Assembly: GCA_965203325.1 (NCBI GenBank)
Contig: OZ241875.1
Location: 4,192,001 to 4,256,000, forward strand
Direction: 5' to 3'
DNA length: 64,000 nt
Origin: a bacterium
GTDB taxonomy: Bacteria > UBA8248
Below, piece after piece: positions 1 to 64,000 of this stretch. A program made the position numbers and the translations under genes. The notes beneath the pieces were generated by a model. The model searched no databases. It was not told the DNA's origin and worked only from the letters and a program-made list of their open reading frames with translations. Numbering within the stretch: the stretch's first letter is position 1; each line of letters begins with the position of its first letter.

Positions 1-639
1 CCAGATATCGTCGTAGGGGTAGGGTTCGTGAGACAGCGTGCATGCGCCGGTGATCTTCACGGCGACGTTGTCGTAATCCGCAAGCGCCAGGAGACCGGGG
101 AGGTCGGCGAATGGTTCCGGCGGCGCCGGCGGGTGGAAAGGCTGCTCCAGACCTAAGTGATCGAGGACCAGCATCGTGCCCGGATGCGCGCGCGCATACC
201 GTGCGAAATGCTCCAGCAAGCCCCAGCACATGAGGTTGACCGGCATGGAGGCGCGGGCGGCGGCGGCGAGAACCCGGTCGATCCCCGGATGCGCGGGGTC
301 GAGGCCGGGGCCGGGGTTCAGCATAATGCGCACCCCCACCGTCCCTTCCTGCGCGGCCCAGTCGGCGATCGTCTCCCCGACTGCGGGGTCGGTCGGGTCG
401 ACCGGCTTGATCAGGGCGAACCGGCCCGGATGCGCGGCATGGACTTCGAGCGCATAGGAGGCGTCGTAGCGGTAGAGCGCGAACGGCGAGATGAGCACGG
501 CGGCGTCGACGCCGACGGCGTCCATGGCCGCGGCCATGTCATTACCCGTAACTTCGGGCGGTCCCGGCAGGGTGCCGGCCCACGGCCGCCCCGGATGGTC
601 CCTCTCATAAGCGTGGACCTGGGCGTCTATCGTCAGCAT
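1..639 (-). CDS. Amidohydrolase family protein (runs off window start)
   Basis: Not in the ORF track. Manual translation from ATG at 639 gives MLTIDAQVHAYERDHPGRPW...LVLDHLGLEQP...NVAVKITGACTLSHEPYPYDDIW, with amidohydrolase-2-like motifs. Confidence 0.8.
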   Translation of the reverse strand, partial: MLTIDAQVHAYERDHPGRPWAGTLPGPPEVTGNDMAAAMDAVGVDAAVLISPFALYRYDASYALEVHAAHPGRFALIKPVDPTDPAVGETIADWAAQEGTVGVRIMLNPGPGLDPAHPGIDRVLAAAARASMPVNLMCWGLLEHFARYARAHPGTMLVLDHLGLEQPFHPPAPPEPFADLPGLLALADYDNVAVKITGACTLSHEPYPYDDIW

Positions 640-734
640 GGCTTACGTCTCCGGGTTGGCGGGCAAGGGCGCCATGATTCCGTTTCGCTACGCTACCACA
701 TCGGCCATTTTCGCCGCTATGCCCTGTGAGCGCC

Positions 735-977
735 TCACCCCCCCACGATAGGCGGGAACACACAAAGCTCGGAACCTTCGGGTATCACGACTGATTTCTT
801 GGCGTGCCGCCCGTCGAGCAGGACGATATAGGCTTCTTCATAAGGTATCTCGAAGCGGTCGAGCACATCGTATATGCTGGCGCCCTCGGGCAGCGTGATT
901 TCGGCGGTGCCCTCCGCATCCTGTTCGGCTGGCATCTTCTCCGCGAAATCGGCGAACAATTTGATGCGGATATTCAT
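735..977 (-). CDS. MoaD/ThiS family ubiquitin-like sulfur carrier
   Basis: 80 aa from MNIRIKLFA, ending FPPIVGG (C-terminal diglycine). Confidence 0.85.
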   Translation of the reverse strand: MNIRIKLFADFAEKMPAEQDAEGTAEITLPEGASIYDVLDRFEIPYEEAYIVLLDGRHAKKSVVIPEGSELCVFPPIVGG

Positions 978-1046
978 GGATAGTCTCTCGCTTCTTTCTT
1001 CCCGGGGCTGCACGGCGCCTCACGCATCACCTGTGAATGCGTATCT

Positions 1047-2285
1047 TTAAGACCCGCTCCCCGTCAATTCCCTCGCGCGAGCGAAGGCCGCCTCGATCAC
1101 CTGTTTGAGGGGAACCCCGCTTTCCTCCGCCAGGCGCCTGCAGTCTTCGTATTCGGGCGCGAGATTCGTGAGGGCACCCTCGAAAGTCCCTCGCTTGACG
1201 CGCACACGGCCCCAGGGGAGGTCGACCTCCACCCATTCGCGCTCGGCGACCGCGCGACCCGTCGTGCGGCGGCGGACGCCCAGGGTCGAAGTCTCGCGGA
1301 ACAGGAAGCGGGTTAAGGCGTCTTGTTTCGCCAGGGGACTTAAGATCGTGAGCAGTTGTCCGGGCCTTCCCTTCTTGCCCGTCACGGGTATGGAGAACGC
1401 ATCGAGCGCGCCCGCCTTAAGCGCCCCTTCGATGACGTGCGGGAACAGTTCGGGGCTCATGTCGTCGATGTTGGCTTCGAGCACGCAGATGGTGGCGGGC
1501 GGCTCGTCGCCTACGGCACCCGCCTCGCTTTCTCCCAAAAAGGCGCGGACGACGTTGGGGGTGTCCGGCTGGTCCTTGTCCCCCGCACCGTAGCCCACCC
1601 GCGCTATCGTCATCTCGGGCATGGGGCCGAAAAATTCCGCGCTCTCGGTGAGCAACAAGGCCCCCGTGGGGGTCAGGACCTCGCCTTCGAGGTCGCTCTG
1701 CGCCACGGGCGCGCCTTCGAGCAGCTTGGCGGTCGCGGGCGCCGGGACCGGCATCCGTCCGTGCGCGCATTGGACGAACCCGCTCCCCACAGGCAGCGGA
1801 GAGGCCGCCACCCGCTCGACGCCCAGCATGTGGAGACCCAGAAAATAGCCCGTGACGTCGATGATGGAATCAATCGCGCCGACCTCGTGGAAATGAACCG
1901 CGTCGACCTCGACCCCGTGAATGCCCGCCTCCACGACGCCCAGGCGATAAAACGCGGCGACGGCGCGGCTTTTGGGGGTTTCCGGTATCGGCGCATTTTC
2001 GAGGACTTCCCGAATCTGGCTGTAGGAGCGGCCGTGATGGTGTGAGCCGTGAGAATGCCCCTCTCCGTGGTGATGATGGTGTGCTTCATGGGTGATGTTC
2101 ACACTGAACTTTTGGGAGGTAACGCCTTGTTTCAAAACGCTATCAGCCGAAAGGGAATAGCCGCTGATTTCCAACTTCGCGAGTTCCTCTTCCAAGGCCG
2201 AGAAGTCCAGCCCCAAGTCTATCAGGGCGCCCACGAGCATATCCCCGGCGGCGCCGGCGAAGCAGTCGAAGTAGATGGTCTTCAT
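1047..2285 (-). CDS. larC: Nickel pincer cofactor nickel insertase LarC
   Basis: MKTIYFDCFAGAAGDM, His-rich linker, HFHEVGAIDSIID, CAHGRMPVPAPAT, EANIDD, APEYEDC. Start re-called at the ATG overlapping the larB stop. Confidence 0.92.
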   Translation of the reverse strand: MKTIYFDCFAGAAGDMLVGALIDLGLDFSALEEELAKLEISGYSLSADSVLKQGVTSQKFSVNITHEAHHHHHGEGHSHGSHHHGRSYSQIREVLENAPIPETPKSRAVAAFYRLGVVEAGIHGVEVDAVHFHEVGAIDSIIDVTGYFLGLHMLGVERVAASPLPVGSGFVQCAHGRMPVPAPATAKLLEGAPVAQSDLEGEVLTPTGALLLTESAEFFGPMPEMTIARVGYGAGDKDQPDTPNVVRAFLGESEAGAVGDEPPATICVLEANIDDMSPELFPHVIEGALKAGALDAFSIPVTGKKGRPGQLLTILSPLAKQDALTRFLFRETSTLGVRRRTTGRAVAEREWVEVDLPWGRVRVKRGTFEGALTNLAPEYEDCRRLAEESGVPLKQVIEAAFARARELTGSGS

Positions 2286-3040
2286 GTGGCGGCCGTTTGT
2301 CTGTTGATGAGGTGCGCCTGACACGCCGCGCCGAATCCGTTGTCGATGTTCACCACGCTCAAGCCCGAAGCGCACGAGTTCAGCATGGCGAAAAGCGCCG
2401 TCAGCCCGCCCAGGTTCGCGCCGTAGCCCACCGAGGTGGGCACTGCGATGACCGGGCACGCCACCAGCCCTGCGACCACAGACGGCAGGGCGCCCTCCAT
2501 GCCCGCCACGGCGATTACGGCGTTCGCCTCGCGCAGGGTCTCGACTTCCGCCAGGAGGCGGTGCAGGCCCGCCACACCCACGTCGTAGACGCGCGTCACG
2601 TTTGAACCCAGCACCCGCGCGGTCACCGCCGCCTCCTCGGCGACGGGCATGTCGGAGGTGCCCGCGCAAACGACCGCGATAGAACCGACAAGAGCGGGCG
2701 GATTTTCGCAAGGGATTTCGACGATGCGTGCGGTTTCGTGGTGGTTCGCGCGGGCGGATAATTCGAGCAGGGCTTCGGCCTGCTCTGTGCCCGCGTGGGT
2801 GACCATGACCGTTTGTTCTTTCTCCATCATGCTCTTTGCGATTTCGACGACCTGCTCCCTGGTTTTGCCTGCGCCGAAGATGACTTCGGGAAAGCCGTTC
2901 CTCAAGGCGCGGTGGTGATCCACCCGTGTGTGGCCCAAGTCCTCGAAGGGCAGGTCGCGAAGACGCGCGGCGGCCTCATCGGGCGCGAGGCGGCCCCCTT
3001 TCACCTGCTCCAGCAGATCGCGGATGAGTTCCGGGTTCAC
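2282..3040 (-). CDS. larB: Nickel pincer cofactor carboxylase/hydrolase LarB (PurE-like)
   Basis: DHHRALRNGFPEVIFG, AGTSD, DVGVAG, AGMEGALPS, PTSVGYG, VNIDNGFGAA. Confidence 0.93.
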   Translation of the reverse strand: MNPELIRDLLEQVKGGRLAPDEAAARLRDLPFEDLGHTRVDHHRALRNGFPEVIFGAGKTREQVVEIAKSMMEKEQTVMVTHAGTEQAEALLELSARANHHETARIVEIPCENPPALVGSIAVVCAGTSDMPVAEEAAVTARVLGSNVTRVYDVGVAGLHRLLAEVETLREANAVIAVAGMEGALPSVVAGLVACPVIAVPTSVGYGANLGGLTALFAMLNSCASGLSVVNIDNGFGAACQAHLINRQTAAT

Positions 3041-3885
3041 GAGAGGATGAGGAGATCGGAGCCGCGCTCGGTTTTAAGCACTTCGTTCATGCTCCCCGAG
3101 CGGAACCCTTCGAGATCGATGGTCACGTAGGTGAAGCCGGCCTCTTTCATCCGGGCGATCACTTGCTGTGCGATTTCATCGTCCACCAGCCGCGCGATGT
3201 CGGTATTCGGCACCTCGATTCTGGCGACGTCGCCGTGGTGGCGCACCCGCAACTGCCGAAAGCCCAACTCCCGCAAGCCGCTTTCCGCCTTTTCGACCTG
3301 GGCGATTTTCTCGGGCGTGATGCGGTCGCCGTAAGGGAAGCGGCTCGAGAGGCACGCCTGCGCCGGCTTGTCCCAGGTGGGGAGGCCGAAGGATTGGGAA
3401 AGGGTGCGGATGTCCTCTTTCGTCATGTCCGCTTCCATGAGCGGGCTCCGCACGCCCAGTTCCCGCGCCGCCTGCATGCCGGGGCGGTGATCGCCCACGT
3501 CGTCGGCGTTCGAGCCGTCGACGATCACGGCCATCTTCTCTTCGGCAGCCACGCGGCTCAGGACGGAATAGAGCTCGTTCTTGCAGAAATAACAGCGGTT
3601 CGGCGGGTTGTTCCCGAATGATTCATCGGCTATCTCGTCGGTGTCGACGATGAGGTGGCGAATCCCGATTTGAGCTGCGAGTACGCGCGATTCTTCGAGT
3701 TCGGATGCGGCCAGGGTGACGGAGCGGCCCGTGACGGCGAGCGCGCCTGAGCCCAGGACGTCATAAGCCGCTTTGGCCAGAAAGGTGCTGTCCACCCCCG
3801 CCGAGAACGCGACCAGAACACTTCCCATCTCTTCGAGGGTTCGTTCGAGTCTTTTCAGTTTCACGTCGGGCTTCGCATCGCTCAA
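3037..3885 (-). CDS. larE: PP-loop sulfur transferase LarE
   Basis: AFSAGVDS PP-loop, RCYFCK, DHRPG, ACLSSRFPYG, GFRSGSMN; operonic with larBC. Confidence 0.92.
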   Translation of the reverse strand: MSDAKPDVKLKRLERTLEEMGSVLVAFSAGVDSTFLAKAAYDVLGSGALAVTGRSVTLAASELEESRVLAAQIGIRHLIVDTDEIADESFGNNPPNRCYFCKNELYSVLSRVAAEEKMAVIVDGSNADDVGDHRPGMQAARELGVRSPLMEADMTKEDIRTLSQSFGLPTWDKPAQACLSSRFPYGDRITPEKIAQVEKAESGLRELGFRQLRVRHHGDVARIEVPNTDIARLVDDEIAQQVIARMKEAGFTYVTIDLEGFRSGSMNEVLKTERGSDLLILS

Positions 3886-4120
3886 GATGAGTCTCCGTTC
3901 GACGGCTGGTTTGGCGTATTCTATCCCGTCCGCCTCACCAAGGGCAACGCATCGACATTCAGGGCGCTATGGCGTATGACGATCTCCGGTTACCGGGCGG
4001 GCGGATGCCGCGAGCGCCCCCGATCGCCGGGGTGTGGCCAAATCGCACTGAATAGTCTATATGTTCGCCGTTCGGGGAGTTCGGGACGAGGACGATAAAG
4101 AGAGGGCTAGGGCTTTGAAC

Positions 4121-5203
4121 GTGGAAGAGTTGTTGAGAAGGGGCGTCTCGTCGCTCAAGGCGTATGTGCCGGGGCGCTCCATCGAGGAGGTGGCCGCCGA
4201 GTACGGGCTGAGCGAGGTCGTGAAGCTCGCCAGCAACGAGAATGCGCTCGGCCCCGCACCTGGTGCGGTGGATGCGATTCGCGGCGCGCTCGACGGCCTG
4301 CACCGCTACCCCGACGGCGGGGCGAAGGCGCTGGCGGGGCGTCTGGCGCAGAAACTGGGCGTCTCCCCGGCCTGCGTGTTCATGGGAAACGGGGGCGACG
4401 ACGTTCTCTCCATATTGAGCAGGACGTTTCTGAACGAAGGCGACGAGGTGGTCATCCCCCAACCCACCTTCAGCCCCTACGCGCACGTGAGCCGGGTGAT
4501 GGGCGCACGGGTCGTTTTCTCGCCCCTGCGCGACATGCGAATCGATTTGGACGACGTTCTCGCCAGGGTTTCCGGGCGCACGAAAATCATATTCCTCTGC
4601 TCACCGAACAACCCCACGGGCGGGATTTTGACCGAAGGCGAGCTCGTCGCCTTTCTCGAAAAACTGCCCGAAGGCCTCCTGGTGCTCCTGGATGAGGCCT
4701 ATGGCGATTTCGCGGACGATCCTTCGTATCCCGACAGCGTCTCCATGGTCGAGCGCTTCCCACTCGTCGTCCTGCGCTCGTTCTCGAAAATCTACGGTCT
4801 GGCGGGACTGCGCGTGGGATTCGCCGTGAGCCGGGAGGGCGTCGTCGGATACATGAACCGCGTCCGCGAGCCTTTCAACGTGAATCAGCTCGCGCAGGCG
4901 GCGGCCCTGGCCGCGCTGGAAGACGACGGCTACAAGGAACGCGCCGTCACGCTGGTGCGCGCGGGCAGGGAAGCGCTCTATGCGGCGTTTGGCGAGATGG
5001 AGCTCGAATACGTGGAGAGCCAGGCCAATTTCATCTTCGTGCGCGTGGGCGAGGGCGACGCTGTGATGAGTGCCCTGATGCGCGAGGGCGTCATCGTTCG
5101 TCCCGGCAGCGCTTTCGGGCATCCCGAATGGATTCGCGTCACCGTCGGACTCCCCGGGGAGAACGCGCGCTTTCTCTCGAAGCTCAGAGATTTTCTCGTC
5201 TGA
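4121..5203 (+). CDS. hisC: Histidinol-phosphate aminotransferase
   Basis: KLASNEN, SPNNPTG, DEAY, RSFSKIYGLAGLRVG (PLP lysine). Start approximate. Confidence 0.88.
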   Translation: MEELLRRGVSSLKAYVPGRSIEEVAAEYGLSEVVKLASNENALGPAPGAVDAIRGALDGLHRYPDGGAKALAGRLAQKLGVSPACVFMGNGGDDVLSILSRTFLNEGDEVVIPQPTFSPYAHVSRVMGARVVFSPLRDMRIDLDDVLARVSGRTKIIFLCSPNNPTGGILTEGELVAFLEKLPEGLLVLLDEAYGDFADDPSYPDSVSMVERFPLVVLRSFSKIYGLAGLRVGFAVSREGVVGYMNRVREPFNVNQLAQAAALAALEDDGYKERAVTLVRAGREALYAAFGEMELEYVESQANFIFVRVGEGDAVMSALMREGVIVRPGSAFGHPEWIRVTVGLPGENARFLSKLRDFLV

Positions 5204-5388
5204 AGCCGTTTCAAGCGGCGGAATCAGGAAAAGAGTATACGCACGTTCTCCGGGTCGGGGCTGATTGCAGGAGACGTATGTGGGGTTGTTGAAAAGCCAC
5301 ATCGCAGGATAAATCGCGACAGAAGAAAGAAATCTTGCCGAGAACAGGTCGCGCTACTAGACCTTCCCGGAGCGTATCTGAAAATAGG

Positions 5389-5432
5389 AACCCCCCGACG
5401 CCGGAGATTTTCACCTCCGGCGTCGGGGGGTT
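5389..5432. terminator. GC-rich hairpin between convergent hisC and HU genes
   Basis: aaccccccgacgccggag ... ctccggcgtcggggggtt inverted repeat. Confidence 0.7.
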
Positions 5433-5479
5433 CGCTCTATCGGATGATTCTTGTCCGAAGCGTCCTCAAAAGTCGGCGT

Positions 5480-5755
5480 TTATTTGTTCACAGCGTCTTT
5501 GAGGCTCTTGCCTGCGGAGAACTTGGGCGCCTTGCTCGCCTTGATCGAGATTGTCTCGCCCGTTTGCGGGTTGCGTCCCGTGCGCGCAGACCGCCGGGAA
5601 ACGGAAAAAGTCCCGAATCCGACAAGGGAAACGCGATTCCCTTTTTTCAGGGCTTGCGTCACGGAATCAAGCAAGGATTTTAGCGCCCGGTCCGCCGCGG
5701 CTTTTGATATGCCGGCATCCCCGGCGATTTTTTCTACCAGATCGGATCTCTGCAT
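5480..5755 (-). CDS. hup: DNA-binding protein HU
   Basis: [35 protein letters not shown]. Confidence 0.93.
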
Positions 5756-6030
5756 GGGGGTTCTCCCACTTTCAATGACGGGCCTTAACAAAAAATTGGT
5801 AGTCCAAATGTTTTTCTAAAGAGACGTAGCAATCTATCGTAGCCGCGCAGAGAGGTCAATAGAGAACATGGCGAAGAGCGGGATTTTTTATCAAGAGGCG
5901 AGAGTTTATGTGTATAAGTATTTTTATATCAATTGCTTAGAAGATCAAAAAATCTTTACCGAAACTTGGAGGCAGGGAGCGCTCGCGTTTTCGTTGTTTC
6001 GTGCAATTTTCGCTCGATGGATGCTTCGAA

Positions 6031-7752
6031 CTAGCGGAGCGACAGTCCGGTGCGGCGCGGCATTTTGCGAAGTCGCTCGTAGCGCGCCACGTGCGGCTGG
6101 TCGAGCAGGGGCTTGGGTTCGTTCTCGAGGTTTTGCTGGTGAACGTCGTCCGGGAAACCCTCGATACCGACCCTGGGCAGTGCTTTGCCGATGAAGCGTT
6201 CGATGTTCTTGACGGGCGTGATTTCACCGGGCGACATGAGCGTCATGGCGTAGCCGATGCGGCCAGCTCGCGCCGTTCGTCCTGCGCGATGCACGTAGTC
6301 CTCGGGGTATTCGGGCACGTCGTAATTGATGACGTGGGAGATGCCCGTCACGTCGATGCCGCGCGAAACGATGTCCGTCGCCACGAGAATGCGGTGCTTG
6401 CCCTGGCGAAAGCCCGCCAGCGCGCGCTCCCTCTGGCGCTGGCTTCTGTCGGAGTGAATCTTGGCGACGGCAATTTTCTCGTTCTCCAGGAAATTGCACA
6501 GCACATCGGCCCCGGCCTTGGTTCTCGTGAAGATGAGAACGCTGGTGGGGTTGTACTTGTCGATGATGCCCAGCACGCCGCGGGGTTTGTTCGCCATGCT
6601 GATGGGGTAGACGCCGTGGTGGATGCCCTCCGCCGGCGTCGAGGGCGGCGAGATGTTGATTTGCACCGGGTCGCTCACCGCGCGATTCGCCAGGTCCTGA
6701 ATTTTCTCGGGCATGGTGGCGGAGAAGAGCATGGTTTGCCGCTTTTGGGGCAGGCGCTTAAGGATTTCGGTGATCTCCTCGGCGAAGCCCATGTCCAGCA
6801 TCCGGTCGGCCTCGTCGATGATGAGTATCTCCAGTTTCCTGAAATGAACGGATTTGCGCTTCAGGTGATCGAGCAGTCTGCCGGGTGTGGCGACGACGAC
6901 GTCCACGTTCGCCTGAAAGGCCTGGAACTGCGGCTCGTAGTCCACCCCGCCGTAGATGACGGCGCACGAGGTTTCGAGGTGTTTTCCCAGCCGGTGGAAT
7001 TGCTCCGAAACCTGGATGGCCAACTCCCGCGTGGGCGTCAGGACGAGGCATCGAGTGCCCGAGCCGCCTTGGAGGCGTTCGAGCGTCGGCAGGGCGAACG
7101 AGGCCGTTTTCCCCGTGCCCGTCTGGGCGCAGCCGATGATGTCGCGTCCCTCGCGCGCGAGGGGTATCGCCTCCCGCTGGATGGGGGTGGGGGCGTCGAA
7201 CCCGAGGCCGTGAATCCCGCGGAGCAGCTCCGCCCCGAAGCCGAGCTCCCGGAAGCCCTCGGGCGCGTCTGCGACGTCGAAATCGTCCACGCCGAAGTCG
7301 GCGGGGTCTTTTTGGTAGGTGATGCCGTTATAAGAGGGATTCGCGGCTTTCTGGGATTTTTGCGGTGCGGTTTTCGCTCCGGCTGTTGCGGGTTTTTTCT
7401 TGCGACGCCTTCTTGTCCTTTTGTTTTTGGATGTTTTGTCGTCGTTTTCCGGTTTTTTCGATTCTATGGTCGCTGCGTTTTGCTTATGCAAGTCATCTCC
7501 ATTATTTTGTTTTCTCCGGGGGCGTCGGCGACGACGGCGCTTGTTCCCGGGATTCGTCCTTTCCTGGTCGGTTTTTCCTTGCGGGGATTCACCGTTGAGG
7601 GGTGTCGAGGCGGAAAGCGTGTCGCTCCGCTCGGCATTGTCTGCGGATGATATGGAAGCTGTTTCCTGAACCTCGGGACTTGACTGGCTATCAGGGGCTT
7701 CTGCTTTGCTTTTGGAGCGAATGATGCTCGCTAAACGTTTGATTATTCTCAC
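6031..7752 (-). CDS. DEAD-box RNA helicase (RhlE-like) with long basic N-terminal extension
   Basis: Q motif PTPIQ, AQTGTGKT, PTRELA, DEAD, SAT, HRAGRTAR. Confidence 0.92.
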   Translation of the reverse strand: MRIIKRLASIIRSKSKAEAPDSQSSPEVQETASISSADNAERSDTLSASTPLNGESPQGKTDQERTNPGNKRRRRRRPRRKQNNGDDLHKQNAATIESKKPENDDKTSKNKRTRRRRKKKPATAGAKTAPQKSQKAANPSYNGITYQKDPADFGVDDFDVADAPEGFRELGFGAELLRGIHGLGFDAPTPIQREAIPLAREGRDIIGCAQTGTGKTASFALPTLERLQGGSGTRCLVLTPTRELAIQVSEQFHRLGKHLETSCAVIYGGVDYEPQFQAFQANVDVVVATPGRLLDHLKRKSVHFRKLEILIIDEADRMLDMGFAEEITEILKRLPQKRQTMLFSATMPEKIQDLANRAVSDPVQINISPPSTPAEGIHHGVYPISMANKPRGVLGIIDKYNPTSVLIFTRTKAGADVLCNFLENEKIAVAKIHSDRSQRQRERALAGFRQGKHRILVATDIVSRGIDVTGISHVINYDVPEYPEDYVHRAGRTARAGRIGYAMTLMSPGEITPVKNIERFIGKALPRVGIEGFPDDVHQQNLENEPKPLLDQPHVARYERLRKMPRRTGLSLR

Positions 7753-7830
7753 GGTGAGCTTTTATAGGGAAGATGCTCGCGTCTGTCAAGCGGGGTATGC
7801 GAGGACTTGCAGTTGGAGGGGAGCCTGTTC

Positions 7831-8832
7831 ATGACGCAAAAAGGGGTCGTATTGTGGCATCAGGAGACCATCGACGCGCGCGACGTGCCGCGTTTCGCCC
7901 GGTGGTGCGAGAATTCGGGAATCGACTCGCTCTGGTTTCCCGAAACCTGGGTGCGCGACGGCGGTATCCTCATCGCCATGGCGGCGCAGGCGGTGGACGG
8001 CATCAATCTGGGGGCCGCGGTGTTCAACATCTACGGCAGAACGCCCGGCCTCATGGCGCAGACGGCGGCGGAACTCGACGTGCTGAGCAACGGCCGCTTC
8101 CACTTGGGAATCGGCTCGAGCGGACAGGCGGTGATCGAGAACTGGCACGGGATGCCCTTCGGCAGTCCGCTCAAGCGCTCGCGTGAGATGGTCGCAGCCC
8201 TGCGTCAGGCGTTTCGCGGCGAGCGCGTGGAATTGGAGGGTGAAATCTACCGGCTGAGCGGCTTCAAGCTGCGCCGCAAGCCGGTGCAGGAGCGCCTGCC
8301 CATCTACCTGGGGTCGAACGGCCCGAACTACACGAGGCTGACCGGAGAGATCGCAGACGGCTGGATTCCTTTCTGCATTCCGTTTTCGAGAACAAGGGAT
8401 GCCCTTAAACTCCTCGAAGAAGGCGCCGAATCGGCGGGCAGGGCGGTCTCGGAGGTCGACGTGGCGCCCTTCGTCTACACGGCGCCGTTTGACGATCTCG
8501 ATCGCGCGCGCGCCCTCGTGAAGCCCGAACTGGGCTTTTACATCGCCGCGATGGGCGATTACTACCAGGCGCAACTCACGCGCTGGGGCTACGGGGAGGA
8601 TGCTCAAAAAATCCGGGCGGCTTGGAGGAAGGGCGGCCGGAAAGCAGTGGGAGAGGCGCTCTCGGATGAACTGGTGGATGACCTCGCCATCTGCGGCCCC
8701 AAATCCAGATGCAACGAAATGCTGGCCGCTCTCCGGGAGATGGGCGTCACGCAGCCGCTTTTCCGGATACCTGACGAGACGTCCGAAGAGGACGTGAAGC
8801 GCGCGCTCGGGGTTTTGGGAGAACTAGACTGA
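7831..8832 (+). CDS. LLM-class (luciferase-like) flavin/F420-dependent oxidoreductase
   Basis: LWFPETW, RTPGLMAQTAAELDVLSNGRFHLGIGSSG, GEIADGW. Confidence 0.85.
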   Translation: MTQKGVVLWHQETIDARDVPRFARWCENSGIDSLWFPETWVRDGGILIAMAAQAVDGINLGAAVFNIYGRTPGLMAQTAAELDVLSNGRFHLGIGSSGQAVIENWHGMPFGSPLKRSREMVAALRQAFRGERVELEGEIYRLSGFKLRRKPVQERLPIYLGSNGPNYTRLTGEIADGWIPFCIPFSRTRDALKLLEEGAESAGRAVSEVDVAPFVYTAPFDDLDRARALVKPELGFYIAAMGDYYQAQLTRWGYGEDAQKIRAAWRKGGRKAVGEALSDELVDDLAICGPKSRCNEMLAALREMGVTQPLFRIPDETSEEDVKRALGVLGELD

Positions 8833-8836
8833 ATAT

Positions 8837-9361
8837 CTAAGCGGGGTATCGCCCCCAGCCTGCGATGTGGCCCCTCAGATAGCATATCTGCCCGACGTGC
8901 GAGAGGTGGTCGCCGAGAAATCTCCCCAGAACCAGACCGAGCTTGATGGGCTTCTTCGTGTAGAAATCGATTTCTTCCCTGTCGAGGTCCGCCGCGCTCA
9001 ACCCCGAGAGGCAGGGGAGCGTTTTCCCGCGCACCGCTTCGAAATAGCCCATCAGGGCGTCCTTGCTGGCTCTAAGGGCCAGGACCTGTTCGAGCGTGAA
9101 GCCCACGCCTGTGCATTCGGGGTCGGGCTCCATGCCGAACCGCTCGTGCCATTTCCCCTCTATCCAGAGCTCCGGGGTTCTGCCGAGGAACGAAAACGTC
9201 CTGTCCTCGAAGCGCGTCATGTGCCAGATGAGCCAGCCCATGGGGTTGTCGTTCGGGCCGGGCTGAAGCATGAGGTCCTCGTCGGTGACGTCTTCCATGA
9301 CTTCTCTGAGCCGCATGCCGTAGGCTTCGAGGCGCTCCCTGATGATTGTCGGCGCGTCCAT
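8837..9361 (-). CDS. DinB family protein
   Basis: NPMGWLIWHM...DHLSHVGQICYLRG His pattern. Confidence 0.8.
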   Translation of the reverse strand: MDAPTIIRERLEAYGMRLREVMEDVTDEDLMLQPGPNDNPMGWLIWHMTRFEDRTFSFLGRTPELWIEGKWHERFGMEPDPECTGVGFTLEQVLALRASKDALMGYFEAVRGKTLPCLSGLSAADLDREEIDFYTKKPIKLGLVLGRFLGDHLSHVGQICYLRGHIAGWGRYPA

Positions 9362-9437
9362 GCCGGGCCTCCTCCGTTCGTTGCGGAAACGAAAAGCGCC
9401 CCTCGAAAACGGGGGCGCATTTCAAAGACGAATTTCG

Positions 9438-10130
9438 CTAGATAGCCGTGCCGGCGCGAGCGGTGAAGATGGTGTGCTCCATCCTGGGCATTCCCTCGAA
9501 TGCAGGGTCTTCGTTCACCATCCCGGCCAGATATTCATCCACGTGCTCCGCATTCGACCAGGTGCATTTGTAGGCGACTTTCCCGTCCTTGCCGATGAGC
9601 CAGATGGTGTTCGGCAGGTCCCCGAGCATGGCGTGCACCTTCTGGTCCATTTCGTCGACCAGGATGTTGGTTTCCATGTTCTTTATCTCGGCCAGTTTCT
9701 GGGCGTAGCTCCGCTTGTGTTCGTAGGATTCGTGGTTTCTGATCTCGGGGAATCCGCGCTCGCCCGCGTGGGGTTCCCTCACGTAGAGATTGAAGACGGC
9801 CACGTCGCGATCCGCATATTTCTCCTGCAACTCTTCGTAAAACGGCACCTGCCGCCTGTACGGCGGTCACGTGATGGCGCCCGTGGTGATCACCACGTAT
9901 TTCTTGCCCAGATAATCCGCCATGCGGTAGGTGTTTCCGTGAATGTCCTTGAGTTCGAAGTCGGGGAAGGGGGCGCCGGGAGGAAGAACGTCCGGGAATT
10001 TCTCATAAAAACTCTTGACCCGTTTGCTCGTGACGAGTTTGATGGTCTTCCACAGGTTCAGATACTGCCAGGACCAAAAACCCGCCAGCGGCCCCCAGGG
10101 TTTGGGGACGGAATCGTTAGCCGGCCTCAT
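9438..10130 (-). CDS. Deiodinase-like thioredoxin-fold selenoprotein (in-frame UGA at 9867-9869), 230 aa
   Basis: ORFs 9867..10130 and 9438..9848 are in one frame separated by a single TGA. Readthrough gives PDFEL...VVITTGAIT-U-PPYRRQVP...LYVREPHAGE, matching the deiodinase GSxTUPPF and YxxEAH motifs. Confidence 0.85.
9841..9856 (-). promoter_or_regulatory. Candidate bacterial SECIS hairpin
   Basis: mRNA GGCGGC-AGGU-GCCGUU stem-loop beginning ~10 nt 3' of the UGA, with G-containing loop. Confidence 0.5.
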
Positions 10131-10327
10131 ATGAAATGACTCCTCTGCGATGTACGCTTGATTGTATGATGGTGTGTAAGCCCGCTATTTGTTTACCCAA
10201 TCGCAGAGTGAAACACAACCGCCAAGAAGTGGGAACGGAAAAAGGTTCCTGGGGGGTGAATTTTGCGAATTTTTTTCACATTGTTTTTCAAAATATTTTG
10301 TCATTTATCTAAAGTAAATTGTAGGGA

Positions 10328-10440
10328 TTAAAAATCGAACGACAGCTGCGGCTCTTTTTCCCCCGAAGCGCCTTTTGGGGGATGTTTCGAGGAATCTTTC
10401 TCTTTGCTTCGGGTGCGCGGCGGTTTTGTCGGGGTTTCTT
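10328..10440 (-). repeat. Diverged duplicate of the 3' end of the 11611..12408 gene (gene remnant)
   Basis: Encodes ...HPPKGASGEKEPQLSFDF*, versus HPQKGASGEKEPQLSFDFK* at ~11611-11727. Confidence 0.85.
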
Positions 10441-10630
10441 TGCGCTGGCATCTCTCGGTGGTGTCGCGCAGGGTACGCAGAATAGATGTGTGGGAGCCAT
10501 ACGGACTGGTTATTCTTGAGGCCGACGCTGCAAGGTGCACAGTAGACCGACTTTGAACAGGCCAGGAGACAGAACTCTTGGTCGCTCAGAGTGCGCCTTG
10601 GCCGTTTCATCATGGTCCTGTTGCAGCCAA

Positions 10631-11557
10631 TTACGTGGACACCTCCAGAAACCGCTTTATAGCTTGTATGATACGTTCCGGTGCGTCCTCTTGAAGGAAA
10701 TGACTCGCCTCCTCCAACTCATGCGTCGTTGCATGGGGATAAAGCTGTTGCCACATGCGCAACACCGCAGGGGGAAGCACCGGGTCCTGCATACCCCAAA
10801 CCAAGAGCACCGGGATATGCTGGAACTGTGTCAAGCCGTTCTCGATTTGTTGCATCTCCGCGTAGGATTCGTCACATGCCGTGACGGGAATATCGCGTGA
10901 CCAGCACAGAAGCGCACGCCTGGATTCTGGTGTGCGGAACGGGGCCAGGTAGGCATTCAGAACGGTCTCGGTGAGGTAGTTCGAATGAGCGGTCGTTCCC
11001 ATCAACGCGGGTTTCACATAGCCATTCTTGCCCATAATAAAGGCTTCCCCACGGGGTGAGCGGATGAGTTCTATCAGCCGTGGCAACGGTCCCCCCGGCC
11101 ACCGCGCGAACGCCCACGTATTCATCAGGATTAGCCGTTTCAAGCGGCTGGGATGTCGGATAGCGAAGCCTAGACCGACCGGCCCTCCCCAATCATGGAC
11201 GACCAAGGTGATGTCGCGTAGTTCCAACCTCAAGATGAGCGTTTCTAGATTGTCAATATGATGCCGGAGCCGATACGGATATGGGATTTCAGGCACGCCG
11301 GACTTGCCCATGCCCATGTGGTCGGGAACAATGCACCGGGCGTATTTGGAGAGGGATGGTAGAAAGCGCCGATAGAGATAACCCCAAGTCGGGTCGCCGT
11401 GTAACAGGACCAGTGGGTCTCCTTCACCCACATCCACATAGTGCATTTGAAAGGAGTCCAGTTCCACATATTGGGGCTCAAAAGGAAACGTCCCGTCAAA
11501 GTTCGCCTCTCTGAGATCAAGCAAGCGTCTGTTCCTTCCAATTCTCTTCCTGCTCAT
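10631..11557 (-). CDS. Haloalkane dehalogenase/OleB-like alpha/beta hydrolase
   Basis: LHGDPTWGYLY, VHDWGG nucleophile elbow, HFLQED. Confidence 0.85.
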   Translation of the reverse strand: MSRKRIGRNRRLLDLREANFDGTFPFEPQYVELDSFQMHYVDVGEGDPLVLLHGDPTWGYLYRRFLPSLSKYARCIVPDHMGMGKSGVPEIPYPYRLRHHIDNLETLILRLELRDITLVVHDWGGPVGLGFAIRHPSRLKRLILMNTWAFARWPGGPLPRLIELIRSPRGEAFIMGKNGYVKPALMGTTAHSNYLTETVLNAYLAPFRTPESRRALLCWSRDIPVTACDESYAEMQQIENGLTQFQHIPVLLVWGMQDPVLPPAVLRMWQQLYPHATTHELEEASHFLQEDAPERIIQAIKRFLEVST

Positions 11558-11610
11558 ACAATAGGGCAGGTTGTTGATATCATGCTCCCCGAATAGAACC
11601 TTTCTAATTA

Positions 11611-12408
11611 CTACTTAAAATCGAACGACAGTTGCGGTTCCTTCTCCCCCGAAGCGCCTTTTTGGGGATGATTCGAAGAAATATCTTCTTCTCCTCTTGT
11701 GCGCGACGGTTTTTGGGGTGACTTCGCTTCTTCAGGCCTCGCATGGGTGGGGAGTTCAGATTCCCCCGGCGGGGTCCATCTCGGCTTTCTCGTTTCAGGC
11801 CGGGACGCAGCGTTCAGCCTCCCCGGCTCCTGAGAGTCGTTTCTCGACTTGACGTCTGCGGCCGCCATTTCAAATGCCCTCGTCAAATTTTCAGGTTTTT
11901 GCCAGACGGTTTCTTGCAGAGATGCCCGATCCCCGCCCCTCATGCGCATGAGTTTGGTCTTGAGATCCTCGATGCGCGCGTAAAAGCCGGGGCTGTGGGG
12001 CGTGGAGGGGATTCGGAGAAATTTCCTGTCGATGTGGTGCATGAGTTCGTGGATGAGTGTATCCAGAAACGTCTTGCCCGCGACGATCTGTTTGCGGATA
12101 GACGTGAGATTCGCGATTTCGATCATCGCGTTTCGGCAGTGGTAGACGCCGTAGAGCTTGTAGGCGAGTTTTCCCTCGTGCAGTTTGTGGGGTTGGCGCT
12201 CTGCGAACACGCGCAGGCGCGCCCGCGGGATTTTGAGGCTTCGGCAGATGTTGTCGAGCAGTTTCTGGCCCAGCGCTTCGCGCTCGCTCGCGCTCGTGGA
12301 TTCGATGAGCTTTCTGGTGAGTTCACGCTCCTCGTCTGCCGGTCGGTATTCGAGCGCCGGGAATTTGTTGGAGCGCGTGAAATCCGGTGTATTGCGGCGC
12401 CTGCCCAT
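11611..12408 (-). CDS. SprT/WLM-like zinc metalloprotease domain protein
   Basis: TLIHELMHH...HSPGFY (HEXXH plus third His), disordered tail ending QLSFDFK. Confidence 0.65.
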   Translation of the reverse strand: MGRRRNTPDFTRSNKFPALEYRPADEERELTRKLIESTSASEREALGQKLLDNICRSLKIPRARLRVFAERQPHKLHEGKLAYKLYGVYHCRNAMIEIANLTSIRKQIVAGKTFLDTLIHELMHHIDRKFLRIPSTPHSPGFYARIEDLKTKLMRMRGGDRASLQETVWQKPENLTRAFEMAAADVKSRNDSQEPGRLNAASRPETRKPRWTPPGESELPTHARPEEAKSPQKPSRTRGEEDISSNHPQKGASGEKEPQLSFDFK

Positions 12409-12521
12409 GAGAGATGGTTTCCGAGACGAGTCCGGGCGGAACAAGTCGCAGATATGCGATGGGCCAACGAGTCAGGATTATACGCGAATCAGACCCCCGT
12501 GGCGAGAGGACTGATTCGGGT

Positions 12522-13559
12522 CTAGTCGTTCTCGAGAATCTCCTCGATCGTCACAATCCGCCTCTCGGCGTTGCTCTTGAGAATTGCCCGCATGATGGCG
12601 AGCGCGCGAACACCGTGGCGCCCGGTGACCTCGGGGTCCCTGTCCTCTCGAATGGAGTCGACGAGGTCGTCAAACTGCTCTCGATTGGCGAGGAGTCTCC
12701 CCTCCACCAGGTTGTGGTCGAGTTCCACGATTGTGGTTTCGAGCCCCCCCATCAGGTCGATGGGGCGCTTGAGGGTCGGGTTGTCCGTCGTGGAAAGGCT
12801 CAGGTTTGCTTCGGTGCCCTGAATGTCGTATGCGAAGTGAAACGGGGCCAGGTAGCTGCTCGATATGACGCCCATCAGCCCGCTCTTGAAGCGCAGGATG
12901 GCGGCGGCGGCGTCTTCCTGGGGGTTGGGGCCGCCCACCTTGGCGCATGAGCCGCTCACCTCGTCCACGTCGCCGAAGAGGTATTCCATCATGTCCGCGA
13001 GATGGATGGTGTAGCTGTAGAGCGGTCCTCCCGGGTTCTCCGTGGCGTCCCACCGCATGCTCTTGGGACCCGAAGTGAAGCCGTGGTTGTTCGAAAACGT
13101 GGCGACCGTGTAGTTCACCAGCCCCAAATCCCCGCTCTCCACGATTTCCTTTGCCTTGCGGAACATCGGCCAGCGCCGGAAGTTCTGCCCCATGTGGAGT
13201 TTCACGCCGTGGTCTTTACACGCCTGCTCCACTTCTTTCGCGTCGGAAACGCTGAGCGCCATGGGCTTTTCCAGATGAATGTGCTTGCCCGCGCGGGCGG
13301 CGGCCATGGCGATTTCCTTGTGCACGGAGTTCGCCGTGGCGATGACGACGGCTTCAGTCTCAGAGTCGGCCATCACCTCGTCAATAGAAGTAAAATTCTT
13401 TCCGCCGTATTTGCCCACAAACTCCTCGCGGGTAGTCGGCGTGCGGGCGAAGCCGCCTGTGACTTCCACCTTGCCGGAGGCGAGGGCGGCGTCCGCGAGT
13501 ACGGCGCCCCACCAGCCGAGCCCGATGAAGGCCATACCGATTTTAGGTGAGTCATTCAT
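12522..13559 (-). CDS. Gfo/Idh/MocA family oxidoreductase
   Basis: IGLGWWG, AGKHIHLEKPMA, GGPLYSYTIHLAD. Confidence 0.9.
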   Translation of the reverse strand: MNDSPKIGMAFIGLGWWGAVLADAALASGKVEVTGGFARTPTTREEFVGKYGGKNFTSIDEVMADSETEAVVIATANSVHKEIAMAAARAGKHIHLEKPMALSVSDAKEVEQACKDHGVKLHMGQNFRRWPMFRKAKEIVESGDLGLVNYTVATFSNNHGFTSGPKSMRWDATENPGGPLYSYTIHLADMMEYLFGDVDEVSGSCAKVGGPNPQEDAAAAILRFKSGLMGVISSSYLAPFHFAYDIQGTEANLSLSTTDNPTLKRPIDLMGGLETTIVELDHNLVEGRLLANREQFDDLVDSIREDRDPEVTGRHGVRALAIMRAILKSNAERRIVTIEEILEND

Positions 13560-13630
13560 CTATGGTTTCCTCGTATAAAGAAAAATGCGCGTTACACCCA
13601 AGCGAATGGAGAGCGGGTAGCTGATTTCTT

Positions 13631-14398
13631 CTAGCGGCCCTGCCATTCGGGTTTTCTCTTCTCCGTGAAGGCCGCGAGGCCCTCCTGCGTGTCGCGGGAG
13701 GTCTGGAGGCGGTAGCTGATGAGTTTGGCATTGGCGATGCCCTCGCGCACGTCGGGCGTCCTGAGACCCTTGAGCACCGCCTCTTTCGTGTGCTGCACCG
13801 CCAGGGGTGCGTTCTGGTTGATGAGTTCGGCCATGGCGCGGGCCTCGTCCATCAGCGCGTCCTGGGGAACAACCTTGTTCACCATGCCCCAGCGTTCGGC
13901 TTCATCCGCGGTGATATTCCTGCCGGTCAGCATGAATTCCATGGCGATGCCGGGCGGAATGGTCTTGGGCAGGCGCTGGTGGCCGCCGAGGCTCATCGCG
14001 CCGTATTTGGGCTGAGGGTAGCCGAAAACCGCGTTTTCGGAAGCAATCCGGATGTCGCACGAGAGCGCCATCGAGCATCCCCCGCCATAGGCGTAGCCGT
14101 TCACCGCGGCGATGATGGGCTTGTAAATCTCGTATTCGCCGTACCACATTGTGGGCGAGTCGTGCTCATTGTACTGGCCCTCGCTCTCGACGACCGAAGT
14201 GAGGTCATGGCCGGCACAGAACGCGCGGTCCCCTGCGCCGGTGATGATGGCCGTCCATACGTTGTTGTCTTTCATGAATTTCTGACTGACGTCGTACAAA
14301 TCGTCCACCATTTCTTCGGTGTAAGAGTTGAGTTTCTCGGGCCGGTTCAGGGTGATGATGGCGGTTCTGCCTTCCACTTCGTAATTGATGCGGCTCAT
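13631..14398 (-). CDS. Enoyl-CoA hydratase/isomerase family protein
   Basis: LNRPEKLN, AFCAGHDL, KPIIAAVNGYAYGGG, AFTEKRKPEW. Confidence 0.9.
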   Translation of the reverse strand: MSRINYEVEGRTAIITLNRPEKLNSYTEEMVDDLYDVSQKFMKDNNVWTAIITGAGDRAFCAGHDLTSVVESEGQYNEHDSPTMWYGEYEIYKPIIAAVNGYAYGGGCSMALSCDIRIASENAVFGYPQPKYGAMSLGGHQRLPKTIPPGIAMEFMLTGRNITADEAERWGMVNKVVPQDALMDEARAMAELINQNAPLAVQHTKEAVLKGLRTPDVREGIANAKLISYRLQTSRDTQEGLAAFTEKRKPEWQGR

Positions 14399-14645
14399 AG
14401 GACTTCTCCATATTGGTTTGACGAATCCGCTCGTTGCGTGTCCTTTGGGCCGAAAGTAGCGAGGCGACGGGGTTAAGTCAACGTCGGAGTGGAATCCTGC
14501 TCTTTCGACATACCTCCGAGTCTGCGTTTTCTTGACAGGTCAGGGCGCGGGTGCTAGCGTCGCCGCGAATTTCATATTCAGAATCATCTTTTGCGGGCTC
14601 GATATTTTCAGACCGAAATCTTTGTTTTTCGAGGAGGAAGACGCA

Positions 14646-15884
14646 ATGACGGACTACCCCACGTGGGCGCGCGGCTCGATGATGGTCGACTGGGAGCACC
14701 GGATCGACATGGATCGCATGCGCCGAGAGCGCGTCGAGAAAACCCAGGCGGCGATGAAGGAAAAAGGCATCGACGCCCTCATCCTCTGGAAGGATGAGAA
14801 CGTGCGCTATCTGACCAGCGCGCGCGTCATCATGATTCAGTACCGCTCCTCCACCACCTACGGGGTGCTGCTCAGACAGGAGGGAAACCCGACGCTGCTC
14901 GCCTCGAGCGGCGAGGCGCACCGCATCGAGGAGTGCATGCCCTGGATCGACGATTACGTGCCGATCGGCATCCTGGAAGAGCCGGGCCTCGTGGAGCACA
15001 CGGTGGGCACCGACATCAAGAAGCGCTTCGACGACTGGGGTGTTTCGAACGGCACCATCGGTCTTGACGGGCACACGTTCACCCAGCGGGCGATGATCGA
15101 AAAATATTTTCCCGAAGCCACGTTCGTGGACGGCGAGCAGTTCATGTACATGAGCCGGGTGCAGAAGACGCCGGACGAGATAGCCTGCCTCCATCAGGCT
15201 TGCGCCATCGCCGATGCTGTGACCATCACGGCGTTAAACCACGCTGAGCCGGGCGTGCGTGAGTTCGACGTGGCGGCAGAAGCCATGAAGACGCTCTTCA
15301 CCCACGGCGGGGAGTTCGGGCACCTGGCGTCTCCGTTCGTCGCCTCGGGTGAGCACATGGCGCCGCCGACGCGCTTTCCCACGGATAAAATCATCAGGAA
15401 CGCGGACATCGTATTCATCGACATCGGCGCCTGCTGGAACGGGTATTTCGGCGACTGCGGGCGCGCGAAGGTGGCCGGCGGCCCGCCCCATCCCATGCAG
15501 AAGAAGGTGTATACGACCGTCTACAAGTCGCTCAGGGCGGGAATCGAAAAGATGCGCCCCGGCTACACGAACGACGACTCGGCGGCGGAATTCCTCGAAG
15601 TCGCGCGCTCGGCAGGCTTGGAGGACAACTTCATCAAGCTGTTCATCGGACACGGCTGCGGCATTTCGCCCAACGAGCCGCCATACGTGGGCGAGGTGAT
15701 GCCCGGGGCCGAGAGCGTGGAGTTCGTGCCGGGAATGACGTTCGCCATCGAGCCGCTCATTTTCGTGCCGGGTATTCCCGGCGGGGCCGGCGTGCGCATC
15801 GAGGATCATATCCTCATCACCGAGGATGAACCCGTCTACATGACGCGCGCTCCCTATTGCGAGGAATTGATTATTCAGGATTGA
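14646..15884 (+). CDS. M24 family (Xaa-Pro) peptidase
   Basis: Metal-ligand motifs FIDIG..GYFGD, GHG, IEP, RIED; GAGGAGG RBS before ATG 14646. Confidence 0.88.
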   Translation: MTDYPTWARGSMMVDWEHRIDMDRMRRERVEKTQAAMKEKGIDALILWKDENVRYLTSARVIMIQYRSSTTYGVLLRQEGNPTLLASSGEAHRIEECMPWIDDYVPIGILEEPGLVEHTVGTDIKKRFDDWGVSNGTIGLDGHTFTQRAMIEKYFPEATFVDGEQFMYMSRVQKTPDEIACLHQACAIADAVTITALNHAEPGVREFDVAAEAMKTLFTHGGEFGHLASPFVASGEHMAPPTRFPTDKIIRNADIVFIDIGACWNGYFGDCGRAKVAGGPPHPMQKKVYTTVYKSLRAGIEKMRPGYTNDDSAAEFLEVARSAGLEDNFIKLFIGHGCGISPNEPPYVGEVMPGAESVEFVPGMTFAIEPLIFVPGIPGGAGVRIEDHILITEDEPVYMTRAPYCEELIIQD

Positions 15885-15903
15885 GCAGGCGTTGACCTGA
15901 ATC

Positions 15904-15943
15904 GGCGCCCCTGGCCTGAGGTCCGGGGGCGCTTTTTCATTTT
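15904..15943 (+). terminator. Rho-independent terminator
   Basis: ggcgcccctgg...ccgggggcgct followed by T-rich run. Confidence 0.65.
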
Positions 15944-15964
15944 GTTGGTTGTGAGGCGAGGCAT

Positions 15965-16825
15965 GTGTTGACAGAAATTCCCCTGGCCATCGCGGCGTCG
16001 GCTTTTTTTGCGCTGACCTTCATCTTCTCGCGCCTGGCGACGCGGGAGGCGACGCCCGTGTTCGGCGGGTTCGTAGCCTCGGCCACGGTGACGCTGCTTT
16101 ATCTGCCCTGGATAGCGGCGAGCGTGCCGATGAGCGCTTTCGCCAACCCGCACCTGCTCTGGTTCGTGGGACTCGGCGTCATCACGCCCAGCATATCGAG
16201 GACGTTTCAGTTCGCGGGCGTCCAGCGCATCGGGGCGGCGCCTTCGGGCATCCTGCGCGGCCTCGGTCCTCTTTTCTCGAGCACACTGGCCGTCTTGCTG
16301 CTGGGCGAGCAGCTCACGCCAGTCCTCGCCTTGGGAACCGCCCTCATCGTCTGCGGCATCGTCGTCTTGTCGATCAGGAAAGACGAGATGCGCTCTTGGG
16401 CGCTCACCGGAATCGCATACGCCATCGGGGCCACGCTCATATGGGTCATGCGCGACCTCATCATCCGCTATTCCTCACCGGATGTGCCCTACAAGACGCT
16501 GGCGATTTTCGTGATGGCGGGAACATCGAGCATCGTCATGGCGTTGGTTCTTGCGAATTCCAAAAGCGGACGCAAGGATTTCACCGGAAAGGGCCTGTTT
16601 TATTTCATACTCGTAGGCCTCGCCAGTTTTTCGGCCCTGACCTCGCTTTTCTTCGCTCTGGAGGAAGGGCGCATCGTCGTCGTGACGCCGATCACCTCGG
16701 CGCAGCCCTTGTTCGTGCTGCTCTTCTCGCGCTTTCTGCCGCAAGGCATGGAGCCGCTGACGCCGCTCATGGTGCTGGGCGCGGCCTTCATCGTCGCGGG
16801 AGGCGCGCTGATCAGCCTGGCGTGA
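15965..16825 (+). CDS. DMT/EamA family transporter
   Basis: About ten hydrophobic helices in two EamA-like halves; LLGEQLT motif. Confidence 0.85.
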   Translation: MLTEIPLAIAASAFFALTFIFSRLATREATPVFGGFVASATVTLLYLPWIAASVPMSAFANPHLLWFVGLGVITPSISRTFQFAGVQRIGAAPSGILRGLGPLFSSTLAVLLLGEQLTPVLALGTALIVCGIVVLSIRKDEMRSWALTGIAYAIGATLIWVMRDLIIRYSSPDVPYKTLAIFVMAGTSSIVMALVLANSKSGRKDFTGKGLFYFILVGLASFSALTSLFFALEEGRIVVVTPITSAQPLFVLLFSRFLPQGMEPLTPLMVLGAAFIVAGGALISLA

Positions 16826-17884
16826 TCAGTCGGCGAGTCTGTCGTCCAGGCCGAGTTCTTCGGCCAAATCCCTGAGCTGGGCGAGCACGGGCCCGGCGAC
16901 GGGCACACCCTCTCGGCGCATCTGCTCTTTTCTTCGCGCGAGGTTCTCGCCCGGAATCCGGATGGGGCCCTTGCCCTCCATGGGGGCGGAATTTCTGATC
17001 TCGCGGATTCTCATGTCCATCTCCGCCTTGAAGTCGTCCAGATCGCGGAAGATGTCCGGCCGCATGGCGAAAAACACCTGACCGGTGTTCGTGGGCGTCT
17101 TGAAATCCTTGTTGAAATCGATGACGTCCGAGCCGAAGGCGGCCCCGTTCAGAACGCCTGCGAGGGCGCCGATCATCATGTTCAGACCATATCCCTTATG
17201 ACCCCCGATGGGCAGCAGAAAACCCTCCCCAGCGCGCGAGGCGTCGGTGAGGGGCTTTCCGTCTTTGGTCATCATCCAGCCCTCGGGCATCGGCTTTCCC
17301 TCCTGGGCGTAGACCTTCACTTTCCCGTAGGAGGTCTCGGTGGTGGCCATGTCGAGGACGAAGGGCGGCTCCTCGCCCGCCGGGATGGCGTAGGCGATGG
17401 GGTTGGTGCTCAGGAGCATGTCGACGCCGCCCCAGGGGGGCATGTGGTTGGCGTTGGCGACGGCCATGTACATGCCGATCATGTCGTGCGCGAGGGGCAG
17501 GGCGGCGTAGACGCCCGCGGCACCCGCGTGGTTCCCGTGATGTATGCCGATCCACGCCAGCCCGTTTTCTCGCGCCTTCTCGATGGCGAGTTCGGCGGCG
17601 AACGTCACCACCACCTGGCCGAAGCCGTTATCCCCGTCGATGAGGGCGCTTACGGCGGTTTCGCGCTCGGCGCGGATGTCGGGCCTCAGGTTGTAGCCGC
17701 CTTCTCGGATTCTGCGGCAATAGGGAGGGAGCCGGAAGATGCCGTGTCCGTGCATCCCGTGCAGGTCGGCTTCGATCATGCGGACGGCGCAGATACGGGC
17801 ATGATCGTCCAAAACGTCGTACGCCACCAGGACGGCGTGAATGAAATTCTCCAGGCGTTCTACGGGGTAGCGTAGTTCGGACAT
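16826..17884 (-). CDS. Ldh_2 family (malate/L-sulfolactate dehydrogenase-like) oxidoreductase
   Basis: ADLHGMHGHGIFRL, DGDNGFGQV, NHAGA, TNPIAYAIP, LDMAT, GGHKGYGL. Confidence 0.9.
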   Translation of the reverse strand: MSELRYPVERLENFIHAVLVAYDVLDDHARICAVRMIEADLHGMHGHGIFRLPPYCRRIREGGYNLRPDIRAERETAVSALIDGDNGFGQVVVTFAAELAIEKARENGLAWIGIHHGNHAGAAGVYAALPLAHDMIGMYMAVANANHMPPWGGVDMLLSTNPIAYAIPAGEEPPFVLDMATTETSYGKVKVYAQEGKPMPEGWMMTKDGKPLTDASRAGEGFLLPIGGHKGYGLNMMIGALAGVLNGAAFGSDVIDFNKDFKTPTNTGQVFFAMRPDIFRDLDDFKAEMDMRIREIRNSAPMEGKGPIRIPGENLARRKEQMRREGVPVAGPVLAQLRDLAEELGLDDRLAD

Positions 17885-18123
17885 CGGGTCTCCTTGTTCG
17901 AATGGCGGTTTCCGTACTCACGGGGCGCGCCTGCGCGGCGTATCCGCACAGTTCCAAATATAAAGATTCCTTAAAGTCGGGTTTTCTCACTTTGGTGAGA
18001 TTTCTATGATATATTCCCAAGAGCCGTCATGGAAGGCGTATTCGCCTCCATGGCACAGTTCATAACGATTCGCCTGTTCTGGAGAATACACCCGACTCCA
18101 GCCGCCACCCGAAAGGGGATGAC

Positions 18124-19128
18124 ATGAATTACATCAAAAAGCCCGAATGGTCGATGCCCGAATGCGAGGCGACGACCGAATCCGTTTTTTTGAACCGCCG
18201 CAAGTTTTTGGCGGGCGGCGCGGGTCTGATGCTGAGCCAGATGGTGACGCCTCCCTACTGGCCCGAACGGGACGGGCCGCTCGCCCTGGCCCAGGCGAAG
18301 AAGGGGGTCGCGCACCCTAAGGATCAGACGGTGGGCCTGTACCCGGCGCGCCGGAATCCTAAGTTCACGCTGGACCGGCCGCTCACGGAAGAAAAAGTGG
18401 CGGCCGAGTACAATAATTTCTACGAATTCGGCGGCAACAAGGCGATCTCCTGGTTGGCCAAGCGCATGGAGACGCGCCCGTGGCAGGTGGAGGTGAAAGG
18501 CCACGTCAAAAAGCCCAAAACCTACGATATCGACGAATTGATCAAGGGCATGACGCTCGAGGAGCGGCTGTATCGTTTCCGCTGCGTGGAAGCGTGGGCG
18601 ATGGCCGTTCCGTGGACGGGTTTCAGGATTTCCGAACTCATCAAGAAAGTAGAGCCCACGAGCAAGGCGAAATACGTCAAATTCACCACCTTCCTGAACC
18701 GCAAGGTGGCGTTGGGGCAGCTCCAGGTCTGGTACCCGTGGCCTTATGTGGAAGCCCTCACCATGAAGGAGGCCATGAACGAACTGGCGATAATGGGCAC
18801 GGGCATTTACGGTCATCCCATGCCGCAGCAGCATGGCGCGCCCCTGCGCCTGGTGGTTCCCTGGAAGTATGGATTCAAGAGCATCAAGTCCATCGTTTCC
18901 ATTGAATTTACGGAAAAGCGGCCCCGCACGTTCTGGGAGAAGGCGGGGCCCAGTGAATACGGTTTCTGGGCCAACATCAACCCGAAGTTCAATCACCCCA
19001 GGTGGTCGCAGGCGTCGGAACGCATGCTGGGAACGAACGAGAGAAGGCCGACGCTCCTGTTCAACGGCTATGCGAAATGGGTGGGCGACATGTACCCGGA
19101 CATGAATGACCGGAAATATTTCATGTAG
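18124..19128 (+). CDS. msrP: Protein-methionine-sulfoxide reductase catalytic subunit
   Basis: Tat motif NRRKFL, YNNFYEFG, RFRCVEAW, HGAPLRLVVPWKYGFKSIKSI, HPRWSQA. Confidence 0.95.
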   Translation: MNYIKKPEWSMPECEATTESVFLNRRKFLAGGAGLMLSQMVTPPYWPERDGPLALAQAKKGVAHPKDQTVGLYPARRNPKFTLDRPLTEEKVAAEYNNFYEFGGNKAISWLAKRMETRPWQVEVKGHVKKPKTYDIDELIKGMTLEERLYRFRCVEAWAMAVPWTGFRISELIKKVEPTSKAKYVKFTTFLNRKVALGQLQVWYPWPYVEALTMKEAMNELAIMGTGIYGHPMPQQHGAPLRLVVPWKYGFKSIKSIVSIEFTEKRPRTFWEKAGPSEYGFWANINPKFNHPRWSQASERMLGTNERRPTLLFNGYAKWVGDMYPDMNDRKYFM

Positions 19129-19143
19129 GCGGGTGTTTTAGAC

Positions 19144-19190
19144 AAAAAACCATCCCTCTCCTCATTGCTGGGCCGGGGGATGGTTTTTTT
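19144..19190. terminator. Bidirectional terminator between convergent genes
   Basis: aaaaaaccatccc...gggatggttttttt. Confidence 0.75.
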
Positions 19191-19207
19191 ATGCGATAGA
19201 TAGAAGG

Positions 19208-20383
19208 TTACGCTTTCAAGGCCTGATCCAGATCCTCGATCAAATCGTCCGCGTCCTCGATCCCCACGGAAAGCCGAATCAAGGTGTCGCTGATGCCAAG
19301 TGCTTTCCTGTTCTCCTCGGTGAGGGAGGCGTGGGTCATGATGGCGGGATGCTCCACCAGGGATTCCGTGCCGCCCAGGCTCTCCGCCAGGGTGAACAGC
19401 CGCACGTTTTCTAGGAATCTGCGCGCCTCGGGCAGGCCGCCTCTTAAGTAGAACGCCAGCATGCCCCCGAAACCGCTCATCTGCCTTTTGGCCAGATCGT
19501 GCTGGGGGTGAGATTCCAGCCCCGGATATATGACTTTCTCCACCCCGGGGTGTCCCTCAAAATGCCTGGCGATTTTCATGGCGTTTTGCTGGTGTTTTTC
19601 CATCCGCACGGGGAGGGTGTCGATGCCCCGCATGGTCATGTAACAGTCGAATGGGGCGGGCGTCGCCCCGAGCGCGTTCTGGTAATGCTTTATACGTTCA
19701 TGGAGCGCCTGGCTTTTCGTCACTAGGGCGCCGCCGACCACGTCGCTGTGTCCGCCGATGTATTTCGTCGTGCTGTGAACGGCGATGTCCGCGCCCAGGG
19801 CGAGTGGTCTTTGAAAATAGGGACTCATGAAGGTGTTGTCCACGGCGACGATGGCCCCGTCTTTCCCGTAGGTTGAGGCGATACTCCGGATGTCGGCCAT
19901 CTTGAGGAGTGGGTTCGTGGGGCTCTCTATCCAGATGAGCCTCGTGTTCTCTCTGATTTTGCCGGCCAGGGATTCTTCATCGGCCATGTCGACGTAATCG
20001 CATGCAATCCCGAATTTCTCGAACCCCCTCAAATCCTTGCCCGTGATGAGGCGGAAGGTTCCGCCGTACACGTCGTCCGAGCAAAGCATGTGATCGCCAT
20101 GAGACAAAAGGGCGAAAAGTATCGTGGTGGTTGCGCCCAGACCCGAGGAAAACGCCAGCCCGTGGCATTCGGCATCCTCGTTATCGGGACGTTCGAGGCC
20201 TGCGATGTTCATCTCCAAGGCCTCTCGCGTCGGGTTGCCCGAGCGCGAGTATTCAAAATCGCCGATGGGGTCGCCGGGCGTATTCTGCTTGAACGTGCTG
20301 CTCAGGCAGATATCGGGCTTCACGGCGCCGGTGAGTGCGTTGGGGTCTTTTCCGTGGTGAATTGCTCTGGTGGATATTTTCAT
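19208..20383 (-). CDS. Cystathionine gamma-lyase/synthase (Cys/Met PLP enzyme)
   Basis: YSRSGNPT, ESPTNPL, VDNTF, HSTTKYIGGHSD, AESLGG. Confidence 0.9.
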   Translation of the reverse strand: MKISTRAIHHGKDPNALTGAVKPDICLSSTFKQNTPGDPIGDFEYSRSGNPTREALEMNIAGLERPDNEDAECHGLAFSSGLGATTTILFALLSHGDHMLCSDDVYGGTFRLITGKDLRGFEKFGIACDYVDMADEESLAGKIRENTRLIWIESPTNPLLKMADIRSIASTYGKDGAIVAVDNTFMSPYFQRPLALGADIAVHSTTKYIGGHSDVVGGALVTKSQALHERIKHYQNALGATPAPFDCYMTMRGIDTLPVRMEKHQQNAMKIARHFEGHPGVEKVIYPGLESHPQHDLAKRQMSGFGGMLAFYLRGGLPEARRFLENVRLFTLAESLGGTESLVEHPAIMTHASLTEENRKALGISDTLIRLSVGIEDADDLIEDLDQALKA

Positions 20384-20428
20384 GTTGCTCCATGAAGGCG
20401 GGGGTGGTTTCAGTCTCCGAATCGACCT

Positions 20429-21436
20429 CTATGACGCGCTCTTTGGTGCCGCCGCCTGTTCAATCTCATCTTCATCCAGGAAGGCGTTGGCGACCATCCA
20501 TTCATCGGAGAAAATCTTGCTGAGATAGAACATGCCTGAATCCGGCATGAGGGTGACGATTCTTTCGGGTTTTTCGAGGGATTCCGCGTACCGCACGGCG
20601 CCTGCGACCGCGCCGCCCGCAGAGCCGCCCACGAGGATGCCTTCTTCTCTCGCCAGCCTGCGCGCCATCAGTAGGCACTCAGCGTCGGTGACGCGGACGA
20701 CCTCGTCGATGTTCTCGAAACTGAGCGTCGCGGGTTTGAAGCTCTCCCCGATGCCTTCGGTCTTGTAGGAGCCCGCCTCGGGGTCGGTTTCCCCGTAGAA
20801 AAGGCCGTAGAGAATCGAACCGATGGGGTCCACGCCGACGATTTTGATGTCGGTTTTTTTTTCTTTCAGGAACCTTCCCGTTCCCGAGATGGTGCCGCCG
20901 GTGCCGAGACCCGTGACGAAGGCGTCGAACTCGCCTCCCGTCTGACGCCATATCTCGGGCCCTGTCATGCGGTAGTGGGATTCGGGGTTATTCGGGTTGT
21001 TGTACTGGTTCGCCAGTATGCAGTTGGGCGTCTCCTTCACGATCCTGCGCGCAACGCTGTAGTGGCTCTCCGGGTCGTCGAGCGAGACCGTAGGCGTGAC
21101 GATGACTTTAGCACCATATGCGCGGAGCCGGTCGACTTTCTCCTGGCTCATCTTGTCGGGCATCACGAAAACACAATTGTAGCCCTTGATGGCGGCCACG
21201 ATGGCGAGTCCCGCGCCGGTGTTCCCGGAAGTGGCCTCGACAATCGTTCCACCCGGTTTGAGTTCGCCCTTTTTTTCCGCGTCTTCGACGATCAGCGGTG
21301 CGATGCGATCTTTCACCGAGAGACCGGGATTCATGTATTCGACCTTGACGAACAGTTCGGATTCCAGTTCTGAGCTGACCGAATTGAGTCTTACGATCGG
21401 CGTGTCGCCGATGGCCTCCAGAATGTTGTTCTTCAC
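20429..21436 (-). CDS. Cystathionine beta-synthase/cysteine synthase family
   Basis: NPGLSVKDR, EATSGNTG, GTGGT, EGIG. Confidence 0.9.
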   Translation of the reverse strand: MKNNILEAIGDTPIVRLNSVSSELESELFVKVEYMNPGLSVKDRIAPLIVEDAEKKGELKPGGTIVEATSGNTGAGLAIVAAIKGYNCVFVMPDKMSQEKVDRLRAYGAKVIVTPTVSLDDPESHYSVARRIVKETPNCILANQYNNPNNPESHYRMTGPEIWRQTGGEFDAFVTGLGTGGTISGTGRFLKEKKTDIKIVGVDPIGSILYGLFYGETDPEAGSYKTEGIGESFKPATLSFENIDEVVRVTDAECLLMARRLAREEGILVGGSAGGAVAGAVRYAESLEKPERIVTLMPDSGMFYLSKIFSDEWMVANAFLDEDEIEQAAAPKSAS

Positions 21437-21514
21437 TTGCTTATGCCCTCGAAAACGGCTTGAAAATTTGAAAGCATCATACTGCGAGACGATTATGCGG
21501 CATCCGCGCGGCGT

Positions 21515-22753
21515 CTACAAATCATCGAGAATCTCGACGGCCTGAAACAATTTTCCCTCCATGAACTTGAGGCTCGCCCCACCGCCCGTGCTTACGTGGC
21601 TCACTCGCTCGCTCAGCCCGGCCATCTCGATGGCCGCCGCGCTGTCGCCACCGCCGATGACGGTCGTGGCGCCGTTTTTCGTCGCCTCCGCGAGGGCATG
21701 CGCGACGGTGAAAGTGCCCTTATCGAACGGCTTGACCTCGAAAACGCCCATCGGGCCGTTCCAGACGATGGTTTTCGCCTCTGAGATCATTTCAGAGAAC
21801 CGGCGCGCGGACTCGGGACCGATGTCGAGACCCATCAGACCTTCGGGGATCAGGCCCTGAAAGACCTCGTATTCAGCACCCTCTTCAATGGCGCGCGCGC
21901 AGATGACGTCCGTAGGCAAAACGAGTTTCTCGCGTCCCAAGGACTGCAGCCGCGCGGCGACTTCGACCCTGTCTTCCTCCACGAGGCTCGCGCCCGTCTC
22001 CTGCCCGTTCGCCCGCATGAACGTATAGACCATGGCCCCGCCGATGAGCACCCGGTCGCATTTGCCCAATAAAGTTTCGATGACCATCATCTTGTCGGAG
22101 ACTTTCTTTCCTCCGATGATGGCGAGGAAGGGTTTTTCCGGCGCATTCAGCGCCTCCCCCAGGTACTGAAGCTCCTTTTCCAGCAGGAATCCCGCAACGC
22201 GGGGCTTTCCGGCCATCATCTGCGGCACGGTGAGCATACTCGCATTATCGCGGTGGCAGGTGCCGAAGGCGTCGTTCACGTAGACGTCGGCCAAAGAGGC
22301 CAGCCCCTGCGCGAAGGCGTCTTTTTCCCGTCTTAGGGCCGTATCTTCAGAGGCCCCCTTATCCTTGATCTGCTCGGCCTTGTGGAAGCGGAGGTTTTCG
22401 AGAAGGCAGCATTCCCCGTCTTTTAGCGCGGCCACAGTGCTCTCGGCAGCGTGTCCCACGCAGTCTTTCGCGAAGCCGACGCTCTTGCCGAGTAATTTCC
22501 CGAGACGCTCGGCGATGGGCGCAAGGGTCCACCTGGCGTTGGCCTCGGGGCCTTCTCCCGTCGGGCGCCCAAGATGGCTCATGAGGACGAGGCGGCCACC
22601 GCCAGCCAATATGTGGTTTGTCGTGGGGAGCGCCATGCGAATCCTGCGATCATCGGCGATGCGGCCGTTCGCGTCCTGCGGAACGTTGAAGTCCACACGC
22701 ATCAGCACGCGCTTACCACGCACGTCGATGTCCGAGATGCTTTTCTTCGTCAT
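21515..22753 (-). CDS. pgk: Phosphoglycerate kinase
   Basis: RVDFNVP, SHLGRP, LLENLRF, NDAFG, WNGPMGVFE, GGGDS, STGGGASL. True start MTKKSISD. Confidence 0.95.
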   Translation of the reverse strand: MTKKSISDIDVRGKRVLMRVDFNVPQDANGRIADDRRIRMALPTTNHILAGGGRLVLMSHLGRPTGEGPEANARWTLAPIAERLGKLLGKSVGFAKDCVGHAAESTVAALKDGECCLLENLRFHKAEQIKDKGASEDTALRREKDAFAQGLASLADVYVNDAFGTCHRDNASMLTVPQMMAGKPRVAGFLLEKELQYLGEALNAPEKPFLAIIGGKKVSDKMMVIETLLGKCDRVLIGGAMVYTFMRANGQETGASLVEEDRVEVAARLQSLGREKLVLPTDVICARAIEEGAEYEVFQGLIPEGLMGLDIGPESARRFSEMISEAKTIVWNGPMGVFEVKPFDKGTFTVAHALAEATKNGATTVIGGGDSAAAIEMAGLSERVSHVSTGGGASLKFMEGKLFQAVEILDDL

Positions 22754-22933
22754 GGGCCGCCGCCTTTGTGAAAGTGAACGCCGCCTAGAATGCCGCCGAA
22801 GGACAAGTCGTGTATAAGAAAAATCGTCATGAAAATCCAGCGCCCGGCCGAAGGTCTTCGAGGTTCGCGTTTCAGTTTCGCCCGGCGCCAACGCAGATAC
22901 GAGTATGAACGGGTTGCAAGGAAAGGGGAAGAG

Positions 22934-23728
22934 ATGATCACCATAGATTTGAGCGGAAAAATCGCCCTGGTGACGGGTTCGAGCCAGGGCATCGGGCAGG
23001 CGTGCGCCATGGTTTTGGCGCGCGCGGGGGCATCGGTCGCCCTCGCGGCCCGGAACGAGGAGAATTTGAAGCAGACCGCTTCCGACATTACCTCTACCGG
23101 AGGACGCGCGGAGGTGATGGCGGGCGATCTCACCGCTGCCGGCCAGGCGGAGCATGTGGTGGAAGAGACTTGCGCCCGGTTCGGGGGAATCGATTTTCTC
23201 ATAAGCGCCGCAGGCGTCAGCAGGCGCACAGACCCCATCGTAACGACGGATGAGGACATCGACCTCGCCATCGACCTCAAACTCCGCGCCGCCATCCGCT
23301 TGACGAAAGCCGCGATTCCGCAGATGAGGAAGCGGGGCGGGGGTGTCATCGTCTATTTCTCGGGGCTGAGTCACGTCCATACCTCCGAGTACCATGGCTC
23401 GGGTTGCATCCCGAACGCAGGTCTCGCCGCTTACAAGCATCAGCTCGCCCGCAGGCTCGCGCCCGAGAACATCCGGGTGAACCTCATCAATCCGGGCACG
23501 ACGGACACCCCGAGGTACGTCCGGCAGACGACGAAAATCGCGGAACTCACGAATCGAACTTATGAGGAAGTGGATGCCGAAAGGCGCGCCGAACTGCCCA
23601 TGGGCCGTCTCACACAGGCCGAGGATTGCGCGTACGCGGCGTTGTTCCTGGCCTCCGGCCTGGCTTCGAACATCACCGGCGAGTCTATCAACGTGGACGG
23701 CGGGCGGTGCGACGTGGTGAGGTCCTAG
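22934..23728 (+). CDS. SDR family oxidoreductase (atypical catalytic motif)
   Basis: TGSSQGIG, NIRVNLINPG, ITGESINVDGG; lacks a clear YxxxK. Confidence 0.85.
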   Translation: MITIDLSGKIALVTGSSQGIGQACAMVLARAGASVALAARNEENLKQTASDITSTGGRAEVMAGDLTAAGQAEHVVEETCARFGGIDFLISAAGVSRRTDPIVTTDEDIDLAIDLKLRAAIRLTKAAIPQMRKRGGGVIVYFSGLSHVHTSEYHGSGCIPNAGLAAYKHQLARRLAPENIRVNLINPGTTDTPRYVRQTTKIAELTNRTYEEVDAERRAELPMGRLTQAEDCAYAALFLASGLASNITGESINVDGGRCDVVRS

Positions 23729-24489
23729 AGCGCGTTGCTTCCGCCGTCGAGATATATCGTCTGCCCGGTCATGTAGTCGCTCTGGGGGCCGCAAAGGTAG
23801 ACGATGAGGGGCCGTATTTCTTCGAGTTCGCCGTAGCGCTTCATGGGAACGTAGCGCAGGAATTCCTCGCTTTGCGCGGGATCGGCGATTCGATCGACCG
23901 TCATCGGGGTAGGGAAACGGCCCGGCGCGATGTTGTTCACCTGAATGTTCTTCTCTGCAAGCTCGACGGCGAGCGCCTCGGTGAATCCTCTCACGCCAGA
24001 TTTCGACGCCGCATAGGCCACCTGATTGGGGCGGCCCCGGCTGCCTGCGCCCGAACCTAGGTTGACGATTTTTCCTTCTCCCGCTTCGAGCATGAAGCGC
24101 ACCGCCGCGCGGCAGCAATAGAACATGCCGCTCAGGTTCAAATCGATGGTCTCGCGCCAGAGTTCGTCCGTCGTATCGAGAATGGGGCTGGGGAGCGACA
24201 CCCCCGCATTGTTGATGAGAATGTGCGGACCTCCGAGTTCTTTGTTGACCTGCTCGAACAGGGCGTTCACCCGCGCCGGATCCGTGACGTCGCAGACGGC
24301 GGGTCTGGCTCTGATGCCGAATTTCTCGCATTCTTTCGCAGTATCAGCCATCGGCTCGGGCCGCCTGCCGATGAGGACGAGGTCCGCACCAGCCTCGGCG
24401 AGTGCGATGGCCATCGAGGCGCCGAGCCCCTGGCCGCCGCCCGTGATGCAGGCCGTCTTGCCACTCAAATCTACACCGGGTGAGGTCAT
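23725..24489 (-). CDS. SDR family oxidoreductase
   Basis: TGGGQGLG, NNAG, YAASK, TGQTIYLDGG. Confidence 0.9.
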   Translation of the reverse strand: MTSPGVDLSGKTACITGGGQGLGASMAIALAEAGADLVLIGRRPEPMADTAKECEKFGIRARPAVCDVTDPARVNALFEQVNKELGGPHILINNAGVSLPSPILDTTDELWRETIDLNLSGMFYCCRAAVRFMLEAGEGKIVNLGSGAGSRGRPNQVAYAASKSGVRGFTEALAVELAEKNIQVNNIAPGRFPTPMTVDRIADPAQSEEFLRYVPMKRYGELEEIRPLIVYLCGPQSDYMTGQTIYLDGGSNAL

Positions 24490-24676
24490 ATCTGCTCCGC
24501 TTTTCAGTCCGCCCGGCGAAAGGCCCCGCGCCGCGATTGCGCGCGCAAAGTCACTCCGGGGCTTTACCGCCGTGCAGTAGTGGGGTACATAAACCTTGGC
24601 TCCGCAATCATTTCGACGGACATTCTCTTCCACATTTTGGCGAAGAGTCAAAGTGAACATCTTAAGTGAGGATGCG

Positions 24677-25918
24677 ATGAGTCTCGCGCAGGCGCCTGCG
24701 GCAATCAGCAGCGAAAACATGGAGTTGGTCGCCTATCACGACCTGGAAGACAGGCCCGCCTTCAAAACGGCGATTCAGGAGGTGGACGGGCGGTTTTACC
24801 TCTACCTCTCGCAATTCTGGGTGAGCGGCTGGAGCATTCTCGACGTAACTGATCCCGAAAACCCCGAACTCCTAAAGTTTATTGAGGGTCCCGACAACAC
24901 CTGGACGCTCCAGGTCCAGGTGGCGGATGGTTTGCTCATCACCTCCCTGGAGAGAATCCCTCCCGGCTGGGGACCGCGGCCCGAGGATCCGCCTGAAGCC
25001 GAGGGCGTCTACATCTGGGACGTGAAAAAAGACCCGGCCAATCCGCAACTCATCTCGCACTGGCAGACGGGGGCAGACGGCACGCACCGGAATTTTTATA
25101 ACGGCGGCCGCTACGCCCACCTCTCCGCCTACGCGCCCGGCTATGACGGAAACATCTACCGCATTCTGGATCTGGCCGATCCCCGGAATCCCAAAGAAGC
25201 GGGCCGATTCTGGCTGCCCGAACAGGAGGATGCCGAAACCGATATGTCGGACGACTGGAGCGAGGGGATGCGCGTGTTCCAACATGGTCCGGCCCATGCG
25301 GAAAACGGGCGTGCTTATTTGCCGTATGCGCGCGGCGGGTTCGTCATTGCGGACATTGAGGATGTATCCAGCCCCAAACTCGTCAGCCGCTTCAACGTCT
25401 ACCCGCCGCTGGGCAGCGCGATCGCCGTCCACACGGCGTATCCCTATCTCAACCGGGGATTCGCCATCATTAACAGCGAGGCGCTCAAGGAGAATTGTGA
25501 CGAGCCGCTCAACTACACGGCGATCATCGACATCGAAGACGAGGCGACCCCGAGGCTCATGTCGCTCTTCCCGGTGCCAGAGCCGCCGGCGGGCTATTCC
25601 CACAAGAGCTTCTGCGAGCGCGGCGGACGCTTCGGCCCCCACAACCAGCATCATCCCCAGGGGATCGATTGTTTAGAGCAAAGAGAAGACCGCATTTATC
25701 TGACGTATTTCAACGCCGGTCTCAGGGTCTATGACATCTCCGAGCCCATCCATCCGCGCGAGATCGCGCACTACATCCCCGCCGACCCGACGAAACGCCT
25801 CGGCATGCTGCCCAAGACGCTCGTCACCCAGAGCGAGGACGTCATCGTGGACAGACGCGGGGTCATTTACGTGACGGACAAGAACCACGGACTTCATATA
25901 TTGCGCTGCACCGTTTAG
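24677..25918 (+). CDS. LVIVD-repeat beta-propeller-like protein
   Basis: Repeated xIxDVxDPxNP units; FGPHNQH, YFNAGLRVYDI. Confidence 0.75.
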   Translation: MSLAQAPAAISSENMELVAYHDLEDRPAFKTAIQEVDGRFYLYLSQFWVSGWSILDVTDPENPELLKFIEGPDNTWTLQVQVADGLLITSLERIPPGWGPRPEDPPEAEGVYIWDVKKDPANPQLISHWQTGADGTHRNFYNGGRYAHLSAYAPGYDGNIYRILDLADPRNPKEAGRFWLPEQEDAETDMSDDWSEGMRVFQHGPAHAENGRAYLPYARGGFVIADIEDVSSPKLVSRFNVYPPLGSAIAVHTAYPYLNRGFAIINSEALKENCDEPLNYTAIIDIEDEATPRLMSLFPVPEPPAGYSHKSFCERGGRFGPHNQHHPQGIDCLEQREDRIYLTYFNAGLRVYDISEPIHPREIAHYIPADPTKRLGMLPKTLVTQSEDVIVDRRGVIYVTDKNHGLHILRCTV

Positions 25919-25938
25919 GCGAAAAGGAGAAAAATTCT

Positions 25939-26628
25939 ATGCCTACCATCGTTGACCTTTCACGAGAGATCTACCACCGCACACCCGCATATCCGGGCCA
26001 GCCGCCCATCCTCTACGCCGAGTGGAAAAACCACGAAGAGGCCTTCAAGGACTCGGGAAACGTCTGGGGGAACGCCCTGAACTTCGTCACTATGCCCGAG
26101 CACGGCACCACGCATCTCGACGCGCCGCGCCATTTCCACCAGGACGCGCAGCCGATGAACGAGTACCCGCTCGAGAACTGCATCGTTCGCGGCATCTGCA
26201 TCGATCTGCAGCATATTGAGCCCCGGGCGGAAATCAGCTCACAAGACCTCGACGCAGCAGTGAAAAAAACGGGCCTCTCGGTTCCCCAGGGCGGCACCAT
26301 CCTCCTGTGCACAGGCCATCATGCCCGCACTTTCCCGACGAAGGCGTATGGGTCGGATAATCCTGGCGTCAACGTGGAGGCCACCGAATGGCTCGCGGAT
26401 CAGGGAATCGTCCATTTCGGGATTGATTCCATGCGTCCCGGCCCCGAGGGCGACGTGAACGCTTTGGTCCACAAAACCTGCTGGGAGAGGGGGATCACCC
26501 ATCTGGAAAGCCTTTGTAACTTGGAAGCGTTGCTGGGCAAGGGCGAGTTCCAGTTCATATCCCTTCCGCTCAAGTTCCGCGAGGGAACGGGAAGCCCCGT
26601 CCGCGCCGTGGCGGTTCTCGACGATTAG
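25939..26628 (+). CDS. Cyclase family (kynurenine formamidase-like) protein
   Basis: EHGTTHLDAPRHF, GTGSPVRAVA. Confidence 0.88.
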   Translation: MPTIVDLSREIYHRTPAYPGQPPILYAEWKNHEEAFKDSGNVWGNALNFVTMPEHGTTHLDAPRHFHQDAQPMNEYPLENCIVRGICIDLQHIEPRAEISSQDLDAAVKKTGLSVPQGGTILLCTGHHARTFPTKAYGSDNPGVNVEATEWLADQGIVHFGIDSMRPGPEGDVNALVHKTCWERGITHLESLCNLEALLGKGEFQFISLPLKFREGTGSPVRAVAVLDD

Positions 26629-26763
26629 TTCTTGATTCGGGGTCCTCGCCGTATGGGGGCGAGGACCCCGTCTTTTCGATGAATATCCAAAATGTGATAA
26701 GGTAAGTGTCTATCTACGACATCCGCCCCGGGGAGGGGAGTTTTCAAGCCCTCCACAGAGCCT

Positions 26764-27498
26764 ATGCCAGAGTCTCCCAAGCCCCGATCGGAGTATGCGC
26801 TCGAACTGGGACGACGCATCGCGCGCGCGCGTGAACGCAAGGGATTGAACCGCAACCAGTTGGCGCGCGCCGCGGGCGTCACGTGGGCGAATCTCACACG
26901 ATATGAGCAGGGCCAGAACGAACCGAGCGCAAGCAAACTGTTTGAAATCGCAAAAGTGCTCGACGTGTCCGGTGATTGGTTGCTGGGCCGAACCGGCGCG
27001 CCGGAAATTCCAGGCGTCGGGCCTCTGGATGTCTCCTTGAGTATGAGTGATAACTTGCGGACGCCGGGCAAGGTGAGCGATGCGGAGTTTCGCGCCGTGC
27101 CTTTGGTGTCGGGTTCCATCGCGGCGGGAAGCGCCAGAATCGTGGATGAGCAAATCGAGGAATACGCTCTTATCCACATCTCTCAAATTGCAGGGCGTGG
27201 GGATTTGGTATCCGTCCGGGTAGACCGCCAAATGGGCCGCAGTATGATTCCCACGATACAGCCGGGTGCGGTGGTCGTTATCGATCGCCGTGACAAGGCG
27301 ATCGTTCCCAATGGCATTTACGCCGTTCGGGATGAATCCGGCGGGTGTACGCTGAAACGGTTGCAGTGGACCCCGCCTCGTCTATGGCTGGTGCCCGAGA
27401 ATCGTGAAGACGTCGTCACGCATATTGATTTGGACGGGGAAGAGCCCGCCGATAGAATCGTGGGCCGCGTCGTCTGGGCCTACCAGCCGCTCGCTTGA
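26764..27498 (+). CDS. XRE HTH plus S24 peptidase (LexA/CI-like) repressor
   Basis: N-terminal HTH_3, IAAG cleavage site, RSMIPTI (Ser), TLKRL (Lys), IVGRVVW. Confidence 0.85.
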   Translation: MPESPKPRSEYALELGRRIARARERKGLNRNQLARAAGVTWANLTRYEQGQNEPSASKLFEIAKVLDVSGDWLLGRTGAPEIPGVGPLDVSLSMSDNLRTPGKVSDAEFRAVPLVSGSIAAGSARIVDEQIEEYALIHISQIAGRGDLVSVRVDRQMGRSMIPTIQPGAVVVIDRRDKAIVPNGIYAVRDESGGCTLKRLQWTPPRLWLVPENREDVVTHIDLDGEEPADRIVGRVVWAYQPLA

Positions 27499-27523
27499 GA
27501 GGGCTTTTTCAAAAATCCCTAAA

Positions 27524-28516
27524 CTAGGAGTCCATCAACTCCCTGCATTTTTCCGTGAGAGCGGGGATGACTTTCTTGTAGTCGCCCACGATGCCGTAGC
27601 GCGCGCGCTGGAAGATGGGCGCTTCGGCGTCCGTGTTGATGGCCACGATGTTCTTGCTCGGCCCCGCCCCGACCATGTGCTGCATGGCGCCTGATATACC
27701 GACGGCGATATAGAGATTGGGGCTCACGATCTTGCCCGTCTGGCCCACCTGCATGGGTGTCGGCACCCAGCCGGCGTCGACGGCGGCGCGGCTCGCGCCC
27801 ACGGCTGCTTTGAGAACTTGGGCGAGATCCTGGAGGTATTCGAAATTCTCCGGCCCGCCCAAACCGCGTCCGCCGCTCACGACGATTTCCGCGTCTTCCA
27901 GACGCACGCCCTCTGCTTCCACCTTTTTCGCCTCCACGAAATTCATGCGAATCTCATCTGCATCCACGGAAACGCCGATTTCCATGAACTCGCCCTCGCG
28001 GCCCTCTTCGATGTCGGCCAGCGGCAGGGCTTTCGCGCGCGTGGATGCGATGGAGAGGGAATCCGTTTTCGAGCGGACATGGCTGATGGCGCTGCCCCCG
28101 TGCACCGGGCGAACGGCGGCGAGCTTCCCCTCCTCAATCGAGAGGTCCGTGCAGTCGTGCGCGTAGCTGGCCCCGTGCCGGAAGGCGAGCCGGGGCGCCA
28201 CGTCCCGCCCCATGGAGGTATTGGCGACGAGGAAGATGTTCGGGTTCTCTTCTCCGATGACGGCGTCGATGACTTTGAGATACGCCGCATTGGTGTAGCC
28301 TTCGAGAATATCCGATTCAGCCGACAGCACCTTATCGGTTCCCAGGGCGATGAGCCCTTTCGCCAGTTCATGCGTGCCCGCTCCGCCGAGGAGGAGAGCG
28401 ACCAGGGAGCCTCCTTTTTCATCGGCGAGTTTTCGGCCGATACCGCAAAGCTCACTGCTTACGAGCGCCAGCTTGTCCCCTGCGCGCTCGGCTAAAACGA
28501 GAACGTTGTTCGACAT
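27524..28516 (-). CDS. etfA: Electron transfer flavoprotein alpha subunit
   Basis: [30 protein letters not shown]. Confidence 0.95.
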
Positions 28517-28534
28517 GATGTTGTTCTTTCTCCC

Positions 28535-29335
28535 TTAAATAATTTTATCTTCACGAAGGCGTAGGGCCAGAGCGCCGGCTGCTTCTTCGAGTGATTCGCC
28601 TTCGATGAATTCGCAGTTCCCGTCAAAAACGGGCTTGTAGAATTTGGTGACTTCAAAAGTGGCCGCCCCGTTTCCGACCGAAGCGGGGTCGATTCCGATG
28701 TCCGGCACGCCCCAGACGGGGATCTGCTTGCGCGACGCCATGAGAATGCCTTTCACCGAGGGCAGGCGAGGGGTGTTGATCTCGTTGCTGGCGGTGAGCA
28801 GGCACGGGGTCGATACTTCGACGACCTCCACGCCGTCCTCCAGGGCGCGTTCACACCGGATCCCTGAGTCCGTCTTCTCCACTTTCTGTAGCTGGCTTAC
28901 GCTGGGCAGTTCGAGCGCTTCGGCGAGGGCGAGGGCGGTGGTTCCGTAACTCCAATCGCTGCTCAACCTGCCGCAAAAGATGACGTCAAAACCGTCGATC
29001 TTTTGAATCGCGCCCGCCAGAATCCGCGCGATGGCGAAGGCGTCGGAACCCTCGAAAGCATCGTCCTGGAGCAAAATGGCTTCATCGCATCCCATGGCCA
29101 GGCATTTTTTGAGACCGTCCCTGGCTTTTTCGTCGCCCATCGTCACGACGATGACTTTTCCGCCATGCTCTTCCTTGAGGTTGATGGCCGCTTCGACGGC
29201 GTTTTCGCAAAAGCCGTTGATGACGGGCGATACGTTTGCGGGCGGGATGACATCCATCTTCTCCTCATCGACCTTGAAATCGCGGGGAGGAATGTCGGGG
29301 TCTTGTACTTGCTTGATGCAGACGATGATATCCAA
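28535..29335 (-). CDS. etfB: Electron transfer flavoprotein beta subunit
   Basis: IIVCIKQV, NAVEAA, INTPRLPS; upstream of etfA. Confidence 0.93.
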   Translation of the reverse strand: MDIIVCIKQVQDPDIPPRDFKVDEEKMDVIPPANVSPVINGFCENAVEAAINLKEEHGGKVIVVTMGDEKARDGLKKCLAMGCDEAILLQDDAFEGSDAFAIARILAGAIQKIDGFDVIFCGRLSSDWSYGTTALALAEALELPSVSQLQKVEKTDSGIRCERALEDGVEVVEVSTPCLLTASNEINTPRLPSVKGILMASRKQIPVWGVPDIGIDPASVGNGAATFEVTKFYKPVFDGNCEFIEGESLEEAAGALALRLREDKII

Positions 29336-29643
29336 AGGGTTGATTCTCCTTGTTGATGCCGGTTCGAATCCGTCATGGTTGTTTGAGGTGCTCGGATGTG
29401 TTGTGAATCAACAAAACGAGACGCCTAAAAATAATGAGATGGAGTCGATGCGTCAACCGAGAAAGGCGTTTTTCCCGATTTTGCCCGCCTCCCCGGCACG
29501 CGCTCCCAAAGCGGTTCGTCCTTTCATGTTTGACAGGCAAAAAAATCCGCGCGATAAGATGAAAACGCTCCGGTATGAGGGCGAAACATTCCGACGGACG
29601 ATTTTTCAGCGCGTTTCCGGTTTTGGATTAGAGGGTCCTTTCT

Positions 29644-30735
29644 ATGTCAGAAGCAACAGAAGCCCAGATTCTAGAGGCTCTGAAGAAAGTGCGAGACCCC
29701 GAGGTCGGAAAAGACCTGGTGAGTCTCAACATGATCAAGGATGTCCAGATTTGTGGAGATTCGGTCGCCTTTACACTGCAGTTGACCACACCTGCGCATC
29801 CGCGCAAGGAAGAGTTCGAGCAGGAGTGCAAGCTGGCGGTCGGCTCTTTGGAGAACGTGAATTCGGTGAACGTCCGGGTGACGAGCCACGTCACCGCGCG
29901 GCCATCGATGGCTGGCAAAATGGACGTCGTTGGTGTGAAGAACATCATCGCCATAGCGAGCGGGAAGGGCGGCGTGGGTAAATCGACCGTGGCGGTGAAC
30001 GTTGCGCTCGCCCTGAGCCGGGAAGGCGCGAAGGTGGGGGTGCTCGACGCGGACATTTACGGGCCGAGCCAGCCCCTGATGCTCGGAATCCCCGCAGCGC
30101 GGCCCATCGCCGAGGAGGGGAACAAGATACGGCCCCTGGAAGCTCATGGGCTCAAAGTCATGTCGATGGGGTTTCTCGTCGATGAGGACAGCCCCGTCAT
30201 CTGGCGCGGTCCCATGGTCATGCGGGCGCTCGTGCAGTTTTTGAGCGAGACGATATGGGGAGAACTCGACTATCTCGTCCTGGACCTGCCCCCCGGCACC
30301 GGCGACGCGCAACTGACCATCGTCCAGCAGGTTTCTCTGGCGGGCGCCGTCATCGTCAGCACGCCGCAGGACATCGCTCTTCTCGATGCGCGCAAGGGTC
30401 TGCAGATGTTCCGGAAAACCGACGTGCCCATTCTCGGGATCATCGAAAACATGAGCTACTACGTGTGCCCCGAATGCGGGCATCGCGAGAACATCTTCGA
30501 CACGGGAGGTGGAGAGAAGGCCTCCCAGCGCTATGAAGTCCCGTTCCTGGGCGCCGTTCCACTCGACATCAAGGTGAGGCTGGGGGGAGACTTCGGCGTT
30601 CCCGTCGTCGCAGGAGAACCCGATCATCCAACGGCCAAGGCGTTTCGAGAGGCGGCGAGAAAAGTGGCCGAGCAGGTGGCCATCGCCAACGCCTCGGGGC
30701 CCATATCGGTGCCGGAACTCAAGATCATCGGGTAA
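29644..30735 (+). CDS. apbC: Mrp/NBP35 Fe-S cluster carrier ApbC
   Basis: N-terminal DUF59-like domain, SGKGGVGKST, DADIYGPS, DLPPGTGD, ENMS..CPEC. Confidence 0.92.
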   Translation: MSEATEAQILEALKKVRDPEVGKDLVSLNMIKDVQICGDSVAFTLQLTTPAHPRKEEFEQECKLAVGSLENVNSVNVRVTSHVTARPSMAGKMDVVGVKNIIAIASGKGGVGKSTVAVNVALALSREGAKVGVLDADIYGPSQPLMLGIPAARPIAEEGNKIRPLEAHGLKVMSMGFLVDEDSPVIWRGPMVMRALVQFLSETIWGELDYLVLDLPPGTGDAQLTIVQQVSLAGAVIVSTPQDIALLDARKGLQMFRKTDVPILGIIENMSYYVCPECGHRENIFDTGGGEKASQRYEVPFLGAVPLDIKVRLGGDFGVPVVAGEPDHPTAKAFREAARKVAEQVAIANASGPISVPELKIIG

Positions 30736-30904
30736 TAATGTGAATCATGTCGGAAGCCGCCCGCGCGGGCAGTTCGGGTACGACATTCCACTCTTGTCCT
30801 GTGAATTATATTTAAGCCCCTAGGCAGCTTTTTTGTGGGTGTGCGGTTTCTCTCCAGCGAGGCACGCAGGCGGTTTTTCATAAGTTTATAAGAGGATTAA
30901 CGTC

Positions 30905-31852
30905 ATGGCGAAAGTAGTCCTAATCGACCCGCTTTATTCGACGCCTGCGTGGAACGTGGCTTCCGACTGGCTGGGCGCGGAGCACGAGGTCGTCGCTCCG
31001 GCAGAATATACCCCGGAGGCCATCGAGCCGCTGCTGCCGGATTCGGAGGGCATTCTCACCGTGTTCCGGCCCGTTTCGCCCGAGATGATGGACATGGCGC
31101 CGAATCTCAAGGTGGTGGCCAAACCGGGTGCGGGCGTGGACAACATCGACGTCGATGCGGCGAACGAGCGCGGCGTCATGGTGTGCAACGTCGAGGGCGT
31201 GCGGGGGCGCTCGGTCGCGGAACACGCCTTTTTCATGGCGCTGTATCTCGCGCGTCACGCCTGGATGCGCGATGAGCAGGAAACCTGGGAGCACGTGCCT
31301 GCGGTGCAACTGGGCGGCAAATCGCTCGGTATCGTGGGGCTCGGGGATATCGGCAGGAGAGCAGCGCGCATCGGTCATGGTTTCGGCATGGAGTTGCTCA
31401 TCAACACGCGGACGGAGGATCCCTCCTACGTGCCCGAGGCGAAGCTGGAGTTCACCTCTTTCGACGCGCTTTTGCCGCGTGCCGATTTCCTGATCTTGTG
31501 CATGCCCCTGGCGCCCGAGATGCGGGGCATCATGAACAGGGCGAATCTCTTGAAAATGAAGCCGGACGCCATTCTCATCAACGTTTCGAGAGGCCCCGCC
31601 GTGGTGAGCGACGATCTTCTGGAGGTGATGCGCGGCGGCCATCTCGCGGGCGCAGGGCTCGATGTCACCGATCCCGAGCCTTTGCCGAAAGACCATGGCC
31701 TGTGGGGGCTCGAGAACGTCATCATCAGCCCGCACCACGCTTCCCGGACACCCGAGACGCAGGTCGCCGCCATGGATCGCACCGCAGAGAACATGCGCCT
31801 GGCTTTAGGCGGCCAAAGACCCGTGAACATCGTGAATCCCGGGGTCATGTAA
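30905..31852 (+). CDS. D-isomer specific 2-hydroxyacid dehydrogenase
   Basis: GAGVDNID, GLGDIG, INVSRG, LDVTDPEP, ISPH. Confidence 0.9.
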   Translation: MAKVVLIDPLYSTPAWNVASDWLGAEHEVVAPAEYTPEAIEPLLPDSEGILTVFRPVSPEMMDMAPNLKVVAKPGAGVDNIDVDAANERGVMVCNVEGVRGRSVAEHAFFMALYLARHAWMRDEQETWEHVPAVQLGGKSLGIVGLGDIGRRAARIGHGFGMELLINTRTEDPSYVPEAKLEFTSFDALLPRADFLILCMPLAPEMRGIMNRANLLKMKPDAILINVSRGPAVVSDDLLEVMRGGHLAGAGLDVTDPEPLPKDHGLWGLENVIISPHHASRTPETQVAAMDRTAENMRLALGGQRPVNIVNPGVM

Positions 31853-31904
31853 GCGATTCCCCAAGCCGGACAGGCCGATGGAGGCCGGCCGGGTCGGAGT
31901 ATGA

Positions 31905-32762
31905 ATGCCGTTTGAATTGGTTGCCCTGAGCCCGGCCATCTTCTTCGCCCTCTCGAGCATCATGACCAGGAGGGGGCTGGACGGCAGCACGCCGCACACG
32001 GGCAGCCTGGTCGTCCTGATCATGCAGCTTGTCTTCTTCTCCGCCTGCCTGGTGGCGGTGGATTTCTCCCGAATATCGGTTTCGGTCCACTGGGTCGCTT
32101 TTCTGGCGGCGGGGATTTCCTCGCCTACTTTGGCGTTGATGTTCCTGTTTCGCTCCATCCAGAGGATCGGCGTCGCCTCCACCAGCCCGGTCTCCAACAC
32201 CCACCCCATTTTCGGGGCGTTCTGGGCGTTTCTGGTGCTGGGGGAACGCCCGCCCGCCGTCTTGTGGCTGGGTATCCTCGTCGTCGTGGCCGGTGTTTTC
32301 TGCATGACGAGCGGAGGAGGTCCGCTCGCCAGAGGCCGCGTGCTGCTGTTGCCGGTCACCGCGGCGGCTTTCATGGGGCTCGCCCACACGTTCAGGAAAA
32401 TGGGGCTGGGAGGCGTGGAATCCCTTGTTTTCGGGGGGTTTCTGCAATCCGTCTCGGCATGCGCCCTGGGTCCTTTGATCCTGAAGGCGGGCACCGGGTG
32501 GAGGCCGTTCGTGTTCAACAGGCCCTCGCTCGGCAACTTCATCCTGGCGGGTCTCGCGATGGCGGCCGCCCAGTTGACGTTGATGGCCGCCCTGAGCATG
32601 GGGGAGGTGTCGCGCGTGACGCCCATGGTGGCGACGGTGCCGCTTTTCATGCTCGTGCTCGCACCCTTGATACTCGGGGAGCGCGAGAGGATCACCCCGC
32701 GTATCGTCCTGGGCGTGCTGATCACGGTGGCGGGGGTGATTCTGGTGACTTCGCTGCGCTAG
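31905..32762 (+). CDS. DMT/EamA family transporter
   Basis: Hydrophobic two-repeat architecture with LGER motifs. Confidence 0.85.
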   Translation: MPFELVALSPAIFFALSSIMTRRGLDGSTPHTGSLVVLIMQLVFFSACLVAVDFSRISVSVHWVAFLAAGISSPTLALMFLFRSIQRIGVASTSPVSNTHPIFGAFWAFLVLGERPPAVLWLGILVVVAGVFCMTSGGGPLARGRVLLLPVTAAAFMGLAHTFRKMGLGGVESLVFGGFLQSVSACALGPLILKAGTGWRPFVFNRPSLGNFILAGLAMAAAQLTLMAALSMGEVSRVTPMVATVPLFMLVLAPLILGERERITPRIVLGVLITVAGVILVTSLR

Positions 32763-33115
32763 GCGCGATCCGGCCCGGTTTCGACGTAACGCCTTATCTT
32801 TCAAATATATAAACTTTCAGAAATTTACCGGAAAACCCTGTTAATTTATCGGTATTTATCGTATTTTTCAGAAATTCCCCCCGCCGCCGGACGCGGCGAC
32901 TCGCCCCGCGAGCATAGCCGATACCCGGGAGCGCGCATGACGGCAAATGCGGGGAAATGCGCGCCGGCGCGGACCCGCGCGTCCACGCCCGCGTTTTGTT
33001 TTCACCGTCGTTCCGGCGAATGACGGTGGAGACCGGAAGATTGGCCGAAGCCGGGGGGGGTGGAGATGCAGCGGCGTTCTCGAAAACGGCGAGGCGGATT
33101 TTCGGGGAGAGGCGC

Positions 33116-34090
33116 TCAGGCGGCGATTTCGAGATGGGGCGATTCCCCCAGGATGAGGGAGCGGAATTTTTCCAGAATGTGAGGATTTCGCCGGACGATC
33201 TCGAACAGCATCCCCAGGCTGAGGTGGTTGCCGAAATCATCGTCCCATTCCAACTGGTTCTTGCAGTTCTCCCTTGTCAACCGGAAGCGGGACCAGGAGA
33301 GTTTCCCGTCGGCTTGTTCATCCATCCCCACGATGAGTTCGTCTCCGTAAAACCAGATCCACATTTCCAAATCGTTGACGCGGACGGGTTCGACTTCGGG
33401 CCGCCCGCCCTTGAACCTGCCGAATGCGCCCACGCGGGCGAATGAGGGAACGTCGTCGCCGGTAACGCCGAGCTTATGGAGAATCTCCATCCCCAGTTCG
33501 AATGAAATCTCGGGGTCGTCGTTGTTGTGGGTGGAAAATTGTCCCACCACATCTTTCTCGCCCAAGTCGATTTTGAGCAGGGCGTATGGCTTCTCTCTCT
33601 TGAGAAACAGCCAGAACTTGAACTCGCCGGCTTCGGTTTGTTCCCAGTATCTTTCTGCGTCCTCGCGCTTTCCGACGCAGATTTCGAGAGTTTTTCCGAT
33701 GGCCATGAGCTTCTTGAGGGAGAGCACCTCTTCTAGCCGGAATTCCCCGCTGAGGGGGATGATTTTTGGGGCGGCTTCTGCTTCGGCGCGCCTCTCGCGG
33801 GCGTCGGTCAATGCCTTTTTAAGGTGGCTCACATTCTTGCAGGCTTCTTCGAAGGAATGGCGGCAGCTCTTGAGGAGTTTCCCGGCCCTGCGCCTCACGG
33901 CCTCGTCCTCATGCCCGGAGCACTTGAGAGCTTGCCGGATGGACCTGAGTGCGGTGCGCACGGTTCGCTCGCCGGTCTCTCCCTTCTCTTGCAGGTATGC
34001 GTCGAGCCCTTTCTTGAATTTTTCGAGGGGGAAATCCTCGCCTGCTTCTTTTTTCAGGCGGTTCCACTGCATCAGGCATTCGGCGTTCAT
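33116..34090 (-). CDS. Hypothetical protein
   Basis: Long ORF with GGAG RBS before MNAECL; no recognised family. Confidence 0.65.
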   Translation of the reverse strand: MNAECLMQWNRLKKEAGEDFPLEKFKKGLDAYLQEKGETGERTVRTALRSIRQALKCSGHEDEAVRRRAGKLLKSCRHSFEEACKNVSHLKKALTDARERRAEAEAAPKIIPLSGEFRLEEVLSLKKLMAIGKTLEICVGKREDAERYWEQTEAGEFKFWLFLKREKPYALLKIDLGEKDVVGQFSTHNNDDPEISFELGMEILHKLGVTGDDVPSFARVGAFGRFKGGRPEVEPVRVNDLEMWIWFYGDELIVGMDEQADGKLSWSRFRLTRENCKNQLEWDDDFGNHLSLGMLFEIVRRNPHILEKFRSLILGESPHLEIAA

Positions 34091-34133
34091 GTTTTCTCCT
34101 TCTTCATCAACCCGGTTGAAAGAAAACGCGGCT

Positions 34134-34307
34134 TTACGATTTGAACCAGCCCTTCTTCTCGGGCTTTGGCGGAGGAGGTGGGGGAGGATATGCCCGCTCC
34201 AGAGCGTCGGCAATTCTTTCCAGCGAATTACTGATCTCGAGAAATTTGCTAAATGCCGCAATAATTACTCCCTTTTCCACAGTGGTAAAGATGGAATCAT
34301 TTGCCAT
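34134..34307 (-). CDS. Small hypothetical protein with Pro-rich C-terminus
   Basis: MANDSIF...LERIADALERAYPPPPPPKPEKKGWFKS; AGGA RBS. Confidence 0.55.
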   Translation of the reverse strand: MANDSIFTTVEKGVIIAAFSKFLEISNSLERIADALERAYPPPPPPPKPEKKGWFKS

Positions 34308-34469
34308 CGTTTCATCCTTTCCTGGCTGTATAGTTTGCGCGATACGCCACGAGTCCGTAACGCAACCATGCCCTGTCTTCATGTTCGAGTCCTTCCCGAA
34401 ACCAATCCTTCACCATCTTATTGACCCATTTCATCGCGTCATTATGAATTTTGTTCTGTTTCGTTTCAC

Positions 34470-35450
34470 TCATTTTTCAAATTGGCTCTCCTGTTCGTCC
34501 GCCTCGTCTTCCGGGCCGGTTTCGCCGCTCAACATTTTCCCGAGTTTCACGGCGGCGGCGATCATTTCCTCGCAGGCGGCCCATTGATCGTCCGTGATCT
34601 GCGCCTCCAGCCAATTCAGGCGCTCACGTGTCGCGTCTTCGCCCTCGCCGCGCAGGCGCTTGGGGATCTGGCCGAGGCGCGCGTGCCCGTGGGAGAGGAC
34701 CCACCCGGCGCGCCGTGAGCCGCCGGTGATGCGCGCTCGGCTCTCGGGGAAAAGATAGCCCCTGCAGCTGATGTCGGGGTCGAACTCGACGTCGGCGGGG
34801 TCGAGCGCGCCGTTGCCGGCTTCCAGGTTTTCAGCCAGTCGCTTCAGGAAATTGGAGAAGGGGTTCCCGTTTTCCCGATACGCCTCCCAGCGGGGGTCGT
34901 CCCACTCGAGGTTTCCGGGGTGGCGGAACAGGTCGCGCCTCCCGATGGATTCCTCCTCCTCCTCATATGCCCACCCGGAGTCTGCGAGATGCTCGGGCAG
35001 GGCGCGGTTGAATTCTTCGAGGACGTCTCTGGCTTCCTCGACACGGCGGCGGCGCTCGGCGAGGCTCAATTCGGCGAGGAGGGTGAAGAGCATGGGGGCC
35101 TCCTCGATGAGTCTGTGCACCTCCACCCCGTAGTGTTCCTCCACCATGTCGTAGGCGAGGGCGGTTTCGCTGTCCAAGTGAACCCTGGGGCCTGAGGCTC
35201 TCGAAGCGGAATGGATTCGGGCTTCTTCCCGCACGAGTTCGGATTCAGGAGCCTCGGCCAGAATTCGGGGGTTTGAGAGTCCGAGAGCGCCGGCGATGAG
35301 CCTCACGGTGGCCCCGTGGGATTCGCCTGCATATCCGCCCTCGATGCGGCCGATGGTCTTCTTGTCGACTTTCGCCCTGTCGGCCAGTTCCTGCTGGCTC
35401 AAATTCCTGATTTTGCGCAGCATTTTCAGTGTTTCGGGTTGTATCTTCAT
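34470..35450 (-). CDS. XRE-family HTH regulator with large C-terminal domain
   Basis: LKMLRKIRNLSQQELADRAKVDKKTIGRIEGG. Confidence 0.8.
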   Translation of the reverse strand: MKIQPETLKMLRKIRNLSQQELADRAKVDKKTIGRIEGGYAGESHGATVRLIAGALGLSNPRILAEAPESELVREEARIHSASRASGPRVHLDSETALAYDMVEEHYGVEVHRLIEEAPMLFTLLAELSLAERRRRVEEARDVLEEFNRALPEHLADSGWAYEEEEESIGRRDLFRHPGNLEWDDPRWEAYRENGNPFSNFLKRLAENLEAGNGALDPADVEFDPDISCRGYLFPESRARITGGSRRAGWVLSHGHARLGQIPKRLRGEGEDATRERLNWLEAQITDDQWAACEEMIAAAVKLGKMLSGETGPEDEADEQESQFEK

Positions 35451-36090
35451 CGTAATGAGCCTCGTGTGCGGAAGGTTGGTGTTCTCCGTGTTGCAGGTAA
35501 AGATAATCCTTTGCAATGAGGACATCAAGAGGAATATTGGGGGAATATGTATATCAATAAAGAGATATTCAGTATATTTTAGTGATAATGTCCCTGATAT
35601 AGGGTGTTGTAGGGTTTTGAGAGGATTGCACGGGAGATTCGGGTCGAAGCCGAAGGGGAGAGTAGTGATTTTCACCTTTGCTCGTCTTAGAGACAAGAGC
35701 AGTTTCGGGCATTTTCGATTGTCCTGTAAGGTGCTGTTATTAGCTTAGTTAACAGGTTGCCATGAATCTTCCCTGGCAGGCCCGTAATCAAAACGAAAGC
35801 GGGTTCATTACAACTCCAGAGCAACCCGGCGCGCGGGGGTCGTCGGACCTCAGGCCCGTATGAAGATGCAAGGACCGGTCCGAATCGATTACGCGAGCTT
35901 GAAAGTTTTCCGTTCGAGTACCGTTTTCCCGATCCCGTATCGATGACCGTATGTGGACGTACATGGACACCAGCATAGGACATAGAGATGCGGTGACCGG
36001 CATATCACCGCACTCGGCGAGTCGATACGGACGAGCGTGGCATGATAGAACTTATGGCCCGTGATCGGGAGCGAGTGAATCAGGGACAAC

Positions 36091-37140
36091 ATGAGGGATT
36101 CGTCAGCCATGGTCGTGCCGAAAAACGAGGGGAGGGTATGCGATGCAGTCGTCAGGACCCTCGAAAAATGGACACTCGAGACGCGCTCGGATGTCCGCCG
36201 TCCCGACAAGGAGGGAGGCATTCCTCCCGTCGACCTCCGTGTGAAGATCGGCTCCCGGGAATATGCGATCGAGCACACCCGGATCGAGTCGGTTGAAAAT
36301 CAGATTACGACCGTGTTTGTCGCGAGACGGATCACTGAGCACATCAAAAAAACTATCCCGGAGCCTTTTTCAAGCCCGGCCTACTACGAACTGCAATTCC
36401 CGGTCGACGTTTCCCTGCCCAAAGGCCGAGTCAAAAGAGAACGAGCACTTGGTGCTCTCGTCGAATGGCTCCGAGCGAGCGAGAAAATCCTGCGCGAGCG
36501 GAGCTCCGACCACATCTTATTGGTCCGCGATCCTTCTTGGTCCGATGATCGCATCCAGGGAACCCCGCCGGGATTTGACTGTGAATTCGAACTGCTGCGA
36601 TGGCGGAGTGCACGACTCGTGCAACGAAAGCCGGGATCACTTTCGTTCAGATTCATTCCTCCGGACAATCTGGAAAGCCCGCGTTTGGAGAGTCTCCGGC
36701 ATGCCTTTTCCAGGAAATGCCCCAAGCTTGAGGACTGCAAGGCGGATGGCGCACGTACCGTTCTGGTTTTGGAAAGCGGTGATCCGGGCCTTACGAGCTT
36801 CGAGTTCCGCGGAGACCTTCTCCCTTCGCTGCTATCGGCGTGCACAAATGCGCCAGACGAGATCTTCCTGGTGGAAACCCGCAGTGAACATTGGTCGGTG
36901 CAGCTGCTCAAGCGCGACGGGGCTCATTGGCCTGACACCGGAATGCCCGAAATGGGCGTCTCCTACTACGACCCCGATCCATCGTCCCTGCCGGGTATAC
37001 CCGAATGGCTTGCCGGCATCCCCCAATGGATGCGCGATGCCATGCAGTACGACCGCATGTATACGCCCTTCTTGTCGGGGTGGGCTCCCAAAACCTTCGA
37101 GAAAGGCGAATTGTCCGATCTGACGGCAACACCGGCGTAA
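36091..37140 (+). CDS. Hypothetical protein, possible PD-(D/E)XK-like fold
   Basis: 349 aa ORF; PVDLRV...AIEHTRIE pattern. Confidence 0.55.
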   Translation: MRDSSAMVVPKNEGRVCDAVVRTLEKWTLETRSDVRRPDKEGGIPPVDLRVKIGSREYAIEHTRIESVENQITTVFVARRITEHIKKTIPEPFSSPAYYELQFPVDVSLPKGRVKRERALGALVEWLRASEKILRERSSDHILLVRDPSWSDDRIQGTPPGFDCEFELLRWRSARLVQRKPGSLSFRFIPPDNLESPRLESLRHAFSRKCPKLEDCKADGARTVLVLESGDPGLTSFEFRGDLLPSLLSACTNAPDEIFLVETRSEHWSVQLLKRDGAHWPDTGMPEMGVSYYDPDPSSLPGIPEWLAGIPQWMRDAMQYDRMYTPFLSGWAPKTFEKGELSDLTATPA

Positions 37141-37720
37141 CCACCATGCCCGAACAATCATCGAAAGACGTGTAAGGGAAAACGGTCAATCAGACAGGAT
37201 CGGGAAAATCCGGGCCGTTGGCATACAATCCACGAAGGAATGTCCGCCTGTTTCGGCTTGGCCGTATTGTATTTGGCGGACGACCCGGAACATCAGCATA
37301 CGATGCGATAAAAACGAATGAAACAAGGGAATCGGCGCCGTTTCGACCTGCGGACGGGCAGCGCGCAGCGCCTTGCCGCGGCCGGGGCTTCTCCGGTCGA
37401 GATGCAACTCGCCGGGCGCCGCCAATCGCCGGTCATGCCGGAGCGCCATTCGCAGGGACGGCTCGCGAAACAGCCCACTGCGGCGTGAACGAAAGAGGCT
37501 TTCGAGCTCTCGCCCGGGGGGCGGCGTCCTTCCTTTTTTTCCGTAGCGCCTCGCTGCACGTTCCCCGGCGACCTTCGTTTTCCGGAAAACCCCCTTGATT
37601 TCAGGTTGAATCGATGAGCGACCCGCTCGCGGACGCGGTCGCGGACTCTTCCCGGGTGTACCTTTCGCGCTAGAAACAACGATTGAACGGGCGCTCGCAC
37701 TTTCCTTATGTTCGCGCGCC

Positions 37721-38440
37721 ATGACCGCGTTCGACGACGATACCGGCACCCCGCTGGACGAGCGGCTGCGCCGGAGCATTGCGCTCTGGCGCGCGCGCCG
37801 CGGGATGAGCGCGAGGCGCTTCGGGGTGGGCGCGCTGGGCATTCCCGGCTTCGTGGGACTGCACGCCCGGGGGCGGCCCCTGCGGGTCGACACGGCGGAC
37901 CGGGTGCTCGCGTTCATGGGGTATCCGCCCCTGGGACCGCTCCTGCGGGCCGAGGTCGAGGCGTTTCTCGCGGTGAGCGGGACGAAGGTCTCGATCCTGG
38001 GCGAGGAGACCGTGGGGAATCCCTCCTTCGTAGGAAGGCTGCGCCGGGGCGCCTCGCCGTATCTCAAGACCTTCGACCGGGTGCGCGCCTGGATGGCGGC
38101 CAACGCGACGGGAGAGGAGGTCCGCGCCATACGCGAGAGGCTCGCGGACTTGCCCGATCCGTTCGACGGGACGTGGGACGCCGCCGGGGAACCCGGGGCC
38201 GCGGGAGACGTCGATGAACTTGCGGAGGAGAACCACCTAGACACGCGGGAGGCGGCCGCCTGGCTCGGCCTCTCGCCCAAGACGCTCGAGCGCTACCGCG
38301 TGAGCGGAGAGGGGCCGGATTTTCTTCGCACCGGATACCGGGTGCGCTACCTGCTCGAAGACCTCGAGAAGTGGGCCTCCGCCCGGAGGTGGACTTCCAC
38401 GTCCGAGGAGAGAGCCGCCCGGAGAAAGAAGAGGCGGTAG
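37721..38440 (+). CDS. Tandem Cro-like domains fused to an excisionase/AlpA-type HTH
   Basis: Two similar ~60 aa units (G.P.FV....RG..........DRV.A.M), then LDTREAAAWLGLSPKTLERYR..GEGPDF...RVRY. Confidence 0.75.
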   Translation: MTAFDDDTGTPLDERLRRSIALWRARRGMSARRFGVGALGIPGFVGLHARGRPLRVDTADRVLAFMGYPPLGPLLRAEVEAFLAVSGTKVSILGEETVGNPSFVGRLRRGASPYLKTFDRVRAWMAANATGEEVRAIRERLADLPDPFDGTWDAAGEPGAAGDVDELAEENHLDTREAAAWLGLSPKTLERYRVSGEGPDFLRTGYRVRYLLEDLEKWASARRWTSTSEERAARRKKRR

Positions 38441-38850
38441 AGAGATATTCGAGAGAAGACGGGCGTCCTGCACACTGCGGACCTGCCCGGAGCGAAGGAC
38501 ATGCTCACGACGAAACGCCGGGCGGACCTCACCGCCCGTAGCGCAGCCTCGCCATCGCGGCCACGGCCGCCGAGTGCCCCCCCTCGTAGAGATCCCCCCA
38601 GGTACGCCGCTATCCCGGCGTCGATCTCTGGGTTGCCCGAACGCTCGAATCCCCTAAGCGTCGGGTCGGATGGTCTTGCCCCCGTCGTTATGCCGAGAAG
38701 CCAACCTTCCGGGTCGGTGGTCGTGTCCATTCCCTGGGGCCGCCCGAGCGCCTCCTCGATTGCCAAGTATGGACGACGACGGGGAATTTCCACAAAAAAA
38801 AGCCGTTTCGCAAGCGAATACCGGCGAAACGGCGGGTTTCTGGAGTCCGA

Positions 38851-39041
38851 TAATTGACGTTATCAGAAAATTTAACACCTCTCACGGCCATGTCAAGCAC
38901 GAATCCGGGGTCCCCGGAGGGGTTTCGGGTGCCGTTTTGCGTCTTTTTTCGCTCATGTTTCGCTCATTTGCAGCCCGAATGCCCCCCGAAACGGGTTTTT
39001 CGGCGGAAAACGGGGCTTCTGGGGGCCGATAACGTCAATTA
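38851..39041. promoter_or_regulatory. Candidate invertible promoter segment (14-bp inverted repeats, promoter on minus strand)
   Basis: TAATTGACGTTATC 38851-38864 and GATAACGTCAATTA 39028-39041; minus-strand TTGACA(38896-38891)-16 nt-TAAATT(38874-38869) with TGn extension. Confidence 0.7.
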
Positions 39042-39158
39042 GCGGACACCAGCCCGGGTTCGAGGCGGCGCATACCGCAGGAATCCGCCTCTCGCGGAAA
39101 GACTCACGACCGGTTGCGTCAGCTTGAACCCGAAATCTCTGAACAGGGGGCATTCCAA

Positions 39159-42158
39159 ATGAAGAACATTGCACGGATCTCGATGCTGCCGGCGGCGGCG
39201 TTCTGCAGCGCGGTCCGGCGGCGTGAAGTGCGCCCGGCCGGGGCGCGCGAGCCGGCTCCCTCGACATCGGCGGGCTCCAGACGGCCTGACGCCCGCACCG
39301 GGCGCGGCCGCGCCCGCCGCCTCTCCCTCCTCCTCCCCGTCCTCGCGCTGCTGCTCGGCGCGCTCGGCCTGTTCGCCCCCGCGCCGGCGGAGGCGCAACG
39401 CGCCGGCCCGACTGTGACGGCAACCGCCGGGGACGCGAGCGTCAGGGTGAACTGGACCTTCACCGACACCGATCCCGCAGACTGGGAAATCGAGTACGGC
39501 GTGCATCCCAGCGGCTCGACCTCCACGGTGACGGAGTTTTCTTCGGGCGCCAGGTCGAGGACGATTACGGGCCTGACGAACGCTACGACCTACCGGTTTC
39601 GCGTGCGGGGAATAAACGCAAGACCCACCCAGTGGTCGGGCTGGGTCACGGCGACCCCGCAGGCCGCGACCCCCGGCGACCCCACGGGCGTGACGGTGAC
39701 GCCGGGGAATGCGCAGCTGTCGGTGTCGTGGACGGCGCCGTCGGGGACGGTGACGGGCTACGACGTGCACTACACGTCCTCGTCGACGGTTGCGGCGGGC
39801 GCGACGGTGCAGACCGTCTCGGCCGCGGCCGGCTGGCTGGCGCACCCCACCCGCACCGCCACCGACACCTCGACCTCGCAGACGATCTCGAGCCTGATGA
39901 ACGGCACGCCCTACCGGGTGCGGGTGCGGGCGAAGAACACCGCCGGCGACAGCGCCTGGGTGGTGAAGAGCGGCACGCCCAGCGCGCCCTCCGCCACGGC
40001 CGTCTGGTCGGCGACGCTTACGCCGCAGACGGTTACCGGTGGCGTTGGCTGTCTCACCAAGTCCCAATGCGATTCGCGACTCACCGACAACAGCTTCACA
40101 GTCGGCGGGACGGACTATCACTTTACTTTTCTCGTGGACTTCTCCGCCACGGGCCTTCAAGCGGCCTTCAATGCGGTTCCGAACGCTACGCTCCGGGCGC
40201 TCAAGTTTTGCGTGGGCACGACGGGGTATGAGATTGGCGCAGGGATTAGTCAGGCACTCTCCGCGTCCGCCATCGGCTGGTCCGCCGGCACCCCGGTCTC
40301 GCTGAGCATCGACACGTCCTGCACGGCGCAGATGACGCAATCCACGAACGCGAACCTGAGCGGTCTGACGGTGGGCAGCAGCACGAGTTCGGGCGGCCAG
40401 TACACGGATTTCAGCATCGGCACCTTCGGGGCGACGACGACGACCTACACGGCGTCGGTGGCGAACGACCAGACGCATGTGAAGCTGACGCCGACGGTGG
40501 CGGACACCGGCAAGGCGACGGTCGGGGTGCGCAAGGGCCAGGGCAGTTTCACGGCGGTGACGAGCGGCTCGGCGAGTTCGGCGATCGCGCTCGACGTGGG
40601 CGCGAACACGCTCACGGTGCGGGTGACGGCCGAGGACACGACGACGACCAAGGACTACACGGTCACCGTCACGCGGCGGCAGGCGCAGCAGACCCTGTCC
40701 ACGAACGCGGACCTGAGCGGCCTGACGGCGGGCAGCGCCACGAGTTCGACCGGCACGTTCACGAATTTCAGCATCGGCACCTTCGCGGCGACGACGACGA
40801 GCTACTCAGCGTCGGTGGCGAACGACCGGACGCATGTGAAGCTGACGCCGACGGTGGCGGACACCGGCAAGGCGACGGTGACGGTGGCCGGCAACGCGGT
40901 GAACAGCGGCTCGGCCAGCGGCCCCATCGCGCTTAGCGTGGGGGCCAACGCGATCACGGTGCGGGTGACGGCCGAGGACACGACGACGACCAAGGACTAC
41001 ACCGTCACCGTCACGCGGCAGGCGCTCCCGGCGAAGGTGACGACCGCCGTCTCCGGCACCATGACGGTCGGAGACGGAGGGAGCTGGAAGGGCTTTCGAG
41101 CCACACCAGTTGTTGGAGCGCTCTCTGACGCCGACTTCACCTACGGCGGGGTCGATTACAGGATCCTCGGTCTCCGGCTCGGAAACTCCGGCTATCTCGC
41201 CTTGCACCTGAACAAGGCCCTGGACCGCAATTGGGGCCTTGTGCTGAACGTTGGCGACAGCCGGTTCCGTATCGCGGATGCCGTTCTGTCCACGGGCCCG
41301 GGCTACGAGGGTGTAATAGCGGGCTGGTTCTATTCCAACCAGGGCGAAACGCCCCCGAGCTGGACCGTCGGCGACACCGTGCCGGTGAGCCTGGGGACGC
41401 TCACTTCCTCCACGGTGAAGCTCTCCGTCAGCCCGAACCCGGTGAACGAGGGCGCGTCGGCGAGCGTGGAGGCGTGCCTGTCGGCGGTGCCGCAGGGCAC
41501 CGTGCGCATTCCGGTGACGCTGAGCCACGGGACCTCGGAGGACGGCGACTGGGGGGTGTCGCTGACGGGCGACACGGACGGCCGCCTGCCGATCAGCACG
41601 GCGTACACCATCGCCATCAGCGGCTGGCTCCAGCGCGGCTGCGGCGTCGTCAACATCCCGACGCACCCGGACAGCGACGCCGACGACGAGACCTTCACGG
41701 TGGCGCTGGACACGGCCAGCCTGCCGCCGGGGGTGCGGGCGGGCAGCCCGGCCTCGGTGGTGGTGAGGATCAAGGACCTCACCGACTTGCCGGAGGTGAC
41801 GCTGCGGGCGGTGCGCCGCACGGTGGCCGAGGGTTCGCCGGTGGAGTTGCAGGTGGCCCTGACGGAGCCGCTGGCGACCGACGTGGCGATCCCGCTCAGG
41901 GTGAGGTGGGTCACGTCGGAGACGGCCGACCACGGGTTCGTCAGGAGCATCACGATCGCCGCCGGCGCGACGAGCGGGTCGGGCACGATCAGGACCTACG
42001 AGGACGACGACACGGACGACGAGCGCTTCCAGGTAGCGGTGATCCAGCCGGACCTGCCGGAGGGCGTGGCGCCGGGCTCACCGTCCACGGTCGGGATCAC
42101 GATCGTCGACGCGGCGAACGCCCGGCTGCGGGCGCTTGACTTGAATTCCGGCAATTAA
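39159..42158 (+). CDS. Secreted surface protein: 2x fibronectin III, 2x cadherin-like beta-sandwich, Calx-beta-like domains
   Basis: Extended signal peptide ending APAEA; FN3 motifs (GLTNATTYRFRVR, LMNGTPYRVRVRA); TNANLSGL...VRVTAED...YTVTVTR repeats; DSDADDETFTV. Confidence 0.85.
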   Translation: MKNIARISMLPAAAFCSAVRRREVRPAGAREPAPSTSAGSRRPDARTGRGRARRLSLLLPVLALLLGALGLFAPAPAEAQRAGPTVTATAGDASVRVNWTFTDTDPADWEIEYGVHPSGSTSTVTEFSSGARSRTITGLTNATTYRFRVRGINARPTQWSGWVTATPQAATPGDPTGVTVTPGNAQLSVSWTAPSGTVTGYDVHYTSSSTVAAGATVQTVSAAAGWLAHPTRTATDTSTSQTISSLMNGTPYRVRVRAKNTAGDSAWVVKSGTPSAPSATAVWSATLTPQTVTGGVGCLTKSQCDSRLTDNSFTVGGTDYHFTFLVDFSATGLQAAFNAVPNATLRALKFCVGTTGYEIGAGISQALSASAIGWSAGTPVSLSIDTSCTAQMTQSTNANLSGLTVGSSTSSGGQYTDFSIGTFGATTTTYTASVANDQTHVKLTPTVADTGKATVGVRKGQGSFTAVTSGSASSAIALDVGANTLTVRVTAEDTTTTKDYTVTVTRRQAQQTLSTNADLSGLTAGSATSSTGTFTNFSIGTFAATTTSYSASVANDRTHVKLTPTVADTGKATVTVAGNAVNSGSASGPIALSVGANAITVRVTAEDTTTTKDYTVTVTRQALPAKVTTAVSGTMTVGDGGSWKGFRATPVVGALSDADFTYGGVDYRILGLRLGNSGYLALHLNKALDRNWGLVLNVGDSRFRIADAVLSTGPGYEGVIAGWFYSNQGETPPSWTVGDTVPVSLGTLTSSTVKLSVSPNPVNEGASASVEACLSAVPQGTVRIPVTLSHGTSEDGDWGVSLTGDTDGRLPISTAYTIAISGWLQRGCGVVNIPTHPDSDADDETFTVALDTASLPPGVRAGSPASVVVRIKDLTDLPEVTLRAVRRTVAEGSPVELQVALTEPLATDVAIPLRVRWVTSETADHGFVRSITIAAGATSGSGTIRTYEDDDTDDERFQVAVIQPDLPEGVAPGSPSTVGITIVDAANARLRALDLNSGN
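40341..41020 (+). repeat. Tandem internal duplication (two cadherin-like domains, ~340 bp each)
   Basis: tccacgaacgcg(a/g)acctgagcgg at 40341 and 40698, with near-identical downstream blocks. Confidence 0.85.
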
Positions 42159-42172
42159 GGGGGGCATGTCCG

Positions 42173-44593
42173 ATGAAGAAGATTGTACGGATTGCGGTGC
42201 TGCTGTCGGCGGCGTTGTGCATGGCGACGGGCGCCGGGGCCGGGCAGGTGAGCCTGGACGGTGCGTTCGACCCGGACCGCGCGACCTACAGCGCGACGGT
42301 GGCCCACGACGTGACCGAGGTCACGGTGAACGCGAGCCCCGAGAACCCGAATGCGCGGGTGACGGTGAACGGCGGCGACCCCGCGACGCCGGTGGCGCTG
42401 GCCGTGGGGAAGAATACCATCGTGGTGGTGGTGACGGCGCCGGACGCGCGCTACACGCGCACCTACACGGTGACGGTGACGCGCGAGGCGGCGCCGGAGC
42501 CGGCGCGGCAGCAGGTGGCGCAGCAGCAGGCGTCGGAGCCGCTGACGGCGGCGTTCGAGGGAGCGCCGGAAGAGCATGACGGCAAGGCGGCGTTGGCGCT
42601 GGAGGTGCGTTTCAGCGAGGCGCTGGGCGAGACCGCGAGCGCTCCGGCCGCGGCCTCTTTCGCCGTGACGGGCGGCAGGGTCAAGCAGGTGCGGAAGGTG
42701 GCGTCCGGCCTGTGGCGGGTGCGCGTCGCGCCGAAGTCGTGGAAGGACGTGACGGTGACGCTGGCGGGCGGGCGCGCCTGCGGCGCGGCGGGCGCGGTGT
42801 GCACGGCCGACGGGAGGGCGCTCACGAACACGTCGAGTATGACCATAGGCGGCCCGGTGCGCATCCGGGTCGCGGACGCGCGGGGGAAGGAAGGCAAGGA
42901 CGCATCGCTGGACTTCGCGGTGACGCTGAGCCGCGCGGCGTCGGGGCCGGTCTCGGTGGACTACGCGACCGAGGACGGCACGGCGGCGGCGGGGGCGGAC
43001 TACACGGCCACGTCGGGCACCCTGACCTTCGCGGTGGGCGAGACGGCGAAGACGGTCTCGGTGCCGCTGCTCGACGACGCCATCGACGAGGGCAAGGAGA
43101 CGTTCAAGCTCAAGCTGTCGAACCCCCGGGGGGCGTATCTGCGGGGGATTCACCGCCAGGCGAAGGGGGTGATCCGCAACGACGACCCGCTGCAAAGGAT
43201 GTGGCTCGCGCGGTTCGGGCGCACGGCGGCGGGCCACGTCGCCGGGGCGATTGACGGACGCCTTTCGGGCGGCGCCGCCGCGGGCGTCGTGCTGGGCGGC
43301 CACAGCCTCTCAGGCAAGGCGGAGCGCGAGGCCATCGAGTCGCGCCTCGCCGAGGCCCTGCTCAAGGAGAGGGAGGCCCGGCTCGGGCGCGGCGAGGAGG
43401 CGCAGGCATCCCCGGTGCGCGAGGTCGCGATGTCCGATCTCCTGCTCGCGAGTTCGTTTCACATGGCCTCGGCGGAGAAGGTGGACGCCGGCTCGCGCTG
43501 GTCGCTGTGGGGCCGGGGCGCGCGCTCCTCGTTCGAGGGCGCCGAGGGCGATCTCTCGCTGGATGGCGACGTGACGACGGCGACCGTGGGCTTCGACTAC
43601 GAGCGCGCGCGCTGGCTGGTGGGCGTGGCGCTCTCGCGAAGCGCGGGCGACGGCTCGTACAAGGCGGGCGGCGCGTGCGATACGGGCTGCGCGGGCGAGG
43701 TGGAGAGCACGCTTACGGGTGTCTACCCCTACGCGCGCTACCGCGTGAGCGGGACGTTCTCGCTCTGGGGCGCTGTGGGCCACGGGCAGGGGGAGATGAC
43801 GCTCACGCCCGGGGGGTCGTCCCCGGTGGAGGCCGACGTGGCGATGGGCATGGCGGCGGCGGGGGCGCGCGGGGTCGTTCTGCCCGCGCGCGCGGCGGGC
43901 GGGTTCGAGCTCGCGCTCCGCGCGGACGTCCTGGTGACGAACACGCGCTCGGACGCCGCGGCGGGCCTTGCGGAGACCGACGCGGAGACGAGCCGCGTGC
44001 GCCTCGTGCTGGAGGGTTCGCGCTCGCTCAGGTTCGGCGATGCGGTGCTGACGCCCTCGCTGGAGATAGGGTTCCGGAACGATTCGGGCGACGCGGAGAC
44101 GGGCGGCGGGGTGGAGGCCGGCGGTTCGGTCCGCTGGACCTCGGGGGCCCTGACGACGGAGGTGCGCGCGCGCGGCCTGCTCTCCCACGGCGAGAGCGGT
44201 TATGAGGAATGGGGCGTGAGCGCCTCGGTGGCGTACGCTCCGGGCTCCGGGGGACGGGGCCTCACGCTTCGGGCGGGCTCCTCGTGGGGCGCCTCCGCCG
44301 GCGGTGCGGAGCGGCTCTGGTCGCAGGCGGCGGGCCTGGCGCCTGCCGGTGCGTTCGAGCCGGGCGGTGCGGGCTTCGAGGCCGAGGCGGCCTGGGGCCT
44401 GGACGCCCCCCGGGGGCTGCTGACGCCCTATACGGGCGTGGCGGTCTCGGGGAACGCGGAGACCTGGCGCGCGGGCGCGCGCTGGAAGCCCGGGGCGGCC
44501 ACGGAGGTGAGCCTCGAGGCGAGCCTCACCGAACAGGCCGGCGGCGGGAGACCCGAAGGCGGCCTCCTGCTCAGAGGCTCGAAGCGGTGGTAG
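42173..44593 (+). CDS. Autotransporter-type outer-membrane protein with partial cadherin-like and Calx-beta domains
   Basis: Signal peptide; VDYATEDGTAAAGADY..DDAIDEGKETF (Calx-beta); WLARFGRT linker; barrel-like C-terminus ending in Trp. Confidence 0.82.
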   Translation: MKKIVRIAVLLSAALCMATGAGAGQVSLDGAFDPDRATYSATVAHDVTEVTVNASPENPNARVTVNGGDPATPVALAVGKNTIVVVVTAPDARYTRTYTVTVTREAAPEPARQQVAQQQASEPLTAAFEGAPEEHDGKAALALEVRFSEALGETASAPAAASFAVTGGRVKQVRKVASGLWRVRVAPKSWKDVTVTLAGGRACGAAGAVCTADGRALTNTSSMTIGGPVRIRVADARGKEGKDASLDFAVTLSRAASGPVSVDYATEDGTAAAGADYTATSGTLTFAVGETAKTVSVPLLDDAIDEGKETFKLKLSNPRGAYLRGIHRQAKGVIRNDDPLQRMWLARFGRTAAGHVAGAIDGRLSGGAAAGVVLGGHSLSGKAEREAIESRLAEALLKEREARLGRGEEAQASPVREVAMSDLLLASSFHMASAEKVDAGSRWSLWGRGARSSFEGAEGDLSLDGDVTTATVGFDYERARWLVGVALSRSAGDGSYKAGGACDTGCAGEVESTLTGVYPYARYRVSGTFSLWGAVGHGQGEMTLTPGGSSPVEADVAMGMAAAGARGVVLPARAAGGFELALRADVLVTNTRSDAAAGLAETDAETSRVRLVLEGSRSLRFGDAVLTPSLEIGFRNDSGDAETGGGVEAGGSVRWTSGALTTEVRARGLLSHGESGYEEWGVSASVAYAPGSGGRGLTLRAGSSWGASAGGAERLWSQAAGLAPAGAFEPGGAGFEAEAAWGLDAPRGLLTPYTGVAVSGNAETWRAGARWKPGAATEVSLEASLTEQAGGGRPEGGLLLRGSKRW

Positions 44594-45234
44594 GGGCGGA
44601 CCCGGGGGGTAGCGCAGGCCGTTCCTCCCGGCCCGCTTCATCGCGGTCCCCCTCCCGGCGGGAGGGGGCGCGCATCCCGCTCTCCCGCGTGGTTTCAGGC
44701 GGCGGGGTTTCCGGCGGTAGTAAAATCTCCTGATCCCGTTGATATCATCGAGAAGCATTCATTTCCCCGGGTCTCGTCCGGAATCCACCTTCCGCAGCAA
44801 GTAATCAAAACGCTAACGAGGGGAATCAAGCCTCTGCGCATCCCGGGGCATGCCTGCCGGATCATTGCGCCATTCCCCTCTTCGGGCCGGCCCGGACAGC
44901 CTGATCGCGGCAATACTCCGGCGCTCCGCCCGGGGCGTGATCGAGCCACTTCCGGCGTTCTTGTCCATGCGCGTCTCCCCTTTCGTCCCTTTCGCTCATC
45001 CCGGGTGCATACGGTAGTCCGCACCGCACGGAAATAAACTGAAAAACCGCCCGCTTGCAAGGGGTTTCGATATCCGCATTCCAGCGCCCGGGGGCCGGGG
45101 CGTTCATCGTGCGCCTCCCCCGGGCCCCGCACCGGCGAGAGGCCGAGCCGGGCCGTGATGGGGCGCGGGAGCCGGGCCGGAGAGGCCGGGCGGCGCCCGC
45201 GATCCCCTTTCTCACAATCCCGGAGGCGCGACCC

Positions 45235-45576
45235 ATGAGTAACCAAAATCCATCCCGCACCGCGAGGCTGCTCGTCCTGGCGGGACTTGGCCTGGCCCTC
45301 CTCGCCACGATTCTCCTTCTCGCGGCAGGCAGCGGCCTCCGCCACCTGGGGGCCGTCTGGGCCTGTTCGGCCCTCTGGTGCCTCCTCACAGCCCTCTCGT
45401 GCGTCCTGTGGCGGGGGTTCCGCCACGGGGACTGGTCCGCCTTCGCTCGCTACGAACTGCCCGACGGGAAAGAAGAGGATTTCGAGTGGTCCGCCCGCAC
45501 CGGACGCTACGCCTGGCGCCGCGACGTCGAGGAGGAGGAACTGTTCGGCCAGGACCCGGACGCACCCTTCCCGTAG
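45235..45576 (+). CDS. Small membrane protein
   Basis: GGAGG RBS, two hydrophobic helices. Confidence 0.55.
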   Translation: MSNQNPSRTARLLVLAGLGLALLATILLLAAGSGLRHLGAVWACSALWCLLTALSCVLWRGFRHGDWSAFARYELPDGKEEDFEWSARTGRYAWRRDVEEEELFGQDPDAPFP

Positions 45577-45763
45577 AAGGCCCAAGCCGAACGAAGACTC
45601 TCCTGAACGAACGGACCGCCTTCTTTCCCGCCGGCGGTGGCTCTGCGCCACCGGGAGGCGGAGTCCGACCGGGAGGGGGCGGCGGAGGGGAGCCGGGAGG
45701 GAGTCTTCTCGCGTTCGAGGCTCGCCTCCGCCGCCATCATCCACCCACCCAAGGAGGCGCGCG

Positions 45764-46060
45764 ATGCGAAAACCCGGACCCGAAGCGAGTACTTTCCTCA
45801 CCCACCTGTTCGGCCGAGGCCTTGAGGACGAACGCTACGAAGTGAAACGCTACAAGTCCGCCGATGGCGACATCAGGCCCGTGCCCGACAGGGAGAGCGG
45901 GAGGCGCAAGAAGAAGAGAGCGACGGCCTCGCGGAAAGCCGTACGCGAGATGCGGCCCGCGCGGGACGAACTCATCGTCTGCACGGGGATCAGGATCCCC
46001 GGCAGCGGGCTGCAACTGTGGGGCGAGCACCTCGTGTGGGCCCGGATGCTGTGCCGGTGA
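45764..46060 (+). CDS. Hypothetical protein
   Basis: AAGGAGG RBS before MRKPGPEAS. Confidence 0.55.
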   Translation: MRKPGPEASTFLTHLFGRGLEDERYEVKRYKSADGDIRPVPDRESGRRKKKRATASRKAVREMRPARDELIVCTGIRIPGSGLQLWGEHLVWARMLCR

Positions 46061-46153
46061 GGAACTCCCCCCCGGGAGGACTTCCGCCCGCAAGCCGTCT
46101 CGCCGGCCCGGCGCCGGCCGCACGATTCCATCCACCCCAGGGAGGGAGGCGGG

Positions 46154-46960
46154 ATGCCCTACAAGGACCTGGAAAAGGCCCGAGCTTACGAGCGCGAGCG
46201 CCACCGCAAACGCACCGCCGACCGACTCGCGCGCGGCCTGTGCCCCCGGTGCGGAAAGATTCCTCCCGCGCCCGGGCGCAGTCTGTGCGAGCCCTGCGGA
46301 GAGAGGGATCGGGAGACCCGACGCGCCCGATACGCCGAAGCCCGAGCGGGGGGAGCCCCATATGGCGGCCGCTGCCCCGAGAGCCGCCGCCGCATGGCGC
46401 GCGAGAGGGCGAGGAAGCGCAGGCGCGAGCGGGTGGAGACCGGCTTGTGCCCGCGCTGCGGACGCGAGCCCGTCGAGGCCGGCGCCGTCTGCGAACCCTG
46501 CCGGGAGACGAGGCGCGCTGAAGAGCGGAAGCTCTACGCCGCCAAGAGAGCGAAAGGGCTTTGCGGACGGTGTGGTGCGGAAGTCGTCGATGAGGCTTCG
46601 ACGTGCGCTTCGTGCGCCGCAAAACAAGAAAAACGCCGGCCGCGCAAGAACACCGCGAGCCGGGCGCGCTATCGCGACAGGCGGGCACGGTCGGTTTGTG
46701 TCGACTGCGGCGCCCATGCGGACGCAGGGGTGAGATGTACTCCCTGCGCGCGCCGATCGTACCACTCCTCGGGAGAGCACAAGGGGATGCCCGTCTATCC
46801 GCCGCGCTTCACCGTGGTCGAACTAGCCACGGGCGAGGAGCACGGACCCTGGGACTCCTGGGAGGAGGTGGCCATGTGCCTCGCCTTCGAGAAGCTCTCC
46901 CGCGAGGAAGTGGAAGTCATCGAAGACGCACCGCTCATTGCGTCCATGACCGGTTGGTAG
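46154..46960 (+). CDS. Arg-rich protein with four CxxC...CxxC zinc-ribbon repeats
   Basis: GLCPRC..LCEPC, GLCPRC..VCEPC, GLCGRC..TCASC, VCVDC..RCTPC; GGAGG RBS. Confidence 0.75.
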   Translation: MPYKDLEKARAYERERHRKRTADRLARGLCPRCGKIPPAPGRSLCEPCGERDRETRRARYAEARAGGAPYGGRCPESRRRMARERARKRRRERVETGLCPRCGREPVEAGAVCEPCRETRRAEERKLYAAKRAKGLCGRCGAEVVDEASTCASCAAKQEKRRPRKNTASRARYRDRRARSVCVDCGAHADAGVRCTPCARRSYHSSGEHKGMPVYPPRFTVVELATGEEHGPWDSWEEVAMCLAFEKLSREEVEVIEDAPLIASMTGW

Positions 46961-46981
46961 TCGCCGTCCTCGCCACGCCCT

Positions 46982-47833
46982 TCATCCCGTGTCGACCTCG
47001 ATCAGCAGCCGGCAATGGTCGCTGGCGCCCCACTCATCCACGTCGTTGAGCGCGCGGACCCGCACCCTCTCGTGAAAACCCCGCGAGGCGAAGGCGTAGT
47101 CGAGCTGGCGGTCGGCTTCCGCCGGCGACCTGCCCGGGGGATAGTGCGTCGGGACGTTCCGCGTATCGGCCGGCACGTCGGGCGGGGGCGACGCCGCCTG
47201 CCTGCCGCCGGGCGCCTGCGGACCCAGGAACTCAAGTCCCAGCGCATCCATCCGCGCCCATACCGTGCGCTCGCGCACGGGCAGCGACAGGCTGTGGCCC
47301 GTCGCGCCGTAGAACATGTTCAGGTCGCCCGCGGCCAGGATGCGGTGCATGGATGGGTCGGTGTGGCCGATGAAGGCCGAGAGGTCCGAGATGATCCGGT
47401 GCGCCGAAACGTCGGAAGCGCCGACCCTGAACGGACTTCCTGTAGTAGGATGGGGCTTCATCCAGCGCGCGTACATCGAGACCGCCACGAACGCCTCCTC
47501 TTCGTCCTCACGCGGGACCACCCGCGCGGCGGCGATGGTGCCGATGCCGCTCACGCCGACGTCGCCCCCGCCGAGGTGGCTGATCGGGGGGACCTCGCGA
47601 AAGCGCTCGACCCGGACCCGGCCGGACAACCCGGCGATCAGACACCATCGGTCATAGAGGTGACGGCTCCAGAAAACGTCGTCCTCGCGGGGGAGCAGGT
47701 GCGCCAGGTCGCCAGGCGGGCTCCCGGCTTCCTGGAGCAGCGCGACGTCCGCCTCGTCCCGCCTCGCCATCCTCGCCAGTTCGCGCCACGGCTCCTGGCG
47801 CCTGGCGATATTCCAGCTCACGACCCTGATCAT
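46982..47833 (-). CDS. Endonuclease/exonuclease/phosphatase family protein
   Basis: VVSWNI, ALLQE, AGDLN, QLDYAF, SDH. Confidence 0.88.
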   Translation of the reverse strand: MIRVVSWNIARRQEPWRELARMARRDEADVALLQEAGSPPGDLAHLLPREDDVFWSRHLYDRWCLIAGLSGRVRVERFREVPPISHLGGGDVGVSGIGTIAAARVVPREDEEEAFVAVSMYARWMKPHPTTGSPFRVGASDVSAHRIISDLSAFIGHTDPSMHRILAAGDLNMFYGATGHSLSLPVRERTVWARMDALGLEFLGPQAPGGRQAASPPPDVPADTRNVPTHYPPGRSPAEADRQLDYAFASRGFHERVRVRALNDVDEWGASDHCRLLIEVDTG

Positions 47834-47945
47834 CCCGGAAACCTCCTCTCCACGCCCGCCGGGGTACGTACGGCCGGCCCGCCGCCGGGGGGCAGACCCG
47901 GCCGGGGGGAGGGTTTACGCCGCCCTGCTGCGCAGCCGGCCGGTT

Positions 47946-48308
47946 TCAGTCCGACACGGGGAGCCACCACCACAACAGCCAGGCCGGGAGACTGAGAACG
48001 ACCGCCCAGGCGGCTATCGCGAGCGGGCCGGGGAGTCCCGCCACCAGGGGCGCCGTTACCGCTCCGAGCCCCGCCCACGTCGCCCAGGCGGCGCGGCGCC
48101 AACCCAGCCGCCATATCTGCCGGCAAGCCAGGGCGAGGGGCAACCCGCACGGCGCAAGCGTTGCCGCCGAGGAGGGCAGCATCGGCGTCCAGCCCTCGGG
48201 ATCCGCCCAGAAGCGCACGGCGGCGGTCACGACTGCCCCGACAGGCAGCCACAAGAGCGCGAGCGGCCAGAAGCCGCGCCGTCTGTGCTGCTCCCCTTCG
48301 ATGAGCAT
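47946..48308 (-). CDS. Small membrane protein
   Basis: Four hydrophobic Trp/Ala/Leu-rich segments. Confidence 0.5.
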   Translation of the reverse strand: MLIEGEQHRRRGFWPLALLWLPVGAVVTAAVRFWADPEGWTPMLPSSAATLAPCGLPLALACRQIWRLGWRRAAWATWAGLGAVTAPLVAGLPGPLAIAAWAVVLSLPAWLLWWWLPVSD

Positions 48309-48493
48309 GTCCCATCTGACCCGAATCCCGAGGCGGGCGCAAGTCCGGCATGGCCGGCGGGCGGTCCCCATCGGCTATGAACCTCCCTGGGAGAGGTGGA
48401 GCGAAGCTCGGGGCCGGGCAAAGGCCCGGCAGGGGAGAGGGAGACGGTATCCAGCTCCCGCCGCCGGGGACAACCCTGACAGGAGGCTTGGCC

Positions 48494-48625
48494 ATGTACG
48501 AGAACGACTTCGACATCGACGTTCCCACCACGGACGAACTGCTCGCAGAACTCGGACTCGACGCGTACACGATCCGCAAGATTCGCGACGAGGCGGGGGG
48601 CGAGGAAGAGTTTTGTAGCGTGTAG
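48494..48625 (+). CDS. Small acidic protein (43 aa)
   Basis: AGGAGG RBS; MYENDFDIDVPTTDELLAELGLD... Confidence 0.55.
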   Translation: MYENDFDIDVPTTDELLAELGLDAYTIRKIRDEAGGEEEFCSV

Positions 48626-48703
48626 GGCAAACCGGGGGGGTGGAGAGAAAGGCTCTCTCCCTCCCAACACTTTTTCTCACTCACACCACGAAGGAGAATC
48701 ATC

Positions 48704-49144
48704 ATGGCATTCGGACTCAACCGCGCGGAACTGATCGGGCGTCTCGGCGCCGACGTCACCGTCAACCATCTCACGAGCGGCGGCCGCGTCGCCAACCTGT
48801 CCATCGCAACTGATGAGGGCTACGTCGACAAGCAGAGCGGCGAGCGGGTGGACAAGACCGAGTGGCACCGGGTCGTGACCTTCCAGCCCGGCCTGGTGGA
48901 CATGTTCGAAAAGCACGCGAAGAAGGGCCGCCTGGTCTACGTGGCGGGCAAGCTGCAGACCCGCCGCTGGAAGAAGGACGGGGAAGACTCCGATCGCTTC
49001 TCCACCGAGATCCTGATCGCCCCGGGCGGACGCGTGCAGTTCCTCGACAAGGTGAACGGGAACGGCAATGGCAACGGAAACGGCGCGCACGCCGAGACGA
49101 CGGCGGTGGCGGCTGGCGTTGTGGGGGAAGACATCCCGTTTTGA
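48704..49144 (+). CDS. ssb: Single-stranded DNA-binding protein (mobile-element type)
   Basis: LIGRLGAD, TEWHRVV, GKLQTRRW, C-terminal DIPF. Confidence 0.93.
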   Translation: MAFGLNRAELIGRLGADVTVNHLTSGGRVANLSIATDEGYVDKQSGERVDKTEWHRVVTFQPGLVDMFEKHAKKGRLVYVAGKLQTRRWKKDGEDSDRFSTEILIAPGGRVQFLDKVNGNGNGNGNGAHAETTAVAAGVVGEDIPF

Positions 49145-49151
49145 GCGCTTC

Positions 49152-49186
49152 AAGGGCCGGCGCCTCGCGCGTCGGCCCTTTTTTTC
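49152..49186 (+). terminator. Rho-independent terminator after ssb
   Basis: aagggccggcg...cgtcggcccttttttt. Confidence 0.75.
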
Positions 49187-49480
49187 TGCTCCTTATCCAG
49201 AGGAAGTCCGCCCTGCCGGCTCTCACATCTACCGGGAACACCCGGTAAATCTCCGGTTCCGTGAACGATGAACCATGTTCACGGAAGTCGGCATGCGCCT
49301 GCAATCATCCCGTATTCAAGACAGTGGCTCGGTCCACCCCCCGCTGCGGGAATTTCGGGCCGGAAAAACGGCCCGAAATGACCCTTTCCGCAGCATGAGA
49401 GATTGTTTCCCGATGAGCTTCGCCTTCATCGTGAAACACCCAGAAACTCTTGTGTCCCGGTGGCGGTACTACCCTCTCTC

Positions 49481-49671
49481 TCTTAGCGCTCCCATTTTAG
49501 CACGCACGGCGCGGGGTCAAGGGTGCTTTTGCAAAAGACGCAAAAGCATCTTTTTTCAGAAAAAATCGGTGAAGCGTGGATTTTTTCCGCTACGCGCCCT
49601 CCGGGTGAAAAAAGACTGAAAACCGCCCCTGACGCCCACGCCTACCACGTGCTGAAAATGGGGCGCTAAGA
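49481..49671 (+). promoter_or_regulatory. Long imperfect hairpin, candidate Frpo-type ssDNA promoter
   Basis: Outer arms tcttagcgctcccattttagcacg and cgtgctgaaaatggggcgctaaga; gtcaaggg pairs with cccctgac; nested inner arms. Confidence 0.6.
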
Positions 49672-49706
49672 AGCGCATCCGTTAACTCTCTGGAAAGGAG
49701 AAAGGC

Positions 49707-50081
49707 ATGGAAACCACCGTGGTGAACCTGAACGACTATGTTGCTCCCCCGTTCGGCGGCGGCTTGCTGGTCAGAATCGACCGCAGGACGAAGTGGGGAA
49801 ACCCCTTCCGAATCGGCCAGGACGGCGAGCGCGACGAGGTCATCGAGAAATACCGGCGATGGCTGTGGGAAAGAATCCGGCGCGAGGAGCAGGACCTCTA
49901 CGAACTCGCCGACCTTCAAGGCTGCGAGCTCGGCTGCCACTGCCATCCCCTTCCGTGTCACGGCGATGTACTCGCACGCGCCGCCGAGTGGGCCGCCGGG
50001 TATCTCGACGAGATGCCGAAAGAAGTGGGGCGCAACGAGCGTGGCTACGCTCTTCCCGAATTCAACCATCCCCTCGCTTGA
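49707..50081 (+). CDS. DUF4326 domain protein
   Basis: IDRRTKWGNPF...LGCHCHPLPCHGDVL. Confidence 0.85.
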   Translation: METTVVNLNDYVAPPFGGGLLVRIDRRTKWGNPFRIGQDGERDEVIEKYRRWLWERIRREEQDLYELADLQGCELGCHCHPLPCHGDVLARAAEWAAGYLDEMPKEVGRNERGYALPEFNHPLA

Positions 50082-50102
50082 GGACAACCAAAGGAGTGAA
50101 CG

Positions 50103-51062
50103 ATGACTGCCACAGCGACACACGACCACAAGGAGAGCATCATGCACGAGGTCGACAACATCGAAGCGCAGAACGAATCCTTCACCGCCATGGTCTGCGA
50201 ACAGGCCCAGCTGTTCGGCGCGACCCCCGGACCGGACGAGTTCGACAACCGGCCCGTCTGGGGCGAGGCGGAATCCACCGCCGCCGTCCTCAAGGCCTTC
50301 GTCGCACTCGCGGAAGCCGCACCCGACGGAACGCAGCTGGCCGACGAGCGAAGAAACCTCCTGTGGGGCTTAGTCAACACCCTCGACGCCCAGACACAGC
50401 GGCTCGACCGCGCCGCCGACAAGCTCATCCCCGGCATCCGTGAAATGCAGCGCGAGCAGGACGGCTCCGAGATCAGGTCCCGCGAACTCGAACTCGCGAC
50501 CGACCGGGCCGAGAACCTCACCGCCCGCCGCGACGCCTTCGAAGGGCTGCGCGACACGGCCGCCGAGGCCTACCGCGTCGAGACCGGCGAGGTATGGCGG
50601 CCCCGGCGAGGATCGCACGTCTCTCAGACCGGCAAGCTCACGTCGGCGGTGATCGAGGCGCGCGACTTCCAGCGGGCGAGAAAGGACCGCGAGAGCGCCG
50701 CCCACCTCCCCCAGGGAACCCTCGTCGCCGTCGCGGGCGGCAAGGAGGCCACCGACGCGGGTAAAATCATCGGCCAGCTCGACAAGCTGAAAGCCAAGTA
50801 CGCCGACGTCGTCCTCGTCCACGGCGGCGGCCCCGGTGCGGAGAAGGTCGCGGCGGGATGGGCCGAGCGCAACGGCGTCCACCAGATCGTCTGCAAGCCC
50901 GACTGGGACGCCCACGGCAGGGCCGCTCCCTTCCGCCGCAACGACGAACTGCTCTCCCTCCTGCCCAAGGGCGTGATCGCGTTCCCGGGTTCGGGCATCA
51001 CCGACAACCTCGTCGACAAGGCGCGAAGCCTCGGCATCCCCGTACAACGCGTCGCCGCATAG
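50103..51062 (+). CDS. DUF2493/YspA-like (SLOG) domain protein typical of conjugative elements
   Basis: VAGG, LVHGGGPGAEKVAAGWA, AAPFRRNDELL, AFPGSGIT. Confidence 0.8.
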   Translation: MTATATHDHKESIMHEVDNIEAQNESFTAMVCEQAQLFGATPGPDEFDNRPVWGEAESTAAVLKAFVALAEAAPDGTQLADERRNLLWGLVNTLDAQTQRLDRAADKLIPGIREMQREQDGSEIRSRELELATDRAENLTARRDAFEGLRDTAAEAYRVETGEVWRPRRGSHVSQTGKLTSAVIEARDFQRARKDRESAAHLPQGTLVAVAGGKEATDAGKIIGQLDKLKAKYADVVLVHGGGPGAEKVAAGWAERNGVHQIVCKPDWDAHGRAAPFRRNDELLSLLPKGVIAFPGSGITDNLVDKARSLGIPVQRVAA

Positions 51063-51591
51063 GACGTTCGACACGGCGGGTCGCATCGCCACACAGGCGG
51101 TGCGGCCCGTCGCCTCTCTCCTCGATCACTCCACCGCTCCTCTCCTGGTTACTCCGCTCGCCTCCAACCGCTCAGTCGCCGCGGCGGCTCCCGCCCGCCA
51201 TTCTCTCCGGCAAAAATTCCCCCGTCGTTCGTTCCCACGAATTTGGCAATCTGACGCCCTTCGGCGCTTCGGGTTTCACACCCCACGCAGCGGGCTGCTG
51301 GATGCAGGCCAGTCGTGCGCCAGGCATGGCGTTCCTTGCGCAAACGCCCTCAAATACCGCCCCGCCTTCGCTGGGAGAGCGTGTTACGACGTAACACGCC
51401 CATATCTCATTGAATTCCTTGAGCCTCATAAAAAGCGTATGCTCATGGCATACGCTGGGCATAGTATTTCCCAGGCATGTGTGCTATGAGCTTACAAATG
51501 AATCTGTGCCCAGAGCGACCGGATTTTATTTGTAAATGCAACGATACCGGCGATTTCCCGGCCAATAAATCGAACCATTGGAGGCAAAAAC

Positions 51592-51975
51592 ATGACCGAA
51601 AACCATTCCGTCACCGGCGATTCCAGCGAGAATTCCGACGAAAAACATGGCGAATCGCGTTCGCCACGCTCGATCCGGTTCTCCGATTCCGAGTGGACTT
51701 CCATTGAAAAGGAGGCCAGGGAGCGCGGAATGACGGCCGCAGAACTCGTTCGCCATGCCGCATTGGGTTTCGCTACGGGCAAGCTGACCGCAAATTCTAC
51801 GGGGTTTCCACCTGAAATCGCAGCCCAGATCGAGCGGATCTATCGCGGGGTTTACCTTCTTTCCACGCTGAAGCGGGATGAATTGGTGCGGGAAGGACGC
51901 GAGAATGAACTCGACCGAACCATAAAAGACGCCCGCGAGTCACAGGATTCCATTATGGAAAATGCTTCCGAATGA
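51592..51975 (+). CDS. Ribbon-helix-helix (CopG/MobC-like) protein
   Basis: RSIRFSDSEWTSIEKEARERGMTAAELVRHAAL. Confidence 0.7.
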   Translation: MTENHSVTGDSSENSDEKHGESRSPRSIRFSDSEWTSIEKEARERGMTAAELVRHAALGFATGKLTANSTGFPPEIAAQIERIYRGVYLLSTLKRDELVREGRENELDRTIKDARESQDSIMENASE

Positions 51976-52223
51976 GTTTTTCAAGAGCAGATTTTCTCCT
52001 CCACCGTAACGCAAAACATGATCAGGCGATCGGAAAGAAATGGGGTTTTATTCTTTTTTACATTTTCTTCGGGGCTGCTTCGGGGGGAGATACTCTAATT
52101 TAGTGCAAGCTTTCTCGAAATCAACTTAAATGACGTTGACGCCGACACTTCTATAGAACGGTCATTGCCAGATATACACTTCCAACAATCAGGCTGTCCT
52201 TCACAACCGCGTTATATCTGGCA

Positions 52224-52344
52224 ACAAATAACCCCCGGAGAGGCCGAGGCATCGCGAGGGTTGAATCGTTTCCCCGTTCGGGGAATTGCCTGCGAAGCTT
52301 TGCTTCTTGTTATGGAAAGCAACCAGGCATCGATCAGCTAAAAT
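52224..52344 (-). ncRNA. tracrRNA
   Basis: 52309-52344 matches the repeat at 30/36 positions (terminal 21 nt exact). Minus-strand RNA continues into hairpins GAAGC-AAA-GCUUC, UUCCCC-GAAC-GGGGAA and a terminator-like AACCCUCG...CGGGGGUU-AUUUGUU. Confidence 0.85.
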
Positions 52345-52395
52345 CTGTTATCCTGATACCTTATTTTTGCGATACAGTCAACGAGGAGATTCATC

Positions 52396-55362
52396 ATGCG
52401 TCAACTCATCTTGGGTCTCGACTTGGGCCCGAACTCCATTGGCTGGGCGCTCGTTGAAGAAGACGACTCCGGCCCCAAGAGCCTGGAAGCCATCGGCGTG
52501 CGTGTTTTTCAAGAAATGGTCGACAGGCAGAAGAAGACACCCAAGAACCACAAGAGGCGCGACGCGCGCCAGGCCCGACGTCAGCGCTCCAGACGGAAGA
52601 TGCGGCGCGATACCCTCCAGAATGAACTCGTCCGTTGCGGGCTTCTGCCGGAGAGCGCCGAAGAACGAGAGGCTCTCTTTCATCGAACCGACCCTTATGA
52701 AATCAGAAAACGGGGACTGGACAATGAACTGGCCCCACACGAACTCGGCCGTGCGATTTTCCATTTGAACCAGAGGCGAGGATTTTTGAGCAACCGCAAG
52801 GTGCGCGATACAAAAGACAAGAAAAAAGAAGACGGCGTTGTCAAACAAGAGATTGGAGAACTCAAGAAGGAAATCTCTGAATCTGGCAGCCGCACGCTGG
52901 GTGAGTTTCTTTCTGACCAACCCAAAAAGAGGAACCGCCGCACGGATCGGAAGATGTACGAGGATGAGTTCGACGTGCTCTGGAAGAAGCAGACGGAGTT
53001 TCACCCGGAACTGCTAACCGATGCACTACGTGCGCGAATGCGCAAAATCCTGTTCTTCCAGCGTCCGCTGAAGCTTCAGAAGGATCTCGTCGGGAAATGC
53101 ACGTTTGAGCCTCACAAGAAAAGGTGTCCGTGGTGCAGGCCCGAAGCCCAGTGGTTCCGGGCGCTTCAGGACGTCAACCATCTCGAAGTCAGGGATCCCG
53201 AATCGGGCGGCTATCGCCCACTACGCCAGGATGAGAGAGAGGAAGTCAAGAAGCAACTTCGCGAGAAGAAGACGCTCACCTGGAACGGTGCCCGCAAGGC
53301 GTTGGGACTTCACTTGGGCGAGACCTTCAACATCGAAGACAGAGGAGAGGGCGGAAAGAAACACCTGATCGGCTCGGTCACGCTTGTGGACGTCCGGAAA
53401 ATCCTTATGAAAAAGACGTGGGAAGCCATGCCTCAAAACGAGCAGGACGAATTTCTGGAAGATTTGTTCAGCATCCAGAAGGAAGAAGCTCTTTTGAAGC
53501 GGTTGGAGGAGCATTGGCAGCTTACCCGCGAGCAGGCGGATGCTCTCTTGAACACGGAGTTTCAGCCGGGCTATGCGAGCCTTTCGCTCAGGGCGATTCG
53601 CAGAATCACACCACATCTGGAAAGAGGGCGGAACTACCACGATGCCTGCCGGGCGGCGGGCTACCAACATGATTACGAAAAGGAAATCGACGCGAACGAC
53701 GTGCTGCCGCCGGCACCCGATATCAGAAACCCCATCGTCCAGAAGGCGCTCAATGAGGTGCGCAGGGTGGTGAACGCCATTATTCGAAAGTACGGCAAGC
53801 CGACCCGCATCCGCGTGGAACTCGCGCGGGATTTAAAACTTGGTCAGAAGCAGAAGGCCAGACTGAATGCGCAGAACAGGAAGAACCGGGACCTGAACGA
53901 AGAGGCGCGCAAGTTGATAGCGGAGGTGGAGGAATTCGACAACGGGGAGAACAGGCTCAGATTCAGACTCTGGAAGGAACAGAAGGGATTGTGTCCCTAC
54001 ACGGGCAGGAGCATCGGCGCGCGCGATATATTCAGCCGCGAATACGAGGTGGATCATATCCTCCCCTATAGCCGGACGCTCGATGACTCCTACATGAACA
54101 AGGTATTATCCTTGGCTTCCGCCAATAGGGATAAAGGTAACAGGACACCCCTGGAATGGATGGGTGGCGACCCGCAGATGCGTCAGCGGATATCCTCGAT
54201 GAAGGACATGCCCTACTCCAAGAGAAGGCGTTTCGATCAGAAAGAAATTAAAACGGATGAATTCATCTCGCGCCAGCTGAACGACACTCGCTACATCAGT
54301 CGAGAGGTGAGCAGCTACCTCAAGGGACTCGGTGCAGACATACAGATCACAACGGGCCAGGCCACGGCTGCGCTTCGCCGCTCCTGGGGGCTGAACGCGA
54401 TTCTGGCTGTCGATTCGGATATGGAGAAAAACCGCGCCGACCACCGCCACCACGCCATCGACGCGCTTGTGGTCGCGCTCACCGACAGAAAACTCTTTTA
54501 TTTTATAGCGAATCTTTCCGCAGAGGTGCGTGAGATTCTGGGCAAGCGTCGTTTTCCCCTGCCGGATCCCTGGCCGGATTTCATGGGAGAAGTGCGCGAG
54601 AAGGTAGAGGCCATCGTCGTCTCGCACCAGCCGCTTCGGAAGATCAGTGGGGCCTTCCACGAGGAAACCGCCTTGGGGCGTATCTCCCACGAGGGGCGGG
54701 ACGTTTTTGTCCGCAGGATTCCACTTGAAGAACTCACGTCGGAAGCGAAAGTAAAGAGAATTGTTGATCGCCGCATTCGAGAACTCGTACAAGAGCGTCT
54801 TGAGGCTCATATTGGAAACGCCAAGGCCGCCTTCGCTAGCCCTCTCTATCTCGAACACTCGCGCAAGGGCGCAGGAAAAACGCAAATCAAAACGGCACGC
54901 GTCGCAGTAGCGGAAAATAAAACTATAGATAGTCTTTACCCAGTAACACGAGAAGGAGAGGAAAAGCCCTTCAAGTATTACGAATTGGGTAACAACCACC
55001 ACATCGAGATCATCGAGCACGTCGAAACCGGCAAGAGGGAAGGCGTAGTCGTCTCGGCCATGGAAGCCGCGCGGCGCGCACGGCGCGAGCGCACACCCAT
55101 CGTCCAGCGCGACCACGGAGAGGCATGGCGGTTCGTGATGTCTCTTTCGATAAACGATCTTGTTAAGCTCGATGCTCCGGTGAACGGCTGCGATCTGTAC
55201 CGCGTTCAAGCAATTTCACCAGGAGACATCAGGTTGCGGGCACATAAGGCCGCAACGATTGATGACGATGCAACGCTTGTAAGAATTAGATCCCTTAAAA
55301 ACCTCAGGGTGAAAAAAATGTCCGTCGATCCCCTGGGCAAACTGGAGACCGCCCATGATTAA
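52396..55362 (+). CDS. cas9: Type II-C Cas9, 988 aa
   Basis: RuvC-I LGLDLGPNSIGWA, Arg-rich bridge helix, RuvC-II IRVELAR, HNH EVDHILPYS..DDS..NKVL, RuvC-III HHAIDA. Confidence 0.97.
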   Translation: MRQLILGLDLGPNSIGWALVEEDDSGPKSLEAIGVRVFQEMVDRQKKTPKNHKRRDARQARRQRSRRKMRRDTLQNELVRCGLLPESAEEREALFHRTDPYEIRKRGLDNELAPHELGRAIFHLNQRRGFLSNRKVRDTKDKKKEDGVVKQEIGELKKEISESGSRTLGEFLSDQPKKRNRRTDRKMYEDEFDVLWKKQTEFHPELLTDALRARMRKILFFQRPLKLQKDLVGKCTFEPHKKRCPWCRPEAQWFRALQDVNHLEVRDPESGGYRPLRQDEREEVKKQLREKKTLTWNGARKALGLHLGETFNIEDRGEGGKKHLIGSVTLVDVRKILMKKTWEAMPQNEQDEFLEDLFSIQKEEALLKRLEEHWQLTREQADALLNTEFQPGYASLSLRAIRRITPHLERGRNYHDACRAAGYQHDYEKEIDANDVLPPAPDIRNPIVQKALNEVRRVVNAIIRKYGKPTRIRVELARDLKLGQKQKARLNAQNRKNRDLNEEARKLIAEVEEFDNGENRLRFRLWKEQKGLCPYTGRSIGARDIFSREYEVDHILPYSRTLDDSYMNKVLSLASANRDKGNRTPLEWMGGDPQMRQRISSMKDMPYSKRRRFDQKEIKTDEFISRQLNDTRYISREVSSYLKGLGADIQITTGQATAALRRSWGLNAILAVDSDMEKNRADHRHHAIDALVVALTDRKLFYFIANLSAEVREILGKRRFPLPDPWPDFMGEVREKVEAIVVSHQPLRKISGAFHEETALGRISHEGRDVFVRRIPLEELTSEAKVKRIVDRRIRELVQERLEAHIGNAKAAFASPLYLEHSRKGAGKTQIKTARVAVAENKTIDSLYPVTREGEEKPFKYYELGNNHHIEIIEHVETGKREGVVVSAMEAARRARRERTPIVQRDHGEAWRFVMSLSINDLVKLDAPVNGCDLYRVQAISPGDIRLRAHKAATIDDDATLVRIRSLKNLRVKKMSVDPLGKLETAHD

Positions 55363-56248
55363 ACGTATCGTCGAAATCGGAAGCCCCGCCCGTCTCTCGC
55401 TCAAGAGGAAACAACTCCGGGTCGAGCGAGAGGAATTCGCCGCAGAGTCCCTCCCCGTGGAGGACCTCGGCGTCTTAATTCTGGATCACCCGGCCATCCG
55501 CCCATCCCAGGGACTATTGTCTGAGTGCATGAAGAACAACGTCGCCGTCGTGATGTGCGACGAGAAGCACCTGCCCGCCTCCGTCCTTCTCCCATTGGAC
55601 GGGCACACTCTCCACAGCAAAATCGTGAAGGAACAAGCCGCCGCTACGCCCGGCAGGCTAAGCCGACTTTGGCGAGCCATCGTGCGTGAGAAGATACTCG
55701 CCCAGGCCGATGCGCTCGACGCCTTCGAGGAATACGGCGAACCGCTCAGGGCCATCGCGGGACGCGCGGGGCGGGAAAACCCGGCTCAGGCCGAAGCCCG
55801 CGCCGCCAGGATGTACTGGCCGAGGATGTTCGGCGAGGATTTCAGGCGAAACCGCGCGCTCCCGGGCGTGAACCGCCTCTTGAATTACGGCTACTCCCTT
55901 ATTCGCGCGGCCACGGCAAGAGCGATTGTCGCCTCGGGACTTCACCCCGCCTTCGGCCTGCACCACCACAACCAGTACGACGGCTTTTGCCTTGCGGACG
56001 ACCTGATGGAACCGCTCCGTCCGCTGGTGGACCGCAGGGTACGCCTCATGCGGGACGCGCCGGAGGACTGGGGAGAGGAACTCGAACTGGAAAAAGAGGA
56101 AAAGCGCGAGCTTCTGAGCGTTCTGGCCGAAGAAGTGAGCTTCGGCAGAAGAACCTATCCTCTCCTCACCGCGCTTCAATACTTCGCCGCGGGTGTTCGC
56201 CGCGTGGTATGCGGGGAGGAGAAGGAGACGGAAATTCCCCGGCCATGA
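55355..56248 (+). CDS. cas1: Type II Cas1
   Basis: EARAARMYW, NRLLNYGY, GLHHHNQYDGFCLADDLMEPLRP. Confidence 0.96.
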   Translation: MIKRIVEIGSPARLSLKRKQLRVEREEFAAESLPVEDLGVLILDHPAIRPSQGLLSECMKNNVAVVMCDEKHLPASVLLPLDGHTLHSKIVKEQAAATPGRLSRLWRAIVREKILAQADALDAFEEYGEPLRAIAGRAGRENPAQAEARAARMYWPRMFGEDFRRNRALPGVNRLLNYGYSLIRAATARAIVASGLHPAFGLHHHNQYDGFCLADDLMEPLRPLVDRRVRLMRDAPEDWGEELELEKEEKRELLSVLAEEVSFGRRTYPLLTALQYFAAGVRRVVCGEEKETEIPRP

Positions 56249-56574
56249 CATTCGGGGGATGGCGTAGCATGTGGCTCATGGTGATGTTTGATTTGCCGAC
56301 CGACACGAAGGCGGCGCGCAAGGCTTACCAGGAGTTTCGAGGCTTTCTGCTCGAAGACGGGTTCACCATGCTTCAATATTCGGTCTACGCCCGGCATTGT
56401 CCGAGTTCCGAGAACGCGGAAGTACACGAAAAACGGATAAATGCCGCTCTACCCCCCGACGGGGAAGTTCGGCTTTTGCTGTTCACCGACAAGCAGTTTT
56501 CGCGGATGAAGATTTTTTACGGAAAGGTACGTAAGGCGACGGAAAAGGCTCCCGAGCAGATCACGCTTTTCTGA
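56245..56574 (+). CDS. cas2: Cas2
   Basis: MWLMVMFDLP, DGFTMLQYSVYAR, TDKQF; ATGA overlap with the cas1 stop. Confidence 0.95.
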   Translation: MTFGGWRSMWLMVMFDLPTDTKAARKAYQEFRGFLLEDGFTMLQYSVYARHCPSSENAEVHEKRINAALPPDGEVRLLLFTDKQFSRMKIFYGKVRKATEKAPEQITLF

Positions 56575-56625
56575 TCTGTACTCGGGAGCCTAAACCGAAC
56601 CGATTCAACCCCTTGGGGAGAACCA

Positions 56626-59166
56626 ATTTTAGCTGATCGATGCCTGCCCGCAATCCACAACTATGATTGTTGTGCTCTCGTTGTCCAGCGTATTTTAGCT
56701 GATCGATGCCTGCCCGCAATCCACAACTATCTGCTTTTGTGCATTTTAGCTGCCATGATTTTAGCTGATCGATGCCTGCCCGCAATCCACAACATAAACC
56801 CGAGTAACCTAGCAAGGATGTCAATTTTAGCTGATCGATGCCTGCCCGCAATCCACAACGACACTTTGGGAACTTATAAGTGGGTTCAATTTTAGCTGAT
56901 CGATGCCTGCCCGCAATCCACAACAAAAGGTCGGGTTGCCCTTGCTCCCGAGTAATTTTAGCTGATCGATGCCTGCCCGCAATCCACAACTGGCGTGATA
57001 GCGGGGGCGTCCGCAAATCATTTTAGCTGATCGATGCCTGCCCGCAATCCACAACGTATCCTCGGGGAGCGTCCACCTTGAAAATATTTTAGCTGATCGA
57101 TGCCTGCCCGCAATCCACAACCGCTGGTCACGGACTCACTAGGAGGCGGAGATTTTAGCTGATCGATGCCTGCCCGCAATCCACAACGAAAACCTTTCTC
57201 GTCATTTTCGGTGCGCCATTTTAGCTGATCGATGCCTGCCCGCAATCCACAACATGAGTTCCGCGATCCTCTGTCCTCCGTAATTTTAGCTGATCGATGC
57301 CTGCCCGCAATCCACAACTATCGTCGGCCTACTGGCACAGCCGGAAGGATTTTAGCTGATCGATGCCTGCCCGCAATCCACAACCCCCTAGTTAGTCGAA
57401 AAGAACGCGCTAGAATTTTAGCTGATCGATGCCTGCCCGCAATCCACAACCGCGATCTCGCTACAGCCCGCAGGGAACCTATTTTAGCTGATCGATGCCT
57501 GCCCGCAATCCACAACTGAGGCTCTACTAGAGAAGGCAGGACAGGGATTTTAGCTGATCGATGCCTGCCCGCAATCCACAACTTCTTTCAAATGGTTTAC
57601 TATTTTGGTTGCATTTTAGCTGATCGATGCCTGCCCGCAATCCACAACCCAGGAGGGAGAGGGCGAAGAAACGAAAAGATTTTAGCTGATCGATGCCTGC
57701 CCGCAATCCACAACTATGACGAGCTCGACTACGCCTGGGAGGTGATTTTAGCTGATCGATGCCTGCCCGCAATCCACAACCAGAACGCGGTTGCCTGACC
57801 CGCACTTGACATTTTAGCTGATCGATGCCTGCCCGCAATCCACAACTGGTGGGACGACAAGAACATGGAGTTGCAGATTTTAGCTGATCGATGCCTGCCC
57901 GCAATCCACAACGGTCCTCCTGGTGAAAACTGGCGGCTATCGATTTTAGCTGATCGATGCCTGCCCGCAATCCACAACTGGATCCAGACGAAGGACGGCG
58001 ACCCCTCGATTTTAGCTGATCGATGCCTGCCCGCAATCCACAACCGCTACCTCGGCGGCCTGTTGTCGAGCATCATTTTAGCTGATCGATGCCTGCCCGC
58101 AATCCACAACCCGAGATCAACCACTGGCGGCAATCGCTCTATTTTAGCTGATCGATGCCTGCCCGCAATCCACAACTCGAAGGAAGACCGGCTCGGTCAC
58201 GAGGAATTTTAGCTGATCGATGCCTGCCCGCAATCCACAACCCGAGCCGGTCGGCGAACTGGGAATGCGCAATTTTAGCTGATCGATGCCTGCCCGCAAT
58301 CCACAACGGAAGAGAAAGATGCCCTGAAAAAACTGCAATTTTAGCTGATCGATGCCTGCCCGCAATCCACAACGGAGAGGCTTATAGGGTCATCTTCAAG
58401 TCGATTTTAGCTGATCGATGCCTGCCCGCAATCCACAACCTCAGTCTATTCCGAGTCGTGCTCCACTGTATTTTAGCTGATCGATGCCTGCCCGCAATCC
58501 ACAACTACGCTTGCCACGCCGGCTGGTACGCCAACATTTTAGCTGATCGATGCCTGCCCGCAATCCACAACTGTCTCCGGAAGAGGACCTGCTCGCGCGG
58601 GATTTTAGCTGATCGATGCCTGCCCGCAATCCACAACTCTTCGTCGCCCGCGACGCCGGCCGCGACTATTTTAGCTGATCGATGCCTGCCCGCAATCCAC
58701 AACAGGCGGTGGGTTCGGACGCGGACCTGCTCGATTTTAGCTGATCGATGCCTGCCCGCAATCCACAACTCGAATGACGATCTGCTCCGCGTTCTCTTGA
58801 TTTTAGCTGATCGATGCCTGCCCGCAATCCACAACGTCTCGGCTCACGGCTCGGCTGGCATGGTCATTTTAGCTGATCGATGCCTGCCCGCAATCCACAA
58901 CGTCGGCGACTTCCGCAACCATTCCAACATTATTTTAGCTGATCGATGCCTGCCCGCAATCCACAACGAAAGGATGTGTAGGGCCAACTACACCACGATT
59001 TTAGCTGATCGATGCCTGCCCGCAATCCACAACACGACCGCCTGTTCGTTCATGGCGCCCTCCATTTTAGCTGATCGATGCCTGCCCGCAATCCACAACC
59101 GTGAGAGGATGCAGGGGAGCGGCAAGGGGTATTTTAGCTGATCGATGCCTGCCCGCAATCCACAAC
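56626..59166 (-). CRISPR. CRISPR array: 39 identical 36-bp repeats, 38 spacers of 29-31 bp
   Basis: Plus-strand repeat ATTTTAGCTGATCGATGCCTGCCCGCAATCCACAAC at ~66 bp period, counted manually. crRNA orientation GTTGTGG...GCTAAAAT inferred from II-C convention and the tracrRNA strand. Confidence 0.98.
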
Positions 59167-59245
59167 TCTACCTCAACAAGGCGCACTACCTCACGGACGA
59201 CGAATTTGTCGCGTTCCGTCTGGTGCTCAACGACGCGGAAGCGGA

Positions 59246-59983
59246 TCACCAGGTTGCCGTCGCAGGCACTCCCACCATGAACGCGGAATTAAATGCCCGG
59301 AATCCTTGGAAGTTGATCACAAGGTCATCGGTTTCGGACAAGGGCGTCGACACCTGTTCCAGGCTGGCGCGCAATAGATCCTTCAAACTGTTTTCCGGTT
59401 CTTTCCACGCAACGACATACAACTCCTTTCCGGGTCGTAGCGCTAGCTTCCCGAGTACGAAGTGCGGTAAGTCAACCTGCAATTCCCTGCTGGAATCCAT
59501 GATGAAGAATCCTACGACAACAACTTTCTCCACATGGCCGACGATCAGCAATTCGCCTTTTCCTTTGGCTAGATTTTCCGGGCGCCTGTCCGTAACCCCC
59601 CATGACGGGAATAGGATGCTGAAGGTGGGCACCGCTCCTCGATCGGATATCGGTTCAGTCCATCTGGGTCCGAATCGACTACTTGCGCTGACACGGACCG
59701 CCGTTTCGTCAGTGATGGCAATGTGCTGAGCTCCTGACGTGTGAAGACTAACCTTTTCCGCGTTCGTGACGTCCCGGTTGTAAATGTACGCATCACCTTT
59801 TGGTCCAACCCTCACCCCCCACCGAACCGACAAGCCCGTGTTGCTCATTACCGAGACGTTGACAGGTCCCTCGGTCAAGGGCAATTCGATCTCCGTTCCT
59901 TTGGGACACAATGACAGGACCTGTATCGAGTCATCCTCAAATGAGATCTCGTTCAGGACGGTGACGATTTCTTCCTTCTTCAT
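59246..59983 (-). CDS. Hypothetical protein
   Basis: 245 aa ORF, no recognised family. Confidence 0.65.
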   Translation of the reverse strand: MKKEEIVTVLNEISFEDDSIQVLSLCPKGTEIELPLTEGPVNVSVMSNTGLSVRWGVRVGPKGDAYIYNRDVTNAEKVSLHTSGAQHIAITDETAVRVSASSRFGPRWTEPISDRGAVPTFSILFPSWGVTDRRPENLAKGKGELLIVGHVEKVVVVGFFIMDSSRELQVDLPHFVLGKLALRPGKELYVVAWKEPENSLKDLLRASLEQVSTPLSETDDLVINFQGFRAFNSAFMVGVPATATW

Positions 59984-60477
59984 GGTTATGCCCCCAATGA
60001 GCCTGTTGTGTAACAGGCTGGACTAACGGCCGATCCAGTCCCTCTTAAATGCATACCGATATTGTTCCGATACCGTATCTCTGTGAGATGGCGAAGGGGA
60101 TAAGCCGATCACTACGGATGCGGCTCACCTCGTCTCGATCCAATGGATACGATACGAAGTGGGCGAGAACCGCACAAAGTGTCATACTATGGTCCTGAAG
60201 GCAATGCTGGTTCGTGGTGAGGAACTGCCCGGAACGATGGACGCATTCCAGACAACAGACTGAAAGAGAAAGACTTTCCGTCGATGCTTGGTATCGACGC
60301 TCTCGAAACTCTGTGAATCCCGGATGCGTGGGATTTGAGGAAAAAACATCGCTGGGGTCGAGTGGGCAGTTCTCCCCTACACACCGCTACAGACTAAAAA
60401 CGTTGGCCTCGCAAGAGGTTAAAGGACGGGACGCGTAATGGGGCTTGCTCTGTCGGCGTTCGTGTCCGAAGGCGCCG

Positions 60478-61353
60478 TCAAAAGCCGTAAAAAAGCTTTC
60501 CATACTTCTCAAACAATCTTCCGTTAAGTTTGTCGATAAAGTTCAACACTTCCTCTATGTACGGGTCGTATAGCTCGACTCTTCTTGACCACTCTCGAAA
60601 CGGCAATATGGCAAACGGAAGGATCAGCGAAACGTGACCGACGCTGACGCGAAGCGGTTCGTACAGCGGCGAGTAACCTTTAGCGACGTTCCCGCGCAAG
60701 GAGAAGCTGAGGACATCTTGCCAAGAACCGTGGACAGATTGCGAGAAGGTGCCGTATGCCGCAGCATAGAAGTCTTCGCCCACTACCTCCTTGAATATCT
60801 GATGGAACGTCTTGCCCTGAACGCGCCAGTTGTTTCGAATCTGTTTCTCGAAGCTGTGTTCGTCCAACCCCTCTCGGGCGAGCTTTTCGTTGATCGATCG
60901 TAAGAGCCGGCGCCCAGGTTTGCTGTTATAGTATTCGGACCCGGAAGCCGCTTGTTCGAGCATCTGGAGTCTGTTTCTGTAGGAACAGCGCCGATAGTCT
61001 TCCAACGTCAATTTGTCCGAACGGAGCAGATAGGTAGCAGTGACGGCCACCTCGATGAGCGATCGTTCGGTGATGGCCGCGAACTCCGCGCTGTCCTCCC
61101 TGTAGATCCAGAGGATGAGTTTCAGTAGTTTCCACGTGCGGACGAGCAGGCCGAGTATCGTGGCATCGTCGATAGAGAAGCCCGTCGGGTTCCTTTCGAT
61201 GTTCTTCAGGTGGGAGAGGACGTCGAGAATCTCCGCGACATCCTCGTAAAAGGTCAGCGTCTGTTGGTCCGCCTCCGGCGTGGAGGCAAGGAGCCGCGCA
61301 CGGTAGTCACGGTCGTATTTAGCGAGGATGTCCTGTATCTCGTCCATGCTCAT
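60478..61353 (-). CDS. DUF5677-like (HEPN-related) protein, copy 2
   Basis: ERSLIEVAVTATYL...YGTFSQSVHGSW. Confidence 0.7.
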   Translation of the reverse strand: MSMDEIQDILAKYDRDYRARLLASTPEADQQTLTFYEDVAEILDVLSHLKNIERNPTGFSIDDATILGLLVRTWKLLKLILWIYREDSAEFAAITERSLIEVAVTATYLLRSDKLTLEDYRRCSYRNRLQMLEQAASGSEYYNSKPGRRLLRSINEKLAREGLDEHSFEKQIRNNWRVQGKTFHQIFKEVVGEDFYAAAYGTFSQSVHGSWQDVLSFSLRGNVAKGYSPLYEPLRVSVGHVSLILPFAILPFREWSRRVELYDPYIEEVLNFIDKLNGRLFEKYGKLFYGF

Positions 61354-61388
61354 GTGTTTGCGCGGCCCACTTTGAAGAACGATGTAGC

Positions 61389-62291
61389 TTAGTTCGTGGC
61401 GGGGGCTGCAGAACCCCCAGCAGCAGGGCCGTCATAGAGTTCGTCGAACTTGAAGTAGATCGCACGGCCGTAGTCTTGGAGCCGATAGAGAACCTCGAGT
61501 AAGGAATCGTCCTGCAACTGGATTCTCTCGAACCATAGGACGTACGGGGGCGTCGCGTATCGGATCAAGGGCAGGATTGTCCTGGCGTCAACGTCATGGT
61601 ACAGAGCGAATGCGGAGAAGGTACCGTCGTCGTTTCGCGAAAGACACCAATCCATGGATTCGTTCCACGAACCGTGTATGGATTCGGACATCATACCGTA
61701 GACGAACGGATATTCAGCTGGGCTAGCCACTTGGCCAAAGATGTCGTATAGCGACTTTCCTTGGAGGCGCCAACGATTTCGCTTCTGCACGGAAAAGCTC
61801 TCTTTGGACAGCCCCTCGATAGCGAGGCCCTCAATGGCGGATCGTAGAACGCGCTGACCCGCAGGGCTACCAAAGAACTCGGATCCGCTTTCCTGGTCAC
61901 GCAGTATCCTGAGCGTGTCCTTGTACGAGCACCTTCGGAAGTCCTCTACAGCGTCGTCTCCCATTTGCAAGAGATAGGTAGCGACGATTGCCGACTCGAT
62001 CAGCGGACGAGAGAACACGTTAAGGTAATCACCATTGTTGATTTCGTAGAATCTGGTGACTAGCTCGAACAACTTCGCGACACGAGTCAGGAGACCGACG
62101 ATCGGCGCGTCAGCAAGGCCGTAACCATCGGGGTTTCGACTTGGGTTGCGTTGTAGCGTGACCATGCGAAATATCCGAGTTACGTCCCTGCAGAAAGTGA
62201 GTACGAACCGGTTAACGTCGTCGAGCGACTCGAGGCGGTCGAGAAGACGGTCGTCCTCGTACTTCAGCCGGATTCGGTCGGTTTCGTTCAT
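61389..62291 (-). CDS. DUF5677-like (HEPN-related) protein, copy 1
   Basis: SRPLIESAIVATYL...YGMMSESIHGSW; paralogous to the adjacent gene. Confidence 0.7.
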   Translation of the reverse strand: MNETDRIRLKYEDDRLLDRLESLDDVNRFVLTFCRDVTRIFRMVTLQRNPSRNPDGYGLADAPIVGLLTRVAKLFELVTRFYEINNGDYLNVFSRPLIESAIVATYLLQMGDDAVEDFRRCSYKDTLRILRDQESGSEFFGSPAGQRVLRSAIEGLAIEGLSKESFSVQKRNRWRLQGKSLYDIFGQVASPAEYPFVYGMMSESIHGSWNESMDWCLSRNDDGTFSAFALYHDVDARTILPLIRYATPPYVLWFERIQLQDDSLLEVLYRLQDYGRAIYFKFDELYDGPAAGGSAAPATN

Positions 62292-62995
62292 GCGGTGACT
62301 GGCTTGGAAGGAAATGGTCGAAGGCAAAACCGATACGAAATGGGGACAAAGAAATTTGAAGATGTGATTCCATGTGCCTTCTCGATCTTCTCAGACGACG
62401 TTGCGATAACAAAACAGGTCCCGGGAGTGACCTCCGCAGTTAGAATCAGTCGGTCGTGTATCTCCGGCACCATCTTGAGCTCTTCGTAGTTTTTCGTCAC
62501 CTCGAACATCGCGATCAGGTCGTCTACAGCGAACTGCGGCAGGATGGAGCGGTAGACCAGGTCTGGAAATCGCTTGCGGCACCACAGGAGGTGCTGTTGG
62601 AACCGGACGATGGAGAACTCGTCGCTACCGCCTTGGGCCTGGACAGGTAGTACGAACTGTCTTCCGTTGCTGTCAACTGCGACGTACATCTCGTCGACCT
62701 CGGTCTGGCCGATTGACTTGATGGTGGTGCGTAGGTGGATCTGCAGTGAGCAGGATAGTACATCCAGAAAGGCGTCGAGCAGGCGATTGTACAGGATAGT
62801 GGCGAGAAGGGCCTGCACTCCGCTCAGGGAGAGTAAATACCGTAACAGGGAGCGGGCGGACACAACGGGGGACTGATTCGAGCTATGCCTTCCCGTGTCG
62901 GCTTGGTCGCACAGGATGCGAGTCTTAGTGTATCTCAATTCGGACGGCTCCATGTTGCAGGGCATCTTGTGTGCAACCGCCCAGTGTTCATACAT
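62288..62995 (-). pseudogene. Degenerate PD-(D/E)XK restriction-type endonuclease fragment
   Basis: QALLA..YNRL.D.FL...SLQ.HLRTT...GQ.EVDE.YV...PVQAQGG resembles an endonuclease family I recall as having VQAKGG; N-terminal part appears missing. Confidence 0.55.
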
Positions 62996-63350
62996 CTGGC
63001 GGATCCATCTCAGAAAGCAGCGCCTTTATGATCCGATGTAGTTCCGGCAAGTCGTTAACGACGTAATCCCAGACGCGTTCGGGTATCACAACAGCATAGC
63101 CATGGATCAACATGTTGCGGAAGTCGACGACCACACGCATGGTGGGAATTCGTTCGGCAATCTCGGGCGAGACCTTAGACAGGAAATTGAGCGCCTCGCC
63201 GATGATCTCGAACTTGCGTTCGACGGCGGCTTGCGTTCGCGCGTCGGCTAGATAGGCCTCGCGATGCATGCTTTCTGTGAAGTGCACAATGTGCTCAGCG
63301 GCCTGATCCACATCCGCCAGCAGGACGCGTGGGTCACGCTGCATAGACAA
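62988..63350 (-). CDS. HEPN (DUF86/HepT-like) ribonuclease toxin
   Basis: AVERKFEIIGEA, RNMLIHGY (RX4HXY). Confidence 0.9.
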   Translation of the reverse strand: MSMQRDPRVLLADVDQAAEHIVHFTESMHREAYLADARTQAAVERKFEIIGEALNFLSKVSPEIAERIPTMRVVVDFRNMLIHGYAVVIPERVWDYVVNDLPELHRIIKALLSEMDPPDV

Positions 63351-63645
63351 GCTCGCGTGACTTGTCGATGGCCGCTCGAAGATACGGGTTGCGGATCGCC
63401 CCTACTTCGACCAGATCGACCGGACAGCCCAGCGTCCGGCGTAACGCTTCGGAAAAGCCGAAGTATTGTTGGAGCGGTTTCCGGTCGTCGTGGAGTCTGA
63501 ATTCCACCAGGAAGTCGGCGTCGCTGGATACCGGGTCGAAGTCCGTGCCCCTTGCCGCCGAGCCGAAGACCTCAAGCCGAGCGACCCGATATTGCCGACA
63601 GAGTGCTACGAGTTCGTCTCGTTTGTCAGCAATGGCTGCGTGCAT
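63334..63645 (-). CDS. Minimal nucleotidyltransferase (MntA-like) antitoxin
   Basis: VFGSAARG....SDADFLV, VDLV; overlaps the HEPN gene. Confidence 0.9.
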   Translation of the reverse strand: MHAAIADKRDELVALCRQYRVARLEVFGSAARGTDFDPVSSDADFLVEFRLHDDRKPLQQYFGFSEALRRTLGCPVDLVEVGAIRNPYLRAAIDKSRELVYAA

Positions 63646-63690
63646 GCTCAGTTCTCCTCCGTCGTGGATGAATGGTGCCGTTCCCCGAAG

Positions 63691-63900
63691 TCATCGCAAT
63701 AGCCCTTCCTCCAGCGTGTTTTTCAATCAATCCCTTGCCAATGTCATTTCCGCTTCGGCTGTGGTCAGTTCCTTCAGCAGTTTCTATGGGTTCCGGCTCC
63801 GTCGTATGCGGGTTTCTAATATCGAGATTGTATTCGTGCGCCTCGATCTCGTCGACTCCGCCTTTCCAGACTCGGCCGCCTTCTGTGCGGCCATTGCGTT
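63691..63900 (-). pseudogene. Remnant of a type I R-M methyltransferase (HsdM) C-terminus
   Basis: RTEGGRVWKGGVDEIEAHEYNLDIRNPH, then a frameshift to KLLKELTTAEAEMTLARD*LKNTLEEGLLR* with an internal stop. Confidence 0.55.
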
Positions 63901-64000
63901 CCGCATCGCCCGGGGGTCTTCACGAATATCCTGCGAATTCAGTCGGTCATATTTCTCCAGCTACAGCACGACAATGATCGGTCACTCTTGTTTGGCAACT

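Follow-up and report, generated by a model that had tools for sequence, protein, structure and literature searches.

A flippable promoter switch ahead of surface-protein genes is one of sixteen near-identical copies in its genome

Phase variation of type 1 fimbriae in Escherichia coli is brought about at the fimS switch by the tyrosine recombinases FimB and FimE, which are encoded beside it. Mpi, the master invertase of Bacteroides, is by comparison a serine recombinase. Among tyrosine-recombinase sites, loxP has a spacer of 8 bp, and dif, which is acted on by the tyrosine recombinases XerC and XerD, has a 6-bp central region; for Cre, Flp and Xer, identity of the spacer is an established hallmark of tyrosine-recombinase strand exchange. 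Multi-locus invertible promoters at capsule and surface-protein loci of Bacteroides are described in PMC10403206 and PMC4611039, and PMC5914908 describes one tyrosine recombinase (RecV type) serving several invertible sites in Clostridioides difficile.

The locus described here lies in a 64-kb stretch of DNA, referred to as the window, within a genome assembled as one 4.39-Mb contig. Ahead of surface-protein genes in this genome stand 16 flippable promoter switches that are nearly identical to one another, and the switch at this locus is one of them. Positions 38854–39038 of the window are, in our judgement, probably a site-specific inversion switch (inverton) that is currently OFF and is flipped in trans by a Cre-like tyrosine recombinase.

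The switch, its promoter and the genes it faces

The switch and its surroundings comprise the following features, given in window coordinates.

37721..38440, plus strand: gene for a 239-aa DNA-binding protein with a C-terminal HTH_17 domain (Pfam HTH_17, E 1.7e-7, 31.8 bits, above the cut-off)
38451..38736, minus strand: remnant (pseudogene) of a Cre-like tyrosine recombinase, to which tblastn with an intact paralog matches with the N-terminal part alone
38794..38833, minus strand: predicted intrinsic terminator between the promoter and the recombinase gene, facing the promoter as it is now oriented, with a 10-bp GC-rich stem (GCCGUUUCGC/GCGAAACGGC) followed by U8
38840..38864, no strand: left recombination site, with outer arm CTGGAGTCCGATAA (38840–38853), spacer TTGACG (38854–38859) and the start of the inner arm, TTATC (38860–38864)
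38865..39018, minus strand: body of the invertible segment, from the promoter scan and an alignment of 45 switches
39019..39052, no strand: right recombination site, with inner arm CTGGGGGCCGATAA (39019–39032), spacer CGTCAA (39033–39038) and outer arm TTAGCGGACACCAG (39039–39052)
39053..39158, plus strand: conserved leader, the 5' UTR if the switch is flipped, the first ~60 nt of which are common to all three classes of downstream gene
39159..42158, plus strand: first gene of the pair predicted to be controlled, encoding a 999-aa secreted or surface protein (Pfam fn3 and Cadherin-like)
42173..44593, plus strand: second gene of the pair, encoding an 806-aa protein (Pfam Cadherin-like and Calx-beta)

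Bounding the segment is an inverted repeat that an earlier note on this DNA had described as perfect over 14 bp. The 14-mer TAATTGACGTTATC is found at 38851–38864 (plus strand) and again at 39028–39041 (minus strand), and the true repeat is longer, with 25-nt arms at 38840–38864 and 39028–39052 that match at 23 of 25 positions (92%, 14 perfect). The arms enclose a short segment of 163 nt, as in known invertons, for an element length of ~213 bp counting the repeats. Both sites read GATAA-N6-TTA(T/G)C. The dyad ends with reverse-complementary 6-bp cores (TTGACG and CGTCAA), the ~30 bp of similarity to the left of each site (32 nt in direct orientation, 38822–38853 versus 39001–39032, at 75% identity) and the 117-bp gap between the repeat and the ATG at 39159, counted from 39041, are all as the note had them. 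With up to two mismatches allowed, TAATTGACGTTATC has these two matches only within the 64-kb window, compared with a mean of 0.21 in 100 dinucleotide shuffles, one of which reached 2; that the repeat is not a product of chance follows mainly from the repeat family described below, and less from such single-locus statistics. The arm consensus C-T-G-G-N3-C-C-G-(A/C)-T-A-A fits three of the four window arms, and the fourth (rc ATTTTCTGATAA) overlaps the −10 region of the promoter. A scan of 36000–42000 against Rfam placed no family at the switch; its sole match, sRNA-Xcc1 at 37201–37289, was rejected because its 24.7 bits (E 0.63) fall short of the gathering score, 53.

Located within the segment, on the minus strand, is a sigma-70-type site with a −35 element TTGACA (38896–38891), a 16-nt spacing and a −10 element TAAATT (38874–38869) with TG upstream. 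This is the only promoter-like site in 38200–39600 (0.2 expected from shuffles), as called by the sigma-70 consensus, the use of which by an uncultured lineage is an assumption. The earlier note had read the same elements, and its view that the switch was captured pointing away from the surface genes holds, the predicted promoter being on the minus strand and the operon on the plus strand. Transcription is predicted to start at ~38862, inside the left site, the −10 element ending at 38869. Immediately upstream of the −35 element is a conserved palindrome, CCGGGGTCCCCGG, at 38905–38917. All 45 aligned switches have the same decamer, CATGTCAAGC, whose complementary strand contains the −35 TTGACA. 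The −10 element differs among them (TAAATT in the window, TATATT in most relatives, TATGTT and TTAACT-like sequences elsewhere), and owing to this variation the strength of the promoter is uncertain.

At the predicted terminator, the minus-strand RNA folds at −31 kcal/mol (z −4.33), with none of 200 shuffles as stable; a simple scan had missed the hairpin owing to its loop of more than 8 nt. Minus-strand RNA from ~38862 is predicted to form a 7-bp hairpin from the dyad of the left site itself, followed by the terminator hairpin. The hairpin with a run of seven or eight T is present in 13 of the 16 copies of the switch in this genome (numbered c01 to c16, the window being c16), two of these having different stem sequences; in two further copies the stem predicted at the T-run is weaker, and the structure is absent from c06. 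The predicted folds of the leader (z −1.55) and of the inner segment (z 0.90 and −0.31) are not distinctive. A plus-strand terminator-like site within the segment, at 38927–38944, which in the OFF state would block transcription entering from the left, was discarded for its weak stem and for its number, one against 1.6 expected. Just past the T-run of the terminator lies, as found by eye, (T/G)TGGAA-N16/17-TATACT, a candidate recombinase promoter; it is present in intact and decayed copies alike, and that it is a separate promoter for the recombinase is a guess.

Each end of the segment is a lox-like site, in which an asymmetric spacer of 6 bp lies between two inverted ~14-bp arms, and the sites are mutually inverted. 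In the mechanism proposed here, a Cre-like tyrosine recombinase would exchange strands within the spacer and so turn the 163-bp body around. In the present orientation the promoter would fire leftwards from within the left site, and the transcript would reach the hairpin and U8 after ~30 nt, its full length up to the last U being ~70 nt. With no promoter facing the surface genes, the operon 39159–44593 would be OFF at present, and the terminator would insulate the neighbouring recombinase gene from leftward transcripts. After inversion, the promoter would read through the leader into 39159–44593 (ON). The promoter within the segment and the gene outside it would thus be in line in one orientation, as judged from consensus elements, and it is from the sequence that we infer the ON and OFF assignment and the function of the terminator. 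Serving to turn the window copy, in trans, would be one or more of six intact paralogous recombinases.

Pfam detects fn3, Cadherin-like and Calx-beta domains only, and no autotransporter beta-domain, in the products of 39159–44593. The 'autotransporter' label that the earlier note had given to the second gene is not supported: its product has Cadherin-like and Calx-beta domains only, its PDB matches are to Calx-beta domains only, and its C-terminal 476 aa match OMP_b-brl below threshold (E 0.012, 16 bits, cut-off 28.7). The first genes behind the 16 switches form three classes, all secreted-looking. Seven are large proteins beginning MKNIARISML… with fn3, Cadherin-like and Calx-beta domains, laid out either as a single ORF of 1145–1822 aa (1145 in c10) or, as in the window, as a pair of ~934–1014 and 806 aa; two are proteins of ~1694–1695 aa with fn3 and He_PIG domains; and seven are lipoproteins that have an LAGC lipobox but match no Pfam family.

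Sixteen cassettes in two orientations

Searched against its own genome, a 381-bp query (38780–39160) matched 16 loci at 80–95% identity, each a cassette of left flank, switch and leader. The inner segment and the two flanks of the query were then treated separately, so as to read the strand of each part in the assembly, in which orientation represents the majority state of one sample. In 13 of the 16 copies flanks and inner segment share one strand, as in the window; two of these have one flank detected, c06 being without a left-flank match and c07 without a right-flank match. At the remaining three, c09 (~2,078,046), c12 (~2,672,553) and c15 (~3,869,539), the inner segment is opposite to both flanks. 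In these flipped copies the arm next to the flank continues, beyond the 6-bp spacer, into the sequence that forms the far inner arm elsewhere in the family, as strand exchange inside the spacers would produce. Such junctions, exact at the spacers, establish that the structure is an inversion switch, as opposed to a palindrome arisen by chance. Most copies retain the flanks along with the element, the left one being conserved at 14 of 16 copies and the right one at 15. Aligned together, 45 switches from this genome and related species comprise 38 unflipped and 7 flipped, counts that run over paralogs related by descent and are not of independent events; three of the flipped ones are from this genome and four from other species (L039, L054, which is the same as L059, L077 and L078). 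A census of 13 OFF and 3 ON here, and of 38 versus 7 over all 45, would fit a state in which few loci are ON at once.

The 16 copies carry eight spacers (TTGACG, TTGCCG, TTGATG, TTACTG, TTGTCG, TTGCTG, TTGCCA and TTGCTA), yet within one switch each spacer is precisely the reverse complement of its partner in 15 of the 16, the single exception being c14 with one mismatch (TTGCCA versus TTGCCG). When partners were shuffled 100,000 times, a mean of 2.6 copies were matched, with a maximum of 10 and none reaching 15. Switches gathered from other species of the genus brought the alignment to 45, with a mean column identity of 80%, and in it the two repeats were treated as a helix. The six spacer pairs are Watson–Crick in 269 of 270 cells, with changes in both partners in 80 spacer cells and in a single partner in none; sliding the partner by 1–3 columns, as a control, gave 23–51% pairing versus 82% in register. 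Spacers tabulated by hand were matched in 45 of 46 switches and comprised 22 distinct sequences. The three bases on either side of the spacer, TAA and TTA, are invariant in the 45 switches, and pairing often fails further out in the arms, as at columns 14/219, where 41 of 45 rows are unpaired. Owing to spacers that are always matched while the arms drift, identity is needed in the spacer and not in the arms, which is a signature of tyrosine-recombinase strand exchange. Both this pairing and the recombinant junctions of the flipped copies are consistent with the Cre-like expectation of identical partner spacers and a crossover inside the spacer. The invertible promoter with tyrosine-recombinase site geometry that the earlier note had proposed is thus borne out by 16 paralogous cassettes, three of them flipped at the spacers, and by spacers that co-vary; the genome search that it had suggested for further copies and a tyrosine recombinase yielded, besides these cassettes, Cre-like genes adjoining the switches.

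Within the genus the same query finds matches in 11 of 18 other species, and outside it in none of 12 genomes; in the nearest species, G012, the copy number is close to that of the present genome. With 35500–42500 as query, no close ortholog of the window locus was found in G012, the downstream genes being 68–73% identical. The best G012 match to the upstream 3.2 kb is the flipped locus L059, which appears closer to c15; as the upstream region is a multi-copy module and the downstream identity is that low, orthology of L059 to the window is not claimed.

Matches were present in 24 listed public runs, all as Logan contigs and none of them an RNA run, of which X1, X2, X3 and X5 were compared with 37800–40300. 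The contigs of these four are mostly 70–480 nt long, break at repeats and hold no link from orientation to unique flanks. An 'opposite strands' joint of 38850 to 39041, with depths of 27.1 (X1) and 13.3 (X2), was rejected as a flipped form of the window locus, since it carries the letters of c09 (38813 A>G, 38816 G>T). This source of the flipped contig, c09, is already flipped in the assembly. The segment is seen in both orientations for paralogs and related species, the sole flipped public contig being that of c09. Runs labelled sponge metagenome hold 23–29% of the sampled words, and contigs of one of them, X5, are 95–99% identical to the window stretch, in line with a sponge-associated source organism. 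A literature search returned no description of invertons in sponge symbionts, and the word 'sponge' occurs 0 times in PMC11602134; the supplementary tables of large surveys could list the lineage.

The recombinase family and rival explanations

The PF00589 profile has 38 matches in this genome. Adjoining the left flank and divergent from the surface gene is a PF00589 gene at c01, c04, c05, c07, c09 and c11, and the six intact frames extend over 290–330 residues from a conserved METAA start. The serine-recombinase profile PF00239 has no match in the same genome (95.5% complete), and matched 12 of 14 control genomes. With one intact recombinase as query, tblastn retrieves the six full-length genes and N-terminal remnants beside c02, c03, c08, c10, c14, c15 and c16, and no match beside c06, c12 and c13. 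Among solved structures the nearest are chains of Cre (E 4.9e-13 to 1e-11 over residues 60–286; the top 16 of 19 PDB matches), and the segments LLRVSE, SKT, GHSLRVG, GRW and GRY align opposite its catalytic R/E, K, H/R, W and Y. Scores with the NCBIfam models are far below threshold for XerC (TIGR02224, 48.5 bits, cut-off 335), XerD (TIGR02225, 36.1 bits, cut-off 330) and the FimB/FimE type (NF007370/NF007371, 21 bits, cut-offs ~221), and the match to the XerA model is likewise weak and sub-threshold. Taken with the Cre-like structure match, these sub-threshold scores point to a dedicated Cre-like family and not to host Xer. We infer that the recombinase adjoining the switches is the enzyme that flips them, and a site-specific recombinase would then be available from the six intact paralogs beside sister switches.

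Homologs of the recombinase, at 42–55% identity, occur in metagenome-assembled genomes titled Latescibacterota, Poribacteria and Binatia. A simple repeat scan was made of 14 homolog loci, 12 of them distant and two (L033 and L037) from closer genomes. At the Latescibacterota loci L042–L044 it found 17-nt inverted repeats, ATTTCCGATAA+N6, upstream of the recombinase and 259–263 bp apart, with hexamers that are matched within a locus and different between loci; at the Poribacteria loci it found no convincing repeats.

In the window, the ORF 38347–38793 (minus strand) aligns to the intact enzymes over the N-terminal part (…FERSGNPEIDAGIAAYLG), with ~45 N-terminal residues aligning, and then runs out of frame. 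Compared with the intact frame, a G-run near 38594 has one extra base (+1 frameshift), and in the other frame …AAVAAMA leads directly into the last eight residues ARLRYGR. PF00589 has no match in 38451–38736, the catalytic domain being wholly deleted. All seven remnants share one junction, joining 704732 to 705395 in c01 coordinates, which corresponds to a 662-bp deletion with ~13 nt of shared letters; such identity in seven of seven indicates that the deletion happened once and that the orphan cassette was copied later. Of the seven remnant copies c15 is flipped and six are not, and since c15 is flipped despite the shared deletion, at least one inversion is younger than the local enzyme's loss, a sign that recombinases act in trans. 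Gene conversion between paralogs could be an alternative source of the shared deletion and the differing orientation. The window copy, with no enzyme of its own, probably depends on the recombinases of sister copies in trans. On this point the earlier note, which had placed the recombinase elsewhere, is upheld: the local gene is dead, and six intact paralogs stand beside sister switches.

Following the recombinase gene at 11 or more genome loci, at 92–97% identity, is a 1.29-kb module (37207–38497 in the window) that includes the gene for the HTH protein. The translation of 37721..38440 is protein-like, and the overlapping ORF on the minus strand is Ser/Arg/Pro-rich junk.

The window copy might instead be a fossil, that is, a member of a true inverton family that has been locked OFF since the deletion of its recombinase, its repeats still intact because the cassette is young or has been homogenised by gene conversion with paralogs. 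The remnant gene, with its catalytic domain deleted and its frameshift, would suit such a history, as would the short contigs of X1, X2, X3 and X5, which hold no flipped form of the window locus, and the mismatched spacers of the orphan c14, according to which decay does occur. However, the spacers of the window are perfectly matched, its arms are the same as those of the flipped copies c09 and c15, with which it also shares the spacer TTGACG, orphans with the identical deletion are found in both orientations, and the six intact paralogous recombinases have near-identical arms as predicted targets. We regard a locked switch as unlikely, and favour one that is still turned in trans. As to the enzyme, the earlier note had thought of the host chromosome-dimer resolvases XerC and XerD, and the 6-bp centre between inverted arms does resemble the geometry of dif; of the PF00589 genes, two that score highly (at 51436 and 402903) may be XerC and XerD. 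Yet a dedicated recombinase, intact or remnant, adjoins 13 of the 16 switches, the family concerned is Cre-like with XerC and XerD scores well short of the cut-offs, and the arm motif CCGATAA travels with recombinase homologs in Latescibacterota. Flipping by XerC and XerD is accordingly very improbable, and the suggestion gives way to the Cre-like family.

Two further explanations dispense with inversion altogether. The repeats could be the terminal inverted repeats of a non-autonomous element (MITE) at 16 sites, the two orientations reflecting separate insertions, and the short length (~213 bp), 25-nt terminal inverted repeats and multiple copies are typical of what this would require. But conservation extends beyond the element, to the left flank with its terminator and recombinase gene and to the right leader; flipped copies lie between the same flanks at the same base, and tyrosine recombinase genes stand next to the switches. 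The variable hexamers are inverted, internal to the sites and co-varying, and are not direct target-site duplications. Owing to the conserved flanks and the lack of direct target duplications, we treat the MITE explanation as all but excluded. Alternatively, the GATAA-N6-TTATC dyads could bind a dimeric transcription factor, such as the neighbouring HTH protein, with no rearrangement. Each site is indeed a dyad, and the HTH_17 gene is within the conserved module, but an operator would leave unexplained both the flipped paralogs and the fact that it is in the spacer, and not in the arms, that complementarity between the two sites is preserved, and we give this idea next to no credence. An inversion switch acted on by a Cre-like enzyme is the reading carried forward here.

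Wider reading and comparison with known switches

Of the possible extensions of this reading, we put forward one tentatively, as less probable than not: that the genus carries a self-multiplying, spacer-addressed network of surface-switch cassettes, flipped in trans, whose OFF state makes a ~70-nt RNA. The cassette, comprising the HTH gene, the Cre-like recombinase gene, the terminator, the invertible promoter and the leader, would have been copied ahead of three unrelated classes of surface gene. The 6-bp spacer would serve as an address, matched within a switch and differing between most (22 in 46), such that a few shared recombinases could flip 16 loci independently while rarely recombining loci with different spacers; most local enzyme genes would then be dispensable. 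The OFF state would yield a discrete ~70-nt hairpin RNA, and readthrough of the terminator could feed back on the recombinase. If true, this would amount to a distributed phase-variation network in uncultured sponge symbionts, and to a set of natural orthogonal lox-like sites.

Sponge symbionts, which cannot be grown, have both a filter-feeding host and phages to escape, and 16 surface-protein or lipoprotein loci behind flippable promoters, most of them facing away, suggest surface variation like that of gut Bacteroides. The family is also a natural data set on the evolution of tyrosine-recombinase sites, in which arms drift and spacers change in matched pairs, and it illustrates the loss of local recombinase genes once paralogs can serve in trans. 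Natural spacer variants of related Cre-like enzymes could serve as orthogonal recombination sites. For annotation, the operon 39159–44593 is to be placed under a switch predicted to be OFF in the assembly, and the adjoining small ORF is a dead recombinase.

As in fimS with FimB and FimE, a promoter segment between inverted repeats would here switch a surface structure, and tyrosine recombinases are adjacent in both systems, those here being Cre-like with faint NF007370/NF007371 matches. The repeats of fimS are plain 9-bp ones, whereas the sites here are composed of an arm, 6 bp and an arm; further differences are the 16 copies per genome, most of them without a working local enzyme, and the terminator in the flank. 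Cre of phage P1 is the nearest solved homolog, with ~25–30% identical residues as judged by eye in the alignment, and in both systems the site comprises inverted arms around an asymmetric spacer that must match between partners. The 6-bp spacer, located between invariant TAA and TTA, differs from that of loxP, and the sites do not have the 13-8-13 layout; the arm sequence is unrelated, and Cre/loxP serves plasmid maintenance, whereas chromosomal promoter inversion is proposed here. The 6-bp centre and the use of tyrosine recombinases are shared with XerC/XerD-dif, from which the present system differs in its recombinase family, its inverted pairs of sites around a promoter, its 16 copies and its dedicated enzyme genes.

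In the Bacteroides invertible promoters (Mpi, Tsr), many surface loci likewise stand behind similar switches, most of them OFF. The lineage, the site sequence and the enzyme family differ, the spacers here are diversified between loci, and no serine recombinase was found in this genome, which, having no PF00239 match, does not fit a Hin/Mpi-type serine-invertase switch. Closest in its mode of action is the RecV type of C. difficile, in which a tyrosine recombinase acts in trans on enzyme-less switches, as would be the case here for 10 orphan copies; here there are several paralogous enzymes, each beside a switch, and trans action is deduced from shared deletions.

Mechanistically the switch belongs with the known tyrosine-recombinase invertons (fimS/FimBE, the Bacteroides Tsr type and the C. 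difficile RecV type), and its sites follow the logic of Cre/lox with a spacer of 6 bp in place of 8 bp. Less usual are the 16 copies, the spacers that are diversified between copies yet matched within them, the serial loss of local enzymes, the terminator built into the flank and the uncultured sponge-associated host.

The HTH module and recombinase fragments beside the switch

Following the Cre-like tyrosine recombinase gene, whether this is intact or, as in the window, reduced to an N-terminal remnant, is a 1.29-kb module encoding a helix-turn-helix protein. Upstream of the module are two further genes.

33116–35696: PcfJ-like ORF and 408-aa HTH_3 protein
37207–38497: 1.29-kb module
37348–37473 (+): fragment of 42 residues with 76% identity to the C-terminus of the Cre-like recombinase
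37721–38440 (+): gene of the 239-aa protein of the module, with a C-terminal HTH_17 domain

The module recurs at 11 or more loci of this genome with 92–97% identity. Its 239-aa product carries two HTH-like repeats at the N-terminus in addition to the HTH_17 domain, and is encoded convergently with the recombinase gene; its possible roles include those of an accessory factor, a directionality factor and a regulator of the switch. The PcfJ-like ORF is a weak match (E 0.004), and together with the HTH_3 protein it hints at mobile-element remains adjoining the cassette.

Located about 1.1 kb from the recombinase remnant, and on the opposite strand, is the 42-residue fragment. C-terminal recombinase fragments are found in a like arrangement beside other switch copies of the genome (c02, c03, c08 and c11), and the fragment in the window may be left over from a former back-to-back cassette or from rearrangement between copies. 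A PF00589 search of the same genome also detected approximately 11 tandem pairs of tyrosine recombinase genes dispersed along the chromosome (for example, contig C1 positions 737617–739297, 972327–974007, 3831553–3833231 and 4269671–4271319), one of them immediately upstream of switch c10. Comprising proteins of about 400–450 aa each (PF00589 match 2–169), these pairs have the appearance of a mobile element that encodes two recombinases and is present in multiple copies.

The invertible segment and the surface genes

Within the invertible segment is a palindrome, placed directly upstream of the −35 element.

38905–38917 (promoter strand): perfect palindrome CCGGGGTCCCCGG

This palindrome shows almost no variation in the alignment of 45 switches from this and related species, and may be the site of an activator or accessory protein.

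Right at the switch the G+C content steps from about 0.60 to 0.68–0.74, remaining high throughout the surface genes (39000–49000), which could reflect either the composition of repetitive surface proteins or a foreign origin. The large class A surface protein is a single ORF of 1,418–1,822 aa at c01, c09 and c15, and a pair of about 934–1,014 and 806 aa at c03, c08 and the window copy, c16, a difference attributable either to gene fission or fusion, or to a stop that splits the protein. One ARAGORN prediction lies inside the 806-aa gene; in coding sequence this rich in G+C, it is probably spurious.

43605–43696 (+): predicted tRNA-Ala(CGC), 92 nt

Similar repeats in Latescibacterota

Three loci from Latescibacterota metagenome-assembled genomes (L042, L043 and L044, at about 2490–2800) contain 17-nt inverted repeats of the form ATTTCCGATAA+N6, 259–263 bp apart, upstream of recombinase homologues with 53–55% identity. 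The repeats have the CCGATAA arm motif in common with the switches of the genus studied here, and their hexamers differ, yet are matched. Judged by these shared arms and matched but different hexamers, the switch type seems to extend outside the genus, into Latescibacterota.

Follow-up and report, generated by a model that had tools for sequence, protein, structure and literature searches.

A candidate split autotransporter adhesin whose two proteins may rejoin through a divided PF12733 domain

Why should a single beta-sandwich domain be cut between two adjacent genes, with its first strand closing one protein and its remainder opening the next? The question is raised by a locus of a sponge-associated bacterium in the 64,000-nt window (the whole stretch of DNA analysed here), in which a long gene for a passenger-only protein (gene 1) is followed by a short autotransporter gene (gene 2; Table 1). 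A first-pass annotation had claimed that a domain is divided between the two genes, that gene 1 is unanchored and gene 2 supplies the barrel, and that gene 2, with a ribosome-binding site and a signal peptide to itself, continues with a body lacking its first strand. All of these elements lie where it had placed them, as judged from the sequence together with Pfam and profile matches for the domain, and from the AF2 model and Foldseek matches for the barrel.

Table 1. Features of the split locus and its upstream region (positions in the window)
Feature	Positions	Strand	Basis
Invertible promoter segment 5' of gene 1	38840..39052		inverted repeats and promoter-like site
Non-coding junction remnant upstream of gene 1	39107..39158	+	alignment to the gene 1/gene 2 junction
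Gene 1, passenger-only protein	39159..42158	+	Pfam and reading of the translation
C-terminal tail NARLRALDLNSGN, corresponding to strand A of the divided PF12733 domain	42117..42155	+	strand-A matrix, junction comparison
TAA stop, G6 Shine-Dalgarno run (42159-42164) and spacer	42156..42172	+	sequence reading
Gene 2, short classical autotransporter, 806 aa	42173..44593	+	Pfam, AF2, Foldseek
Signal peptide of gene 2, homologous to the family leader MKNIARISMLLAAAFC	42173..42241	+	by eye
PF12733 body without strand A, residues 26-104	42248..42484	+	Pfam, profile, AF2 (pLDDT ~80-89), tree
Calx-beta domain, residues 245-320	42905..43132	+	Pfam; structural match 3ead_B, TM 0.87
Alpha-helical linker, residues 340-403	43190..43381	+	AF2
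C-terminal beta-barrel translocator, ending ...GSKRW	43493..44590	+	AF2, Foldseek

Gene 1 encodes an N-terminal leader and signal peptide (until about 39395), two FN3 domains, two intact PF12733 domains and Calx-like domains, and it has no barrel. The intact PF12733 copies (E 2.6e-30, Pfam) open with NANLSGLTV... and NADLSGLTA..., and the protein ends in ...ITIVDAANARLRALDLNSGN, followed by the TAA at 42156-42158. We scored the tail with a strand-A matrix derived from 38 distinct 13-mers of 17 PF12733 proteins from outside the gene 1/gene 2 family. At 11.8 it came second among 3803 ORF C-termini, sharing the first two places with the tail of a paralogous locus, and 0.021% of random 21-mers scored equally or higher; an earlier and narrower matrix, made from long-loop domains of the same family, had given rank 25 of 3803 (0.44%) and is superseded by the outside-family matrix. 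The tail can thereby be shown, at the level of sequence, to correspond to strand A of PF12733. Several divergent tails were not significant on the same matrix (L085, L091 and L088, matched by 2.8%, 4.7% and 6% of random windows), and the L001-type tail fails it because of a one-residue deletion. HMMER found no meaningful match with the 40-residue tail alone, because the sequence is too short.

The gene 1 stop is separated by 14 nt from the gene 2 ATG at 42173, with AAGGGGGG just 5' of gene 2, and neither a promoter-like nor a terminator-like site was found on the plus strand of the junction (42156..42172). In each of the four metagenome runs, a fraction of the depth shows the G run there 1 nt shorter. 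Contigs from other sponge metagenome runs (three contig records) bridge the junction, which is therefore no assembly artefact. Gene 2 begins with MKKIVRIAVLLSAALCMATGAGA, a putative Sec leader identified by eye, and continues with QVSLDGAFDPDRATYSATV...YTVTVTR. Its PF12733 match spans residues 30-105 (E = 2.5e-19, Pfam), and a profile of 20 intact family domains (108 columns) does not align with it before column 14, the similarity becoming real at about column 21. The strand-A motif [DN]-A-x-L-x-x-L-x-[LV]-S-x-G is absent before L-x-P-x-F in gene 2, where VSLDGAF directly adjoins the signal peptide, and is found instead at the end of gene 1. Further along the protein, the AF2 model has linker helices at residues 340-365 and 382-403 and strands across residues 441-804. 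PF03797 was not matched in gene 2 at E <= 0.01 (Pfam); Foldseek matched the barrel to those of Hbp (3aeh, E 1.2e-7, TM 0.60), NalP (1uyn, 0.57), BrkA (3qq2, 0.62) and EspP (3slj, 0.50).

The same split, which the first-pass annotation had suggested seeking in homologous loci, is present at all 12 junctions examined, three of them in the source genome and the rest spread over two further genomes and three contigs from metagenomes. At each, the upstream ORF closes with N-x-x-L-x-x-L-x-[LM] followed by 3-8 further residues, its end lying 11-17 nt 5' of the ATG. Among distant relatives with the tail-bearing domain (cluster representatives covering the end of the profile), 27 of 35 stop within six residues of the tail; 38 of the 39 gene 2 relatives retrieved have the leader first and then the strand-less body, and the strand-less bodies all fall in a single clade (SH-aLRT 98). 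Indels between close copies of gene 1 are all multiples of three (5/5, 7/7, 5/5 and 3/3), and the signal peptide is kept in all upstream (gene 1-type) proteins; as read from these alignments, gene 1 is maintained as coding sequence. Values of dN/dS among gene 1 copies range from 0.76 to 1.6, and since the passengers of fused paralogues show a like range (0.76-0.95), they are not specific to the split.

Relatives in which the two parts are fused bear on how the split could have arisen. The source genome holds nine paralogous loci with mosaic passengers, and fused paralogues (E, F and G) occur in it. Fused homologues are the giant single-ORF autotransporters P0094 (3117 aa) and P0099 (2764 aa), whose alignments with gene 2 start at its residues 26 and 25, respectively, and run to residue 806 (48% and 50% identity), and in seven of the eight relatives that extend past the tail a Gly/Ser/Gln-rich linker of 14-110 aa leads to the same strand-less body. 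That the tail is a chance likeness, or is kept merely through constraint on the start region of gene 2, was ruled out because the strand is retained in fused forms without that start region. Sequence comparisons suggest that the ancestor would have been a giant single-ORF autotransporter with strand A of PF12733 tied to the remainder by a flexible loop, and that in one lineage the loop may have been swapped for a stop codon, a ribosome-binding site and a signal peptide.

The best explanation, to which we give about an even chance, is a naturally split autotransporter adhesin whose two proteins rejoin by strand complementation in trans. A two-gene operon would be driven by a phase-variable promoter. 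The gene 1 product would be a Sec-exported passenger without a barrel and with strand A at its end, and the gene 2 product a short autotransporter with the strand-less body at its mature N-terminus. By adding onto that body through beta-strand complementation, the tail would re-form the domain, which could then serve as a non-covalent tether of the passenger to the barrel-anchored stalk. An observation against this explanation is that the barrel-less gene 1 product has no evident route through the outer membrane.

Structure prediction speaks to docking in two directions. Co-folding of gene 2 residues 24-112 with the last 110 aa of gene 1, along the lines that the first-pass annotation had proposed, gave a weak pass at 0.32 (runs 0.45, 0.32 and 0.31) versus 0.00 for the best control, with a partner pLDDT of at least 52 and at least 90% of contacts agreeing between runs. 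Of 157 solved complexes, 116 attained the co-fold mark, as did 2 of 215 mismatched pairs; with scores up to 0.60, only 18 of the 157 solved complexes attained it, and both passing mismatches did so. The pass lends weak support to docking and may stem from resemblance to intact domains. The first-pass annotation had also held that complete folding of the gene 2 N-domain alone would tell against its proposal; AF2 does fold the domain confidently without strand A (pLDDT ~80-89), and the body may therefore not need the strand. Judged by Ig-like folds in general, strand A probably lies at an edge rather than being a core strand of the kind found in pilins. In the AF2 model of a segment of the fused P0099, the strand A region (residues 10-18, block pLDDT 81) is folded as a beta-strand next to a linker that is disordered (pLDDT < 50), with one of five models confident (mean pLDDT 80.6, 68.7, 58.4, 56.4 and 45.9). 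Structural alignment of that segment (VIA-align) returned generic Ig-like sandwiches only (best Z 8.5, 3v9f_A, rmsd 2.7, 103 aligned) and says nothing on strand A, and a PDB sequence search with the gene 2 N-domain gave 0 matches.

The confident fold of the strand-less body and the weak co-fold would suit a conserved operon without docking, an unlikely reading but the foremost of the alternatives, in which the gene 1 product acts alone, periplasmic or released otherwise, and its tail caps the domain before it or is a relic. It would also accord with the lack of an evident export route for a tethered passenger and with several tails whose scores are reached by 3-6% of random windows. However, it must then account for a tail motif retained at every one of the 12 junctions and by the 27 relatives that terminate in it, for its retention in fused forms, whose DNA no downstream start codon could constrain, and for a body without exactly strand A that always comes after the tail, whether in cis or in the gene that follows.

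The region upstream of gene 1 raises a further possibility. The promoter segment has inverted-repeat arms at 38840-38864 and 39028-39052 with 163 nt in between, and its promoter-like site (minus strand, 38896 to 38869) is directed away from gene 1 in the assembly, as is the promoter segment at all three split loci. Next to it lies a remnant homologous to the junction tail, stop and ribosome-binding region, yet reading ..DRLRQLEPEISEQGAFQ without a stop; positions 39146-39255 and 42160-42275 are 74% identical over 116 nt. The remnant peptide is not strand-like (score -9.7, equalled by 42% of random windows). The two copies of the junction module (39107-39255 and 42118-42275) are direct repeats flanking gene 1, and L093 carries tandem passenger-only genes (83% over 893-921 nt). 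Gene 1 could thus be a recombination cassette for antigenic or architectural variation rather than a docking partner, which we regard as improbable and which would be compatible with docking too. The flanking repeats, the tandem array, the nine loci with mosaic passengers and the phase-variable promoters all fit such a cassette, but no excision joint linking the two module copies is among the joints listed for four metagenome runs, and a silent cassette could do without the signal peptide and reading frame that all copies keep intact. The 12 neighbouring ORFs, which include one HTH_17, one zinc ribbon and one Exo_endo_phos, contain no secretion genes, chaperone or usher by Pfam scan.

Recoding by frameshift, stop read-through or ribosome hopping, which would yield one polypeptide from both genes, is disfavoured and very improbable. 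At three of the nine junctions compared (L084, L085 and L088) the ORFs are in frame with a single TAG between them, but the offset is +1 or +2 at the other six, inspection of the aligned junctions by eye shows no shared slippery site, and a fused product would hold a hydrophobic signal peptide within the passenger. Programmed frameshifting or read-through was rejected on the variable frame offset (0, +1 or +2) and the use of TAA, TAG and TGA alike. Weaker still, and refuted for practical purposes, is a recent breakage, pseudogene or assembly artefact: fused paralogues and homologues are known and gene 1 dN/dS is near 1, but the junction occurs in three genomes, three metagenome contigs and the contigs of other runs, a single clade takes in every strand-less body, close copies differ by in-frame indels, the inserted stretch works as a start region and carries a signal peptide, and fused passengers have the same dN/dS. 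Fused homologues, the sign by which the first-pass annotation would have recognized a recent break, do exist, but the break is old, with 12 of 12 junctions and 27 of 35 relatives sharing it, and these comparisons confirm the split as an old, maintained state rather than a recent break.

How would a split adhesin of this kind relate to known systems? Classical type Va autotransporters are defined by one chain holding both passenger and barrel. Gene 2 resembles Hbp, NalP, BrkA and EspP in its signal peptide, short passenger, helical linker and matching C-terminal barrel, but about 1000 aa, most of the passenger, reside on a separate barrel-less polypeptide, with a stop codon at every one of the 12 junctions. 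Two-partner secretion (type Vb, TpsA/TpsB) likewise has separate passenger and barrel proteins with adjacent genes; gene 1 differs in having no TPS domain and gene 2 in having no POTRA/Omp85 (Pfam, E <= 0.01), its barrel matching type Va, and we know of no TPS system linked by a split beta-sandwich. In chaperone-usher pili (donor-strand complementation and exchange) and type V pili (strand exchange), an incomplete Ig-like fold is completed by a strand of another polypeptide, as is proposed here. The pilin analogy drawn in the first-pass annotation is loose: a pilin lacks its C-terminal G strand and receives an N-terminal extension, whereas gene 2 lacks an N-terminal A strand for which the donor would be its partner's C-terminus, Pfam scans show neither a chaperone nor an usher among the 12 ORFs around the locus, and the two proteins would be tethered one to one instead of forming a polymer. 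The cleaved passengers of Ag43, AIDA-I and pertactin remain attached non-covalently, a two-chain surface adhesin like the proposed end state, but their two chains come from post-export cleavage of one, and those of gene 1 and gene 2 are separate translation products. A terminal beta-sandwich strand is also provided in trans in the engineered SpyTag/SpyCatcher and in strand-swapped classical cadherins; unlike these, the gene 1/gene 2 pair is natural, bacterial and presumably non-covalent.

In the titles and abstract openings returned by literature searches, no split autotransporter of this kind is described. We tentatively consider, at somewhat less than even odds, a new subclass of type V secretion, with a separate barrel-less passenger and a short autotransporter joined by a trans-complemented split beta-sandwich. 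The passenger might even pass through the barrel behind the passenger part of the anchor itself, as its non-covalent continuation, and since tails and bodies are near-identical at the three loci, different passengers could share anchors under independent promoter switches. Near-identical anchors do have differing passengers upstream, which favours the swappable passenger/anchor system envisaged in the first-pass annotation; genome-wide, beyond the three split loci, no gene terminates in a comparable tail save one 42-aa ORF, and passengers are therefore supplied in cis.

The family was matched in 2 of 61 genomes searched, the source genome included, and, within the genus, in 1 of the 22 genomes other than the source; it also turns up in metagenome-assembled genomes carrying the labels of several phyla, and several of the sequencing runs containing the stretch are recorded as sponge metagenomes. 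This patchy distribution points to horizontal spread of host-interaction genes. A conserved family with a separate passenger and a cut inside a domain raises for type V secretion the question of how a barrel-less passenger reaches and holds the surface. If the strand docks, the pair would be a natural non-covalent counterpart of a tag-and-catcher pair for surface display, and symbionts could mix passengers and anchors.

We found that a single PF12733 domain is divided between gene 1, a passenger-only protein, and gene 2, the short autotransporter downstream, which bears out the first-pass annotation: a tail read as strand A closes gene 1 (...ITIVDAANARLRALDLNSGN), and gene 2 carries the strand-less body. 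The N-terminal sequence of gene 2 is MKKIVRIAVLLSAALCMATGAGA, followed by QVSLDGAFDPDRATYSATV...YTVTVTR, and it aligns to the family profile (20 complete domains) only from column 14 of 108 onward; real similarity sets in at about column 21. Outside the family, PF12733 proteins have [DN]-A-x-L-x-x-L-x-[LV]-S-x-G-x ahead of L-x-P-x-F. Scored with a strand-A matrix of 38 13-mers from 17 such proteins, the window tail NARLRALDLNSGN reached 11.8, as do 0.021% of random 21-mers, and ranked second among 3803 ORF ends, the first two places going to the window locus and paralogue B. Tails from further loci are scored in the table; a one-residue deletion makes the L001-type tail fail, and a first matrix, from the family's own long-loop domains, gave a weaker result. 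The cut falls precisely at the strand A/A' boundary.

Features of the split locus, its paralogues and related tails (window positions unless labelled otherwise)
Feature	Position	Description
25-nt inverted repeat	38840-38864 and 39028-39052	encloses the 163-nt promoter segment
Gene 1 5' region	39107-39255	homologous to junction
Gene 1	ATG 39159 to TAA 42156-42158	passenger without barrel
Composite N-terminus	39159-39395	in gene 1
Complete PF12733 pair of gene 1	40325-41025	tandem repeat, 84% identity over 364 nt
Junction		14 nt from gene 1 TAA to gene 2 start, including G6 Shine-Dalgarno run
G6 run	42159-42164	gene 2 ribosome-binding site
Gene 2	42173-44593	806 aa
Gene 2 PF12733	residues 30-105	Pfam
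Gene 2 Calx-beta	residues 245-320	Pfam
Gene 2 helices	residues 340-403	AF2 model
Gene 2 barrel	residues 441-804	AF2 model
Loci A (window), B, C		split
Loci D, E, F, G, H		single fused ORFs
Locus I	genome about 2,532,858-2,534,405	truncated; only last ~516 residues of family protein left
L093 passenger genes	L093:33-1818	two in tandem, repeat 83% identical
Tail L093		matrix score 9.6; 0.05% of random windows as high
Tail L002		matrix score 9.7; 0.05% as high
Tail C		matrix score 7.5; 0.16% as high
Tail L090		matrix score 2.0; 1.5% as high
Tail L085		matrix score 0.3; 2.8% as high
Tail L091		matrix score -1.2; 4.7% as high
Tail L088		matrix score -2.0; 6% as high

Behind its leader and signal peptide, gene 1 encodes two FN3 domains, two complete PF12733 'cadherin-like' sandwiches and Calx-like domains. 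Read from the assigned start codon, its N-terminus is composite, as in the fused paralogues D-G: a short family leader (MKNIARISMLPAAAFCSA) gives way to ~45 charged or Pro-rich residues, and these to a second signal peptide of classical type (RRLSLLLPVLALLLGALGLFAPAPAEA). In paralogue H, which begins MSAQRPAG, the first part is missing. The AF2 model of gene 2 has a mean pLDDT of 69 (N-domain about 80-89), and Foldseek matched its barrel to the translocators of Hbp, NalP, BrkA and EspP. No promoter-like or terminator-like site was found on the plus strand between the genes, and the junction is spanned by contigs from further sponge metagenome runs. The G-run of the gene 2 ribosome-binding site varies from G5 to G7 across loci, and in 4/4 metagenome runs part of the contig depth has it with one G fewer. 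The variation could stem from paralogues or strains, or could serve to tune translation.

The same split was sought at homologous loci and was present at all 12 junctions examined. The source genome is a single 4.39-Mb contig in which nine loci share the C-terminal part of gene 2; over 661 nt, the junctions of B and C are 98.0% and 95.6% identical to that of the window, and in E, F and G the corresponding position holds a complete domain. The open frame upstream of locus I reads like the end of what is presumably a transposase. Elsewhere, one genome labelled Alphaproteobacteria carries five copies of the junction and one labelled Binatia a single copy; copies are also present on three metagenome contigs (55-64% identity). 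At 12/12 junctions the upstream ORF ends in N-x-x-L-x-x-L-x-[LM] plus 3-8 residues, the stop-to-ATG distance read from the printed junctions is 11-17 nt, TAA, TAG and TGA are all represented, and the frame offset at the nine genome junctions is 0, +1 or +2, a combination that rules out recoding and alternative genetic codes. Among the upstream proteins, each with its own signal peptide, the last domain is Calx-like in some and in others belongs to a second type whose end reads ...Y-x-I-x-F-Q-x-N. The split is old and conserved.

Among gene 1 copies dN/dS is 0.76-1.6, compared with 0.26-0.61 over codons 1-340 of gene 2. Passengers of the fused paralogues give 0.76-0.95, so high dN/dS is typical of passengers throughout the family. 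Every indel separating close gene 1 copies is a multiple of three (A1-B1 5/5, A1-C1 7/7, A1-L003 5/5, B1-L003 3/3). Every long family gene (loci A-G) is preceded by an invertible promoter segment. In the window its promoter-like site is directed away from gene 1, an orientation held at five of the seven loci, including all three split ones; at F and G the segment lies the other way round.

At the DNA level, the junction from the tail and stop through the ribosome-binding site to the first ~50 nt of the leader is homologous to sequence at the 5' end of the long family genes. Gene 1 itself is one of these, its 5' copy of the 'tail' being non-coding, without a stop and not strand-like; direct repeats of the junction module thus flank gene 1. 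In L093, gene 0, gene 1 and one short autotransporter as anchor are arrayed in tandem; gene 0 has lost about nine codons, and its tail lies out of frame. We infer that such arrays would arise through duplication, and that loss of an upstream gene would leave its tail as untranslated leader sequence.

The first-pass annotation had further suggested that the gene 1 product may dock onto that of gene 2 by completing its N-terminal fold. Co-folding gene 2 residues 24-112 with the last 110 aa of gene 1, from alignments made in the present analysis, scored 0.32 (runs 0.45, 0.32, 0.31) against 0.00 for the best control, with partner pLDDT at least 52 and contact agreement between runs of at least 90%. 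This weakly supports docking, although resemblance to intact domains may partly explain the pass; the mark was reached by 116/157 solved complexes and 2/215 mismatched pairs, and at scores of 0.60 or below by only 18/157 solved complexes and both mismatches that passed. In P0099, strand and body are naturally fused through a 14-aa linker; for this segment AF2 placed residues 10-18 in a beta-strand (block pLDDT 81, linker below 50), confidently in the best of five models only; the fold is a generic Ig-like sandwich. Two points count against docking: AF2 modelled the body alone confidently, so the body may not need the strand, and no export route for the gene 1 product is evident. Trans-complementation is the best-supported candidate mechanism. 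At the level of search listings, the literature searched held no description of such a split autotransporter.

Searching with gene 2 residues 1-125 returned 62 proteins; 38 of the 39 inspected open with the leader, in full or shortened by the gene call, run straight on into the strand-less body, and vary in their middle parts and barrels. In a quick tree computed from few columns for 86 PF12733 bodies, the strand-less ones all group in one clade (SH-aLRT 98); its 28 rows are the 26 labelled ones and two that the label missed, L090 and P0046. The second domain type that bears a tail, searched as a profile against 1.84 billion representatives, gave 50 matches; 27 of the 35 covering the profile end stop within six residues of it. 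Among the remaining eight, P0078 is a gene call running out of frame across the junction, and in the other seven a Gly/Ser/Gln-rich linker of 14-110 aa leads into the same strand-less body (V-x-[FL]-D-x-x-F...Y-x-A-x-V).

The family is patchily distributed: it is present in the source genome and weakly in just 1/22 other genomes of the genus, and also in genomes labelled Alphaproteobacteria, Gammaproteobacteria, Binatia, Poriferihabitaceae and others (L001-L025), a pattern that suggests horizontal spread. Several runs containing the window stretch are on record as sponge metagenomes.

P0094 (3117 aa) and P0099 (2764 aa) align to gene 2 from residues 26 and 25, respectively, to 806 (48% and 50% identity) and, judged by sequence, are giant one-piece counterparts of gene 1 plus gene 2. 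In the fused forms P0080 and P0104, 70-110 aa linkers separate strand and body, and the chains end in something other than an autotransporter barrel; type V secretion is therefore not the only setting in which the strand-plus-body pair is used. The start signals of gene 2 cannot account for the strand's conservation. The continuations into the same strand-less body and the fused giants argue that the strand is retained beside the body, whether tethered by a loop or carried on a separate protein.
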